Assembly (NCBI RefSeq): GCF_963921235.1
Contig: NC_086097.1
Coordinates: 70,930,001 to 70,994,000, forward strand
Direction: 5' to 3'
From: Mobula hypostoma
Taxonomy: Eukaryota
DNA length: 64,000 nt
How positions within the stretch are numbered: position 1 is the first letter of the stretch; the number at the start of each line of letters is the position of its first letter. The notes under the pieces are model-generated. The model did no database searches. It was not told where the DNA came from and was given only the letters and a program-made list of their open reading frames with translations. Both the position numbers and the translations under genes were made by a program. Below, one piece after another: positions 1-64,000 of the stretch.

Positions 1-179
1 ATAAATCAAAAGAAAAAAATAAAATAGTACCAAATACATTACATTAAAAATACAGTTACAATCACAAAACCCTGTATTCATAAAAAATTAGATTAAATTG
101 TAATACTGAAATATAATAATTTTGTTATATAGAAAAAAAATCTAAACCCACTACCAAAGTCAGAGCTGTAACCGTAACC

Positions 180-985
180 TTTGACACTCTGACTAATCAA
201 GGGTCTTTCAACCTCTGTTTTAAATGTACTCTATGGCTTGGCCTCCATAACCTTCTGTGACAATGAATTCCATAGATTTACTACCCTTTGGCTAAAGAAA
301 TTCCTTCTCATCTCTGTTCTAAATGAGGCTGTCCTCTGACACCCCACTATAGGGGTGTAGTCCATCTGATCCAAGTGACTTATCTATTTTCAGACCTCTT
401 AGCTTCCCAAGCACCTTCTCCTGAGTAAGTGACAACACTCACTTCTGCTCCTGACACTCTTGAATTTCTGGCATATGTCAGTGTCTTCTATAGTAAAGTC
501 TGACACAAAGTACTTAATAAGTTCATCCGCTATTTCTTTGCCCCCCTCCCGTGATATTACCTCTCCAGTGTCATTTTCCAGTGATTCAATAGCCACTCTC
601 GCTTATCTTTTACTCTTTATATATTTGAAAAACTTTTGGTATCCTCTTTAATATTATTAGCAAAACTTCATATTTCATCTTTTCTCTCTTTATAGCTTTT
701 TTAGTTGCCTTCTGTTGGTTTTTAAATGCTTCAGAATTCTCTAACTTCCCACTAATTTTTGCTATATTACGTGCCCTCTCCTTTGCTTATATGCTTACAT
801 TGACTTCAACCACAGTTGCCTCATCCTCCCTTCTTCACCTTTGGAATATATCAATCATTTGCCTTCCAATTGCCCCCAGCCATTGTTTCGTGATCTGTTA
901 GCCCTGCTTGTGTCCTCTTCCAATCAACTTTGGTGAGCTCCACTCTCATGCCTCTGTATTTCCCTTTACTCCGCTATAATACTAA
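180..985 (-). mobile_element. CR1-like LINE fragment (left part, interrupted by the Penelope insertion)
   Basis: Decayed ORF2-like text on the minus strand (ORF 399..596, KEIADELIKYFVSDFTIEDT). The sequence resumes after the TSD at 4581-4596. Confidence 0.7.
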
Positions 986-1062
986 TACATTTGACTCTAT
1001 CAACATACATCAAAGTTGCTGGTGAACGCAGCAGGCCAGGCAGCATCTCTAGGAAGAGGTGC

Positions 1063-1098
1063 AGTCGACGTTTCAGGCCGAGACCCTTCGTCAGGACT
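1063..1098 (-). ncRNA. Minimal type I hammerhead ribozyme motif (Penelope terminus, left arm)
   Basis: Reverse complement reads AGTC-CTGACGA-AGGGTCTCGGCCT-GAAAC-GTC-GACT: CUGANGA and GAAA cores, GUC cleavage triplet, AGTC/GACT helix I. Confidence 0.8.
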
Positions 1099-2232
1099 AA
1101 CTGAAGGAAGAGTGAGTAAGGGATTTGAAAGCTGGAGGGGGAGGGGGAGATGCAAAATGATAGGAGAAGACAGGAGGGGGAGGGATAGAGCCGAGAGCTG
1201 GACAGGTGATAGGCAAAAGGGGATACGAGAGGATCATGGGACAGGAGGCCCGGGAAGAAAGACAAGGAGGGGAGGGGGGGACCCAGAGGATGGGCAAGAG
1301 GTATATTCAGAGGGACAGAGGGAGAAAAAGGAGAGTGAGAGAAAGAATGTGTGCATAAAAATGAGTAACAGATGGGGTACGAGGGGAAGGTGGGGCCTTA
1401 GCGGAAGTTGGAGAAGTCGATGTTCATGCCATCAGGTTGGAGGCTACCCAGACGGAATATAAGGTGTTGTTCCTCCAACCTGAGTGTGGCTTCATCTTTA
1501 CAGTAGAGGAGGCCGTGGATAGACATGTCAGAATGGGAATGGGATGTGGAATTAAAATGTGTGGCCACTGGGAGATCCTGCTTTCTCTGGTGGACAGAGC
1601 GCAGATGTTCGGCAAAGCAGTCTCCCAGTCTGCGTCGGGTCTCGCCAATATATAAGAGGTCACATCGGGAGCACCGGACGCAGTATATCACCCCAGTAGA
1701 CTCACAGGTGAAGTGTTGCCTCACCTGGAAGGTCTGTTTGATGCCCTGAATGGTGGTAAGGGAGGAAGTGTAAGGGCATGTGTAGCACTTGTTCCACTTA
1801 CAAGGATAAGTGCCAGGAGGGAGATCGGTGGGGAGGGATGGGGGGGACGAATGGGCAAGGGAGTTGCGTAGGGAGCGATCCCTGCGGAATGCAGGGGGGG
1901 GGGAGAAAAGATGTGCTTAGTTGTGGGATCCCGTTGGAGGTGACGGAAGTTACGGAGAATAATATGTTGGACCCGGAGGCTGGTGGGGTGGTAGGTGAGG
2001 ACCAAGGGAACCCTATTCCTAGTGGGGTGGCGGGAGGATGGAGTGAGAGCAGATGTACGTGAAATGGGGGAGATGCGTTTAAGAGCAGAGTTGATAGTGG
2101 AGGAAGGGAAGCCCCTTTCTTTAAAAAAGGAAGACATCTCCCTCGTCCTAGAATGAAAAGCCTCATCCTGAGAGCAGATGCGGCGGAGACGGAGGAATTG
2201 CGAGAAGGGGATGGCGTTTTTGCAAGAGACAG

Positions 2233-2382
2233 GGTGAGAAGAGGAATAGTCCAGATAGCTGTGAGAGTCAGTAGGCTTATAGTAGGTGAGAAGAGGAATA
2301 GTCCAGATAGCTGTGAGAGTCAGTAGGCTTATAGTAGGTGAGAAGAGGAATAGTCCAGATAGCTGTGAGAGTCAGTAGGCTT
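2233..2382 (-). repeat. 52-bp tandem repeat, about 3 copies, within the Penelope left arm
   Basis: Reverse complement of CTATAAGCCTACTGACTCTCACAGCTATCTGGACTATTCCTCTTCTCACCTA, repeated. Confidence 0.95.
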
Positions 2383-3117
2383 TTGCCCACACCTCAGCGA
2401 GTTCCGTGTTCGCCATGATGCGGAACTTTTCTTCCGCCGTCTCCGTCTCTGAGCCTACTTCTTCGGCAAGGACTCTTCGAGGTATGCAGAAACGAGTTTG
2501 GTGGGGCAGGAGCAAGCTGAGACAATAGGTCGGCCAGGACAGGCAGGTTTGTGGATCTTGGGTAGGAGGTAGAAACGGGAAGTGCGGGGTGTGGGAACTA
2601 TAAGGTTGGTAGCAGTGGATGGGAGATCCCCTGAGCGGATAAAGTCGGTGATGGTGTGGGAGACAATGGCCTGGAGCTCCTTAGTGGGGTCATTCACGAT
2701 CGAGGGGTAAATAAGAGGAGGTATCCGCGAGTGTCGCTGTGCCTCGGCAAGGTAAAGGTCAGTACGCCAGACTACAACAGCACCCCCCTTATCGGTGGGT
2801 TTAATAATAAGGTTAGGATTAGTGCGGAGGGAGTGGAGTGGAGAACAGAGCGTTCCGAAGGAGTGAGGTTGGAATGGGGACAAGGTGCGGTGAAGTCGAG
2901 ACGGTTGATGTCCCGTCGGCAATTAGCGATAAAGAGATCCAGAGCAGGCAGAAGACCAGAGCGGGGTGTCCATGAAGAAGAGGAGGGTTGAAGACGGCAG
3001 AAGGGGTCATCGGTGGGGGTGGAAGAGTCCTTGCCGAAGAAGTAGTCTCGGAGACGGAGACGGCGGAAGAAAAGTTCCACATCATGGCGAACACGGAACT
3101 CACTGAGATGTGGACGA

Positions 3118-3320
3118 AAGCCTACTGACTCTCACAGCTATCTGGACTATTCCTCTTCTCACCTACTATAAGCCTACTGACTCTCACAGCTATCTGGACT
3201 ATTCCTCTTCTCACCTACTATAAGCCTACTGACTCTCACAGCTATCTGGACTATTCCTCTTCTCACCTTACTATAAGCCTACTGACTCTCACAGCTATCT
3301 GGACTATTCCTCTTCTCACC
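3118..3320 (+). repeat. 52-bp tandem repeat, about 4 copies, within the Penelope right arm
   Basis: Same unit, with AAGCCT recurring at 3118, 3170 and so on. It encodes YKPTDSHSYLDYSSSH. Confidence 0.95.
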
Positions 3321-4447
3321 CTGTCTCTTGCAAAAACACCATCCCCTTCTCACAATTCCTCCATCTCCGCCGCATCTGCTCTCAGGATGAGGCTTTTCAT
3401 TCTAGGACGAGGGATATGTCTTCCTTTTTTAAAGAAAGGGGCTTCCCTTCCTCCACTATCAACTCTGCTCTTAAACGCATCTCCCCCATTTCACGTACAT
3501 CTGCTCTCACTCCATCCTCCCGCCACCCCACTAGGAATAGGGTTCCCCTGGTCCTCACCTACCACCCCACCAGCCTCTGGGTCCAACATATTATTCTCCG
3601 TAACTTCCACCACCTCCAACGGGATCCCACCACTAAGCACATCTTTCCCTCCCCCCCCTGCATTCCGCAGGGATCGCTCCCTACGCAACTGCCTTGTCCG
3701 TTCGTCCCCCCCATCCCTCCCCACTGATCTCCCTCCTGGCACTTATCTGTGTAAGCGGAACAAGTGCACACATGCCCTTACACTTCCTCCCTTACCACCA
3801 TTCAGGGCCCCAAACAGTCCTTCCAGGTGAGGCGACACTTCACCTGTGAGTCTACTGGGGTGATATACTGCGTCCGGTGCTCCCGATGTGACCTTTTATA
3901 TATTGGCGAGACCCGACGCAGACTGGGAGACCGCTTTGCCGAACATCTATGCTCTGTCCGCCAGAGAAAGCAGGATCTCCCAGTGGCCACACATTTTAAT
4001 TCCACATCCCATTCCCATTCTGACATGTCTATCCACGGCCTCCTCTACTGTAAAGATGAAGCCACACTCAGGTTGGAGGAACAACACCTTATATTCCGTC
4101 TGGGTAGCCTCCAACCTGATGACATGAACATCGACTTCTCCAACTTCCGCTAAGGTCCCACCTCCCCCTCGTACCCCATCTGTTACTTATTTTTATGCAC
4201 ACATTCTTTCTCTCACTCTCCTTTTTCTCCCACTGTCCCTCTGAATATACCTCTTGCCCATCCTCTGGGTCCCCCCGCCCTTGTCTTTCTTCCCGGACCT
4301 CCTGTCCCATGATCCTCTCGTATCCCTTTTTGCCTATCACCTGTCCAGCTCTTGGCTCTATCCCTCCCCCTCCTATCTTCTCTTATCATTTTGGATCTCC
4401 CCCTCCCCCTCCAACTTTCAAACTCCTTACTCACTCTTCTTTCAGGT

Positions 4448-4483
4448 AGTCCTGACGAAGGGTCTCGGCCTGAAACGTCGACT
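4448..4483 (+). ncRNA. Minimal type I hammerhead ribozyme motif (Penelope terminus, right arm)
   Basis: AGTC (4448-4451), CTGACGA (4452-4458), short helix II, GAAAC, GTC (4477-4479), GACT (4480-4483). Confidence 0.8.
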
Positions 4484-4596
4484 GCACCTCTTCCTACAGA
4501 TGCTGCCTGGCCTGCTGCGTTCACCAGCAACTTTGATGTGTGTTGCTTGAATTTCCAGCATCTGCAGAATTCCTGTTGTTTACATTTGACTCTATC

Positions 4597-5249
4597 TTAT
4601 CCCGCTCAAATTGTAGGGTGAATTCTATCATATTATGGTCACTGTCTCCTAGGCTTCCTGATTAAATCTGGTTCACACACAACGCCCAATCCAGAACTTC
4701 CTTCCCACAGTTAGTTCAACCACAAGCTGCTTTAAAAAGCCATCTCGTAGGCATTCTAGAAATTCTCTCTCTTGGGATCCAGCACCAACCTTAATTTTTC
4801 AACTTACCTGTATATTGAAATCCCCGATTGCTATCATAACATTTCCCTTTTCACATACATTTTCTATCTCCCATTGTAATTTATATCCCACATCTTGGCT
4901 ACTATTTGAGGCCTGTATATAACTCCCATCAGCATCTTTTTAACCTTGCAGTTTCTTAACTCTACCCATAAGAACTCTGCATCTTTTGATCGTATGTCAC
5001 TTCTTTCTAAGGACTTGATTTCATTTTTTAGCAACAGAGCCACCCCGCCCCCTCTATTTATCTGTCTGTCCTTTCTATACAAGATGTCTCCCTGTATGTT
5101 AAACTCCCAACTATGGTCTTCTTTCAGCCATGGCACAGTGATGCCCACACGTCATATCTGCCAGTCTCTAATTGCGCTACAAGATCATCTACCTTATTCC
5201 GTATACTGCATGCTTTTAAATATAACATATTCAGACCTGTATTCATCAC
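4597..5249 (-). mobile_element. CR1-like LINE fragment, APE endonuclease region
   Basis: ORF 4864..5148 (-): GITVPWLKEDHSWEFNIQG...YRKDRQ..RGGGVALL...LWVELRNCK...GVIYRP, typical of the CR1 APE domain. Confidence 0.85.
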
Positions 5250-5563
5250 TGTGTGGGCACGTGGCCAAGTGGTTAAGGCATTTGACTAGCGATCTGAAGG
5301 TAGTGAGTTCAAGCCCCAGCCGAGGCAGCGTGTTGTGTCCTTGAGCAAGGCACTTAATCACACATTGCTCTGCGACGACACTGGTGCCAAGCTGTATGGG
5401 TTCTAATGCCCTTCCCTTGGACAACATCAGCGTCGTGGAGAGGGGAGACTTGCAGCATGGGCAACTGCCTGTCTTCCATACAACCTTGCCCATGCCTGCG
5501 CCCTGGAGAATGAAGACTTTCCGGGCACAGATCCATGGTCTCGCAAGACTAACGGATGCCTTT
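5250..5563 (+). mobile_element. tRNA-derived SINE
   Basis: Pol III A box TGGCCAAGTGG and B box GAGTTCAAGCC at the 5' end, then a non-tRNA body. 10-bp TSD TATTCATCAC at 5240-5249 and 5564-5573. Confidence 0.85.
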
Positions 5564-8234
5564 TATTCATCACCCATTTTGATTTCCCCCCATATTACAC
5601 TTCAACTCACTGGCAGTGATTTTGCCTGTGCTTCCTCACAGTCTCACTACACACTGCATCTACTTGCATACCGACTGCCCCGCCCTCTGACCTATGATTT
5701 CATTTTCCATCCCCCCAACAAATTATGTTATGGAGTGCTAAGCTCTAGGTGCAGGCCAATGGACTAGGCAGGACAACAGTTTGGCATGGACTAAATGGGC
5801 TGGGCAGAAGTGCCTGCTTCTGTGCCGTAGGCCATGACCCTAAATTTGAATGAGTAGTATTTAAAAGAGAAGAAGTGCATTTTACAGGCAATTCACTTCT
5901 TGAAAATTCATCCTACCTCCAAACAATAACTCTTGCTGCTCACCTTGCAGAAATGACCAGCAGAAAACAATGAATATGTTGTAACGAGGAAATATTCTCC
6001 AAATCCTTTATCAAGATGATTTTCTCAACATTGTGTTTATTGTTCCATGTCTCCCAGCCACCAACCCTGGCCATATATTTGTTTGCTTTACGTTTAGATT
6101 GTCACCTTTGGAATGAGGAACAATAAAATGGTTCATTGTGGTTTTCCATAATATAAGAATATAAAAGTCCTTATTGTATAAGGATTTAGACTGCCTAGCC
6201 TATCTGAAATTGAATCGTTCTTTATTACAGCAGTACCAACTTTAAAATATCTTGATAAAATCGATGCCTACAGCAATGTTTGATGGGGTTTTTATGTACA
6301 ATTACACATTCATTCGTGCTGGTGCAAATTTCTTCAATAGACTAGCATTCTCTGATAATGAGATAAACGCACATATAGAAAGAACCAGAGGAGCATGTTG
6401 AATATGAAATCAAATCAAATAGCAAGCAATCATTAGTCATAAGTGAGATAAGTGAACATCAGCTGACTGCCAATAAGGAACAGATAAATAACTGCTAATT
6501 TTATAACAAAATATTCAGGGATCATGATAAGAGACTATAAAAATTTGAATAAAGTAGACATGCTACTGAAATAAGAGCCCCTTTAGTCCTTCATTTCACA
6601 TACATTGTTGTGTTGTGTGAGCAGTGGTTTGTGTACAAATAATAGGCCACTGTTGAATTGAGTACATTATTAATTACATTTTGTGTTGGCTCTCATCTGG
6701 CAGACCTTGGCAAATATAAAGGTCATTTAGAATTTAGTTTGTAATATTCATGTGGAGAAACAATTTTTGGACATGTTACTGAGTGCGTGTCTGGTCGTAT
6801 CAGTGAAGCCAAACTCGTACCATTCTAAAAGATAAGAACCTGCAGGCTAATAGAATGTTTTTATTTGTCGAAGTCTTAGTACAGCTTTCTCTACAAACAC
6901 AACTGCAATCCCTTCCGGTATAGTCAGATTTCTGATAGAGAGAAATATGGAATTAGATTAGTTTATTTGTCAATCTGCCTTCAAACAAAATCTTCAAAAA
7001 TAATTTCATTGTTAATGGAGAAATTTGTTCTATGAGGGAACATTGTGCATTGTGTATTGTTTCTGGAGAGAGAGTGAACGCTGCATATATGTATGAAAAT
7101 AATGTGGTTCTATCATATTAACGCCAGTGTGGTTTGATAAATCAGTGACCATTCAAAGAAGGCATGATAATCCAAGTTGAATGGAGAACACTCGCCAATT
7201 ATTGTTCTGTGGAGCATTTTCTGTTCTAACAATGATTAACTGAACAGCAATACTCTGAGTATTAATTATTTGTGAAAACAAACACGAGCACTGATGCTAC
7301 TTCAATTCCCTTAATTGTTTATATTTTTAATCGTATATTCGACCACTTGTAAGATTTTACTTGGTGTCACATGCTATTTACATGCACAATTTTTTTCTGG
7401 ATCAGCATGTACGCTAAAGTATGTAATTTGTCAAAATTGGGTTCTGATCATAGAAAATGTTTTCTTCGAGTTTTTGATTGGATGGGATCTGCTTTTTGTT
7501 TCCTCTGAACGATAAATAATAAGAGTGTATAATCATTGGCATAATCACTTCTGAATTTTTATTGAATTTCTCAGTCATGGTAATCATTACCCAGATAGCC
7601 TGGACTATTTATAAAGTTAGTGACATCTTGCACCATTTCCCAGCTCCTTCCCCCCACAACCCTAATCCTAAAATGAAAATTTGATAAGCTAACATGCAAA
7701 ACAAACATTTTAAGATAATTAGTCTTATTTGTTGTGTGTCACATCCAGCCATCTCGATTTTAAATAAGGCTCCTTTTGTTTTGCACACTCCCATCAGATA
7801 AATTGTTGTATTGCTTAGGGTGATGTTCCAGCACAACCTGAAACAGCTAAATATTGTCCAATGCAGCCAAGAGTAATTTGCAAGTTGAATGTGGCCAGCA
7901 GGTTCAGAAGATGCAGATGTATACTTTTCAGGCTATCAATCAAGATACACCTCACTTAGTAACTTTCTTGCAAAATATTCCAATTATACCAGACAACTGA
8001 CATGTCAATTACTTTGTAAAAATAATAATAGTGAATTTTAAACCATGATGGCTTCAATTCATTCAGTAGTTATTGTCAGATTAGAAATTTACATCCTTAG
8101 TTTGTCAACATCTTGCGGACCTGTTCTGATTTTTTTAATGTCTTTCTTCTTTCTTTGTGTATTTCCTGAGGTATGTATAAATAAACATTTGAAGCACATA
8201 TGTAATAGTAACAACAACAACAATAATAATAATA

Positions 8235-11200
8235 AAAGGCAGAATAGGCAGGCAGGCAACAGGAAACCCAAAAAAGATACTGATAGCATTCAAAGTAGCC
8301 CATCAACACTACAGATTGTGACTGCTGCAAGTGTTTCTCTGGAGCAGTCTACTTACAACTGAGACCATTCAAGCCGTTAAGAGAAGAAAGACATGCATGA
8401 AATGGTCATTAGAAGTAAAAACATTCATAATGTGCGTACACTACCAAGTAATGGAACTTGAGACTGACATGACATGATACAGGGACAAACTTCATGTCCC
8501 TCCATGCAACTAAATGTACTACGAATAGCAGATCAACATAGAGTGTGAGTAAAAAGTAACTTAATCCTTATAGACATGTTAAACCAAATAAAACATGAAG
8601 TTGCACAAGAGCTAGAAAGAAACCAACCTAAAGATCACGACAATATCACACAAGAAGATAATGAAGATGCAGCACACTGAAGCACTGATGAAAATACCAT
8701 TATTCAGTTGCTTCCACAATTGGACATATTATACATTAACAACAACAACATAGTTCCAGAGCCTCCACGGAATGCTGATAGTGAGGCAGAGCTTACAGGC
8801 AAAATTATTCTAATATTTAGCACCACATCAACAGAATATATGGGCATTGACCCAACAAAAAGACCCTACATAGCAAAACAAACTACATCATCAAAGTTTG
8901 CAAAAATTGTTGGTAATCTCAACAATATTATATTGTCACAACATTTAGGAAAACTTGAAATGTTTGAAGAACTATACACAATAACATACTGTGCAGCACT
9001 AACAGCAGTGCAGTGCATTGACTCCAAAATAGAGGATCTCATTAATAGAAACTCAAAATTGAGAAATGAAAGGAGAACACGGAAACGGTAGAAGAGATTA
9101 AAAAGCAGAATTGAAACCTTAAGAGCAGAAATAGCCCACCTAACAGAATATAAAAAGGATAACCCAAGCAAGAAAGTTAAGAGAAAAGCTAAGGAAATAT
9201 AAGGTCCATACAAGATACCATCAGCCTAACAAAAGCATGGTTGAGTTTATAGATACACGAATACAAAACCTTGGTGCATACAAAGCCAGACTAAATAGAT
9301 ACATGAAATGCACCAGATGAAGAAAACAGAATTATCAGTTAAGAAACTATGAAAAAGGTTTATAGAGGACATTGAAACTAAATTTGATGCACCAAAATGT
9401 CACCAACGTCAGCACAGAATTACCAACAAACACAGAGATAATGAACTTTTGGTCTAATATCTGGTCAAACAGAGTGAAGCACAATCAAGAAGCAAGTTGG
9501 ATTAGGGAGAAAAAAGAACGCACACACATGATTGATGAAATGCAAGTACGTGAAGTTACAATGGGTATGCTGAAAGAGATTATAAAAAGTACCCACAACT
9601 GGAAAAGTACTGCAAGTGATCATCATAAATATTGGTATAAAAATTAACTTGCCTTCATCCGTACCTGTTATTGCATATCAACAATTTTCTTAAACATCCT
9701 GAAAAAGTGCCTGAATTTTTAACAGAAGGTAAAACATACCTTTTACCTAAAGGGGAAATCACAAAAGATCCATCAAAATATTGTCCGTTACTTGTTTATA
9801 TACTATATATAAAATTATAACATCATGTATCACGCAGCTAATCACCACTCACTTTGATAACCACAATAAACTTACAAGAGAGCAGAAAGGATGCCGTAAG
9901 GGTATGAAAGGATGGAAAGAACAACTGATAATAGATTCCGTAATTCTAAATCAAGCCCAGCAGAAAAGCAGAAATCTTTCATGTTGCTGTATTGACTACC
10001 AAAAGGCATTTGACTCTGTCCCATACTCATGGTTAATAAAAGTTCTTAATTGTATATAAACTACACCCTATTCTTGTGAAATTCCTGCAACATTTGATGA
10101 AGCATTGGCATACTGTAATCACCCTATCTATTAACAACTAAGAAAGACGACCACAGTTATCAAAATAAAAGGTGACTCTCAAAGTGCAGTATGGTTCTGT
10201 CTAGCTTTAAACCCACTCTCTACTTAATCGGACGAAAATTGGGTATCAAATCAGAAACAACGAAATGAGCTATACGTTAACGCCTTTTATACATGGATGA
10301 TTTGAACTTTTATGCTCCTTTATGAGATAAGCTAAAGCAGTTAATTCAAATAGTAGAACTACCTTCAAGAGATATAAATATGAACTTTGGACTGGAAAAT
10401 GCAAAACCTTAAACATAAAGAGGATATAATAAAAGAATACAAAACAGAGCAGCAGGATACAGTACAATTGATGGATGAATATGAAACATATAAGTGTCTG
10501 GGATATCAACAAGGAAAGAAAATAGGTCAGGGCGTTTTAAAGGAAAAACTTATGACAGAACTTACTTCAAGGCTTAAGAAAATCTGCTAAATAGAGCTTA
10601 GTGGTAAAAATATAACAAAGGCAATAAACCCTTTAACTATACCTAAATTAATGTATTCTTTTGGCATAATATCTTGGTCTGAAATGGATCTGGAAAATTT
10701 ACAAAGAAAAATAAGAAATGAAATGATAAATTTCAGAAAACATTATGTATATTCGAATGTGCTTAGCTTAACACTACCTAGGACAGAAGGGGTTAGAGGA
10801 ATAAAGACGTTAAAAATATACACAACAGTTAGATAAAACTTCTAAGGATATCTTTCATCAATGAAAATAGGATTCAGCACTCCACACAAGCATATGCAAT
10901 TTCGATAAGAAAAATACACCATTAAACTTAAATGAGACCACAACCCAGGAAAGTGAAGACATTATCACTATTGAAGAAAAAGTTAACCAATGGAAGAATA
11001 TGACCCTCCATGGAAGACGTCCCCATGATCTGAACAGACTAGATGTCAACAAGAAAGCGTCGAATGCCTGGCTCAGAGTTCGAGACCTCTTCCCAGATGC
11101 AGAAGGGTTCCGTGTGGCAATACAGGACTAGGTGGTTAACAAAAATAATCATCAAAAATGCATAATAAAACACCAATAAATTCAACATGATAAATATAGA

Positions 11201-12450
11201 AAATGCCGAGTAAAACCAAAAACAATCCAATACATCACAGGATCTTGCAGCAGTTTAGCTAATCTGATTACTTATTCAAGCAAAATCAAGTGACAAACAT
11301 CATTCACCAAAATCTTGCTTTAAGCTCATAAAAGAAACCATACCTTACTATAAATACAAGCCTGATCCAGTTTTAAAGTCAGAGTCCAACAAATTATTTT
11401 ACAACTGATCTGTTATTACAGATAGGACAATCTATAATAGCCATTCGGATATAATAATACAGCATAAACAAGCAAGAACAACTTCCAATAGATGTAGCCA
11501 TTCAAATCACACATAACATACAGAAAATAAGAAGTGAAAAATGGCAGAACTATGCTGAAATAAAAGAAGAAATTAAATGACTATGGAACATCAAAAGGGT
11601 ATACATTGTCCCAGTAGTAGTATCTGCAACTAGTATCATCTCAAAGTTGTTAAACAATAGCATTAAACAATCAAGGCTACCCAGCAATATCTATATAAAT
11701 CTCCAGAAAGCCACAACACTAAAAACCACCAGAATATTCTGAAAGTTCCTAGCAATAGAGAAATGAGTGCGGTTGGCTATGCCTGTACCTCTGGTTTTAG
11801 ATTAGATTATGAGGACATGTAGTCCTCTTTTATTGTCATTTAGTAATGCATGCATTAAGAAATGATACAATATTCCTCCGGTGTGATATCACAAAAACAC
11901 AGGACAGACCAAGACTGAAAAACTAACAAAACCACATAATTATAACATACAGTTACAACAGTGCAACAATACCATAACTTGATGAAGAACAGTCTATGGT
12001 ACAGTAAAAAAGTTTAAAGTTTCTCGGAAGTCCCACATCTCACGCAGACGGGAGAAGGAAGAAAACTCTCCCTGCCATGCCTGACCACAGTCCGACTCTG
12101 AGTCGTCCGAAAACTTCGAGCTCTGATCAGCCCTCCGACACCGAGTACCGAGCACCATCTCTATCCGAACACTTCGACCTCAGCCTCGGTCGCCAGCAGC
12201 AGGCAAAGCTGGGGATTTTGGGGCCTACCCTCCGGAGATTCTCGATCGCACAGTAACAACAGCGACGAACCAGGCATTTCAGAAATTTCTCCAGATGTTC
12301 CTCTGCTTCTCACGTCTGTCTTCATCGGATCAGAATTGTCCACAGCCCCTATTTAACAGAAACGATATCATTTCACCGGAGAGCTGTGTCACGCTGCCAT
12401 CTTCTCCTCCCACTGAGAGCTTTACCGGCTTCAGCTGAGAAAACAATTAA
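8235..12450 (+). mobile_element. Decayed R4/Dong-clade non-LTR retrotransposon (RT plus C-terminal restriction-like endonuclease)
   Basis: Broken ORF with EQKGCRKG..G.KEQLIID and IDYQKAFDSVPYSWL (9781..10059), a decayed CCHC knuckle near 11195-11250, and IDVAI / EK..NY restriction-like endonuclease remnants near 11450-11560. Flanked by CAA/TAA repeats. The 5' boundary is approximate. Confidence 0.82.
11798..12420 (-). mobile_element. Unclassified GC-richer non-coding interspersed repeat inserted in the R4 3' UTR
   Basis: Starts with (TTAGA)n on +, which would be a 3' tail on -. Composition shifts abruptly, and the host sequence ...CTGGTTTT / TTTACCGGCTTCAGCTGAG appears to resume after it. 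Confidence 0.55.
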
Positions 12451-14064
12451 AATACAAGAAGAATAATAAGAATTAATAATGATAATTTGAGAGCGCTTTT
12501 CATACAGATGATACAGATTTTCAGGAGACAAACGATTTAGTTATCATTGTCTATATACCTTATTGCCAGATGGTATTGCAATAGATTCAGAGAATAATCA
12601 ACATCAAACAACTGAATATGCTTTATCTTTCGACCAAACATGCCAAATATTTTCAAAGTGATCAATTTTAAGTTTAAGCTCTCCTCGTGTGAGAATCATG
12701 CAATGTCCAGATACTGACTACATGGATCACCTTTGGTATAACAATTTCTGCACTGTAGAATTTTATTTAATCTTGGTTACTATTCTCAAGGTCAGTTAAT
12801 GCTGTAAATAATTATGCCAGAGTTGTTGCAAAGTTATGAACCAGGAATAGTTACAACTTCAGAATTAGTTTAGACTAATTCAAAAATTAGTTTAGACTTT
12901 TGACTATCTGGCTTCAAACGTGTGTGAAGATTTGAAAACAATGTGTTTCAATAGGTTTCAATAGGTACACTTAATATCAGAGAAATGTATACACTATACA
13001 TCCTGAGTTTCTTTTTCCTCAGGTATGTACACGTTTTGGTATTAGTCTGAGATTGCCAAATGAAAAACTGAAGGGTCAAACAGAAACTCTTGTTAATATC
13101 TTACCAATAATGCTGCACGGTGTATATTTATTCTTAATATTAATAATTAAATCCCAGTCAAAGAGGGAAAATCTGTGACTGATAATTTAGAGCTATTTTT
13201 GGATGCAATAATGAATTATATAGATCTCATCTTTTTCCTAGTTATGTTTAATTTAATTCAAATTATTCAGCATTTAAATTAGAAGCAGGCTATACCTTCA
13301 TTATATTGTTGAAATATTGCATCTAAAAATATGGCAATGGAATTAGTTCTGGGGAAGGGACTGAAAAAAAATGAGCGGCAGGATAAGTAAACCCACAGCC
13401 AACAGTGGAATAAATTATGTAAATTGATACATTTGTTATTCAGCAATCTACCCTCACACTTGTAGTATAAATACCAACATACTGTGAGTTCAATACATTA
13501 GTATTTAAGTTGCATAATAGGTGTACTTGTAGCATCTGCCGGAAACTGAGAAAACACAGAGTGCAAATGTTTTATAATTCAAAGAAAATGTCAGATAAAA
13601 CAGTACAGTATTTTAAAACTCATGCAAGTTGACTGCTGCTGAATCATTAATTGAAAATAGTAATCATATTTCTGATGTAACACAATGGAAAGATTGTATT
13701 TCAATTCGATGCTTAACCTAAATATTCTCTCCAACTTTATGTACATAGCTTCACATTACACTTGCTTAACCCTCTCACTTTCCAAAGCACTTTAAAACTG
13801 ACTCAACATATGTCTTTTCACCCTGTGTAATGTTCCCTGATAGCTAAGTGTGAACCAATTGGTGTAGAAATTTAAGCCAATCAAAGTGCAAATTGCTGTT
13901 TAACAGTGCAAGAAAAAATAGTGAAGGATAGAAATGTGTTTCTATAATATGTACCATTCATAATTGATTAGGTATCTATTTTTCCATGGTTTACAAGTCT
14001 TTTTGAAACATTACAGAAAAATAACTGTGCAAATAAAATGTCACTTTGTTTTGTATATTTGTAG

Positions 14065-14289
<225 letters not shown>

Positions 14290-14616
14290 TAGTATGCATA
14301 TACTATTGCCTTAAACAGTGAAAACTGCAGTTTCTCTGGAAGCATTATTTGGATTAAATTATATTCTGAGTTTAAATTTTCTCAGTGATGTTTTGGCTCA
14401 ATAAATGAAATCAAGTCGTACAAAACTTATTCAGTAAAGATAACAAAATCTCTATTACATATATTTTATGTTACATTGAGGATATATGTTAATGTTATTT
14501 AAAATTCTCCTGCATGAACATTAGACTAATGTAGCTCTTTGCCACTCTTAATCAACTTAAATGGTGGTATGATTTCAGATATTAATGAATATCCAAGAGG
14601 CATTTGCCTAATTTGA

Positions 14617-14943
14617 GAAAATCTGCAGATGTTGGGAATCCAAGCGACACACACAAAATGCTGGAGAAACTCAGCAGGCCAGGCAGCATCTATGGAAAAG
14701 AGTACAGCTGAAGTTTTGGGCGGAGACCCTTCTTTGAGACTCAGTGTAAAGTTTCTTCCAGGGATGCCTACCATGAAGAACTTTAAATCTTCCCTCTGAT
14801 GAGAGTTCAGTGAAACCCTCTCTCACTGCTCCCACTCTGATCTCTGCTGAGTCCTGATGAAGGGTCTTGGTCCAAAACATTGACTGTATTCTTTTCCATA
14901 GATGTTGCCTGACCTGCTGAGTTCCTCAAGCATTTTGTGTGTG
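14617..14943. mobile_element. Short palindromic Penelope-terminus derivative
   Basis: Inverted arms (ACACACACAAAATGCTGGAGAAACTCAGCAGG.. / ..CCTGCTGAGTTCCTCAAGCATTTTGTGTGTGT) homologous to 4450-4580. Degenerate hammerhead at 14850-14885. TSD TTGCCT(A/G)ATTTGA at 14604-14616 and 14944-14956. Confidence 0.8.
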
Positions 14944-14991
14944 TTGCCTGATTTGAATTTGGTTTTTACAAAACCAACTACTTCAGAAAGT

Positions 14992-15153
14992 AGCACACAC
15001 AAATGCTGGTTGAACTCAGCAAGTCAGACAGCATCTATGGAAATGAATAAAATAAATGAATAGTTCCTTTGATGCTACCTAACCTGCTGAGTTCCCCCAG
15101 CATTTTGTGTGCATTGCTTTGGATTTCCAGCATCCGCAGACTTTCTCGTGTTT
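14992..15153. mobile_element. Very short palindromic Penelope-terminus derivative
   Basis: Inverted arms as above. Perfect 15-bp TSD ACTACTTCAGAAAGT at 14977-14991 and 15154-15168. Confidence 0.85.
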
Positions 15154-17539
15154 ACTACTTCAGAAAGTGGTATCAAAAAGTTAGCCTCGGGAAAAGGCAG
15201 ATGTTCCAAATTATCCATGACTTCTTTGATTTTCTTTTTCCCTAAAATTCACCCAGTTTGAATATCTGGAAGTATACCATGGGAATTTTTACCCGTTTGA
15301 AGTGATTAATCCAAAACTAAACCAAGAGTTGAAAAGTACACTAATATTGCTAACTTATAGAATTTCATTCCTTAGAAGTGTATTTTGATGTTTTGAGAGC
15401 CTAATGCAAACTCTACTTTCTCACACCATTAAGAAGATTCTGAATTCTTTAAACCAGGCTTCACACTGCATTGACGTCAAGCTCTCCATTGTGCCAAGCT
15501 CAAGTACTTAGATATGATTTCCCAAATGGGTCTCATCACTTCTATTTAATGCACTGAAGTTAGATCAGAACTGTTGCCTTACTTGAAGCAATACATATTT
15601 GAAATACTTTTTTGTTGAGTGGAAGGTGGAGGTATAACTGTAGCCACATTCTGTACTCTCAGCTGCAGAGAACAAAAATTCCAACATATTCATAAATGCC
15701 AAATACTGCTGTGATAAGAAGTTCTATCGTATAAAACTGAAGACAAATGGAACAAAAAGGAATCATGTTGTTGAGCTGTTGAGCCATGAAGCAGGGAATA
15801 CTATATCATAATGTTAATTTGAAATGAGGCGCTCAGAGACAGTGTTGATGAACCAATTTCTTTTTACGATTATCTCTGTTGACAATAAATTGTGATATCC
15901 TACATTATTAACTAACTCACATGTTTCCCAGAGAACCAGCAGAAGTAATTGGCAGCAAATTTGCATTGAAACTGAGGCCTGACTTGGGGAAAAAAACAGC
16001 TTGCTCCTATCTTAACTGTTGTCCTGTGGGACTTGGTGAAAATAGTCAAGGATTTCATAATGTTCAAAGGATAACATAATAACCTTGCTAATTTGGTGAA
16101 GATCACAAGGGGACTGATAAACAAAATTACTGTAGTGATCTAGTCCTAGCTATCTTTAGTTGTCTAATCATACATTTGTTAAAAGGTTAGGAATGGGAAT
16201 ATTTTCTGATGATTGCACAACACTGAATTCCATTCAGAATTCCATTCAGAATTCCTCTGATAATGAAGCAATCCATGCCTATATGCACCAAGATAATTAA
16301 AGCATCTGGGCTTGAGACAATGAATGATAGGTAACATTGATTCGTCACACAACTCAAAAACTTCAATGGCATTGTAATTAGCAAATCCCAAAGTCACCAA
16401 CGTGCAGAAATGTAACCTGCATAAACATACATTAGATGCAGGTCTGAGGCAGTGGACTGTATATTAGGTGCCTCAACTACTGACTCCTCTAAAATCTCCA
16501 AACCACTTGCAAAATATAAATCAACACACTTGCCTGTATGGATACATCTGAAACAGTCCTCCAGAAAGTCACTGCCATCGAAGACCAATCAATCTAAATG
16601 ACTGGCACCTCATTTGCCAGCATAAATATTGAATTCCCTAACTAGTAGTCTACTACCATTGGACTGAATGTCATCATTGAGGTATAAGAAAGTGATCAAG
16701 GTTTTTACTCCAGCAATTCTGAAATGTGTGACTTCTACTAGCTAAAATGTCTGGTGAAAATACAGGGTAAACCATACAGATTTAATATAGCTAAAAAACA
16801 TCAAAATTTAGGTTTGGTTATGCAGAATTGGTGAGAAAGTTCAGTTTCATCAGCTGACGCCCTTGGACATTCCTTTCTTAAGGTATGAATAGCATAGACT
16901 GACAAAATGAATAAATTAGAGATGGCATCTAAAATCCCATGTGTTGACATAGGCTTAGATTTTATAGGAGATTTCTTTCAATCCTCTGACTTGGGGCACA
17001 CTAATAAAACATGTGGATATCAGATCATGTTTGGAGTAGAATTCCCAGTCAAATTAACTTTGAATAGGTTGGATATTATATGTACAAAAATCTTAGGAAC
17101 AAATTTATTGAAAATAGGATTAGTTATTAAATGTGTTGCATAACTGTGTTGACCACTTTTAGGCATACTTTCTTATAAATATGCTTCGGTGTAACCTAAG
17201 TGTCTAGCTAGTAATCATGATATTAAAATTACAATAGCAATCATGCGTTTTGAACATTTTAACATGGAGTAAAGTGCATTTTGAAATATGTGGCAATGTA
17301 TCACCAAACAAAGGCGGCTGTGGGCTGAAGGGCTTGTACTGTGAGGTACTGTTCCAAAATGAGAAGCAGTTACATAAGAACACAACCAGCTTGAGGCTTC
17401 TTTCCAAGTCACAAATCATTGGACATTTGTCAATACATTCAACTTTGCAGAATTACTTTCGTAAGAACTGTAAATACAGAATATGCAACACTCTATTGGA
17501 ATACTCTGAGGTAAATATTTTATTTATCTTCCGCGTTAG

Positions 17540-17617
17540 ATTGCAAGTTCAACTGCCATAAGCGCTGTGCCCCTAAGGTGCCAAGTAATTGCCTTGGTGA
17601 AGTGGCTGTCAACGGCG
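17540..17617 (+). CDS. PRKD1: PRKD1 internal exon (78 nt; end of C1b domain)
   Basis: ttag|AT...GGCG|gtgag. Translates (D)[25 protein letters not shown] and completes the C1 Cys/His pattern in phase with the previous exon. Confidence 0.96.
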
Positions 17618-17907
17618 GTGAGTTGCAATGCCCGTTTCCACATCTCAGAATGCCAATTTTATAACGACCTTTGAAAACATCGCTTCTTGGTGATCAAGAA
17701 TAATTTTTGCTACAAAAACATTCTTGAGTATTCTATAAAATATATATGTTGCGTGATTATGTGTGAAATCTGTTCACGTTAGCGTTTAACCACATACGGT
17801 GCATTCATAGTCTATGCATTCCCAAACATTTTTCTCTGTAATTAGAACTAATTCAAACATCCCAGATGGAATTTTTGATTGAGTTGTGTGTTTTGTTTGT
17901 TTAATAG

Positions 17908-18106
17908 ATTTGCTTAGCCCTGGTGCAGAGGCAGATGTAGTGATGGAAGAAGGGAGTGATGACAATGACAGTGAAAGAAACAGTGCAATTATTGATGATA
18001 TGGAAGAGTCCATGTCGCATGACTCTGAAATGTTAATCACAGTGACCCACGGTGACAGTGGTGACATGCAGGACCATGAGCATGATGATGCAAACCGTGC
18101 AATAAG
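17908..18106 (+). CDS. PRKD1: PRKD1 internal exon (199 nt; acidic region)
   Basis: aatag|AT...ATAAG|gttagt. Translates (D)[34 protein letters not shown]...DANRAI(S). This acidic segment resembles PKD1 rather than PKD2 or PKD3. Confidence 0.95.
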
Positions 18107-18744
18107 GTTAGTCTAGACTCATTGCATCTGATATGAGGGGATTCCTGTTAAATAGATACATTTAATTTGACTGTACTTTGTTAAGTGTTTCTCCTGCGTG
18201 GCATCTAATAGAATACTAAAGCTGCCAGGTGTGTTCCATAACACAGCGGTTCTGACAATGCCAGCTCAAGGAAAAGATTCGTAGAAGAAAGAATTGTTTT
18301 TTAAGATGACTGGTTCAGAATCACCTCATAACAATGACTACTTGCACTTATGGGCATCTTGAAGTGCTGCAGGCCACATCACAGGAAGAAAACTCATGGG
18401 AATAACAAAAAAGAAAGAAGTTTTAAGAAAGTTTTTGAAAACAGGGATAAAGTTATCATGGTAGAAGTGTTTCAAGAGGAATCCGGAAAATAAGATTAAA
18501 AGTTTCTGAAGGTTTTATGTTCAGATGCGATGGGACCATGTACATCATTAATCAGTATAGCAGAAGAAATAACCTGGAATTGTAGATGCTACAGAGAAAA
18601 ACATATATTGTCATATTATTTTCAGTAATGGTATCACCTTACTGAGTAGGGATAAATTATGATGAACTTAGTGACTTGTGGAGGCTAATTAATTTAGGGT
18701 TGTGAAATCAAGCATGAAGGACTAAAAGCAAATTTTGAAATTCA

Positions 18745-18862
18745 AACAAACTGCAGATGCTGGAGTTCTGAAGTAAAAACAGAAATACGCAGCATGTTAG
18801 GCCACTTCAGTGGGAAGAGGAACAGAGCTAATGATTCAGGTAGAAGACTCTTCGTCAGAAAT
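18745..18862 (-). mobile_element. Old Penelope-terminus fragment
   Basis: CTGCAGATGCTGG start and TTCGTCAG (reverse complement of CTGACGAA) end, the same layout as the other termini. Confidence 0.6.
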
Positions 18863-21800
18863 GGAAAAGAAACACAAGAAAATTGTCTTCAGAATTTAAC
18901 AAGTTCATGCATAGTAAATTGTTGGAAAAGCTGAGAAAAGGAAAAGGAATTTCCACACAAGGAAACACCCATTGAGGAGGTCCATGTCTGCTCTGCATCT
19001 ACCCAAAGACAATATTCTGCAACACATAAAACCTCAGATGAAGTGCTTAGTAGACAAGTTCTTGCACTTTCTTCCATGAGTTGTACAATTATGGAGAGAC
19101 CATGTATTGATCAATAGTTTAGGGGGGAGAGGATCACACGAGGGTGCAGAGAAAGTGATAATTGAAGGATGAGGAGCTGATTATGGGCCAGTAGAGTGAT
19201 AAGGAGAAAATCAGGGGTGGGGAGCGATGAAGAAAGTTTTTGGGATATATTTCACAAGGTTAGGGGTACGGAGGGGGAGGTGCTGCAATCATTGAAAATG
19301 AAGAGTTATAGAAGCATCACATTAAGAGAGAGTTTTGTCTTGCATCTCCATCAGGGGTCCATGTAGCCTCTGTCCTGTAATTTGTGCAAAAATTGGACTC
19401 AGCCCTTTACATAAGAGTTTTTTCAAAGCCCAAAACGTTTTTAGAGTTTTGAAAGTGTGAGAGAGTTGTGGAGAAGTAACATCAGTTGTGCATTGTGGTG
19501 GTGCATGGTTTGAGTCACACGTGGGTAACCCAGACCACAGATCCATTAATATGTGAACTCACGGTGTGTAGTTATGATAGAATCCTTTCACATGTTGCAT
19601 AAAAACATACTGCTATGTTAGAGAATTTCCAAGCTATTGCTACTTAAATTTCAGAGAAAATTTCAGATAAACAACCTTCTCCTTCAACTAGATGTATTGT
19701 AGGCCAAGTGACACATTTTATCATGTTCACAGCTGAAGATTACACACCTTCAGCATATGCTGGGATCTGTGATATTCCTACATCCACTCAATCAAAAGGG
19801 TTTTCAACACATTTTTAAACACTTTATACATTAATTTTAAATCATGGCAGATATAAAAATGATTTTATCTATTCAATGGAGCTCTAATGGATTAGTAAAA
19901 GTCATAAATAAAAGACTATTGATAAATTATTGATAAATAGCAGATATTGAAAATCATATTAGGAGAGAATGAAGAAATTAGCACATGAAATTTGTGACAA
20001 ATTGGTCAATTTTTGCAAATAAAGATGTTACCTTTGTCGGAGCCAATGCTGAAATTAATGTTTTGATACATTATATTAAATTACTACATACGCAACCTGA
20101 TATTTATTCTGGTTTAGTTTTAAATGTCTAATGCACTTGTCTATACAGACTTTGAAGAAATGGAAATGTTCTGTTATTTTGCTTCATGTGAGGCATAGAA
20201 TTTTCTGTTTCAAAGGCTTTGCTTTAATTTAATGTAGTTAATTAACCATGTTCAAGGAAGTTGTTTTTCTTTCTGCCTATAAACAAGATTTCCCACATTT
20301 GGTACAACAAAGATATATATGATTTATTGTTTTTTTAAATCTTGAGCTGAATATTATTGTTAAAGTACTTGATTGGTTTCCACACACAATTAATGGCAGC
20401 TAACACATTGAGGCCCCTGCCAACATCAGAAGTTTGAAGTGGCTATTTCAAAGTCAAAACCATAGTTTTTTAAGATCTTCTTTATTCTTTTTTACCAAGC
20501 AGAGCACTTCTGTTTTCCAGACTGATAAACAGGGCACAGCTTGACTCTACTCTTGTCAGACACAAGTGTAAAACTGCTCCTTCCTTTGCAATCTGTTCTT
20601 GCCTAGTGTAGAAGGTTGGGAGGATGTATTTTTAAGTGTAATGTGGACAAGGCCTGTTAATTACTTTGGGAAGTTTGTCATTGTATTGTATCTCAGGGCC
20701 CACGATTTGCCTCATAGAACCCCTCGCTCTTTATCAGAATGAGATTGCTCTTGCATTTCAGTTGCTTACAGTAACCATGGAGCATTGTTGCACTGTATAA
20801 TGAGAAGAAACCTTCTTAAAGCAGCAAAATGCAACATAATGTGAGATTATTTAGCAAGTGAAGTTTTATGTAATCTGCCCCGAGTTCCTCTCAGTTTGTA
20901 ACAATTCTTAAATAAAGAAAAAGATAATTTGCTTGACCATTGGTTGGTGAACTACTCTATTTAATCTAATAGGCCATTATATTAGACATTTTTCTGCTTC
21001 CCAGGTTTGGTTTGATTATAGGAAACAGCCAACCACGTATGTTTTCAATTGGCATTTCTTTGTTTATTGCTGTTTTTTCTTGAAGAGTACCTAATTGCTT
21101 TCAACATGGCTAAGAGACAGAGAAGCGTTTAATGTACAACTGCACAAAATTAATAATATCACACTGATTGTGGCAGTGAGTTTATAGGGCAATACAAGCT
21201 CTTTGACAAAGTCAGCGGTCTTTTGGGATACCTTCATACCAGGTTGTGTGTGGTAGTAGCTGAACTATGAGGAGTGGGCTTTCAACTAACCCTCAAGTTA
21301 CCAATTGACAGAAGACCCAGATTTTTATCGTCGCAAAACAGTGTGTTTTTCCTCTATGACATCCCTCAGACTAATGAGGTAGGCATTCAACAGTGATCAT
21401 TTTCTCTGAACTTGTTGTAGATGCCAATAGACATTAACATTAACTTTAGAACTCCTACCCTATCTGCAACAATCCGTATAGAAGTTTGGCTGTGACTGGT
21501 AGGAATGTCTCACACATATCTCAGCTTTGTTCCTTATAATGATCTTTTACGAGGGAGTTTTTCACATCCCAGATTTTCTCAAGTTACAGAAAGCATCTGA
21601 TTTTATTTTAATTTGCATTATCCAAGCCTTTATGCTTACTTTTTGAAAGTTGATCCCTGAACTAAACAGCAGCAAACAAACACTTTAAACCAATTTTAAA
21701 TTAAAAGTTTCAACTACATTTTAATAATGTACGGGAACATTTTCGGATTGAAATGGCATGACTTAAACATTTTATCTGATTCTAGATGTGAAGTGATTCT

Positions 21801-22300
21801 ATTATAAAAAGCTTGGGATTTGAATCTTGTCAAGCTGTCTTTAAATGTTCTCCTGCACAACCCAGGAAGATTTTCCTTGAACTGATATATAGTGGTTATG
21901 CTTTTCTTGATTTGATTATTCTAATTAACTGCTGTAAATTGAGGTGAATGCATTGAGCTTATTATGTGATATAAAGCAAACACCAGGGAAAGCAACGTTT
22001 TGTCATGTACCTTGCAAATGGAAATTATGTCAAAATTCACAACTTATTAATTTTTTATGGATTAAAATCTTTTAATTTTAAATATGACAAAGTTGATGGC
22101 AAATAGAGTTTCAAAGTTAGAGTGCTATCAAAATTTATGCTTAAAAGTCCTGCTCTGATGGCATTGCAGAATTATTTATACATTGAGTTTACGTGCCACA
22201 CATTTCATTGTACAGTCTTATCTTGGAAAGTAACATGGCTTCCTGCTATCATCATTTTAACAAAATGGAACTCAAAGTGCTATTTATTTTTGTTTAGATA

Positions 22301-23653
22301 GAGTGTATTCTGGTTAATTGGGACATATCAGGACCAGTACATTATGGCCCAATTAAGCGACTGCCCCAATTAGCTGAAGTTTTATCAAAATAGTTGAAAA
22401 GGGATTTAAAAAAAAGACAAACTACTGTTTAACTGCACGAAATTATGTATTTTAATGAAATACAGAGTAAGTTAGAACTCTACCAATGCTATTACAGTAC
22501 TACAAAACCATGTATTATGTTCTAATAGTTATTAATAGAGGAGTTTATGCAGTGTACAGTGCTGTGTATGGAATAGCATCTTTGGTGGCTTGTCGTGTCC
22601 ATTCTGTGGCACTCACTCACCTTTGGTCCCCACCGGACACTCAGCTCTCATCTGTGGCTCCAAGTAGTTGTTTGCACAGTTTGTATTGGGGTGTGTACAG
22701 CGGCCACACCCCAGTACACTATTTTGACAGGCTGGTTAAAGCAGGTGAGGGTAGCCAGTGGACCTCATACCCTTGTGAAATAGGGACATGCCTGTCCTAG
22801 CATGTGAAATCAATTCGGGCAGACTGGGCAGGTGAGGTCAACAGTGAGATATAATGGTTAAGAAAATGGTTCTGTAACGCTTTGTGGAGAGTAGGAGGGC
22901 ACGATAAGGCACAGAAGTCATGGTTATCCACTGTAACCAAGGAAGACCCCAGTTTCTGACTACTTCTTGTACCACTGCATCCAGACTTTTGAAGTGAAGA
23001 GAGTGGAACTGTCCCAGTGCAATGGCTTTTCCACTTTAAAAACTCTCACACAGGTTTCACCACCATTGTTGGATATGACTGACAATGAACATGCTGCCGT
23101 GTACTTTTGATCGACTGTAAACGAATAAATTTAGCGCAGACACCTAACCATGTTTTTGATGATCGCCTCCTCTGAATCTTCATTTTCATTATAACATTCA
23201 AGAAGATTGTCTATACTTCCAAATTCTTCATAGGTCTTAACTTGCTGAAGTAGTGAAATTATTTCATTTTCACCCTCGGCCATCTCTGGCATCTCCAAGC
23301 CTGAATGCTTGAAACTGCAGTGAGCAAAACAATGTTAATTTGTCTTACTGCTTATTTCTCACCAACTATCAGTGACAAAAATCACTGCTTTTTGAACACA
23401 AACACACAACTGATGCACTTAAAACCTGTTAGCTCTAAGCACAGTCTAGTGTCTACCGCCACACAAGTTCACGTGACTGACCCTAGTTAGAAATTGTTCG
23501 GCAACAGTCTCCTGTCCCAATTAAGCGGCATAGTGTCCCAAATAAATGAAGGGAAACCCAGCTATTATTTTGATTAATTTTTATTCTTTAAAAATCATCC
23601 CAAATAACTGGCTGTCCCAATTAACCAATGGCCCAATTAACTAGAATCCACTG
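22301..23653. mobile_element. Non-autonomous Tc1/mariner (Tigger/pogo-like) DNA transposon with a probable nested insertion at about 22565-23090
   Basis: Imperfect TIRs GAGTGTATTCTGGTTAATTGGG and CCCAATTAACTAGAATCCACTG, TA on the left flank, and repeated subterminal CCCAATTAA motifs at both ends. Confidence 0.78.
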
Positions 23654-24084
23654 CATATCTATTTTAATTGCAAGAAAAATATGTCACATCTTGATTTACT
23701 TTACTCTCTAATGATATATTCTGTGATATTAACATTCAATTCAATAATAAATATTAATATTTTTGCAAAGGCAACATAGAATTTCTATTATTCTTATTCT
23801 ATTGTGAATTTACTGCAACGTTTGTCACACCGATAATTCGGACCTAACAACCATAATTACAGTTCCTTGCTTTTTATCAGAAGCTGTCAATTTAGTGGAA
23901 GGATAAGTAAAGTACTGATACGTGTTTTCTCTGCAAGCTTTCTGTGAGCATTCTATCTCTTCAATTAAACTGGGAAGGTTGTATAACAGAAAGTGACATT
24001 ATTTTTACAAAAATTTTAATTGAAGAAATGTTCTTGATTACATCAATGATGCAAAATTAAAAACATATTTCTACATTTAAAGCA

Positions 24085-24480
24085 TGTAGTGTCCTAGAGT
24101 AATACAGCATCAAAACGGGCCCCTCAGCCCAGCTCATCCATGCTAGTCATGATAACCACCAAGCTGGTCCTATTGGTCTGCATTTGGTTGCTATCTCTCT
24201 AAATCCCTCCTGTCCATGTACTTATCAAAATGTCTTATAAATGTCTCCATATTACCTCCCTCAACTCCTTCCTCTGGCAGCTCATTCCATACATGCACTA
24301 TCTTCTACATGAAGAAGTTGCCCTTTGGGGCATTTTTAAATCTGTCACCTCTGACCTTGAACCTGTATCCTCTAGTTTTTAGTTCAGTTTCCCTGGGGCA
24401 ATAAAAACAGTGTGCATTCACTCTTTCCATGCCCCTCTAAGGGCACCACATTGATCTATATATCTCATATAAGATCACCC
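24085..24480 (-). mobile_element. CR1-like 3' fragment
   Basis: Homologous to 25430-25800 (GGCCC..CAGCCC.., TCCTCTGGCAGCTCATTCCAT, TCACCTTAAAC-like motifs). Confidence 0.65.
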
Positions 24481-25429
24481 TGACAAATGAAATGCAGAAA
24501 GTAACAAAAATTTGCTCTTAGTGATCTTAGATACGATAACATCTAAGATATGTTTGTGTTTGTTGTTGAAACTGCAGCACACTTGTTGTTTCCAAACAGT
24601 GTGCCTAATTTTTACCACTGGACATGCAGTCCCCAACCATGGCAAAAAATCTGCAATTTTATTGCCAGATTCTTGATTCATCAGGGCATGAAAGGAAATG
24701 GTGGGTGGGGGGGGGGAGTGTGAGGAGAGGAGGGAAATTAGGGCTGAGAGGAAAAATGGATCAGCCATGATGAAATGGCAGAGCAGACTCGATGGGCCAA
24801 ATCGCCTAATTCTGCTCCTATATCTTTTGGTCTTGTGGTCTTATGATAGCAAGATGACGGGATACTTGGGAATGGTATAGTGGAATCAGTTTGGGGTTGG
24901 ACGAGTGCTGGTAATGAAGAAAGGACAGATAATCAAAGAGGAAATGTATAAATTGAAACAAAATAATAAGAAAAAATTCAAGTTATGAGAAGAATAAATC
25001 AATCTTGAGTACAAAATTAGTGAAAGATACTGGAGACTGTTGGATCTTAATATATGAGAAAATAAATCGATAAATGGCTCATAAGAAATTTGTTCTGTTT
25101 GGCATTCACAGCATATCAATGAGAAAGATGCCACCATTGGAAACTCACTTAGAATATATTATCCTTTACTCATTAATTGTGGTGGAAAAATAGAATCAAG
25201 TAATGACTGTGGAATTTTGAAAAGAAAATGAATTAAGTGGTAGATTTTTCTCCTACCATATCAGATCAGGTTTGTCCCGCAATCTTTTAAAAATATAGAA
25301 ACACAAAAATTGTTGATACGTCCTGTTCTCAGAAGAAAACTGAAAATTGAAAAGAACTAAATTAAGTTCAATGGTGACAGGAAAATGCAGTAGTGCAGAA
25401 GGAAAAAACCAGAAAGGAGAAATTAAATG

Positions 25430-26460
25430 GTCATAGAGTCATACTGTACAGAAACAGGCCCTTCGCCCTAACTGGTCTATGCTGACTAAGATTCTGATCT
25501 AATCTAGTACCATTTGCTTGCATTTAGCACACATCCCACTAAACCTTTCTTATCCATATCCCTGTCCAAATACCTTTCAAATGTTGCTGATATAACTGCC
25601 TCTTGCATCTTGTCCATATACTGACCACTCTCTTTGTGAAAAAATTCTCCCTCAAGTTCCAATTAATCTCTCCCTGCTCACCTTAAACTTATGCCCTTTA
25701 TTACTTGATTCCCCAACCCTGGGGAAAAGACTGTGCCTACTCACCCTAATCTATGTCCCTCATAGTTTAATACATCTCCAGAAGATCACTCCTTATTCTC
25801 CTGTGCTCCAACAAAAAAATCACAACCTGTTCAACATCTCCCCATAACTCAGTCCTTCAAGTTCCGCCAATACCCTCGTAAATCTTCTGTGTAGTCTTTC
25901 CAGCTTAATGTCATCTTTCCTTCAGCAGGGTGACCAAAACTGAACACAATATTCTAAATGCATTCTCACCTATGTATGTGTACATCCCAACTTCTATACA
26001 CAGTGCCCTGAATGATGAAGGCCAGCATGTCAAAAGCCTTCTTCACTAACTTATCAACCTGGGATGCTGCTTAGAAGGAACCAAATACTGTACTCCTATA
26101 TCCCTCTGGTCTACAACATTCCCCAGGCCCTATCATTGACTTGAATATCCTACCCCGATCTGTTTTCCCAAAATGCAACACCTCACACTCATCCAAATTA
26201 AACTCCATTTGGCATTCCTCAGCCCACCTACTAGCAGATGAAAATTCCTTTTTTTTAAATTCTGGTAAGCATCTTCACTCTCAATGACACCACCTATTTT
26301 ACTGTTTTACGCTTACTAAGCAAGCCTTACACATTCTTATTCAAAGCATTGATGTAGATTCCAGTAGTAATGGGTCTAGCATCAACCCCTGGGGAGCACC
26401 ACTAGTCACGGGACTGCAGTCCAAAAAACAACCTTCCGTTATCATCCTGTGGTTCCTACA
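25430..26460 (-). mobile_element. CR1-like LINE, RT to 3' end fragment
   Basis: ORF 26341..26532 (-) contains PVTSGAPQGLMLDPLL, the RT SGVPQGSVLGP motif. CR1-like 3' UTR at the left end. Confidence 0.8.
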
Positions 26461-26619
26461 TTGTGTATGCAGAGCCCAGATGCACGGTTTCCACCCACAG
26501 GACTGACAGTTCTGTTCCCCCACAATCTTCACTCTAGCAGATAGTTTGTCGGCCCTGTATAAAGCTTGCTTAATTTGCGGAATTCACTGGAAGAAATGAA
26601 ATTCACAAATCACATTAGC

Positions 26620-28330
26620 CATACACTTTTGAATCCACTATGAAAATGCATAGTTTATTTTCAATTCTGGAACAACCAACGCATAACTGACCATGGGAAA
26701 CACACTGTGATTCATGATTAAGGGCAACAACTTTTGGTGATTGCCCTTGTTAATGTTCATATGTCAAACTAAGTGAACCAGGGATCTGAAATCCCTTCCA
26801 TTGAAAAGGTAGATCAGATGGGTTAGCTGGTATCTGAGATGTGAAATATTTTATCAACAGCATTACTATTCATTAATGTCACCTTAATTACGTGTGATGG
26901 TAATTTTTCAACTGATAATTCTATGCTCCTGTATAGTATTGGCAGATCCAATTTCCTGCAGAGCATGATCAGAGATCCTTCTTTTAGTTCAAGATTATAT
27001 GATGGCACATGAGGTTGTGACAGACAGTCTAAAAATTAAACATGAGAAATTCTGCAGGTGCTGGAAATCCAAAGCAACACATACAAAATACTGGAGGAAT
27101 TCAGCAAGTCAGGCAGCATCTATGGAAATGAATAAACAGTCAACGTTTCGGGCCAAGACCCTTCCTTGGGACTAGAAAGGACGAGGGAAGACACTAGAAT
27201 AAAAAGTGGGGGAAGGGAAGGAGGCTGACTAGGAGGTGATAGACGAAGCCGGGTGAGTAGGAAAGATAAAGGGCTAGAGAAGAAGGAATCTGTTGGGAAG
27301 GAGAGTAGACCATAGGAGAAAGAGGAGGGGACCAGGAGGAGGTGAGAAGAGGTAAGAGGCCAGAGTGGGGAAGAAGAGGGGAGGGAAAGGAAATATTTTT
27401 ACTGGAAGGAGAAATTGTACAGGTCGTCTGAAAAACATTGAAAGGAGGTCTTTACTTTGTGGCCTGTGCTGCATCTTTTGTTTTTTTTGGTGCAGAAATT
27501 GCTCTTTTATGCAACCTTTGGTAATTCAAATAGTGTTGAATAACATTTGGAAAAAATGCTGGCATCAGAATGTGAAGTGATGTAACAATTTGGCCAAAAT
27601 TATTCATCTACTCATTCTGTTGAGTATTCATGTTTATTTCCCCATTTCCAAATTAGGGCAAATTGAAGCAAAATCCTTTGCAAATAGATTCCTGTCAAAT
27701 ACACTGGCATACTGGTTCTTCCAACTGTAATCATTTAAAATTTTCCCAAATATAGAATGCTTTAATGCAGGTTCTAGTATCTCATGCATTTACTGGTAGT
27801 GTTTAACAAAATTCTTCAGCTAACACTAAAGTACCAGCTCCCATTAATTTATTACTGTGTCTAGGTTTTTGCAACATTCATTCTGACGTTTCAGTGGCTG
27901 CTTTCTGAGCCATTCTATTCCATCCATCCCAGACAATGAGTTTATAACCTTTAGAAGTTTTTTTTCAGTGCAGTTCAGTTCCCTGGCCAATGTTGTATGT
28001 TGGAATCTGCATATTGACCTCATTTAAAAGGAGTTTAAAAGCATAGTATGCAGTTTCCCCCCACATTAACAACACTGAAGCAATGCCTAATGATGTCAAG
28101 ACCATAAGACACAGGAGCAGAATTAGGCCATTTGGCCCATCGAGTCTGCTTCTCAGTCAAGGCCACGCCAATCATCTTTTATCTTAAAACTCTAGCCAAA
28201 CGTAAATGAACAAGGGATGCCCCCATTTCACCAGAAGCAACAAAAGAATATTATTTGTTGCTCATTTTAATTAGTCTATGTAATAGTATGTAAGGCATTT
28301 CTTTGGTATCTCACAAAGCTTAGTTCTTTC
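26620..28330 (-). mobile_element. Fossil Helitron RepHel PIF1-family helicase, split by two later insertions
   Basis: Minus-strand remnants in the correct order: VASGEMG (Walker A-like), SLGIASVLL.WGETAYYAFKL, KLIVWDG (Walker B), MGAGTLVLAEEFC*TLPV, CIKAFYIW, KRAISAPK, PSYNLELKEGSLIML, PSDLPFQWK.FQIP, SHGQLCVGCSRI. Confidence 0.85.
27038..27417 (-). mobile_element. Penelope-like 3' end fragment inserted in the Helitron
   Basis: Terminus homologous to 4450-4580, with a degenerate hammerhead (AACGTTTCGGGCCAAGACCCTTC on +) and a purine-rich 3' UTR complement. Confidence 0.78.
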
Positions 28331-28979
28331 TCTTGCTTATATTCATCTAAATATTTCAAATTGGAATTAGTATCCCACAAGAACTCAGAGCACAAATTTT
28401 CCGTTTCGTTTGGTCATTTCGATAGACCAAAGGTACTTGGGTCAGTTTCATCAAATAATTAGTACTTCAAAGATAGTTCTGATGAAATTTTCCTCAATTT
28501 TCAGTGGAGAAAATTTAAATCAGGCCATTGTGATGGGTATCATAAGGTTTAGAAAAAAAACAAATAGTTTAATGCACATCACCGTGCTAAAATTTAACAG
28601 CTAAACATAACTTACACGTAGAATTTCTGTTTTCTAGTTCGTTTCATTACTAAACTATGTGTGGGACACACTCTCCATTCTATGAAACTCTGCAGTGACC
28701 TACTTATTTGGCCGCACAATGATGAATTTAATATTGAATATAAACCTGATATCAGTACAATAAACTCAAAAGTAAATGTCTGAAATTTACCTCAAAAATG
28801 GATCTGGAAAAAAAAATCTCATCAATTTTCAATGGTGACAATTGAAATTAAGCCCCATTTGGGCTATAGAGGATTTCACATCTGTATGCTAAACCTAACT
28901 TAATTCCAAAGTTATAGGTTTCAAGACTGTTTTTAATTCCGAGCTATGTGCAGGAAACATGGACGATTTTTTTATTATA

Positions 28980-29036
28980 CACTCAGTGGCCACTTTATTA
29001 GGTAACTCTTATACTTAATAAAGTGACCAATGAGTG
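28980..29036. mobile_element. Minimal Tc1-type MITE (TIRs only)
   Basis: TA-CACTCAGTGGCCACTTTATTAGG...TTAATAAAGTGACCAATGAGTG-TA. Confidence 0.85.
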
Positions 29037-29374
29037 TATATCTTTGGATTAATTACATCACTGTTACAAAAGCGTCCAGACGTTGGAGAAGTAACAACGT
29101 AAAGGACACAACAAGTTCTAAATGCAATGCGAATAAGTTTCAATGAACACTTACAGAATTTAAAGCACCGCAATCTAACATTCTTGAAGGGGAAACTCGT
29201 TGAAACATGAGCTTTAACCAAGAAAGCCAATGTTTAGTCTCTTGGCAGAGCCACATACTAGGCAGAGTTAAATCTATGAACGACTATTTAAACCAACTCA
29301 TGGAAGGTTTTCCTTTCCAAGCAAATACTTGGATAATCTGTCAGAAAGAGCATTAAGGGAGAAATAATTTTTAT

Positions 29375-29910
29375 AGATACACTGTAGAAAGCATTCTTCT
29401 AGGGTGCATCACAACCTGGTATGGAAGTTGTCCTGTCCAAGACCGGAAGAAGCTGCAGAAGATCGTGAACACAGCCCAGCACATCACACAAACCAATCTT
29501 CCGTCCTTGGACTCACTTTATACTACACGCTCTCGGAGCAGTGCTGCCAGGATAATCAAGGACACGACCCACCCAGCCAACACACTTTTCACTCCTCTTC
29601 CCTCCGGGAGAAGGCTCAGGAGCTTGAAGACTTGTACGGCCAGATTTGGGAACAGCTTCTTTCCAACTGTGATAAGACTGCTGAACGGATCCTGACCCGG
29701 ATCTGGGCCGTACCCTCCAAATATCCGGACCTGCCTCTCGGTTTTTTGCACTACCTTACTTTCACTTTTCTATTTTCTATTTATGATTTATAATTTAAAT
29801 TTTTACTATTTATTATTGATTTGTATTTCAGGGAGCACGAAGTGCAGAATCAAATATCGCTGTGATGATTGTACACTCTAGTATCAATTGTTTGGCGACA
29901 AAGTAAAATA
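29375..29910 (+). mobile_element. Rex1/L2-group LINE 3' fragment
   Basis: VESIL..CITTWYGSC...RKKLQKIVNTAQHIT...HPANTLFTPLPSGRR..NSFFPTVIRLLN (ORF 29465..29695), followed by a 3' UTR. Confidence 0.8.
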
Positions 29911-30039
29911 GAAATATTCGTAATACAATAAAATATTGAGGGCACTGGGGGTGATCTCAGGCGTCAGAAATTTTTTTTGTCTCATCCCAGGTGACATACA
30001 CTTGCTAGGTTAAACCACAAAAGCCAGTATCCGAACTTC

Positions 30040-30480
30040 GAAGTGAAAGTAAAATTATTATCAATGTACGTGCATGTAAACTTATACTACCTTGAGATTC
30101 ATTTTCTTACAGGAATTTACAAGATATTAAAGAAATAAATACAATAGAATTTATGAGAAAACTCTACATAAACAAAAACTGGCAAACAAGCAATGTACAA
30201 AAGAAAGCAAGTTGTGCAAATAATAAAAAAAAATAAGTAATACCGGGAACATGAGTTGTAGAGTCCTTGAAAGTGAGTTTATAGGTTGTGGAGTCAGGTC
30301 AGCATTAAGGTGAGTGAAGTTATCCACACCGGTTCAGGAGCCTGATGGCTGTGGGTAATAACTGTTCCTGAACCTGGTGGTGTGGGGCCTAAGGGTTCTG
30401 TACATCTTGCCCAATGGTAGTAGGTGAGAAGAGATCATGGTCTGGATGGTGATGGTCCTTGATGAAGGATGCTGCTTCAT
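30040..30480 (-). mobile_element. Rex1/L2-group LINE 3' fragment
   Basis: ACTGTTCCTGAACCTGGTGGTG and GTCCTTGATG are the complements of the same C-terminal coding motifs seen at 29465-29695. Confidence 0.65.
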
Positions 30481-30714
30481 GATGATATGCACCAGAAGGA
30501 GTGGCAGAATTTATTACTGAGCCAACAGGGAACTCATTGGTTATGCCTTTCTTAAAATTGCACCCATGTTTATAAAACTATTAATTGAAAAGTGCTACAA
30601 TAAAGTAAACAAAGTTCAAAGGAAGTTCAGTTAGAATTAACTTAAGAAATATATGACATCACCTTGAAAAAAATGTATTTCAAAATGATTTTGTTTTTCT
30701 TCTCTCTTCTTAAG

Positions 30715-30838
30715 CCCTTCCACAAGTAATAACATTCCTTTAATGAGAGTGGTACAATCTGTTAAACACACAAAGAGGAGGAGTAGCACTGTACTGAAGG
30801 AGGGCTGGATGGTTCACTTCACCAGCAAGGACAATCTG
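30715..30838 (+). CDS. PRKD1: PRKD1 internal exon (124 nt; start of PH domain)
   Basis: Polypyrimidine tract, then taag|C...CTG|gtaag. Translates (S)[41 protein letters not shown]. Confidence 0.96.
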
Positions 30839-30940
30839 GTAAGAATATTATTGATGTAGACCAGCCAGATATTTGACATTTCATCTGTACACCTTTGTGA
30901 AGGTGCAAATGGATGGCAAGTTTAGTGTTGCTGCAAACTG

Positions 30941-30947
30941 ATATCTA

Positions 30948-30989
<42 letters not shown>

Positions 30990-31048
30990 CTCCCCTCCCT
31001 CCCTCCCTCTCCCTTTCTCCCTATCTCCCTATCTCTATCTCTCTCTCC
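30941..31048. repeat. (CT)n / pyrimidine-rich microsatellite
   Basis: ATCT repeats, then a long CT run and CCCT variants. Confidence 0.95.
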
Positions 31049-31470
31049 TGCCCATAATTCTGCTGGTGTTTACAGCAGCAGAGTAGGTCCTCCATCTGTA
31101 GCAGTGTTCAGGGTTCCTTTACCATATCAGTAGTTTAGTTTTCACTCCTGTCAATCATGAGGAGTGAAAACCAAGCTACTGATATGATAAAGGAACCCTG
31201 AAGTACTGGGTGGAGACTCAGGAATACTGTTGCACACAGATGTAAAAGGGTTCCCCGTTGCTGTTTCCATAACAATTTTGTATTACTAGTCAAGGTTGTT
31301 AGCCTGAACCTGGAGGACCGGTGGACCACTCTTAGTCTGGCTTCTACCCTTTGATCTATTTGGCATAGGTGATCGTACCAAGAGCCAAAACACAAAGCCA
31401 TGATTCAGGCCAACATAGCTCTCTAAGTCAATGAGACACACAAGCCTCCAAACCACAACAAGGTTAGGAT
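31049..31470 (-). mobile_element. Probable RTE-related non-autonomous repeat
   Basis: AACCTGGAGGACCGG and CCACAACAAGG motifs resemble RTE 5' regions; recognised from memory only. Confidence 0.4.
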
Positions 31471-32079
31471 CCTCTTGGTACTTACTGTATATTTTTCTAG
31501 AAAGTATTCAGCTTGAGAAAAGAAATATATACTTCCATGTAGAAGGTAATCTTAAGTCATTTGGGTTTTCCACTGTGTGGAATGCAATTCCTCTAATCCT
31601 AAAAGTAATTCCGCTGCCAGAGTTCTTTTGACAGTGCTACATACTGTCTCTGAGCTTCTAAGCTGATTTGGTGGGGAAGGAATTCTACAGCTTGTCAAAT
31701 ATTAATATCAACTGGGTCTGCCTGGAACCAGAACGGAGACTGGAAATTATAGTCTGAAATCAATCTGTGTTCTTAGTTTTGGGATTGTTTGATGCCCATT
31801 TAACTAGCAAGCAAAGTAGGATTGGAAAAGCAAATTTAGTGATGGGACTGATACAAGAAGTAGCAGAATACACTCCTTATTCAGAAACTGTGTACCAAAC
31901 AAAGACCAGGAATTGTGTTTGCAAATAGCTTTTAAAGCAACATGGTGAATGGACAGGTTGGGGCCTGCTGGAGATGTCACAGGCTTAATAAGCAAGCTCA
32001 GTGAATGTGGACTTTCAGAATTTGTTGATAAATTTATTCCTCCTGCTTTTCACTTCACATAATCGATATCCAGCCATGG

Positions 32080-32250
32080 AGACAAGAGACTGAAGATGCA
32101 GAAATCCTAAGAAAAATAAACTGCTGGAAGAAATCAGTGGGTCAAGCAGCTTCTGTGAAGGGAAAGGGCTGCATAACATTTCGGGTCAAGAGTCTGAATC
32201 AGAACCAGCCCTAATACAGGGTTTGGGCCCAAAACTTCAACTATTCCTTT
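32080..32250. mobile_element. Old palindromic Penelope-terminus derivative
   Basis: Terminus-like start, with head-to-head degenerate hammerhead halves (AACATTTCGGGTCAAG ... CTAATACAGGGTTTGGGCCCAAAAC). Confidence 0.55.
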
Positions 32251-35081
32251 GTTTCACCATCCAGCTATTAACTGTCCTGTTATTTTCAAAAATATTATTA
32301 AACCTGCACATTATTTAATCATTAAATTATAGTAATTGTTTAGCAATATCATAATTAGTACAATACCATTCAATTTCTCTGATCCAGGACAGAAGTGACT
32401 TGTGCCAGTCTCTCTTATCTTCAGATAGTTAGAAAAATTTCCAAATGCCATGTTTCAGTATTTTTTCCATTTTCCTTTCTGATTTGTTTTTCCTGTCACA
32501 TTATTTGAGTCATCCTCTTCCTCTGTCATTTTCACATTTTCAATTCTGCCGTGGGATTCAGACAGTGCTGCTCGGGAAGCATTTAATGTCCATTCCTATA
32601 ACTGTGTGACATTGTCAAAGGCCAGGTACTTTACTTACTTACTTGGACCCTTAGCTCCTAAGCGGAGCATGGGTCATCGATGACCTCCCATCTCCATAGT
32701 TCTCTGAAGTCAATGGTATGGTTGGAGTTCATCAATGTTTCTGTAATCGATTGCATCCACTCTACAGGGGATTAGCCTATACAGCTTCACCAGAGTCCCG
32801 TTAGCCGGCCTTACCTGTTTCCACCTCTCACAACCGGGACATAAAGTTGGACTTGGAAAGGCAAAACCCAAATAAGAATGCCTTACTATGCTGGGTCCCA
32901 AATCACACATGAGTCAGATTTTCCCTGAAGGATACCATTGAACTAAAGGGGTTTCTATAATTCAAAATTATTTTGGTGACTGAATTTACATTCCCCTGCT
33001 TCTTAAGTAGACTTGAACTTCTATCTCTTGATCAAAAGTTCAGTTTAGCATCCTATTTCCCGTACTGGGTTTAGCACTTTACCTCTACCTGTATGGTTCT
33101 GCCTTTCATTCCTCAATCCTTAAATCCCTTTGGTTATTTATTTTATATTCATCCTGTTGTTCATTCGTGTACTATGCAAAAATTAAATCATACTTGTAGC
33201 AAGCTACTGCGCAAGATATCTTAAGCTACAAGATGAAGAAAAGTCTGCAGCAAACCCAGCCACCTTCGGATAAATCTGACACAGTTCAGTTCCAAAACTG
33301 AATAATTATTCTGTGCATTGTATGTTGAAATGCATGTTGAATTGTTTTAAATTTCTCATGTTCCCAGTCAATGTATCCATTATATTATGGCTTTTCTCTT
33401 TCTACAATTTCAAGCATATGGTTAAGTTGCAAAGTGCAAATGTCTTCCATAGATAATGTAAATGAGTTGAATGCTTTTCTCTATAAGTTTACCCAGTTCA
33501 AACACATCTCTTGCCACAGACAGGTTATTTTGTACATTCACCCAAAATGCAATCGATGTTTTTAAGCAGCAACAGAAAAACATTCAAACATTTAAACTTG
33601 ATACAACTGTCAGAGACAGTGCATCTGCTATCCATTAGTCAGCAAGAAATTCGAGTATAAACTTCTGATCATTAGAAAGGTGCAGACACAGAGTGTGAGA
33701 GAGGCTTTCCTATTTTCACTGCATTAAAATCATTAAAGTACACAGAAGGGATTTGGATCTCTGCCTCTTGTGCAGTTAATAGCAATGATTTGTTGTCAGA
33801 TTTGACAGAATTTCCTACAACTTCTGTGGGAATAACCACACCAGTGATGAAATTCACCATCACCATTCCCCTTTGATGTTAGAGAGGATGTCACAGTCTA
33901 ATCAGTTATTATCTTGCATTTAATATTTCAAGCATATATATTTAAGTTTTTCACCTATGTGACTGTAGGAAAAGCCAGCAAATTTGTTTAAGTTTTATCA
34001 TAGCTCCTGCTTTTGAAAGGTTGGGAACTAATAAGTCTAAATATTTTCAATATAAATGACATTGTCTCTGTTATTTTTTTCCTTCTGCATTTTTGACTTG
34101 CAAAGCTGATCAAAAAATACATCTGAGTATTTTGGCAAATAATTAGAACTACATATTGCACATTAAACTTGAACAATCTATTTTATACCTTTGTAGTTCC
34201 AGAAGATGGTGCCTGCGAGCTGCCCTGTACCTGGTGTGCTATGTTCTTTATTAACACACATACTCTTTCTAAGCTTTCTCAGTTTAGATTTGAAAACATT
34301 TTTGTGGTATATCCACGACAGCCTAGTTTCACTGCAGTCTGCAACATACTTTCATTGTACTGGTAACTGAGAAATGCACTTTATACAAATTCACTGCTCA
34401 GATTAAGAAAAGTACTAAAATAATTCTAAGCATGGGTAGTTATAAATTAGGCATTACTATTTTTTTAACCTTAGCTAATAATATCCTGGAAGTATAATTC
34501 CATATGGAATATTGTTCATAAAACTTAACTGTTTTTTCTCAAAATGCTAATTTTAAACCAACTATCTTGTCAACATGATTTCTTGACACTGTGACGTTAG
34601 TAATCTGTGTTCATAGTAACAAAAAACTAAAGCCGAGAAATAGAATTAAAATAATGTAGAGAACAGAGGAAAGAGGGAAAATATTTGAAAGTATACATAA
34701 AATAGAACAGGATGTGTGTATAAAGAAGATTGTAAGTGAGCCAACTTTGGGAACAGAGAGGAAAGAGAAATACAATCTGTTTTAGGTTTTTTTTATTATT
34801 ATAATATGACTCTTCAGTGTGGTATTGTCCAATTTGCATCAGTCTCTTAGCATTATCCTGTCTCGAGAGATTTACCATAACATCGATAAAACCTTTTTGG
34901 GCACTTAGCATAAAAACCTCTGCAGTACTGTATAAACACCTCCGCCTGTGGCACTGACATTTATTCAGCACAGAAGGCTTTTATTGCCTAATACCGGTAC
35001 ATAAACGATGCCACCATTTAAATGTGCTATTCACTGTTCTTTTAAGAATTTTCTAACATTGAAGTGTGTTTTATCCTATAG

Positions 35082-35159
35082 AGAAAAAGACACTATTGGA
35101 GACTAGACAGTAAATGTATCACCCTCTTTCAGAATGATACAGGAAGCAAATATTACAAG
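35082..35159 (+). CDS. PRKD1: PRKD1 internal exon (78 nt; PH domain)
   Basis: tatag|AGA...AAG|gtaaag. Translates [26 protein letters not shown], phase 0 at both ends. Confidence 0.96.
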
Positions 35160-36639
35160 GTAAAGGTTTCGTTACTTGATTTTCTCAGTCAGACATTAAC
35201 ACTGAATAAATAATCTAAAATGATGCAAGCTAAATGTCAGTGAAAAGTTCCGGTTGAACTCTTGCTTTTATTCCAGTTTATTCCAGATGATCATTTAAAG
35301 CATCTTGGGTAGTTTAATAAGGATTAAATTTTAAAATAGTTACAGAAGTAAGCAAATCAAATTAACTTTTTTTTACATTGAATATCTACATCTGTACATC
35401 TACATTTAAAACATGAGTAATATGTAGGTTCCATACTGATCCACTTTGACTACAAAGGCAAAAGAAGATGCTTGTGATTTTTTAATAGCACTAAGCTAAA
35501 CACTGAAGAACAACAGAAATAAGTATTGCAACTTTATTGAGCTGCTGTCTGAAATATTTTAAAATGTGTTTCAAGAATTCTGCATAGCAGAAAATAGTAG
35601 TGCCCCCAAATATTATTTGTGGTTAACAAAAAAGCTACAACACATTTAAAGCCTTATTTTTTGTAAACAGAGGTGCTCAGCCCCAATTTACACTGCTCTT
35701 GTTGTAGTCTGTCAGTCTCAGAGGGCAACATGCTGTGATTCATAATTTAAGTCACTTTGACATGTAGAGGAATTATGTCATCATGGCACATTTCTGCCTG
35801 TGATTGACAGGTGGCATTGTAGACCTTGTGCTAACAGACGGTAAGTATCAATTTGTTAAAGTTAAAGGTTAACCAGTTACAAGTTTAAAATTAGCTTCAC
35901 AATTCCTTTTTGAAAAGTAGTTCAAGCTACTGCATTACTCATTTAAAAATATTGAGGCAGGCAGCTTTGAATTCCATTAAATGATGGAAACAACAATGTA
36001 TCAATAAAGATATTCCTTTATACTAAACAGCATAATAATATTGCATGTATATGTTGATTTAAACCTGTGAAAAATATTTTGATGCATATGTTATATTCCA
36101 ACATGTACACCTAATGTCATTCAAATGACAAAATAATGGGATATGACCAACTAATCTTAACACAGTGAGGGGAAAATTTGAAATGGGCTTCTATTAAGGT
36201 GGTTATCCTGTGAGATGTTTCTTTCTGGGGGGCAAATCCAAAGGATTATTTATTTTTCATACTGCAGCGAGCTGCATTGTAGGTATTACTTGGTGGCAGC
36301 AATTACGAGGTGCTAAACTGTGTTGGTTAGCCACAAATGGAAGGATGGTTACTTGAACTGGAATGTCAAGAAGGTTGAAACAATTGGCCTCTGTATGACT
36401 GGGCTGGCTGAAAAAAGGCTTCAGCCTTGAGCTTATTCCCTAGTATAACCACTGATTAAAAACATGCATGCTCATTACAGTGGAAGGAGGAGAAAAAATT
36501 CTTTTTATAAAATGCAACAATCTGATCTAGATTTTATCTACATACAATCTTTGAATCTGAACATGAAACCAAGGTAACAGTTTACTTAATTTATTGTGCT
36601 GGCAATTAAAGGTCATTTGTGAATGTACTTTAATTGCAG

Positions 36640-36919
36640 GAAATTCCACTATCTGAAATTTTATCTCTGGAACCTGGAAAGAACTTCGACTTAGTACCTG
36701 CTGGAGCCAATGCTCATTGCTTTGAAATTACTACTGCAAGTGTAGTCTATTTTGTTGGTGAAAATCTGACAAATGATTTGAGTACACAAAAAAACAACAG
36801 CCTGGTGTCAGGTGGCACAGGCTTGGATGTTGCCCAGTCATGGGAGCTAGCTATCCAACATGCCTTGATGCCTGTCATTCCGAAAGGTTCATCTGCGGGA
36901 TCAGTGCACAGCCTACACA
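36640..36919 (+). CDS. PRKD1: PRKD1 internal exon (280 nt; end of PH domain)
   Basis: ttgcag|GAA...CACA|gtaagt. Translates [12 protein letters not shown]...[19 protein letters not shown]...[18 protein letters not shown]...LH (ORF track 36634..36936). Confidence 0.96.
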
Positions 36920-37024
36920 GTAAGTTAAATGCCTGAAATTATCAAATACTTTCTGAAGTGTACTCCTTACCTTTGTATATTTATATAAAATGCACTGTAA
37001 GTGTTAAGTTATTTAAGTAGATCA

Positions 37025-38600
37025 CATGGGGAGCCAGGGAGAGCAAGCTCAGTGGATTAAAAAAATTGGTTCGATGGTAGGAAGCAGAGAGTGATGGTTG
37101 AAGGTTGTTTTTTGTTTTTCTCATTGACGGCCTGTGATCAGTGGTGAGCCGCAGGGATTGGCACTCGTCCTTATTTCAAAACAATTTGAATAAGAATGTT
37201 TCGAGGCATGGTTAGTAAGTTTGCAGGTGACAATGAAAGTGGTATTCTAGGCAATAAGGAAGGTTATCAAAGTTTACAAAGGGATCTTGATTAGATAGGT
37301 AAGTGGGCTGAGAAATGCAATCTAGACAAGTTTGAGGTGTTGCATTTTGGCAAGTCAGAACTGGGTAGGACTTTCACAGTGAACAATACTGCCATGTAAA
37401 GTGTTAAAGAACAGAGTGACTTAGAAATACAGGTACATAATTCTCTGAAAGTGGCATCACAGATGTTCAGGGTGGAGAGGAAGGTCTTTGCCATACTGGC
37501 CTTCATGAGTCAGGACATATAGGAGTTGGGATGTTATGTTGCAGTTGTATAAGACACTGGTGAGATCACACTTGGAGTTTTGGTTACTCTGTTCGGAAAG
37601 ATGCCATTAAGTTGGATACAGTGTAAAAAAGATTTATGGAAATATTGCTAGAACTTGAGGGCATTAATTACAGGGAGAGGTTGGGTACACAAAGATTTTA
37701 TTCTTTTAAGTGGAGGAGATTGAGGAGTGAAGATAGAATTAGAATATTTAAATCTTACAAACATCCCACAACATGAGGGAGTAAAAATTGTCGCATTATG
37801 ACTCTGATACAATGTACATACATGTGAGTGTATAAGTCCAACTGCTTGTAGAAGGAAGCTGTCCCGTAACTTGTTGGTCCTGGGTTTAATGCTGTGGTAG
37901 CGTTTGCCAGACAGAAGCAGCTGAAACAGTTTATGGTTGGGGTGACTGGTATCCCCAGTGATCTTCCAGGCCTTCTTTCTGCACCTGCAGTTATAAATGT
38001 CCTCAATGGAGGGAAGTTCACATCCATAGAATCACTGGGCTGTCATACCACTCTCTGCAGTGCCCAATAATCAACATTGGTGCAGTTCCTGACCAGGCAG
38101 TGATACAGCCAGTCAGTATGCTTTCAATTGTGCCCCTGTAGAAGGTCTTGAGAATTTGGGGGCCCATGCTGAACCTCTTCAGTCGCCTGAGGTGGAAGAG
38201 ATGCTGTCGTGCTTTTCTTGCCACAAAGCCAGTGTGTGCAGTTACAGAGGTATATAAAATCATGAGGGGCACAGACAGGCTGAATGGACCAAGTTTTTTT
38301 TCCGGAAAAGGGAATCAAAACCTTGATGACCTAGGTTTAAGGTGGGAGGGGTAAGATTTAAGAGAGACCTGAGAGGCAACTTCTTCACACAAAGGACGGT
38401 TCACAAATGGAGGAGGAAGTGGTTGAGGCAGGTACAGTTGAGAGACATTTGGACAGGTACGTGGATAGGAAAAGTTTGGAGGATATGGGACAAACGCAGG
38501 AAAAGGAGACTAGCTTCAATGGGCATTTTGATTGCATGGACAAGATGGATCAGGAAGCCTGTTTCTGTGTTGTATTGCTTTATAACTCTGTAACTCTATA
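37025..38600 (+). mobile_element. CR1-like LINE RT to 3' end, interrupted by a minus-strand Rex1/L2-group fragment at about 37740-38240
   Basis: PVISGEPQG and SKFAGD RT remnants. The CR1 text resumes at 38241 (EVYKIMRG.DR...FKRDLRGNFFTQR). The insert reads RKARQHLFHLRRLKRF...FYRGTIESILTGCITAW (38018..38272 -). Confidence 0.8.
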
Positions 38601-39469
38601 TTGATGATTTGATTGGAAATAATTCTAAGATTTGTATGTTATCATTCCTGAGGCCACACAAAGCAGTTTCACCTAGAGATCAAATAGACATTGGCTATGA
38701 TAATAGAAAACTCGTATTCATCGTCATATTGTTCATTAGAAATATGGTCAAACTTTTCATTTCAAGTCAGTACTTGAACAACAGTTTCAACATCTAGCCG
38801 AGAGAATGAAAATATAGTGTAAATCCAATGTTGGGGTGCAGTCTCCCCTATTGATTTAGCTTTTACCAATGCACTGGTGAGCTTCATTTGCATTTCATAA
38901 CCACTATGTAGTTTGACATCTGATTTGGACTGTTTTTAAACCCTAAATCAAGTCACAGCAATATTAAATGAAGTTGAAATGAATGAGATTTGCAATTCAA
39001 ATCTTCCTTGCTGGATGTAAATATTAAAAAAAACACTTTTTTTTCTTATAATCACCTTCATACCGATATTTACTCAAATCTTCAGGAGACCGAGTAAATT
39101 TTGTATCAGTATTGCTCAGGTTCTAGTGTGAATGTATGTTCGAACCTGTAACTATAGATTAAAAAATTGAATATTTGGAACTCTTGGTTGGAGGTTCCTA
39201 GGATGTGACCAGCAGATCTGGTTTGGAGCAGTCATTTTTTGTGGTAGTATTTGCAAATAGAACTGAATGGTAGGTTTGTACCTCTGGCCAGGTAGTGTGA
39301 ATGATGAGATGAAAGAAAATACTTACTCAGGGTACATGCTTTCATTGTATGAATTTCTTAATATAGTCAACCTGCAATAAAGTAAATATAACAGCTTGTG
39401 TTTAACTCATTGGAATAGATCTATTTTAAAAGTATTACGTTGCCAGCTTGCTTCTCCTTTTGTTACACA

Positions 39470-40130
39470 CTTAAAGTGGAAGAAGCTGACCCAATAGATA
39501 ATAATAATACCTGTGCCCAAGAAGAATGTGGTAACCTGCCTCAGTGACTATTGTCTGGTTGCACTTACATCCATTGTGATGAAGAGCTTTGGGAAGTTGG
39601 TATTGAATCATATCAACTCCTGCCTACTGTCACAACAGGTCGATGGCAGATGCCATTTCATTGGGTTCAACCGTGGAACATCTGGACAGTGAAAATGCAT
39701 ACAGCAGGATGCTCTCTGTTGACTACAGCTCTGCATTCATCACAACCATTCCCTCAAAAGCTCCAAGACCTAGGCCTCAATACATCCTTGTGCAAGTGGA
39801 TTCTCAATTTCATCACCCGCAGACCCGACTTATTTTGTATTGGCAACAATGTCGACTAAATAATCACCATCAGCACAGCTACACCACAGTGCTGTGCGCT
39901 TAGCCCCCGCTCTACTCAGTTTTTACTTATGACTGAGGCTAACCGCAGCTCCAGTGCCATATTTAATATTGCTAATGACACGACTGTTGTTGGCTGAAGC
40001 AAGGGTGGTGACCAATCAAAAGACTGAATCAGAGGGGATAGTTTCACTCACCCTAACAATGAACTGATTCCACAACCTATGGACTCTACAAGTCAGGTTC
40101 TCAATATTTATTATGTATTTATGTATTAAT
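39470..40130 (+). mobile_element. Rex1/L2-group LINE RT fragment
   Basis: [27 protein letters not shown] and RMLSVDYSSAF.TI (ORF 39643..39903). Confidence 0.78.
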
Positions 40131-40132
40131 AT

Positions 40133-40525
40133 TAAGTTCAAGTTCAATTGTCATTCAACCACATACATGTATGCAGCTAAACCTGCGGAGCAGTTTCGAT
40201 GGGCCAAATGAACTAATCCTGCTCCTATATCCTATGGTCTAAATGAAACAGCGTTCCTCTGAGGCCAAGGTGGAAAACACCGTACCTACAGTCACACATG
40301 GCACATGTAGATATGATAGCACTTAACAGTCATCAAATATATTAGCACAAGTCCCTAAGTGGCATGGTCTGAGGATTGATGGTACATGGAATATTGTCCT
40401 GGAGCCACGCTTCTTCAAGGACAAGCGCGCGACAGTTGCTCATCTCCGGCAGCGGCAGGCAAAGGCAATCCAGCTTGTCCTCCGGGAGCAAAAACTGAAG
40501 AGCAGCACCGATGGAAGAGCCCAGC
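40133..40525 (-). mobile_element. Internally deleted Rex1/L2-group element abutting the satellite
   Basis: ORF 40342..40584 (-) contains EDKLDCL.L...EMSNCRALVLEEAWLQDNIP, an APE endonuclease N-terminus (NK.D.L...C..L..TETWL). Tail-like (AAGTTC)n at 40134-40146. Confidence 0.65.
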
Positions 40526-43500
40526 CTCCAACCCAGCACGGATTTCAGCGTGCCACCGTGTCTCTGTTCCCTCCAACCCAGCACGGATTACACTGTGCCA
40601 CCGCGTCTCTGTTCCCTCCAACCCAGCACGGATTACACTGTGCCACCGCGTCTCTGTTCCCTCCAACCCAGCACGGATTACACTGTGCCACCGCGTCTCT
40701 GTTCCCTCCAACCCAGCACGGATTACAGCGTTCCACCGCGTCTCTGTTTTCTCCAACCCAGCGCGGATAACACCGTGCCACCGCGTCACTGTTCTCTCCA
40801 ACCCAGCACGGATTACACCGTCCCACCACGTCTCTATTCTCTCCAACCCAGCACGGATTACAGCGTGTCACTGTGTCTCTGTTCTCTCCAAACCAGCACG
40901 GATTACACCGTGCCACCGCGTCACTGTGCCCTCCAACCCAGCGCGGATAACACCGTGCCACCGCGTCACTGTTCTCTCCAACCCAGCACGGATTACACCG
41001 TCCCACCACGTCTCTATTCTCTCCAACCCAGCACGGATTACACCGTGCCACCGCGTCTCCGTTCCCTCCAACCCAGCACGGATTACAGCGTGCCACGGCG
41101 TCTCTGTTCCCTCCAACCCAGCACGGATTTCACCGTGCCACCGCGTCACTGTGCCCTCCAACCCAGCGCGGATTACACCGTCCCACCGCGTCACTGTTCT
41201 CTCCAACCCAGCACGGATTACACCGTCCCGCCGCGTCTCTGTTCTCTCCAACCCAGCACGGATTTCACCGTGCCACCGCGTCACTGTGCCCTCCAACCCA
41301 GCGCGGATTACACCGTCCCGCCGCGTCTCTGTTCTCTCCAACCCAGCACGGATTACACAGTGCCGCCGCGTCTCTGTGCCCTCCAACCCAGCACGGATTA
41401 CACCGTCCCACCGCGTCACTGTTCTCTCCAACCCAGCACAGATTACACCGTGCCACCGCGTCTCTGTGCCCTCCAACCCAGCACGGATTTCACCGTCCCA
41501 CCGCGTCACTGTTCTCTGCAACCCAGCACGGATTACACCGTCCCGCCGCGTCTCTGTTCTCTCCAACCCAGCACGGATTTCACCGTGCCACCGCGTCACT
41601 GTGCCCTCCAACCCAGCGCGGATTACACCGTCCCGCCGCGTCTCTGTTCTCTCCAACCCAGCACGGATTACAACGTGCCACCGCGTCTCTGTGCCCTCCA
41701 ACCCAGCACGGATTACAGCTTGCCACCGCGTCTCTGTGCCCTCCAACCCAGCGCGGATTACAGCGTGTCACTGCGTCTCTGTTCTCTCCAAACCAGCACG
41801 GATTACACCGTGCCACCGCGTCTCTGTTCCCTCCAACCCAGCACGGATTACAGCGTGCCACCGCGTCTCTGTTCCCTCCAACCCAGCACGGATTACACCG
41901 TTCCACCGCGTCTCTGTTTTCTCCAACCCAGCGCGGATAACACCGTGCCACCGCGTCACTGTTCTCTCCAACCCAGCACGGATTACACCGTCCCACCACG
42001 TCTCTATTCTCTCCAACCCAGCACGGATTTCACCGTGCCACCACGTCTCTATTCTCTCCAACACAGCACGGATTACAGCGTGCCACCGCGTCTCTGTGCC
42101 CTCCAACCCAGCACAGATTACAGCGTTCCACCACGTCTCTATTCTCTCCAACCCAGCACGGATTACAGCGTGTCACTGTGTCTCTGTTCTCTCCAAACCA
42201 GCACGGATTACACCGTGCCACCGCGTCACTGTGCCCTCCAACCCAGCGCGGATTACACCGTCCCACCACGTCTCTATTCTCTCCAACCCAGCACGGATTA
42301 CACCGTGCCACCGCGTCTCCGTTCCCTCCAACCCAGCACGGATTTCACCGTGCCACCGCGTCTCTGTGCCCTCCAACCCAGCACAGATTACAGCGTTCCA
42401 CCACGTCTCTATTCTCTCCAACCCAGCACGGATTACAGCGTGTCACTGTGTCTCTGTTCTCTCCAAACCAGCACGGATTGCACCGTGCCACCGCGTCACT
42501 GTTCTCTCCAACCCAGCACGGATTACACCGTCCCACCACGTCTCTATTCTCTCCAACCCAGCACGGATTACACCGTGCCACCGCGTCTCCGTTCCCTCCA
42601 ACCCAGCACGGATTACAGCGTGCCACGGCGTCTCTGTTCCCTCCAACCCAGCACGGATTTCACCGTGCCACCGCGTCACTGTGCCCTCCAACCCAGCGCG
42701 GATTACACCGTCCCACCGCGTCACTGTTCTCTCCAACCCAGCACGGATTACACCGTCCCGCCGCGTCTCTGTTCTCTCCAACCCAGCACGGATTTCACCG
42801 TGCCACCGCGTCACTGTGCCCTCCAACCCAGCGCGGATTACACCGTCCCGCCGCGTCTCTGTTCTCTCCAACCCAGCACGGATTACACAGTGCCGCCGCG
42901 TCTCTGTGCCTTCCAACCCAGAACGGATTACAACGTGCCACCGCGTCTCTGTGCCCTCCAACCCAGCACGGATTTCACCGTCCCACCGCGTCACTGTTCT
43001 CTCCAACCCAGCACGGATTACACCGTCCCGCCGCGTCTCTGTTCTCTCCAACCCAGCACGGATTTCACCGTGCCACCGCGTCACTGTGCCCTCCAACCCA
43101 GCGCGGATTACACCGTCCCGCCGCGTCTCTGTTCTCTCCAACCCAGCACGGATTACAACGTGCCACCGCGTCTCTGTGCCCTCCAACCCAGCACGGATTA
43201 CAGCTTGCCACCGCGTCTCTGTGCCCTCCAACCCAGCGCGGATTACAGCGTGTCACTGCGTCTCTGTTCTCTCCAAACCAGCACGGATTACACCGTGCCA
43301 CCGCGTCTCTGTTCCCTCCAACCCAGCACGGATTACACCGTGCCACCGCGTCTCTGTTCCCTCCAACCCAGCACGGATTACACCGTTCCACCGCGTCTCT
43401 GTTTTCTCCAACCCAGCGCGGATAACACCGTGCCACCGCGTCACTGTTCTCTCCAACCCAGCACGGATTACACCGTCCCACCACGTCTCTATTCTCTCCA

Positions 43501-46500
43501 ACCCAGCACGGATTTCACCGTGCCACCACGTCTCTATTCTCTCCAACACAGCACGGATTACAGCGTGCCACCGCGTCTCTGTGCCCTCCAACCCAGCACA
43601 GATTACAGCGTTCCACCACGTCTCTATTCTCTCCAACCCAGCACGGATTACAGCGTGTCACTGTGTCTCTGTTCTCTCCAAACCAGCACGGATTACACCG
43701 TGCCACCGCGTCACTGTTCTCTCCAACCCAGCACGGATTACACCGTCCCACCACGTCTCTATTCTCTCCAACCCAGCACGGATTTCACCGTGCCACCGCG
43801 TCTCTGTGCCCTCCAACCCAGCACAGATTACAGCGTTCCACAGCGTCTCTGTGCCCTTCAAACCAGCACGGATTACAGCGTGCCACCGCGTCTCTGTGCC
43901 CAAAAACCCAGCACGAATTACAGCGTGCCACCGCATCTCTGTGCCCTTCAACCCAGCGCGGATAACACCGTGCCACCGCGTCACTGTGTCTCTGTTCTCT
44001 CCAAACCAGCACGGATTACACCGTGCCACCGCGTCACTGTGCCCTCCAACCCAGCGCGGATAACACCGTGCCACCGCGTCACTGTTCTCTCCAACCCAGC
44101 ACGGATTACACCGTCCCACCACGTCTCTATTCTCTCCAACCCAGCACGGATTACACCGTCCCACCACGTCTCTATTCTCTCCAACCCAGCACGGATTACA
44201 CCGTCCCACCGCGTCTCCGTTCCCTCCAACCCAGCACGGATTACAGCGTGCCACGGCGTCTCTGTTCCCTCCAACCCAGCACGGATTACAGCGTGCCACG
44301 GCGTCTCTGTTCCCTCCAACCCAGTGCGGATTACAGCGTTCCACCGCGTCTCTGTTCCCTCCAACCCAGCGTGGATTACAGCGTGCCACTGCGTCTCTGT
44401 GCCCTCCAACCCAGCACGGATTACAGCGTGCCACCGCGTCTCTGTTCCTTCCAACCCAGCACGGATTACACCGTGCCACCGCCTCACTGTTCTCTCCAAC
44501 CCAGCGCGGATTACACCGTGCCGCTGCGTCTCTGTTCCCTCCAACCCAGCACGGATTACACCGTGCCACTGCGTCTCTGTTCCCTCCAACCCAGCACGGA
44601 TTACACCGTGCCACCGCGTCTCTGTTCTCTCCATCCCAGCACGGATTACAGCGTGCCACCGCGTCTCTGTTCCCTCCAACCCAGCACGGATTACACCGTG
44701 CCACCTCGTCTCTGTTCCCTCCAACCCAGCGCGGATTACAGCGTGCCACCGCGTCTCTGTTCCCTCCAACCCAGCATGGATTACAGCGTGCCACCGCGTC
44801 TCTGTTCCCTCCAACCCAGCACGGATTACAGCGTGCCACCGCGTCTCTGTTCCCTCCAACCCAGCACGGATTACAGCGTGCCACCGCGTCTCTGTTCCCT
44901 CCAACCCAGCACGGATTACACCGTGCCGTCGCGTCTCTGTGCCCTCCAACCCAGCACGGATTACAGCGTGCCACTGCGTCTCTGTGCCCTCCAACCCAGC
45001 ACGGATTACACCGTGCCACTGCGTCTCTGTGCCCTCCAACCCAGCACGGATTACAGCGTTCCACCGCGTCGCTGTTCCCTCCAACCCAGCACGAATTACA
45101 GCGTGCCACCACGTCTCTGTGCCCTCCAACCCAGCACGGATTTCACCTTGCCACCAAGTCTCTGTGCCCTCCAACCCAGCGCGGATTACACCGTGCCACC
45201 GCGTCTCTGTTCTCTCCAACCCAGCGCGGATTACAGCGTGCCACCACCTCTCTGTTCTCTCCAATCCAGCGCGGATTACACCGTGCCACCATGTCTCTGT
45301 GCCCTCCAACCCAGCACGGATTTTTCACCGTGCCACCACGTCTCTGTGCCCTCCAACCCAGCACGGATTTCACCGTGCCACCGCGTCGCTGTTCCCTCCA
45401 ACCCAGCGCGGATTACACCGTGCCGCCGCGTCTCTGTTCTCTCCAACCCAGCACGGATTACAGCGTGCCACCGCGTCTCTGTTCCCTCCAACCCAGCACG
45501 GATTTCACCGTGCCACCGCGTCGCTGTTCCCTCCAACCCAGCGCGGATTACACCGTGCCGCCGCGTCTCTGTTCTCTCCAACCCAGCACGGATTACAGCG
45601 TGCCACCGGGTCTCTGTTCCCTCCAACCCAGCACGGATTACACCGTGCCACCGCGTCTCTGTTCTCTCCAACCCAGCGCGGATTACACCGTGCCACCGCG
45701 TCTCTGTTCCCTCCAACCCAGCGCGGATTACAGCGTGCCACCGCGTCTCTGTTCCCTCCAACCCAGCGCGGATTACAGCGTGTCACCGCGTCCCTGTGCC
45801 CTCCAACCCAGCACGGATTACACCGTGCCACCGCGTCTCTGTGCCGTCGAACCCAGCACGGATTACAGCGTGCCACCGCGTCACTCTCCCTCCAAACCAG
45901 CACGGATTACAGTGTTCCACCGCGTCTCTGTGCCCTCCAACCCAGCACGGATTACACCATGCCACCGCATCTCTGTTCCCTCCAACCCAGCACGGATTAC
46001 ACCGTTCCACCGCGTCTCTGTTTTCTCCAACCCAGCACGGATTACAGCGTGCCGCCGCGTCTCTGTTCTCTCCAACCCAGCGCGGATTACAGCGTGCCAC
46101 CGCGTCTCTGTTCCCTCCAACCCAGCGCGGATTACAGCGTATCACCGCGTCCCTGTGCCCTCCAACCCAGCACGGATTACAGTATTCCACCGCGTCTCTG
46201 TGCCCTCCAACCCAGCACGGATTACAGCGTTCCGTTGCGTCTCTGTGCCCTCCAACCCAGCACGGATTACACCGTGCCACCGCGTCTCTGTGCCGTCGAA
46301 CCCAGCACGGATTACACCGTGCCACCGCGTCACTCTCCCTCCAAACCAGCACGGATTACAGTGTTCCACCGCGTCTCTGTGCCCTCCAACCCAGCACGGA
46401 TTACACCATGCCACCGCATCTCTGTTCCCTCCAACCCAGCACGGATTACACCGTTCCACCGCGTCTCTGTTTTCTCCAACCCAGCACGGATTACAGCGTG

Positions 46501-49500
46501 CCGCCGCGTCTCTGTTCTCTCCAACCCAGCACGGATTACAGCGTGCCACCGCGTCTCTGTTCCCTCCAACCCAGCGCGGATTACAGCGTATCACCGCGTC
46601 CCTGTGCCCTCCAACCCAGCACGGATTACAGTATTCCACCGCGTCCCTGTGCCCTCCAACCCAGCACGGATTACAGCGTTCCGTTGCGTCTCTGTGCCCT
46701 CCAACCCAGCACGGATTACAACGTGCCACCGCGTCTCTGTGTCCTCCAACCCAGCACAGATTACAGCGTTCCACCGCGTCTCTGTTCTCTCCAACCCAGC
46801 ACGGATTACAGCGTGCCACCGCTTCACTGTTCCCTCCAACCCAGCACGGATTACACCGTGCCACTGCGTCTCTGTGCCCTCCAACCCAGCACGGATTACA
46901 GCGTTCCACAGCGTCGCTGTTCCCTCCAACCCAGCACGAATTACAGCGTGCCACCACGTCTCTGTGCCCTCCAACCCAGCACGGATTTCACCGTGCCACC
47001 AAGTCTCTGTGCCCTCCAACCCAGCGCGGATTACACCGTGCCACCGCGTCTCTGTTCTCTCCAACCCAGCGCGGATTACAGCGTGCCACCACCTCTCTGT
47101 TCTCTCCAATCCAGCGCGGATTACACCGTGCCACCATGTCTCTGTGCCCTCCAACCCAGCACGGATTTCACCGTGCCACCACGTCTCTGTGCCCTCCAAC
47201 CCAGCACGGATTTCACCGTGCCACCGCGTCGCTGTTCCCTCCAACCCAGCGCGGATTACACCGTGCCGCCGCGTCTCTGTTCTCTCCAACCCAGCACGGA
47301 TTACAGCGTGCCACCGCGTCTCTGTTCCCTCCAACCCAGCGCGGATTACAGCGTGCCACCGCGTCTCTGTTCTCTCCAAACCAGCACGGATTTCACCGTG
47401 CCACCGCGTCGCTGTTCCCTCCAACCCAGCGCGGATTACACCGTGCCGCCGCGTCTCTGTTCTCTCCAACCCAGCACGGATTACAGCGTGCCACCGGGTC
47501 TCTGTTCCCTCCAACCCAGCGCGGATTACAGCGTGCCACCGCGTCTCTGTTCTCTCCAACCCAGCGCGGATTACACCGTGCCACCGCGTCTCTGTTCCCT
47601 CCAACCCAGCGCGGATTACAGCGTGCCACCGCGTCTCTGTTCCCTCCAACCCAGCGCGGATTACAGCGTGTCACCGCGTCCCTGTGCCCTCCAACCCAGC
47701 ACGGATTACACCGTGCCACCGCGTCTCTGTGCCGTCGAACCCAGCACGGATTACACCGTGCCACCGCGTCACTCTCCCTCCAAACCAGCACGGATTACAG
47801 TGTTCCACCGCGTCTCTGTGCCCTCCAACCCAGCACGGATTACACCGTGCCACCGCATCTCTGTTCCCTCCAACCCAGCACGGATTTCACCGTGCCACCA
47901 CGTCTCTGTGCCCTCCAACCCAGCACGGATTTCACCGTGCCACCGCGTATCTTTTCTCTCCAACCCAGCACGGATTACACCGTGACACCACGTCTCTGTG
48001 CCCTCCAACCCAGCACGGATTTCACCGTGCCACCACGTCTCTGTGCCCTCCAACCCAGCACGTATTTCACCGTGCCACCGCGTATCTGTTCTCTCCAACC
48101 CAGCACGGATTTCAGCGTTCCACCGCGTCTCTGTTCCCTCAAACCCAGCACGTTTACAGCGTGCCGCCGCGTCTCTGTTCCCTCCAACCCAGCACGGATT
48201 ACACAGTGCCGCCGCGTCTCTGTTCTCTCCAACCCAGCGCGGATTACACCGTGCCACCGTGACTCTGTTCTCTCCAACCCAGCACGGATTACACAGTGCC
48301 GCCGCGTCTCTGTTCTCTCCAACCCAGCACGGATTACACCGTCCCGCCGCGTCTCTGTGCCCTCCAACCCAGCACGGATTACAGCGTTCCGCTGCGTCTC
48401 TGTTCCCTCCAACCCAGCACGGATTACACAGTGCCGCCGCGTCTCTGTTCTCTCCAACCCAGCACGGATTACACCGTGACACCACGTCTCTGTGCCCTCC
48501 AACCCAGCACGGATTTCACCGTGCCACCACGTCTCTGTGCCCTCCAACCCAGCACGGATTTCACCGTGCCACCGCGTATCTGTTCTCTCCAACCCAGCAC
48601 GGATTTCAGCGTTCCACCGCGTCTCTGTTCCCTCAAACCCAGCACGTTTACAGCGTGCCGCCGCGTCTCTGTTCCCTCCAACCCAGCACGGATTACACAG
48701 TGCCACCGCGTCTCTGTTCTCTCCAACCCAGCGCGGATTACACCGTGCCACCGTGACTCTGTTCTCTCCAACCCAGCACGGATTACACAGTGCCGCCGCG
48801 TCTCTGTTCTCTCCAACCCAGAACGGATTACACCGTCCCGCCGCGTCTCTGTGCCCTCCAACCCAGCACGGATTACAGCGTTCCGCTGCGTCTCTGTTCC
48901 CTCCAACCCAGCACGGATTACACAGTGCCGCCGCGTCTCTGTTCTCTCCAACCCAGCGCGGATTACACCGTGCCACCGTGACTCTGTTCTCTCCAACCCA
49001 GCACGGATTACACAGTGCCGCCGCGTCTCTGTTCTCTCCAACCCAGCACGGATTACACCGTCCCGCCGCGTCTCTGTGCCCTCCAACCCAGCACGGATTA
49101 CAGCGTTCCGCTGCGTCTCTGTGCCCTTCAACCCAGCGCGGATTACAGCGTGTCACTGTGTCTCTGTTCTCTCCAAACCAGCACGGATTACACCGTGCCA
49201 CCGCGTCACTGTGCCCTCCAACCCAGCACGGATTACAGCGTGCCACCGCGTCTCTGTTCTCTCCAACCCAGCACGAATTACACCGTGCCACCGCGTCACT
49301 GTGCCCTCCAACCCAGCGCGGATTACACCGTGCCACCGCGTCACTGTTCTCTCCAACCCAGCACAGATTACACCGTGCCACCGCTTCACTGTTCTCTCCA
49401 AACCAGCACGGATTACACCGTGCCACCGCGTCTCTGTTCTCTCCAACCCAGCACGGATTACACCGTGCCACCGCGTCTCTGTTCTCTCCAACCCAGCGCG

Positions 49501-52500
49501 GATTACACCGTGCCACCGCGTCACTGTGCCCTCCAAACCAGCACGGATTACACCGTGCCGCCGCGTCTCTGTTCTCTCCAACCCAGCACGGATTACAGCG
49601 TTCCACTGCGTCTCTGTTCCCTCCAACCCAGCGCGGATTACACCGTGCCACCGCGTCTCCGTTCCGTCCAACCCAGCACCGATTAAACCGTGCCACCGCG
49701 TCACTGTGCCCTCCAACCCAGCACGGATTACAGCGTTCCACTGCGTCTCTGTGCCCTCCAACCCAGAACGGATTTCACCGTGCCACCGCGTCTCTGTGCC
49801 CTCCAACCCAGCACGGATTACAGCTTGCCACCGCGTCTCTGTGCCCTCCAACCCAGCACGGATTACAGCGTGTCACTGCGTCTCTGTTCTCTCCAAACCA
49901 GCACGGATTACACCGTGCCACCGCGTCTCTGTTCCCTCCAACCCAGCACGGATTACACCGTTCCACCGCGTCTCTGTTCCCTCCAACCCAGCACGGATTA
50001 CAGCGTGCCACCGCGTCTCTGTTCCCTCCAACCCAGCGCGGATTACAGCGTATCACCGCGTCCCTGTGCCCTCCAACCCAGCACGGATTACAGTATTCCA
50101 CCGCGTCTCTGTGCCCTCCAACCCAGCACGGATTACTGCGTTCCGTTGCGTCTCTGTGCCCTCCAACCCAGCACGGATTACACCGTGCCACCGCGTCTCT
50201 GTGCCGTCGAACCCAGCACGGATTACACCGTGCCACCGCGTCACTCTCCCTCCAAACCAGCACGGATTACAGTGTTCCACCGCGTCTCTGTGCCCTCCAA
50301 CCCAGCACGGATTACACCATGCCACCGCATCTCTGTTCCCTCCAACCCAGCACGGATTACACCGTTCCACCGCGTCTCTGTTTTCTCCAACCCAGCACGG
50401 ATTACAGCGTGCCGCCGCGTCTCTGTTCTCTCCAACCCAGCGCGGATTACAGCGTGCCACCGCGTCTCTGTTCCCTCCAACCCAGCGCGGATTACAGCGT
50501 ATCACCGCGTCCCTGTGCCCTCCAACCCAGCACGGATTACAGTATTCCACCGCGTCTCTGTGCCCTCCAACCCAGCACGGATTACAGCGTTCCGTTGCGT
50601 CTCTGTGCCCTCCAACCCAGCACGGATTACAACGTGCCACCGCGTCTCTGTGTCCTCCAACCCAGCACAGATTACAGCGTTCCACCGCGTCTCTGTTCTC
50701 TCCAACCCAGCACGGATTACAGCGTGCCACCGCTTCACTGTTCCCTCCAACCCAGCACGGATTACACCGTGCCACTGCGTCTCTGTGCCCTCCAACCCAG
50801 CACGGATTACAGCGTTCCACAGCGTCGCTGTTCCCTCCAACCCAGCACGAATTACAGCGTGCCACCAAGTCTCTGTGCCCTCCAACCCAGCACGGATTTC
50901 ACCGTGCCACCAAGTCTCTGTGCCCTCCAACCCAGCGCGGATTACACCGTGCCACCGCGTCTCTGTTCTCTCCAACCCAGCGCGGATTACAGCGTGCCAC
51001 CACCTCTCTGTTCTCTCCAATCCAGCGCGGATTACACCGTGCCACCATGTCTCTGTGCCCTCCAACCCAGCACGGATTTCACCGTGCCACCACGTCTCTG
51101 TGCCCTCCAACCCAGCACGGATTTCACCGTGCCACCGCGTCGCTGTTCCCTCCAACCCAGCGCGGATTACACCGTGCCGCCGCGTCTCTGTTCTCTCCAA
51201 CCCAGCACGGATTACAGCGTGCCACCGCGTCTCTGTTCCCTCCAACCCAGCGCGGATTACAGCGTGCCACCGCGTCTCTATTCTCTCCAAACCAGCACGG
51301 ATTTCACCGTGCCACCGCGTCGCTGTTCCCTCCAACCCAGCGCGGATTACACCGTGCCGCCGCGTCTCTGTTCTCTCCAACCCAGCACGGATTACAGCGT
51401 GCCACCGGGTCTCTGTTCCCTCCAACCCAGCGCGGATTACAGCGTGCCACCGCGTCTCTGTTCTCTCCAACCCAGCGCGGATTACACCGTGCCACCGCGT
51501 CTCTGTTCCCTCCAACCCAGCGCGGATTACAGCGTGCCACCGCGTCTCTGTTCCCTCCAACCCAGCGCGGATTACAGCGTGTCACCGCGTCCCTGTGCCC
51601 TCCAACCCAGCACGGATTACACCGTGCCACCGCGTCTCTGTGCCGTCGAACCCAGCACGGATTACACCGTGCCACCGCGTCACTCTCCCTCCAAACCAGC
51701 ACGGATTACAGTGTTCCACCGCGTCTCTGTGCCCTCCAACCCAGCACGGATTACACCGTGCCACCGCATCTCTGTTCCCTCCAACCCAGCACGGATTTCA
51801 CCGTGCCACCACGTCTCTGTGCCCTCCAACCCAGCACGGATTTCACCGTGCCACCGCGTATCTGTTCTCTCCAACCCAGCACGGATTACACCGTGACACC
51901 ACGTCTCTGTGCCCTCCAACCCAGCACGGATTTCACCGTGCCACCACGTCTCTGTGCCCTCCAACCCAGCACGTATTTCACCGTGCCACCGCGTATCTGT
52001 TCTCTCCAACCCAGCACGGATTTCAGCGTTCCACCGCGTCTCTGTTCCCTCAAACCCAGCACGTTTACAGCGTGCCGCCGCGTCTCTGTTCCCTCCAACC
52101 CAGCACGGATTACACAGTGCCGCCGCGTCTCTGTTCTCTCCAACCCAGCGCGGATTACACCGTGCCACCGTGACTCTGTTCTCTCCAACCCAGCACGGAT
52201 TACACAGTGCCGCCGCGTCTCTGTTCTCTCCAACCCAGCACGGATTACACCGTCCCGCCGCGTCTCTGTGCCCTCCAACCCAGCACGGATTACAGCGTTC
52301 CGCTGCGTCTCTGTTCCCTCCAACCCAGCACGGATTACACAGTGCCGCCGCGTCTCTGTTCTCTCCAACCCAGCACGGATTACACCGTGACACCACGTCT
52401 CTGTGCCCTCCAACCCAGCACGGATTTCACCGTGCCACCACGTCTCTGTGCCCTCCAACCCAGCACGGATTTCACCGTGCCACCGCGTATCTGTTCTCTC

Positions 52501-55500
52501 CAACCCAGCACGGATTTCAGCGTTCCACCGCGTCTCTGTTCCCTCAAACCCAGCACGTTTACAGCGTGCCGCCGCGTCTCTGTTCCCTCCAACCCAGCAC
52601 GGATTACACAGTGCCGCCGCGTCTCTGTTCTCTCCAACCCAGCGCGGATTACACCGTGCCACCGTGACTCTGTTCTCTCCAACCCAGCACGGATTACACA
52701 GTGCCGCCGCGTCTCTGTTCTCTCCAACCCAGCACGGATTACACCGTCCCGCCGCGTCTCTGTGCCCTCCAACCCAGCACGGATTACAGCGTTCCGCTGC
52801 GTCTCTGTTCCCTCCAACCCAGCACGGATTACACAGTGCCGCCGCGTCTCTGTTCTCTCCAACCCAGCGCGGATTACACCGTGCCACCGTGACTCTGTTC
52901 TCTCCAACCCAGCACGGATTACACAGTGCCGCCGCGTCTCTGTTCTCTCCAACCCAGCACGGATTACACCGTCCCGCCGCGTCTCTGTGCCCTCCAACCC
53001 AGCACGGATTACAGCGTTCCGCTGCGTCTCTGTGCCTTCAACCCAGCGCGGATTACAGCGTGTCACTGTGTCTCTGTTCTCTCCAAACCAGCACGGATTA
53101 CACCGTGCCACCGCGTCACTGTGCCCTCCAACCCAGCACGGATTACAGCGTGCCACCGCGTCTCTGTTCTCTCCAACCCAGCACAGATTACACCGTGCCA
53201 CCGCGTCACTGTGCCCTCCAACCCAGCGCGGATTACACCGTGCCACCGCGTCACTGTTCTCTCCAACCCAGCACAGATTACACCGTGCCACCGCTTCACT
53301 GTTCTCTCCAAACCAGCACGGATTACACCGTGCCACCGCGTCTCTGTTCTCTCCAACCCAGCACGGATTACACCGTGCCACCGCGTCTCTGTTCTCTCCA
53401 ACCCAGCGCGGATTACACCGTGCCACCGCGTCACTGTGCCCTCCAAACCAGCACGGATTACACCGTGCCGCCGCGTCTCTGTTCTCTCCAACCCAGCATG
53501 GATTACAGCGTTCCACTGCGTCTCTGTTCCCTCCAACCCAGCGCGGATTACACCGTGCCACCGCGTCTCCGTTCCGTCCAACCCAGCACCGATTAAACCG
53601 TGCCACCGCGTCACTGTGCCCTCCAACCCAGCACGGATTACAGCGTTCCACTGCGTCTCTGTGCCCTCCAACCCAGAACGGATTTCACCGTGCCACCGCG
53701 TCTCTGTGCCCTCCAACCCAGCACGGATTACAGCGTGCCACCGCGTCACTGTTCCCTCCAACCCAGCACGGATTACAGCGTGCCACCGCGTCTCTGTTCC
53801 CTCCAACCCAGCACGGATTACAGCGTGCCACCGCGTCTCTGTTCCCTCCAACCCAGCACGGATTACAGCGTGCCACCGCGTCTCTGTTCCCTCCAACCCA
53901 GCACGGATTACAGCGTGCCACCGCGTCTCTGTTCCCTCCAACCCAGCACGTATTACAGCGTGCCACCGCGTCTCTGTTCCCTCCAACCCAGCACGGATTA
54001 CACCGTGCCACCGCGTCTCTGTGCCCTCCAACCCAGCACGGATTACAGCGTGCCACCGCGTCTCTGTTCCCTCCAACCCAGCACAGATTACAGCATGCCA
54101 CCGCGTCTCTGTTCTCTCCAACGCAGCACGGATTACACCGTGGCATCGCGTCTCTGTTCTCTCCAACCCAGCACGGATTACACCGTGCCACTGCGTCTCT
54201 GTTCCCTCCAAACCAGCACGGATTTCAGCGTTCCACCGCGTCTCTGTTCCCTCCAACCCAGCACGGATTTCACCGTGCCACCGCGTATCTTTTCTCTCCA
54301 ACCCAGCACGGATTACACCGTGACACCACGTCTCTGTGCCCTCCAACCCAGCACGGATTTCACCGTGCCACCACGTCTCTGTGCCCTCCAACCCAGCACG
54401 TATTTCACCGTGTCACCGCGTATCTGTTCTCTCCAACCCAGCACGGATTTCAGCGTTCCACCGCGTCTCTGTTCCCTCAAACCCAGCACGTTTACAGCGT
54501 GCCGCCGCGTCTCTGTTCCCTCCAACCCAGCACGGATTACACAGTGCCGCCGCGTCTCTGTTCTCTCCAACCCAGCGCGGATTACACCGTGCCACCGTGA
54601 CTCTGTTCTCTCCAACCCAGCACGGATTACACAGTGCCGCCGCGTCTCTGTTCTCTCCAACCCAGCACGGATTACACCGTCCCGCCGCGTCTCTGTGCCC
54701 TCCAACCCAGCACGGATTACAGCGTTCCGCTGCGTCTCTGTTCCCTCCAACCCAGCACGGATTACACAGTGCCGCCGCGTCTCTGTTCTCTCCAACCCAG
54801 CACGGATTACACCGTGACACCACGTCTCTGTGCCCTCCAACCCAGCACGGATTTCACCGTGCCACCACGTCTCTGTGCCCTCCAACCCAGCACGGATTTC
54901 ACCGTGCCACCGCGTATCTGTTCTCTCCAACCCAGCACGGATTTCAGCGTTCCACCGCGTCTCTGTTCCCTCAAACCCAGCACGTTTACAGCGTGCCGCC
55001 GCGTCTCTGTTCCCTCCAACCCAGCACGGATTACACAGTGCCGCCGCGTCTCTGTTCTCTCCAACCCAGCGCGGATTACACCGTGCCACCGTGACTCTGT
55101 TCTCTCCAACCCAGCACGGATTACACAGTGCCGCCGCGTCTCTGTTCTCTACAACCCAGCACGGATTACACCGTCCCGCCGCGTCTCTGTGCCCTCCAAC
55201 CCAGCACGGATTACAGCGTTCCGCTGCGTCTCTGTTCCCTCCAACCCAGCACGGATTACACAGTGCCGCCGCGTCTCTGTTCTCTCCAACCCAGCGCGGA
55301 TTACACCGTGCCACCGTGACTCTGTTCTCTCCAACCCAGCACGGATTACACAGTGCCGCCGCGTCTCTGTTCTCTCCAACCCAGCACGGATTACACCGTC
55401 CCGCCGCGTCTCTGTGCCCTCCAACCCAGCACGGATTACAGCGTTCCGCTGCGTCTCTGTGCCCTTCAACCCAGCGCGGATTACAGCGTGTCACTGTGTC

Positions 55501-58500
55501 TCTGTTCTCTCCAAACCAGCACGGATTACACCGTGCCACCGCGTCACTGTGCCCTCCAACCCAGCACGGATTACAGCGTGCCACCGCGTCTCTGTTCTCT
55601 CCAACCCAGCACGGATTACACCGTGCCACCGCGTCACTGTGCCCTCCAACCCAGCGCGGATTACACCGTGCCACCGCGTCACTGTTCTCTCCAACCCAGC
55701 ACAGATTACACCGTGCCACCGCTTCACTGTTCTCTCCAAACCAGCACGGATTACACCGTGCCACCGCGTCTCTGTTCTCTCCAACCCAGCACGGATTACA
55801 CCGTGCCACCGCGTCTCTGTTCTCTCCAACCCAGCGCGGATTACACCGTGCCACCGCGTCACTGTGCCCTCCAAACCAGCACGGATTACACCGTGCCGCC
55901 GCGTCTCTGTTCTCTCCAACCCAGCACGGATTACAGCGTTCCACTGCGTCTCTGTTCCCTCCAACCCAGCGCGGATTACACCGTGCCACCGCGTCTCCGT
56001 TCCGTCCAACCCAGCACCGATTAAACCGTGCCACCGCGTCACTGTGCCCTCCAACCCAGCACGGATTACAGCGTTCCACTGCGTCTCTGTGCCCTCCAAC
56101 CCAGAACGGATTTCACCGTGCCACCGCGTCTCTGTGCCCTCCAACCCAGCACGGATTACAGCTTGCCACCGCGTCTCTGTGCCCTCCAACCCAGCACGGA
56201 TTACAGCGTGTCACTGCGTCTCTGTTCTCTCCAAACCAGCACGGATTACACCGTGCCACCGCGTCTCTGTTCCCTCCAACCCAGCACGGATTACACCGTT
56301 CCACCGCGTCTCTGTTCCCTCCAACCCAGCACGGATTACAGCGTGCCACCGCGTCTCTGTTCCCTCCAACCCAGCGCGGATTACAGCGTATCACCGCGTC
56401 CCTGTGCCCTCCAACCCAGCACGGATTACAGTATTCCACCGCGTCTCTGTGCCCTCCAACCCAGCACGGATTACAGCGTTCCGTTGCGTCTCTGTGCCCT
56501 CCAACCCAGCACGGATTACACCGTGCCACCGCGTCTCTGTGCCGTCGAACCCAGCACGGATTACACCGTGCCACCGCGTCACTCTCCCTCCAAACCAGCA
56601 CGGATTACAGTGTTCCACCGCGTCTCTGTGCCCTCCAACCCAGCACGGATTACACCATGCCACCGCACCTCTGTTCCCTCCAACCCAGCACGGATTACAC
56701 CGTTCCACCGCGTCTCTGTTTTCTCCAACCCAGCACGGATTACAGCGTGCCGCCGCGTCTCTGTTCTCTCCAACCCAGCGCGGATTACAGCGTGCCACCG
56801 CGTCTCTGTTCCCTCCAACCCAGCGCGGATTACAGCGTATCACCGCGTCCCTGTGCCCTCCAACCCAGCACGGATTACAGTATTCCACCGCGTCTCTGTG
56901 CCCTCCAACCCAGCACGGATTACAGCGTTCCGTTGCGTCTCTGTGCCCTCCAACCCAGCACGGATTACAACGTGCCACCGCGTCTCTGTGTCCTCCAACC
57001 CAGCACAGATTACAGCGTTCCACCGCGTCTCTGTTCTCTCCAACCCAGCACGGATTACAGCGTGCCACCGCTTCACTGTTCCCTCCAACCCAGCACGGAT
57101 TACACCGTGCCACTGCGTCTCTGTGCCCTCCAACCCAGCACGGATTACAGCGTTCCACAGCGTCGCTGTTCCCTCCAACCCAGCACGAATTACAGCGTGC
57201 CACCACGTCTCTGTGCCCTCCAACCCAGCACGGATTTCACCGTGCCACCAAGTCTCTGTGCCCTCCAACCCAGCGCGGATTACACCGTGCCACCGCGTCT
57301 CTGTTCTCTCCAACCCAGCGCGGATTACAGCGTGCCACCACCTCTCTGTTCTCTCCAATCCAGCGCGGATTACACCGTGCCACCATGTCTCTGTGCCCTC
57401 CAACCCAGCACGGATTTCACCGTGCCACCACGTCTCTGTGCCCTCCAACCCAGCACGGATTTCACCGTGCCACCGCGTCGCTGTTCCCTCCAACCCAGCG
57501 CGGATTACACCGTGCCGCCGCGTCTCTGTTCTCTCCAACCCAGCACGGATTACAGCGTGCCACCGCGTCTCTGTTCCCTCCAACCCAGCGCGGATTACAG
57601 CGTGCCACCGCGTCTCTATTCTCTCCAAACCAGCACGGATTTCACCGTGCCACCGCGTCGCTGTTCCCTCCAACCCAGCGCGGATTACACCGTGCCGCCG
57701 CGTCTCTGTTCTCTCCAACCCAGCACGGATTACAGCGTGCCACCGGGTCTCTGTTCCCTCCAACCCAGCGCGGATTACAGCGTGCCACCGCGTCTCTGTT
57801 CTCTCCAACCCAGCGCGGATTACACCGTGCCACCGCGTCTCTGTTCCCTCCAACCCAGCGCGGATTACAGCGTGCCACCGCGTCTCTGTTCCCTCCAACC
57901 CAGCGCGGATTACAGCGTGTCACCGCGTCCCTGTGCCCTCCAACCCAGCACGGATTACACCGTGCCACCGCGTCTCTGTGCCGTCGAACCCAGCACGGAT
58001 TACACCGTGCCACCGCGTCACTCTCCCTCCAAACCAGCACGGATTACAGTGTTCCACCGCGTCTCTGTGCCCTCCAACCCAGCACGGATTACACCGTGCC
58101 ACCGCATCTCTGTTCCCTCCAACCCAGCACGGATTTCACCGTGCCACCACGTCTCTGTGCCCTCCAACCCAGCACGGATTTCACCGTGCCACCGCGTATC
58201 TGTTCTCTCCAACCCAGCACGGATTACACCGTGACACCACGTCTCTGTGCCCTCCAACCCAGCACGGATTTCACCGTGCCACCACGTCTCTGTGCCCTCC
58301 AACCCAGCACGTATTTCACCGTGCCACCGCGTATCTGTTCTCTCCAACCCAGCACGGATTTCAGCGTTCCACCGCGTCTCTGTTCCCTCAAACCCAGCAC
58401 GTTTACAGCGTGCCGCCGCGTCTCTGTTCCCTCCAACCCAGCACGGATTACACAGTGCCGCCGCGTCTCTGTTCTCTCCAACCCAGCGCGGATTACACCG

Positions 58501-61500
58501 TGCCACCGTGACTCTGTTCTCTCCAACCCAGCACGGATTACACAGTGCCGCCGCGTCTCTGTTCTCTCCAACCCAGCACGGATTACACCGTCCCGCCGCG
58601 TCTCTGTGCCCTCCAACCCAGCACGGATTACAGCGTTCCGCTGCGTCTCTGTTCCCTCCAACCCAGCACGGATTACACAGTGCCGCCGCGTCTCTGTTCT
58701 CTCCAACCCAGCACGGATTACACCGTGACACCACGTCTCTGTGCCCTCCAACCCAGCACGGATTTCACCGTGCCACCACGTCTCTGTGCCCTCCAACCCA
58801 GCACGGATTTCACCGTGCCACCGCGTATCTGTTCTCTCCAACCCAGCACGGATTTCAGCGTTCCACCGCGTCTCTGTTCCCTCAAACCCAGCACGTTTAC
58901 AGCGTGCCGCCGCGTCTCTGTTCCCTCCAACCCAGCACGGATTACACAGTGCCGCCGCGTCTCTGTTCTCTCCAACCCAGCGCGGATTACACCGTGCCAC
59001 CGTGACTCTGTTCTCTCCAACCCAGCACGGATTACACAGTGCCGCCGCGTCTCTGTTCTCTCCAACCCAGCACGGATTACACCGTCCCGCCGCGTCTCTG
59101 TGCCCTCCAACCCAGCACGGATTACAGCGTTCCGCTGCGTCTCTGTTCCCTCCAACCCAGCACGGATTACACAGTGCCGCCGCGTCTCTGTTCTCTCCAA
59201 CCCAGCGCGGATTACACCGTGCCACCGTGACTCTGTTCTCTCCAACCCAGCACGGATTACACAGTGCCGCCGCGTCTCTGTTCTCTCCAACCCAGCACGG
59301 ATTACACCGTCCCGCCGCGTCTCTGTGCCCTCCAACCCAGCACGGATTACAGCGTTCCGCTGCGTCTCTGTGCCTTCAACCCAGCGCGGATTACAGCGTG
59401 TCACTGTGTCTCTGTTCTCTCCAAACCAGCACGGATTACACCGTGCCACCGCGTCACTGTGCCCTCCAACCCAGCACGGATTACAGCGTGCCACCGCGTC
59501 TCTGTTCTCTCCAACCCAGCACGGATTACACCGTGCCACCGCGTCACTGTGCCCTCCAACCCAGCGCGGATTACACCGTGCCACCGCGTCACTGTTCTCT
59601 CCAACCCAGCACAGATTACACCGTGCCACCGCTTCACTGTTCTCTCCAAACCAGCACGGATTACACCGTGCCACCGCGTCTCTGTTCTCTCCAACCCAGC
59701 ACGGATTACACCGTGCCACCGCGTCTCTGTTCTCTCCAACCCAGCGCGGATTACACCGTGCCACCGCGTCACTGTGCCCTCCAAACCAGCACGGATTACA
59801 CCGTGCCGCCGCGTCTCTGTTCTCTCCAACCCAGCACGGATTACAGCGTTCCACTGCGTCTCTGTTCCCTCCAACCCAGCGCGGATTACACCGTGCCACC
59901 GCGTCTCCGTTCCGTCCAACCCAGCACCGATTAAACCGTGCCACCGCGTCACTGTGCCCTCCAACCCAGCACGGATTACAGCGTTCCACTGCGTCTCTGT
60001 GCCCTCCAACCCAGAACGGATTTCACCGTGCCACCGCGTCTCTGTGCCCTCCAACCCAGCACGGATTACAGCTTGCCACCGCGTCACTGTTCCCTCCAAC
60101 CCAGCACGGATTACAGCGTGCCACCGCGTCTCTGTTCCCTCCAACCCAGCACGGATTACAGCGTGCCACCGCGTCTCTGTTCCCTCCAACCCAGCACGGA
60201 TTACAGCGTGCCACCGCGTCTCTGTTCCCTCCAACCCAGCACGGATTACAGCGTGCCACCGCGTCTCTGTTCCCTCCAACCCAGCACGTATTACAGCGTG
60301 CCACCGCGTCTCTGTTCCCTCCAACCCAGCACGGATTACACCGTGCCACCGCGTCACTGTGCCCTCCAACCCAGCACGGATTACAGCGTGCCACCGCGTC
60401 TCTGTTCCCTCCAACCCAGCACAGATTACAGCATGCCACCGCGTCTCTGTTCTCTCCAACGCAGCACGGATTACACCGTGGCATCGCGTCTCTGTTCTCT
60501 CCAACCCAGCACGGATTACACCGTGCCACTGCGTCTCTGTTCCCTCCAAACCAGCACGGATTTCAGCGTTCCACCGCGTCTCTGTTCCCTCCAACCCAGC
60601 ATGGATTTCAGCGTTCCACCGCGTCACTGTTCCCTCCAACCCAGCATGGATTTCAGCGTTCCACCGCGTCACTGTTCCCTTCAACCCAGCGCGGATTACA
60701 GCGTGTCACCGCGTCTCTGTTGCCTCCAACCCAGCATGGATTACAGCGTGCCACCGCGTCTCTGTTCTCTCCAACCCAGCGCGGATTACAGCGTGCCACC
60801 GCGTCTCTGTTCCCTCCAACCCTGCACGGATTACAGCGTTCCACCGCGTCACTGTGCCCTCCAACCCAGCACGGATTACAGCGTGCCACCGCGTCTCTGT
60901 TCCCTCCAACCCAGCACGGATTACACCGTGCCACCGCGTCTCTATTCTCTCCAACGCAGCACGGATTACACCGTGGCATCGCGTCTCTGTTCTCTCCAAC
61001 CCAGCACGGATTACAGCGTGCCACCGCGTCTCTGTTCTCTCCAACCCAGCGCGGATTACAGCGTGCCACCGCGTCTCTGTTCCCTCCAACCCTGCACGGA
61101 TTACAGCGTTCCACCGCGTCACTGTGCCCTCCAACCCAGCACGGATTACAGCGTGCCACCGCGTCTCTGTTCCCTCCAACCCAGCACGGATTACACCGTG
61201 CCACCGCGTCTCTGTTCTCTCCAACGCAGCACGGATTACACCGTGGCATCGCGTCTCTGTTCTCTCCAACCCAGCACAGATTACAGCGTGCCACCGCATC
61301 TCTGTTCCCTCCAACCCAGCACGTATTACAGCGTGCCACCGCGTCTCTGTTCCCTCCAACCCAGCACGGATTACACCGTGCCACCGCGTCACTGTGCCCT
61401 CCAACCCAGCACGGATTACAGCGTGCCACCGCGTCTCTGTTCCCTCCAACCCAGCACAGATTACAGCGTGCCACCGCGTCTCTGTTCTCTCCAACGCAGC

Positions 61501-64000
61501 ACGGATTACACCGTGGCATCGCGTCTCTGTTCCCTCCAACCCAGCATGGATTTCAGCGTTCCACCGCGTCACTGTTCCCTACAACCCAGCATGGATTTCA
61601 GCGTTCCACCGCGTCACTGTTCCCTTCAACCCAGCGCGGATTACAGCGTGTCACCGCGTCTCTGTTCCCTCCAACCCTGCACGGATTACAGCGTTCCACC
61701 GCGTCACTGTGCCCTCCAACCCAGCACGGATTACAGCGTGCCACCGCGTCTCTGTTCCCTCCAACCCAGCACGGATTACACCGTGCCACCGCGTCTCTGT
61801 TCTCTCCAACGCAGCACGGATTACACCGTGGCATCGCGTCTCTGTTCTCTCCAACCCAGCACGGATTACAGCGTGCCACCGCGTCTCTGTTCCCTCCAAC
61901 CCAGTGCGGATTACAGCGTTCCACCGCGTCACTGTTCTCTCCAACCCAGCACGGATTACACCGTGCCACTGCGTCTCTGTTCCCTCCAAACCAGCACGGA
62001 TTTCAGCGTTCCACCGCGTCTCTGTTCCCTCCAACCCAGCATGGATTTCAGCGTTCCACCGCGTCACTGTTCCCTCCAACCCAGCATGAATTTCAGCGTT
62101 CCACCGCGTCACTGTTCCCTTCAACCCAGCGCGGATTACAGCGTGTCACCGCGTCTCTGTTCCCTCCAACCCAGCACGTATTACAGCGTGTCACCGCGTC
62201 TCTGTTCCCTCCAACCCAGCATGGATTACAGCATGCCACCGCGTCTCTGTTCTCTCCAACCCAGCGCGGATTACAGCGTGCCACCGCGTCTCTGTTCCCT
62301 CCAACCCAGCGCGGATTACAGCGTTCCACCGCGTCACTGTTCCCTCCAACCCAGCACGGATTACACCGTGACACCGCGTCTCTGTGCCCTCCAACCCAGC
62401 ACGGATTTCACCGTGCCACCACGTATCTGTTCTCTCCAACCCAGCACGGATTTCACCGTGCCACCACGTATCTGTTCTCTCCAACCCAGCACGGATTTCA
62501 CCGTGCCACCGCGTCGCTGTTCCCTCCAACCCAGCGCGGATTACAGCGTGCCGCCGCGTCTCTGTTCTGTCCAACCCAGCACGGATTACAGCGTGCCACC
62601 GCGTCTCTGTTCCCTCCAACCCAGCGCGGATTACAGCGTGCCACCGCGTCTCTGTTCCCTCCAACCCAGCGCGGATTACAGCGTGCCACCGCATCTCTGT
62701 TCCCTCCAACCCAGCACGGATTTCACCGTGTCACTGCGTCTCTGTGCCCTCCAACCCAGCGCGGATTACAGCGTTCCACCGCGTCTCTGTTCTCTCCAAC
62801 CCAGCGCAGATTACAGCGTGCCACCGCGTCACTGTTCCCTCCAACCCAGCGCGGATTACAGCGTGCCACCGCGTCTCTGTTCCCTCCAACCCAGCGCGGA
62901 TTACAGCGTGCCACCGCGTCTCTGTGCCGTCGAACCCAGCACGGATTTCACCGTGCCACCGCGTCTCTGTTCCCTCCAAACCAGCACGGATTACAGCGTT
63001 CCACCGCGTCACTGTTCTCTCCAACCCAGCACGGATTACACCGTCCCACCACGTCTCTATTCTCTCCAACCCAGCATGGATTACACCGTGCCACCGCGTC
63101 TCCGTTCCCTCCAACCCAGCACGGATTACAGCGTGCCACCGCGTCTCTGTTCCCTCCAACCCAGCACGGATTTCACCGTGTCACTGCGTCTCTGTGCCCT
63201 CCAACCCAGCACAGATTACAGCGTTCCACCACGTCTCTGTGCCCTCCAACCCAGCACGGATTACAGCGTTCCACAGCGTCTCCGTGCCCTTCAACCCAGC
63301 ACGGATTACAGCGTGCCACCGCATCTCTGTTCCCTCCAACCCAGCACGGATTTCACCGTGTCACTGCGTCTCTGTGCCCTCCAACCCAGCACAGATTACA
63401 GCGTTCCACCACGTCTCTGTGCCCTCCAACCCAGCACGGATTACAGCGTTCCACAGCGTCTCTGTGCCCTTCAACCCAGCACGGATTACAGCGTGCCACC
63501 GCATCTCTGTGCCCTCCAACCCAGCACGGATTTCACCGTGTCACTGCGTCTCTGTGCCCTCCAACCCAGCACAGATTACAGCGTTCCACCACGTCTCTGT
63601 GCCCTCCAACCCAGCACGGATTACTCCGTGCCACCGCGTCACTGTTCCCTCCAACCCAGCACGGATTACACCGTGCCACCGCGTCTCTGTTCTCTCCAAC
63701 CCAGCACGGATTACAGCGTTCCACCGCGTCTCTGTTCTCTCCAACCCAGCACGGATTACAGCGTTCCACTGCGTCACTGTTCCCTCCAACCCAGCACGGA
63801 TTACAACGTGCCACCGCGTCTCTGTGCCCTCCAACCCAGCACGGATTACAGCTTGCCACCGCGTCTCTGTGCCCTCCAACCCAGCACGGATTACAGCGTG
63901 TCACTGCGTCTCTGTTCTCTCCAAACCAGCACGGATTACACCGTGCCACCGCGTCTCTGTTCCCTCCAACCCAGCACGGATTACAGCGTGCCACCGCGTC
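40521..64000. repeat. 45-bp GC-rich tandem array (minisatellite/satellite), about 520 monomers, running off the window
   Basis: Consensus CTCCAACCCAGCACGGATTACA(C/G)CGTGCCACCGCGTCTCTGT(T/G)C(C/T), contiguous to the window end with recurrent variant monomers and rare indels. Confidence 0.99.

Follow-up and report, generated by a model that had tools for sequence, protein, structure and literature searches.

A dead Penelope-like insertion in Mobula hypostoma with the same inversion junction in both inverted arms

A single insertion in an old LINE

The window, by which we mean the whole 64-kb stretch of Mobula hypostoma DNA analysed here, contains a 3.6-kb palindrome bounded by a target-site duplication (TSD) of 16 bp. 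When both strands are searched, this 16-mer occurs exactly twice in the window. One base at each end, C1001 and T4581, can be assigned either to the element or to the TSD. Along the plus strand, the first TSD copy is followed by an antisense 3' part (1002-2382), a sense N-terminal piece of 96 bp (2383-2478), an antisense N-terminal piece (2479-3117), a sense 3' part (3118-4580) and the second TSD copy. The features are:

986-1001, no strand: left TSD copy, exact 16-mer
1002-2382, minus: 3' part of the left arm, with thumb, CX4CxxC linker, GIY-YIG and 3' UTR/pLTR; its outer end is the tail-less boundary (self-BLAST, Pfam, tblastn)
1063-1098, minus: candidate minimal type I hammerhead-like motif, left arm (manual motif match)
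1398-1916, minus: linker and GIY-YIG reading frame, left arm (Pfam)
2233-2382, minus: 52-bp thumb-start repeat, three head-to-tail units, left arm
2383-2478, plus: 96-bp N-terminal ORF piece, left arm, inverted copy of 3022-3117
2477-2479, no strand: outer head-to-head joint with 2-nt microhomology, product of the present event
2479-3021, minus: single-copy spacer, N-terminal ORF region with DKG motif, which stops immediately ahead of RT motif A and has three small indels
3022-3117, minus: 96-bp N-terminal ORF piece, right arm
3118-3320, plus: 52-bp repeat, four units (the first of 46 nt; one extra T), right arm
3118-4153, plus: thumb, linker and GIY-YIG, right arm, frameshifted (Pfam, tblastn)
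4448-4483, plus: candidate minimal type I hammerhead-like motif, right arm (manual motif match)
4546-4580, plus: 35-bp tail, right arm only, family 3' end
4581-4596, no strand: right TSD copy, exact 16-mer
4597-5238, resuming at 1001 and below, minus: host LINE, AP-endonuclease region (frame and cluster match)
14605-14956: mini-insertion of a related family, 12-bp TSD with one mismatch
14977-15168: mini-insertion of a related family, exact 15-bp TSD

Once 1002-4596 is removed, a minus-strand host frame is continuous across the site, with DHNMIEFTLQFERDKIESNV running directly into LVL. The upstream stop-free piece of the host matches Atlas clusters with a score of 0.95, and Exo_endo_phos is found on 21% of their members. 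We take the host LINE to be putatively CR1-like, a name that comes from its motifs. The frameshifted host frames gave no significant Pfam or PDB match: nine frames of the window hit 0 Pfam families, and the single PDB match to one host frame, at E=0.13, was disregarded. There is no tRNA gene in positions 1-8000. A preliminary description of this DNA had proposed one insertion event, bracketed by one 16-bp TSD and lying in a CR1 that reads through when the insertion is taken out. The exact TSD and the restored host frame bear out the single event and the read-through; the CR1 name is putative. We conclude that the palindrome is a real, single, dead insertion of a Penelope-like element. Both the insertion and the LINE that holds it are decayed repeats; the locus shows no sign of function and encodes nothing functional.

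Self-BLAST places the inverted arms at about 1002-2478 (the match itself begins at 1001) and 3022-4545, with 92.6% identity including gaps, on either side of a 543-bp spacer (2479-3021). These are the arms of the preliminary description, which had also held that the left arm duplicates the right unit together with its inversion junction. It does: the inner, older junction lies at 3117/3118 in the right arm and again at 2382/2383 in the left, and both this junction and the boundaries of the 52-bp repeat are identical in the two arms.

For evidence from the wider family, contigs of four of the 23 listed runs were aligned to the locus, with 99,000-342,000 family contigs per run; X5 and X6 are runs of the same sample. 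What follows draws on the best 15 of 3,560 joints and the best 24 of 9,480 loose contig ends. Among these matches, the native continuation of the ORF appears in X5 as a loose end at 2477 (at least 28 records), and it encodes the residues that come next in P0001. Because the native continuation starts at 2477, the outer joint has 2 nt of microhomology. Further loose ends among the matches listed are native continuations at 2285 and 3163. A 3-nt microhomology at the inner junction was considered and rejected, as there are at most about 2 nt, and so was a hairpin at either joint, since folding gave z about 0.

Coding content, class and terminus

The antisense N-terminal piece (3117 to 2479, minus strand) corresponds roughly to amino acids 101-310 of the relative P0004, and the 3' part (3118 to 4153, plus strand) begins at amino acid 509 of the same protein (tblastn, 8 of the 120 listed relatives). 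Relatives join these same two pieces through a reverse transcriptase (RT). Here 198 amino acids with the RT motifs are missing between them, a gap of constant size in the seven proteins compared, which are those that passed a motif filter among 143; the missing stretch carries motifs B and C in all seven and motif A in six. The RT core of P0001 has no significant match in the locus or in the 64-kb window, and the first ~100-200 codons of the ORF are likewise absent. The RT core that an autonomous copy has in the same ORF is thus lacking, and the evidence supports a defective derivative with no coding capacity of its own. The right unit had been described as an inverted N-terminal piece joined to a forward thumb, GIY-YIG and terminus with the RT core missing, and the element as non-autonomous; tblastn and Pfam agree on the unit, and the missing core on its dependence.

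The GIY-YIG domain (Pfam PF01541) scores E=2.7e-05 in the right arm, above the cut-off, and E=0.033 in the left, below the curated cut-off. It is C-terminal and has the CCHH motif as defined in PMC8557442, the counterparts of GIY and YIG being separated by a stretch with two cysteines. The DKG motif expected upstream of the RT is present in the spacer frame as KPTDKGG. Among named relatives, the one closest to the spacer protein comes from Mobula hypostoma itself, at 79% over the frameshifted query and 96% in the thumb.

To which Penelope-like clade does the element belong? In the left arm the linker motif CX4CxxC reads CKWNKCYTC. The motif is also found in five of the seven filtered relatives, and the remaining two stop before the linker. 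According to PMC8557442, a CX2-5CxxC linker between RT and endonuclease marks Neptune/Nematis and is absent from Penelope/Poseidon. Because it has this motif, the element is marked as putatively Neptune/Nematis-type, and not Penelope/Poseidon, an assignment made by the linker motif. The name 'Penelope' used earlier therefore holds in the broad sense of an endonuclease-bearing Penelope-like element and not for the Penelope/Poseidon clade.

In the general scheme of these elements (PMC8557442, Fig. 2), there is often an inverted, 5'-truncated copy next to the 5' end, and often a tail of 30-40 bp at one end; examples of such layouts are given in PMC3846280 and PMC2377424. The locus has an inverted 5'-truncated copy, a one-sided tail of 35 bp and a TSD of 16 bp. 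The outer palindrome is the usual Penelope-like pattern, an inverted 5'-truncated copy without the 35-bp tail, as the preliminary description implied in calling inverted termini known for the group. Both of the other two-armed insertions examined in the window, the mini-insertions listed above, repeat the outer layout. The tail marks the 3' end of the family: among the matches listed, loose contig ends behind 4581 number at least 231 records in X1 and at least 186 in X5. Minimal hammerheads in Penelope-like termini have been described in PMC4209133. At this locus, core boxes, a 4-bp helix I and a palindromic helix III picked out by hand suggest a candidate hammerhead in each arm; Rfam gave 0 matches at the locus, and the right-arm motif is not formed in the monomer MFE fold.

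Divergence between the arms

The two arms differ by 54 substitutions in 1,471 aligned columns (3.7%) and by four gaps of 53, 1, 1 and 5 nt. Changed columns make up 16% of CpG columns and 2.6% of the others. In the coding part, 6 differences are synonymous and 20 non-synonymous, where 30% synonymous would be expected. As there is no synonymous excess, the arms have decayed neutrally from near-identical copies, and two selected master templates are ruled out. A frameshift in a poly-C tract that both arms share cannot serve as proof of a decayed template, since independent slippage from an in-frame master 3 nt shorter explains it equally well.

Such divergence bears on whether the palindrome exists at all. 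The preliminary description had named an assembly fold-back as the finding that would undo it, and no aligned contig spans the locus, the contigs being short. A fold-back chimera would give identical arms, yet these differ by the substitutions and gaps above, in repeat number (three units against four) and in the one-sided tail, so the palindrome is not an assembly artefact. If it were instead two unrelated insertions lying side by side, there would not be one exact TSD with in-frame host read-through, and independent copies would not share a junction. Either explanation is hardly credible.

Differences are not evenly spread. The 96-bp inner piece has 7 differences in 96 columns (3 of them non-CpG), against 54 in 1,471 overall; because it is as old as the rest, the duplication dates to the insertion or soon after. 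This counts against a DNA-level conversion long after insertion, in which the inner right arm was copied over the left, as the very piece that such an event must have made is more diverged than the arm average. The repeat block, with 0 of 150 columns different between arms, is what late conversion would leave, but the block contains no CpG, and repeat arrays would be expected to homogenise readily in any case. We regard late conversion as very improbable.

Some arm-to-arm conversion during decay probably took place. Identity is clumped: the three longest runs together have P=0.004, the longest alone P=0.09. Outside CpG, the outer 3' UTR is richer in differences (17/372) than the coding part (16/763), with Fisher p=0.024. 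At 3891/1660 and 3940/1611 both arms carry alleles that are rare in the family, about 99% of family contig depth differing from them among the variants listed, which are drawn from the best 40 of 281; parallel mutation alone, at generous rates, would give the shared rare alleles with P=0.04. At 1152/4394, among the same listed variants, the arms carry different alleles of an apparent family polymorphism. The denser outer-UTR differences and the discordant 1152/4394 may both point to another template as the source of the outer left arm, and the clumping means that conversion could also have yielded the shared rare alleles.

How two arms may have come to carry one inner joint

Because the junction, the repeat boundaries and the rare alleles are shared, either a single template species gave both arms or one arm is a copy of the other. 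In the simplest account the family's ordinary behaviour was used twice, the inner junction having been the head-to-head joint in an older parent. We therefore favour, with a probability of about 0.5, a second-generation head-to-head insertion in which both target nicks primed on RNA of an already inverted parent. An earlier copy elsewhere would have had an inverted joint at which antisense N-terminal ORF met a thumb-truncated sense copy, and this joint would already have carried the 52-nt re-copying stutter. RNA reading through the parent, with the element's 3' terminus at its end, would have been bound in trans by the enzyme of an intact copy. An AT-rich site in the old LINE would then have been nicked on both strands, 16 bp apart, each 3' end priming a cDNA, one from the tailed site at 4580 and the other from the tail-less site at 4545; the geometry of this step is that of the locus itself, and its mechanism is borrowed from published experiments in vitro with a related element. 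The two cDNAs would have crossed the inherited joint into the antisense N-terminal piece, stopped after 2,102 and 1,477 nt, and been joined through the 2-nt microhomology at 2477-2478, where the junction lies. On this proposal the longer cDNA ended immediately ahead of the RT core, which is why the core is missing.

Several observations argue for the second-generation reading. The outer layout fits the schemes and examples in PMC8557442, PMC3846280 and PMC2377424 and recurs in both mini-insertions. Compared with the family 3' end, the left end is 35 nt short, and two RT start sites are described in PMC11167929. The arms share the junction, the repeat boundaries and two rare alleles, the 96-bp piece is not younger than the rest, and the arm differences are neutral (6 vs 20). 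Other antisense-to-sense joints in the family, such as 2618 to 3542, lend weak support. Against it, neither a parent locus nor a second copy of the junction is among the joints listed (the best 15 of 3,560), and RNA of a fully head-to-head parent would be expected to form a hairpin and so to make a poor template. The denser outer-UTR differences, the discordant 1152/4394 and the clumped identity also count against it.

Two parts of the earlier interpretation look different in this light. It had supposed a pre-rearranged, non-autonomous template mobilised in trans and then copied back on itself. The second-generation reading keeps such a template, with both arms from one junction-bearing sequence, but needs no internal deletion, because 5' truncation suffices if the parent was itself head-to-head. 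Copying back on itself is less secure: the tail-less boundary at which the left arm stops corresponds to the second RT start site of PMC11167929, and priming at two nicks fits at least as well.

A locus-specific template switch could produce the same geometry and keep the tail-less left end. A normal head-to-head insertion would form first, its left arm long enough to include the RT core. While the gap was being filled in, or shortly afterwards, the strand extending from the right side would fold back at the 2-nt microhomology, copy its junction and repeats again and re-anneal to the left arm, so that about 594 bp of RT core would be replaced with no second locus involved. This predicts a mosaic left arm, which the UTR density, the discordant 1152/4394 and the clumped identity fit, and self-priming has been proposed for Penelope-like elements (PMC3846280). 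Its cost is two extra switches, one of them on only 2 nt of homology, and a copied tract extending at least 820 bp past the junction for the shared rare allele at 3940; nor is there a favouring hairpin at the joint. We consider it possible and hold it as the main, tentative alternative.

Could the unit instead belong to an amplified non-autonomous subfamily, lacking the RT core through deletion and inversion, whose cDNA folded back on itself here? The junction in both arms is compatible with this, and non-autonomous Penelope-like derivatives are reported in Chlamydomonas (PMC8557442). The contigs also contain interior joints above single-contig depth, for example 2539/3424 in X5 and X6, among the joints listed. 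Yet in X1 the bins at the inner junction have the lowest depth inside the element, ~92,000-115,000 where the other bins wholly inside it have 0.5-6.6 million; summed contig depth is no copy number, and the low value counts against an abundant subfamily, not a rare one. Moreover, a fixed deletion breakpoint cannot be seen, since the N-terminal piece runs only as far as the joint made by this insertion. We judge such a subfamily improbable.

Short head-to-head copies occur in the family: in X1, at least 37 contigs join 1096/1097 of the left arm to 4448-4452 of the right. The second-generation reading also supposes that inverted copies are recopied, and on this one joint offers a weak hint. The antisense-to-sense joint from 2618 to 3542 has about 2 times the depth of single listed contigs in X1 and 4-8 times in X5, and is not among the joints listed for X6. 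The best 15 of 3,560 joints include neither an empty-site joint nor a contig spanning 3117/3118, which is uninformative either way. The junction pattern had 0 matches in all three scans of viral and metagenome contigs, collections with no sign of this family.

How does the locus compare with known systems? Like Penelope of D. virilis (PMC2377424, Fig. 1C) and the scheme in PMC8557442, it has an inverted truncated copy, flanking inverted repeats, a one-sided tail, partial tandem repeats and, as a candidate, a hammerhead motif in the terminus; unlike them as described there, it carries an identical inner junction and stutter in both arms, and its middle is antisense N-terminal ORF and not a direct tandem copy. 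In Adineta vaga, Pen2a has an inverted pLTR, a 31-bp tail and a 9-bp TSD, a Pen2 derivative combines an internal deletion with inverted pLTRs, the 5' and 3' halves of Pen3 are inverted, and cargo is mobilised in trans (PMC3846280). The TSD-bounded inverted structure, the defective derivatives, the opposed N and C halves and the mobilisation in trans are likenesses; in contrast to what the text of that paper describes, a prior junction is duplicated in both arms here and there is no palindrome at the joint.

Work in vitro on PAc, a Poseidon element of Anolis carolinensis, found cleavage and extension on both strands, and two RT start sites with the tail between them (PMC11167929). The AT-rich target, the possible hammerhead near the terminus, two start sites delimiting the tail and extension on both strands are points of likeness, but PAc belongs to a different clade and the joining of two cDNAs was not reconstituted in that system. 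L1 twin priming (PMC11702581) likewise gives an antisense 5' piece and a sense 3' piece, joining by microhomology and a TSD of 12-18 bp, and in this it is like the right unit. In L1, however, nothing separates the inverted piece from the TSD, and the two inner breakpoints usually lie within 1-10 bp of each other, whereas here a full second arm of 1,477 bp lies between TSD and inverted piece and the breakpoint gap is 594 nt.

What is unusual is only that both arms carry the same older joint; the outer pattern is known. In the running text of open papers on Penelope-like elements, PMC7229834 and PMC12910113 among them, we found no case of a junction common to both arms. How the tandem and inverted insertions of these elements are made is called an open question in PMC8557442 and PMC11167929. 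A locus with a private junction in both arms constrains the mechanism to the same template species or to one arm made from the other.

As a broader conjecture, which we think rather doubtful, head-to-head insertions are re-mobilised recursively, the junction and stutter being a barcode of the one rare template used for both arms, and a parent with an antisense RT core lies elsewhere. As for the 52-nt stutter, an enzyme that copied one short stretch of template over and over, as telomerase does, may have left it. If recursive re-mobilisation is true, the two-nick and self-priming models could be tested from genome data alone. The main use of the locus is as a test case of the way in which both arms of Penelope-like insertions arise.

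The host LINE and its surroundings

The main insertion, a Neptune/Nematis-type Penelope-like element (986-4596), lies within an older minus-strand repeat, the host LINE. When the latter is translated, its endonuclease/tether region apparently runs straight into its C-terminal end at about position 350, minus strand; we take both regions to be such from their motifs. The host LINE would therefore seem, from its sequence, to be without an RT domain of its own. The joints listed (breakpoints in contigs aligned to the window) include some from organism B contigs in which about 106 bp of the host LINE's flank (833-940) are left out.

The host LINE carries at its upstream end an insert of about 315 bp (5240-5573), flanked by a 10-bp direct repeat (5240 and 5564). 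Its start has a tRNA-derived look and we presume it to be SINE-like; ARAGORN, in a scan of 1-8000, called no tRNA in it.

A long minisatellite

A 23-kb minisatellite occupies about 40400-63200. The repeat has a 45-bp period, on which longer periods of roughly 494 and 6,338 bp are superimposed, and it yields very long stop-free frames.

Penelope-like termini and possible re-copying

Two miniature head-to-head insertions belong to a related Penelope-like family. In both of them one arm carries extra terminal bases (tailed) and the other is tail-less. Two further termini are 5'-truncated and more diverged.

Other Penelope-like features of the window
14605-14956: miniature head-to-head insertion; 12-bp TSD, one mismatch
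14977-15168: miniature head-to-head insertion; exact 15-bp TSD
18787-18858, minus strand: 5'-truncated, more diverged terminus
27022-27392, minus strand: 5'-truncated, more diverged terminus

In contigs of the main insertion's family, among the joints listed, head-to-head joints (1096-1097 to 4448-4452) cluster immediately 5' of the putative hammerhead motif. Several other joints, again among those listed, go back by 30-105 nt, which suggests that short re-copying is common in this Penelope-like family.

Follow-up and report, generated by a model that had tools for sequence, protein, structure and literature searches.

A 45-bp satellite array of Mobula hypostoma that probably arose in place from an adjoining LINE derivative

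The window analyzed here, a 64,000-nucleotide stretch of Mobula hypostoma DNA (contig NC_086097.1, positions 70,930,001 to 70,994,000 of the forward strand), ends in a tandem array of a 45-bp unit which very probably originated in place from the transposable element that adjoins it, the unit being drawn from the element either whole or as part of a chimera. Comparison of three organisms, namely the source organism (A), a closer relative (B) and the most distant of the three (C), suggests a TE-derived array at a single locus, probably produced by antisense insertion of the element, a small tandem duplication and then a large and recent expansion. The features on which the analysis relies are as follows, in window coordinates:

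17907-18106, 30713-30838 and 35082-35159, plus strand: sequence resembling protein kinase D exons (limits approximate)
36640-36920, plus strand: protein kinase D PH-domain exon (match over 36634-36933), the last before the element (E=1.1e-18 to 2d9z_A, 3.6e-16 to 2coa_A)
40134-40182, minus strand: 3' terminus of the element, including a short (TTGAAC)2 tail (40134-40147)
40183-40240, minus strand: 58-bp insert of a high-copy repeat, flanked by TAAA, present here in B and C and missing from other family copies
40241-40386, minus strand: last stretch of the ORF remnant, then the internal-deletion join (near 40339) and the element's 3' part, with paralogous contigs crossing the join
40387-40517, minus strand: degenerate start of the apurinic endonuclease ORF of a LINE, from frameshift-aware alignment and profile
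40525-40569, minus strand: edge unit of the array, its bases 40525-40554 continuous with the element in contig 27 of organism C

Tandem Repeats Finder reported 40525-64000 (plus strand) as a single 45-bp tandem array of 521.8 copies with 89% matches. The array is open at the window end, so that its 522 units and 23.5 kb are lower bounds. Most of the 521 complete units have 45 bp (502), the others having 44 bp (17), 47 bp (1) or 53 bp (1), and 155 distinct types were counted among the 502. The mean distance to the consensus is 3.17 of 45 bases and the unit-to-unit divergence 11.1%, with no gradient along the array. Identical units return at lags of 141, 87, 228 and 54 units, which reveals higher-order blocks, and an exact repeat of 2,316 bp recurs at the lag of 141 units (6,338 bases). 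The 502 units carry 65 variant alleles, of which 9 are singletons (0.04% per base) and 14 are each found in more than 25 units. Because singletons are few, common alleles many and the exact repeat long, these variants appear to be old and to have been multiplied recently. Variability is no higher at CpG than at other sites (0.070 each). The unit can form a hairpin, with a stem of 6 bp in the consensus and 5 bp in the edge unit; the stem is perfect in 110 of the 502 units and keeps five of six pairs in 235. Folding of the junction was no better than that of shuffles (z -0.25 and +0.42), while one three-unit stretch reached z -2.05 (3 of 200 shuffles). No function of the array is evident. A blastn search did not find the monomer in positions 1-40524 of the window (best E=2.1). 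The 19 off-length units all lie in 43946-59330, where three recurrent 44-bp types (8, 7 and 2 copies) mark duplicated blocks and are potential markers for allele typing. Two stop-free frames on the plus strand, 40499-48262 (2,587 codons) and 40380-44063 (1,227 codons), were rejected as genes; they reflect unit composition, since all three plus-strand frames of the unit are free of stops.

The edge unit is complete and differs from the consensus at three positions. Only 7 of the 35 bases preceding 40525 fit the periodic consensus, which is the chance level and indicates a sharp border. The original prediction had described a partial edge monomer blending into unique sequence; what we found is a full unit ending abruptly. 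On the element strand the LPS codons at 40517 follow immediately 3' of this unit, and the array is collinear with the element at this end. The peptides on which the prediction was built are present in the minus-strand sequence, but IRAGLEAG, ALPSVLLFSFCS and PEDKLDCL...WLQDNIP each lie in another of the three frames, so that the array runs unbroken into the endonuclease N-terminus as DNA and not as a peptide.

The identity of the adjoining sequence was established at the protein level. Frameshift-aware alignment placed 40517-40387 on the N-termini of two full-length ORFs, P0007 and P0035 (Pfam domains Exo_endo_phos, RVT_1 and PF09004); the alignment requires a -1 frameshift at position 40483 and, at 40447, a gap of 9 nt (three codons). 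Other family copies agree independently with this alignment, since they are longer by one letter at 40483-40486 and likewise longer at 40447, and a profile of 80 unique family segments matches the same frame (E=0.00024 for 6 frames). Alignment and profile both recognize the AP endonuclease N-terminus of the P0007/P0035-type ORF family at 40387-40517. This LINE family is putatively of Rex1/Babar type; the copy itself has no reverse transcriptase (RT). The better-kept LINE end at 29357-29692 (plus strand) retrieved 40 proteins, of which the three best, at 94%, 91% and 88% identity, carry names from Mobula hypostoma and Hypanus sabinus. A profile search with the family N-terminus returned 1,309 matches, and among the best 120 of these the named ones are teleost. 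Other searches were negative within their scope: Pfam on four window pieces gave nothing below E=0.29, a word-indexed protein search with the 58-aa junction frame gave 23 candidates and none significant, the ESM Atlas had no usable match, and Rfam over 39900-41000 had none at E up to 1. Two sets of candidates were discarded. A phmmer search of cluster representatives returned two repetitive proteins, alike by composition, and a metagenome pattern scan returned 13 loci that each match over only 20-26 bases, as expected by chance.

The family does have the basic stretch before the endonuclease motif that the prediction had described, which precedes LP[ST] in 117 of 160 retrieved proteins. The accompanying claim, that the monomer's own peptides resemble this stretch, did not rise above chance against non-ray family proteins, although these are distant relatives and the result is no refutation. 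Including the monomer did not raise the alignment score with either P0007 or P0035, since 200 of 200 shuffles scored at least as well in each case. In a position-specific test, 164 of 500 shuffles matched or exceeded the edge unit, and 124 of 500 a near-consensus unit. The word WLQ.NIP of the window occurs in none of the 160 family proteins compared.

The element copy at this locus keeps about 150 bp of the endonuclease ORF, lacks the ORF core and the RT, and joins 5' and 3' LINE parts; its true 5' end would be on the far side of the array. Its join near 40339 is crossed by insert-free paralogous contigs in A (X2 record 3), B (X5 records 10, 11 and 12; X6 records 18, 19 and 20) and C (X9 record 26), and joints connect the element tail to 40339; the element is therefore a multi-copy, internally deleted one and not the product of a local deletion. 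Summed depth over the 3' end (40134-40182) is about 3-7 times that over the ORF piece, and both the tail and the depth profile fit a LINE 3' end. The 3' part showed no match to either of two further LINE ends with RT that the window contains (26-182 of 200 shuffles as good). The host element appears to be a bipartite non-autonomous LINE derivative, putatively of Rex1/Babar type and possibly undescribed. The LINE coding segment first proposed as the source of the monomer can refer only to a position just upstream of the endonuclease motif, since this element was already non-coding, internally deleted and frameshifted. The repeat inserted at 40183-40240 is presumably CR1/SINE-like, and we regard it as an old insertion common to A, B and C at the locus. 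Loose contig ends behind 40182 and joints to 40239 attest its absence from other family copies. Ends of the same high-copy repeat occur in the window at 40183-40240, 24778-24835 and 28097-28156.

The exon-like stretches upstream belong to what we take to be a PKD1-like gene, and the window lacks two kinase-exon motifs. Given these upstream exons and the missing motifs, the element and array most likely lie antisense in the next intron of the protein kinase D gene, a placement predicted from sequence.

To compare the locus between organisms, words sampled from the flank 36400-40560 were sought in sequencing runs and recovered at shares of 0.85-0.89 in A, 0.42-0.45 in B and 0.05 in C, which corresponds to an identity to A of roughly 98% for B and roughly 91% for C. 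Contigs were aligned to 39980-40615 at 80% likeness for 4 of 15 runs, namely X2 (A), X5 and X6 (one B sample) and X9 (C). B and C are represented by one sample each, and C, at its word share of 0.05, enters only through aligned contigs, which speak for presence and not for absence. Just outside the array (40486-40507) the summed depth, which is not a copy number, was 363 in A, 546 in X5, 532 in X6 and 568 in C. Over the first two units (40530-40615, four bins) it was 4,884, 12,791, 17,810 and 5,676 in A, compared with 444, 171, 245 and 180 in X5 and 400, 84, 96 and 90 in X6. At 40574-40595, the 17,810 of A stands against 245 and 96 in B, about 73-186 times as much in runs of similar size.

A contig of 490 bp from B (records 9 and 17) spans 40136-40615 with 15 differences and no gap, and includes the 58-bp insert and two in-phase units. 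Depth over the B units is 7-13 times that of this locus contig (13 times in X5 and 8 times in X6 at 40574-40595). Among the rows listed, go-back joints occur in A and in both B runs, and none occurs in C. B therefore has a short array whose tandem state is directly visible and whose number of about ten units is a rough depth estimate. A minority T at 40559 of the A edge unit appears to be common to the B edge unit, as expected if the array border is frozen.

In C, many family copies extend from the ORF remnant 20-30 bases into unit 1; depth is 484 at 40508-40529, 216 at 40530-40551, 7 at 40552-40573 and zero over 40574-40615, leaving unit 2 uncovered. Record 25 covers 40030-40279 with the 58-bp insert, and contig 27 covers 40254-40554 in one piece, with 40 differences and 1 gap. 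For an orthology score of contig 27, 26 sites in 40254-40559 were available among the difference rows listed (40 of 151). Nine were dropped (five unscorable for contig 27, one outside it and three with the family letter in B) and 17 kept; the from_end column was taken as distance to the aligned end, a reading whose arithmetic is exact at 8 sites in record 27 and at 4 in record 9. Contig 27 is without the family letter at 11 of the 17 sites where the A and B orthologs lack it and has it at 6, compared with 4.1 expected of a random copy (P=0.0003 if the sites are independent). It crosses the indel sites at 40447 and 40483 like the window copy, and is one letter shorter than the window, so that the additional letter of other copies at 40483-40486 is apparently missing from it. 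Orthology is contradicted by one of the dropped sites, 40427. On this comparison of sequences, contig 27 is a probable ortholog, or at least a member of the same subfamily.

Of the 45 bases of the unit, 30 (40525-40554) are matched in C and the last 15 (40555-40569) are not. Depending on the strand convention of the contig table, contig 27 either stops at 40556 or runs on into 243 letters of other sequence. This leaves room for a unit that was born in place and yet is chimeric, in which the element supplied about 30 bp and rearranged local DNA or some other sequence the remaining 15 or so. Such a chimera would account for the drop in C family depth near 40552 (from 216 to 7) and for the end of the contig 27 match at 40554, and it would fit the lack of a significant match between the basic half of the predicted motif and the family proteins. 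The aligner, however, clips at modest indels, as seen at the 40447 deletion, where many family contigs end though the element continues, and a true match of the last 15 bp would be concealed by an indel near 40552. We consider a chimeric unit unlikely, with some room left for it.

It is more doubtful still that the repeat arose in another copy and reached this locus as a dispersed element-plus-array unit, like the multi-locus satellites derived from snake SINEs. Most squamate satellites of this kind retain one element end and occur at many loci (PMC10702118), so that an intact end is no proof of birth in place, and the very high depth in A could conceal further loci. Against dispersal, C has zero depth on unit 2, the total in B of 7-13 times the locus contig leaves little room for loci older than the split of A and B, and the insertion itself looks common to C.

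Very improbable is an older, unrelated satellite, beside which a 5'-truncated element landed or whose array invaded the element, with any likeness due to chance or microhomology. The sharp border and the chance-level peptide likeness would suit it, but in C, where unit 2 is uncovered, the match of many family contigs, and of the probable ortholog, extends 20-30 bases into the unit, continuously with the ORF remnant and far beyond microhomology, and this evidence largely refutes it. Finally, the array can scarcely be a truly short one lengthened by the assembly: the 2,316-bp exact repeat and near-identical blocks at the lag of 6,338 bases could be false duplication, but there are 155 distinct unit types, depth in the A run is about 73-186 times that of B runs of similar size, and contig depth is independent of the assembly, even if the A run may come from the window's own sample.

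For an array that originated in place from the adjoining element, we propose the following sequence of events. A short non-autonomous LINE derivative, consisting of an ORF start and a 3' end, would have inserted antisense in an ancestor of A, B and C, and would later have gained the 58-bp insert; the insertion is observed in A and B and is probable for C. After C had split off, 45 bp upstream of the endonuclease motif would have been tandemly duplicated and have grown to the roughly ten diverging units of the B state. Slippage, or repair aided by the GC-rich hairpin of the unit, might have been the trigger, for which the stem offers a hint. In the A lineage the array would then have grown to more than 500 units by unequal exchange or conversion copying blocks of 2-10 kb. 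Blocks of this size are observed, and the two processes are suggested by established knowledge. The allele spectrum and the exact repeat fit a small old array with about a dozen variants, followed by recent block copying, and by our own estimate ten units would have accumulated roughly that number of variants since C split off. A conceivable alternative to expansion in A is that the array contracted in B or that the B sample carries a short allele.

The original prediction of a single-copy 45-bp piece amplified in place thus draws support from the relatives' DNA, with 30 of 45 bases mapped, and none from the peptide motif. Instead of a single 500-fold step, the growth looks two-staged, with about ten units in B and more than 500 in A. 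It had also asked whether relatives carry the element with one copy: a single-unit state is suggested for C, where unit 2 has no depth, whereas B has at least two units.

LINEs are among the established sources of satellites (PMC12692304, section 4.1), while direct links between TEs and satellites are few according to the sSat authors (PMC10702118). In a human survey, 23% of filtered mini- and satellites are TE-derived, 601 of them from L1, and most are short and at a single locus (PMC3389668). The present array resembles these in that a retroelement segment was extended in place, that 5,747 of 5,932 human clusters are single-locus and that outgroups have fewer units. The human arrays are short, with means of 2.3-2.4 units for Alu-derived ones and examples of 15-17 units, in contrast to at least 522 units and 23.5 kb here; higher-order blocks, a non-L1 LINE source and a ray host are further differences from what is described there (PMC3389668).

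Squamate sSats share with this array units smaller than the element, a terminal stretch that reaches the element end and numbers of up to 1,000 units, as well as unit numbers that differ between orthologous loci of close species (PMC10702118). They differ in their tRNA-derived SINE source, in units of 70-290 nt, and in being multi-locus with a subtelomeric tendency (PMC10702118), whereas the present array has a 45-bp unit from the ORF-start region of a LINE derivative, is intronic and is known from one locus. The sequence adjoining it is a LINE endonuclease remnant and not the tRNA-headed SINE that characterizes the squamate type.

The host element can likewise be compared with bipartite non-autonomous LINEs such as Bov-A, RIME and NARTc, for which Kojima 2018 lists only RTE, Ingi, Vingi and R2 as origins (PMC5786205). 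Like the elements treated there, it joins a LINE 5' part to a 3' end, has a short repeat tail and is multi-copy; it differs in keeping about 150 bp of the endonuclease ORF and in a clade, putatively Rex1/Babar-type, that is absent from that list. With Rex1/Babar LINEs (PMC6274825) it shares AP endonuclease and RT in the matching proteins and a short oligonucleotide repeat after the 3' end. The present copy, in contrast, is without RT, carries a frameshift and a deletion, and has a 3' part unmatched to the two other LINE ends of the window. A search of mostly open-access literature on Mobula satellite DNA and on elasmobranch retrotransposon or tandem-repeat satellites found no paper.

We regard the array as a well-traced example of an already known route of satellite birth. 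What gives it value is the apparent three-stage series at one intron, together with a possibly undescribed bipartite host family: source element, unamplified state and intermediate are apparently all visible at one locus, which is a scarce combination. Old unit variants together with very recent block duplications make the rate and mechanism of growth measurable; the array lengthens a signalling-gene intron by more than 23 kb, and the host element may add Rex1/Babar-type to the LINE clades that form bipartite non-autonomous families. A bolder reading, which we put forward tentatively and rate below an even chance, is that one orthologous intron preserves satellite birth in three living stages (1, about 10 and more than 500 units) from an undescribed bipartite Rex1/Babar-type element. 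If true, it would provide a population-testable model of satellite birth.

The window holds further retroelement sequence. RT-bearing LINE fragments of the same general family lie at 29357-29695 (plus strand), 37755-38314 (minus strand) and 39498-39994 (plus strand), the first of which shares 88-94% identity with proteins that ray genome annotations assign to host genes as parts of them. At 1001-2478 and 3022-4545 there are inverted copies of a retroelement end, 92.6% identical over 1,531 bp and each with a short 52-bp tandem repeat, which we presume to be GIY-YIG-like and of Penelope type. An AT-rich LINE remnant of another family, with RT-like stop-free frames, occupies 8681-10059 (plus strand).
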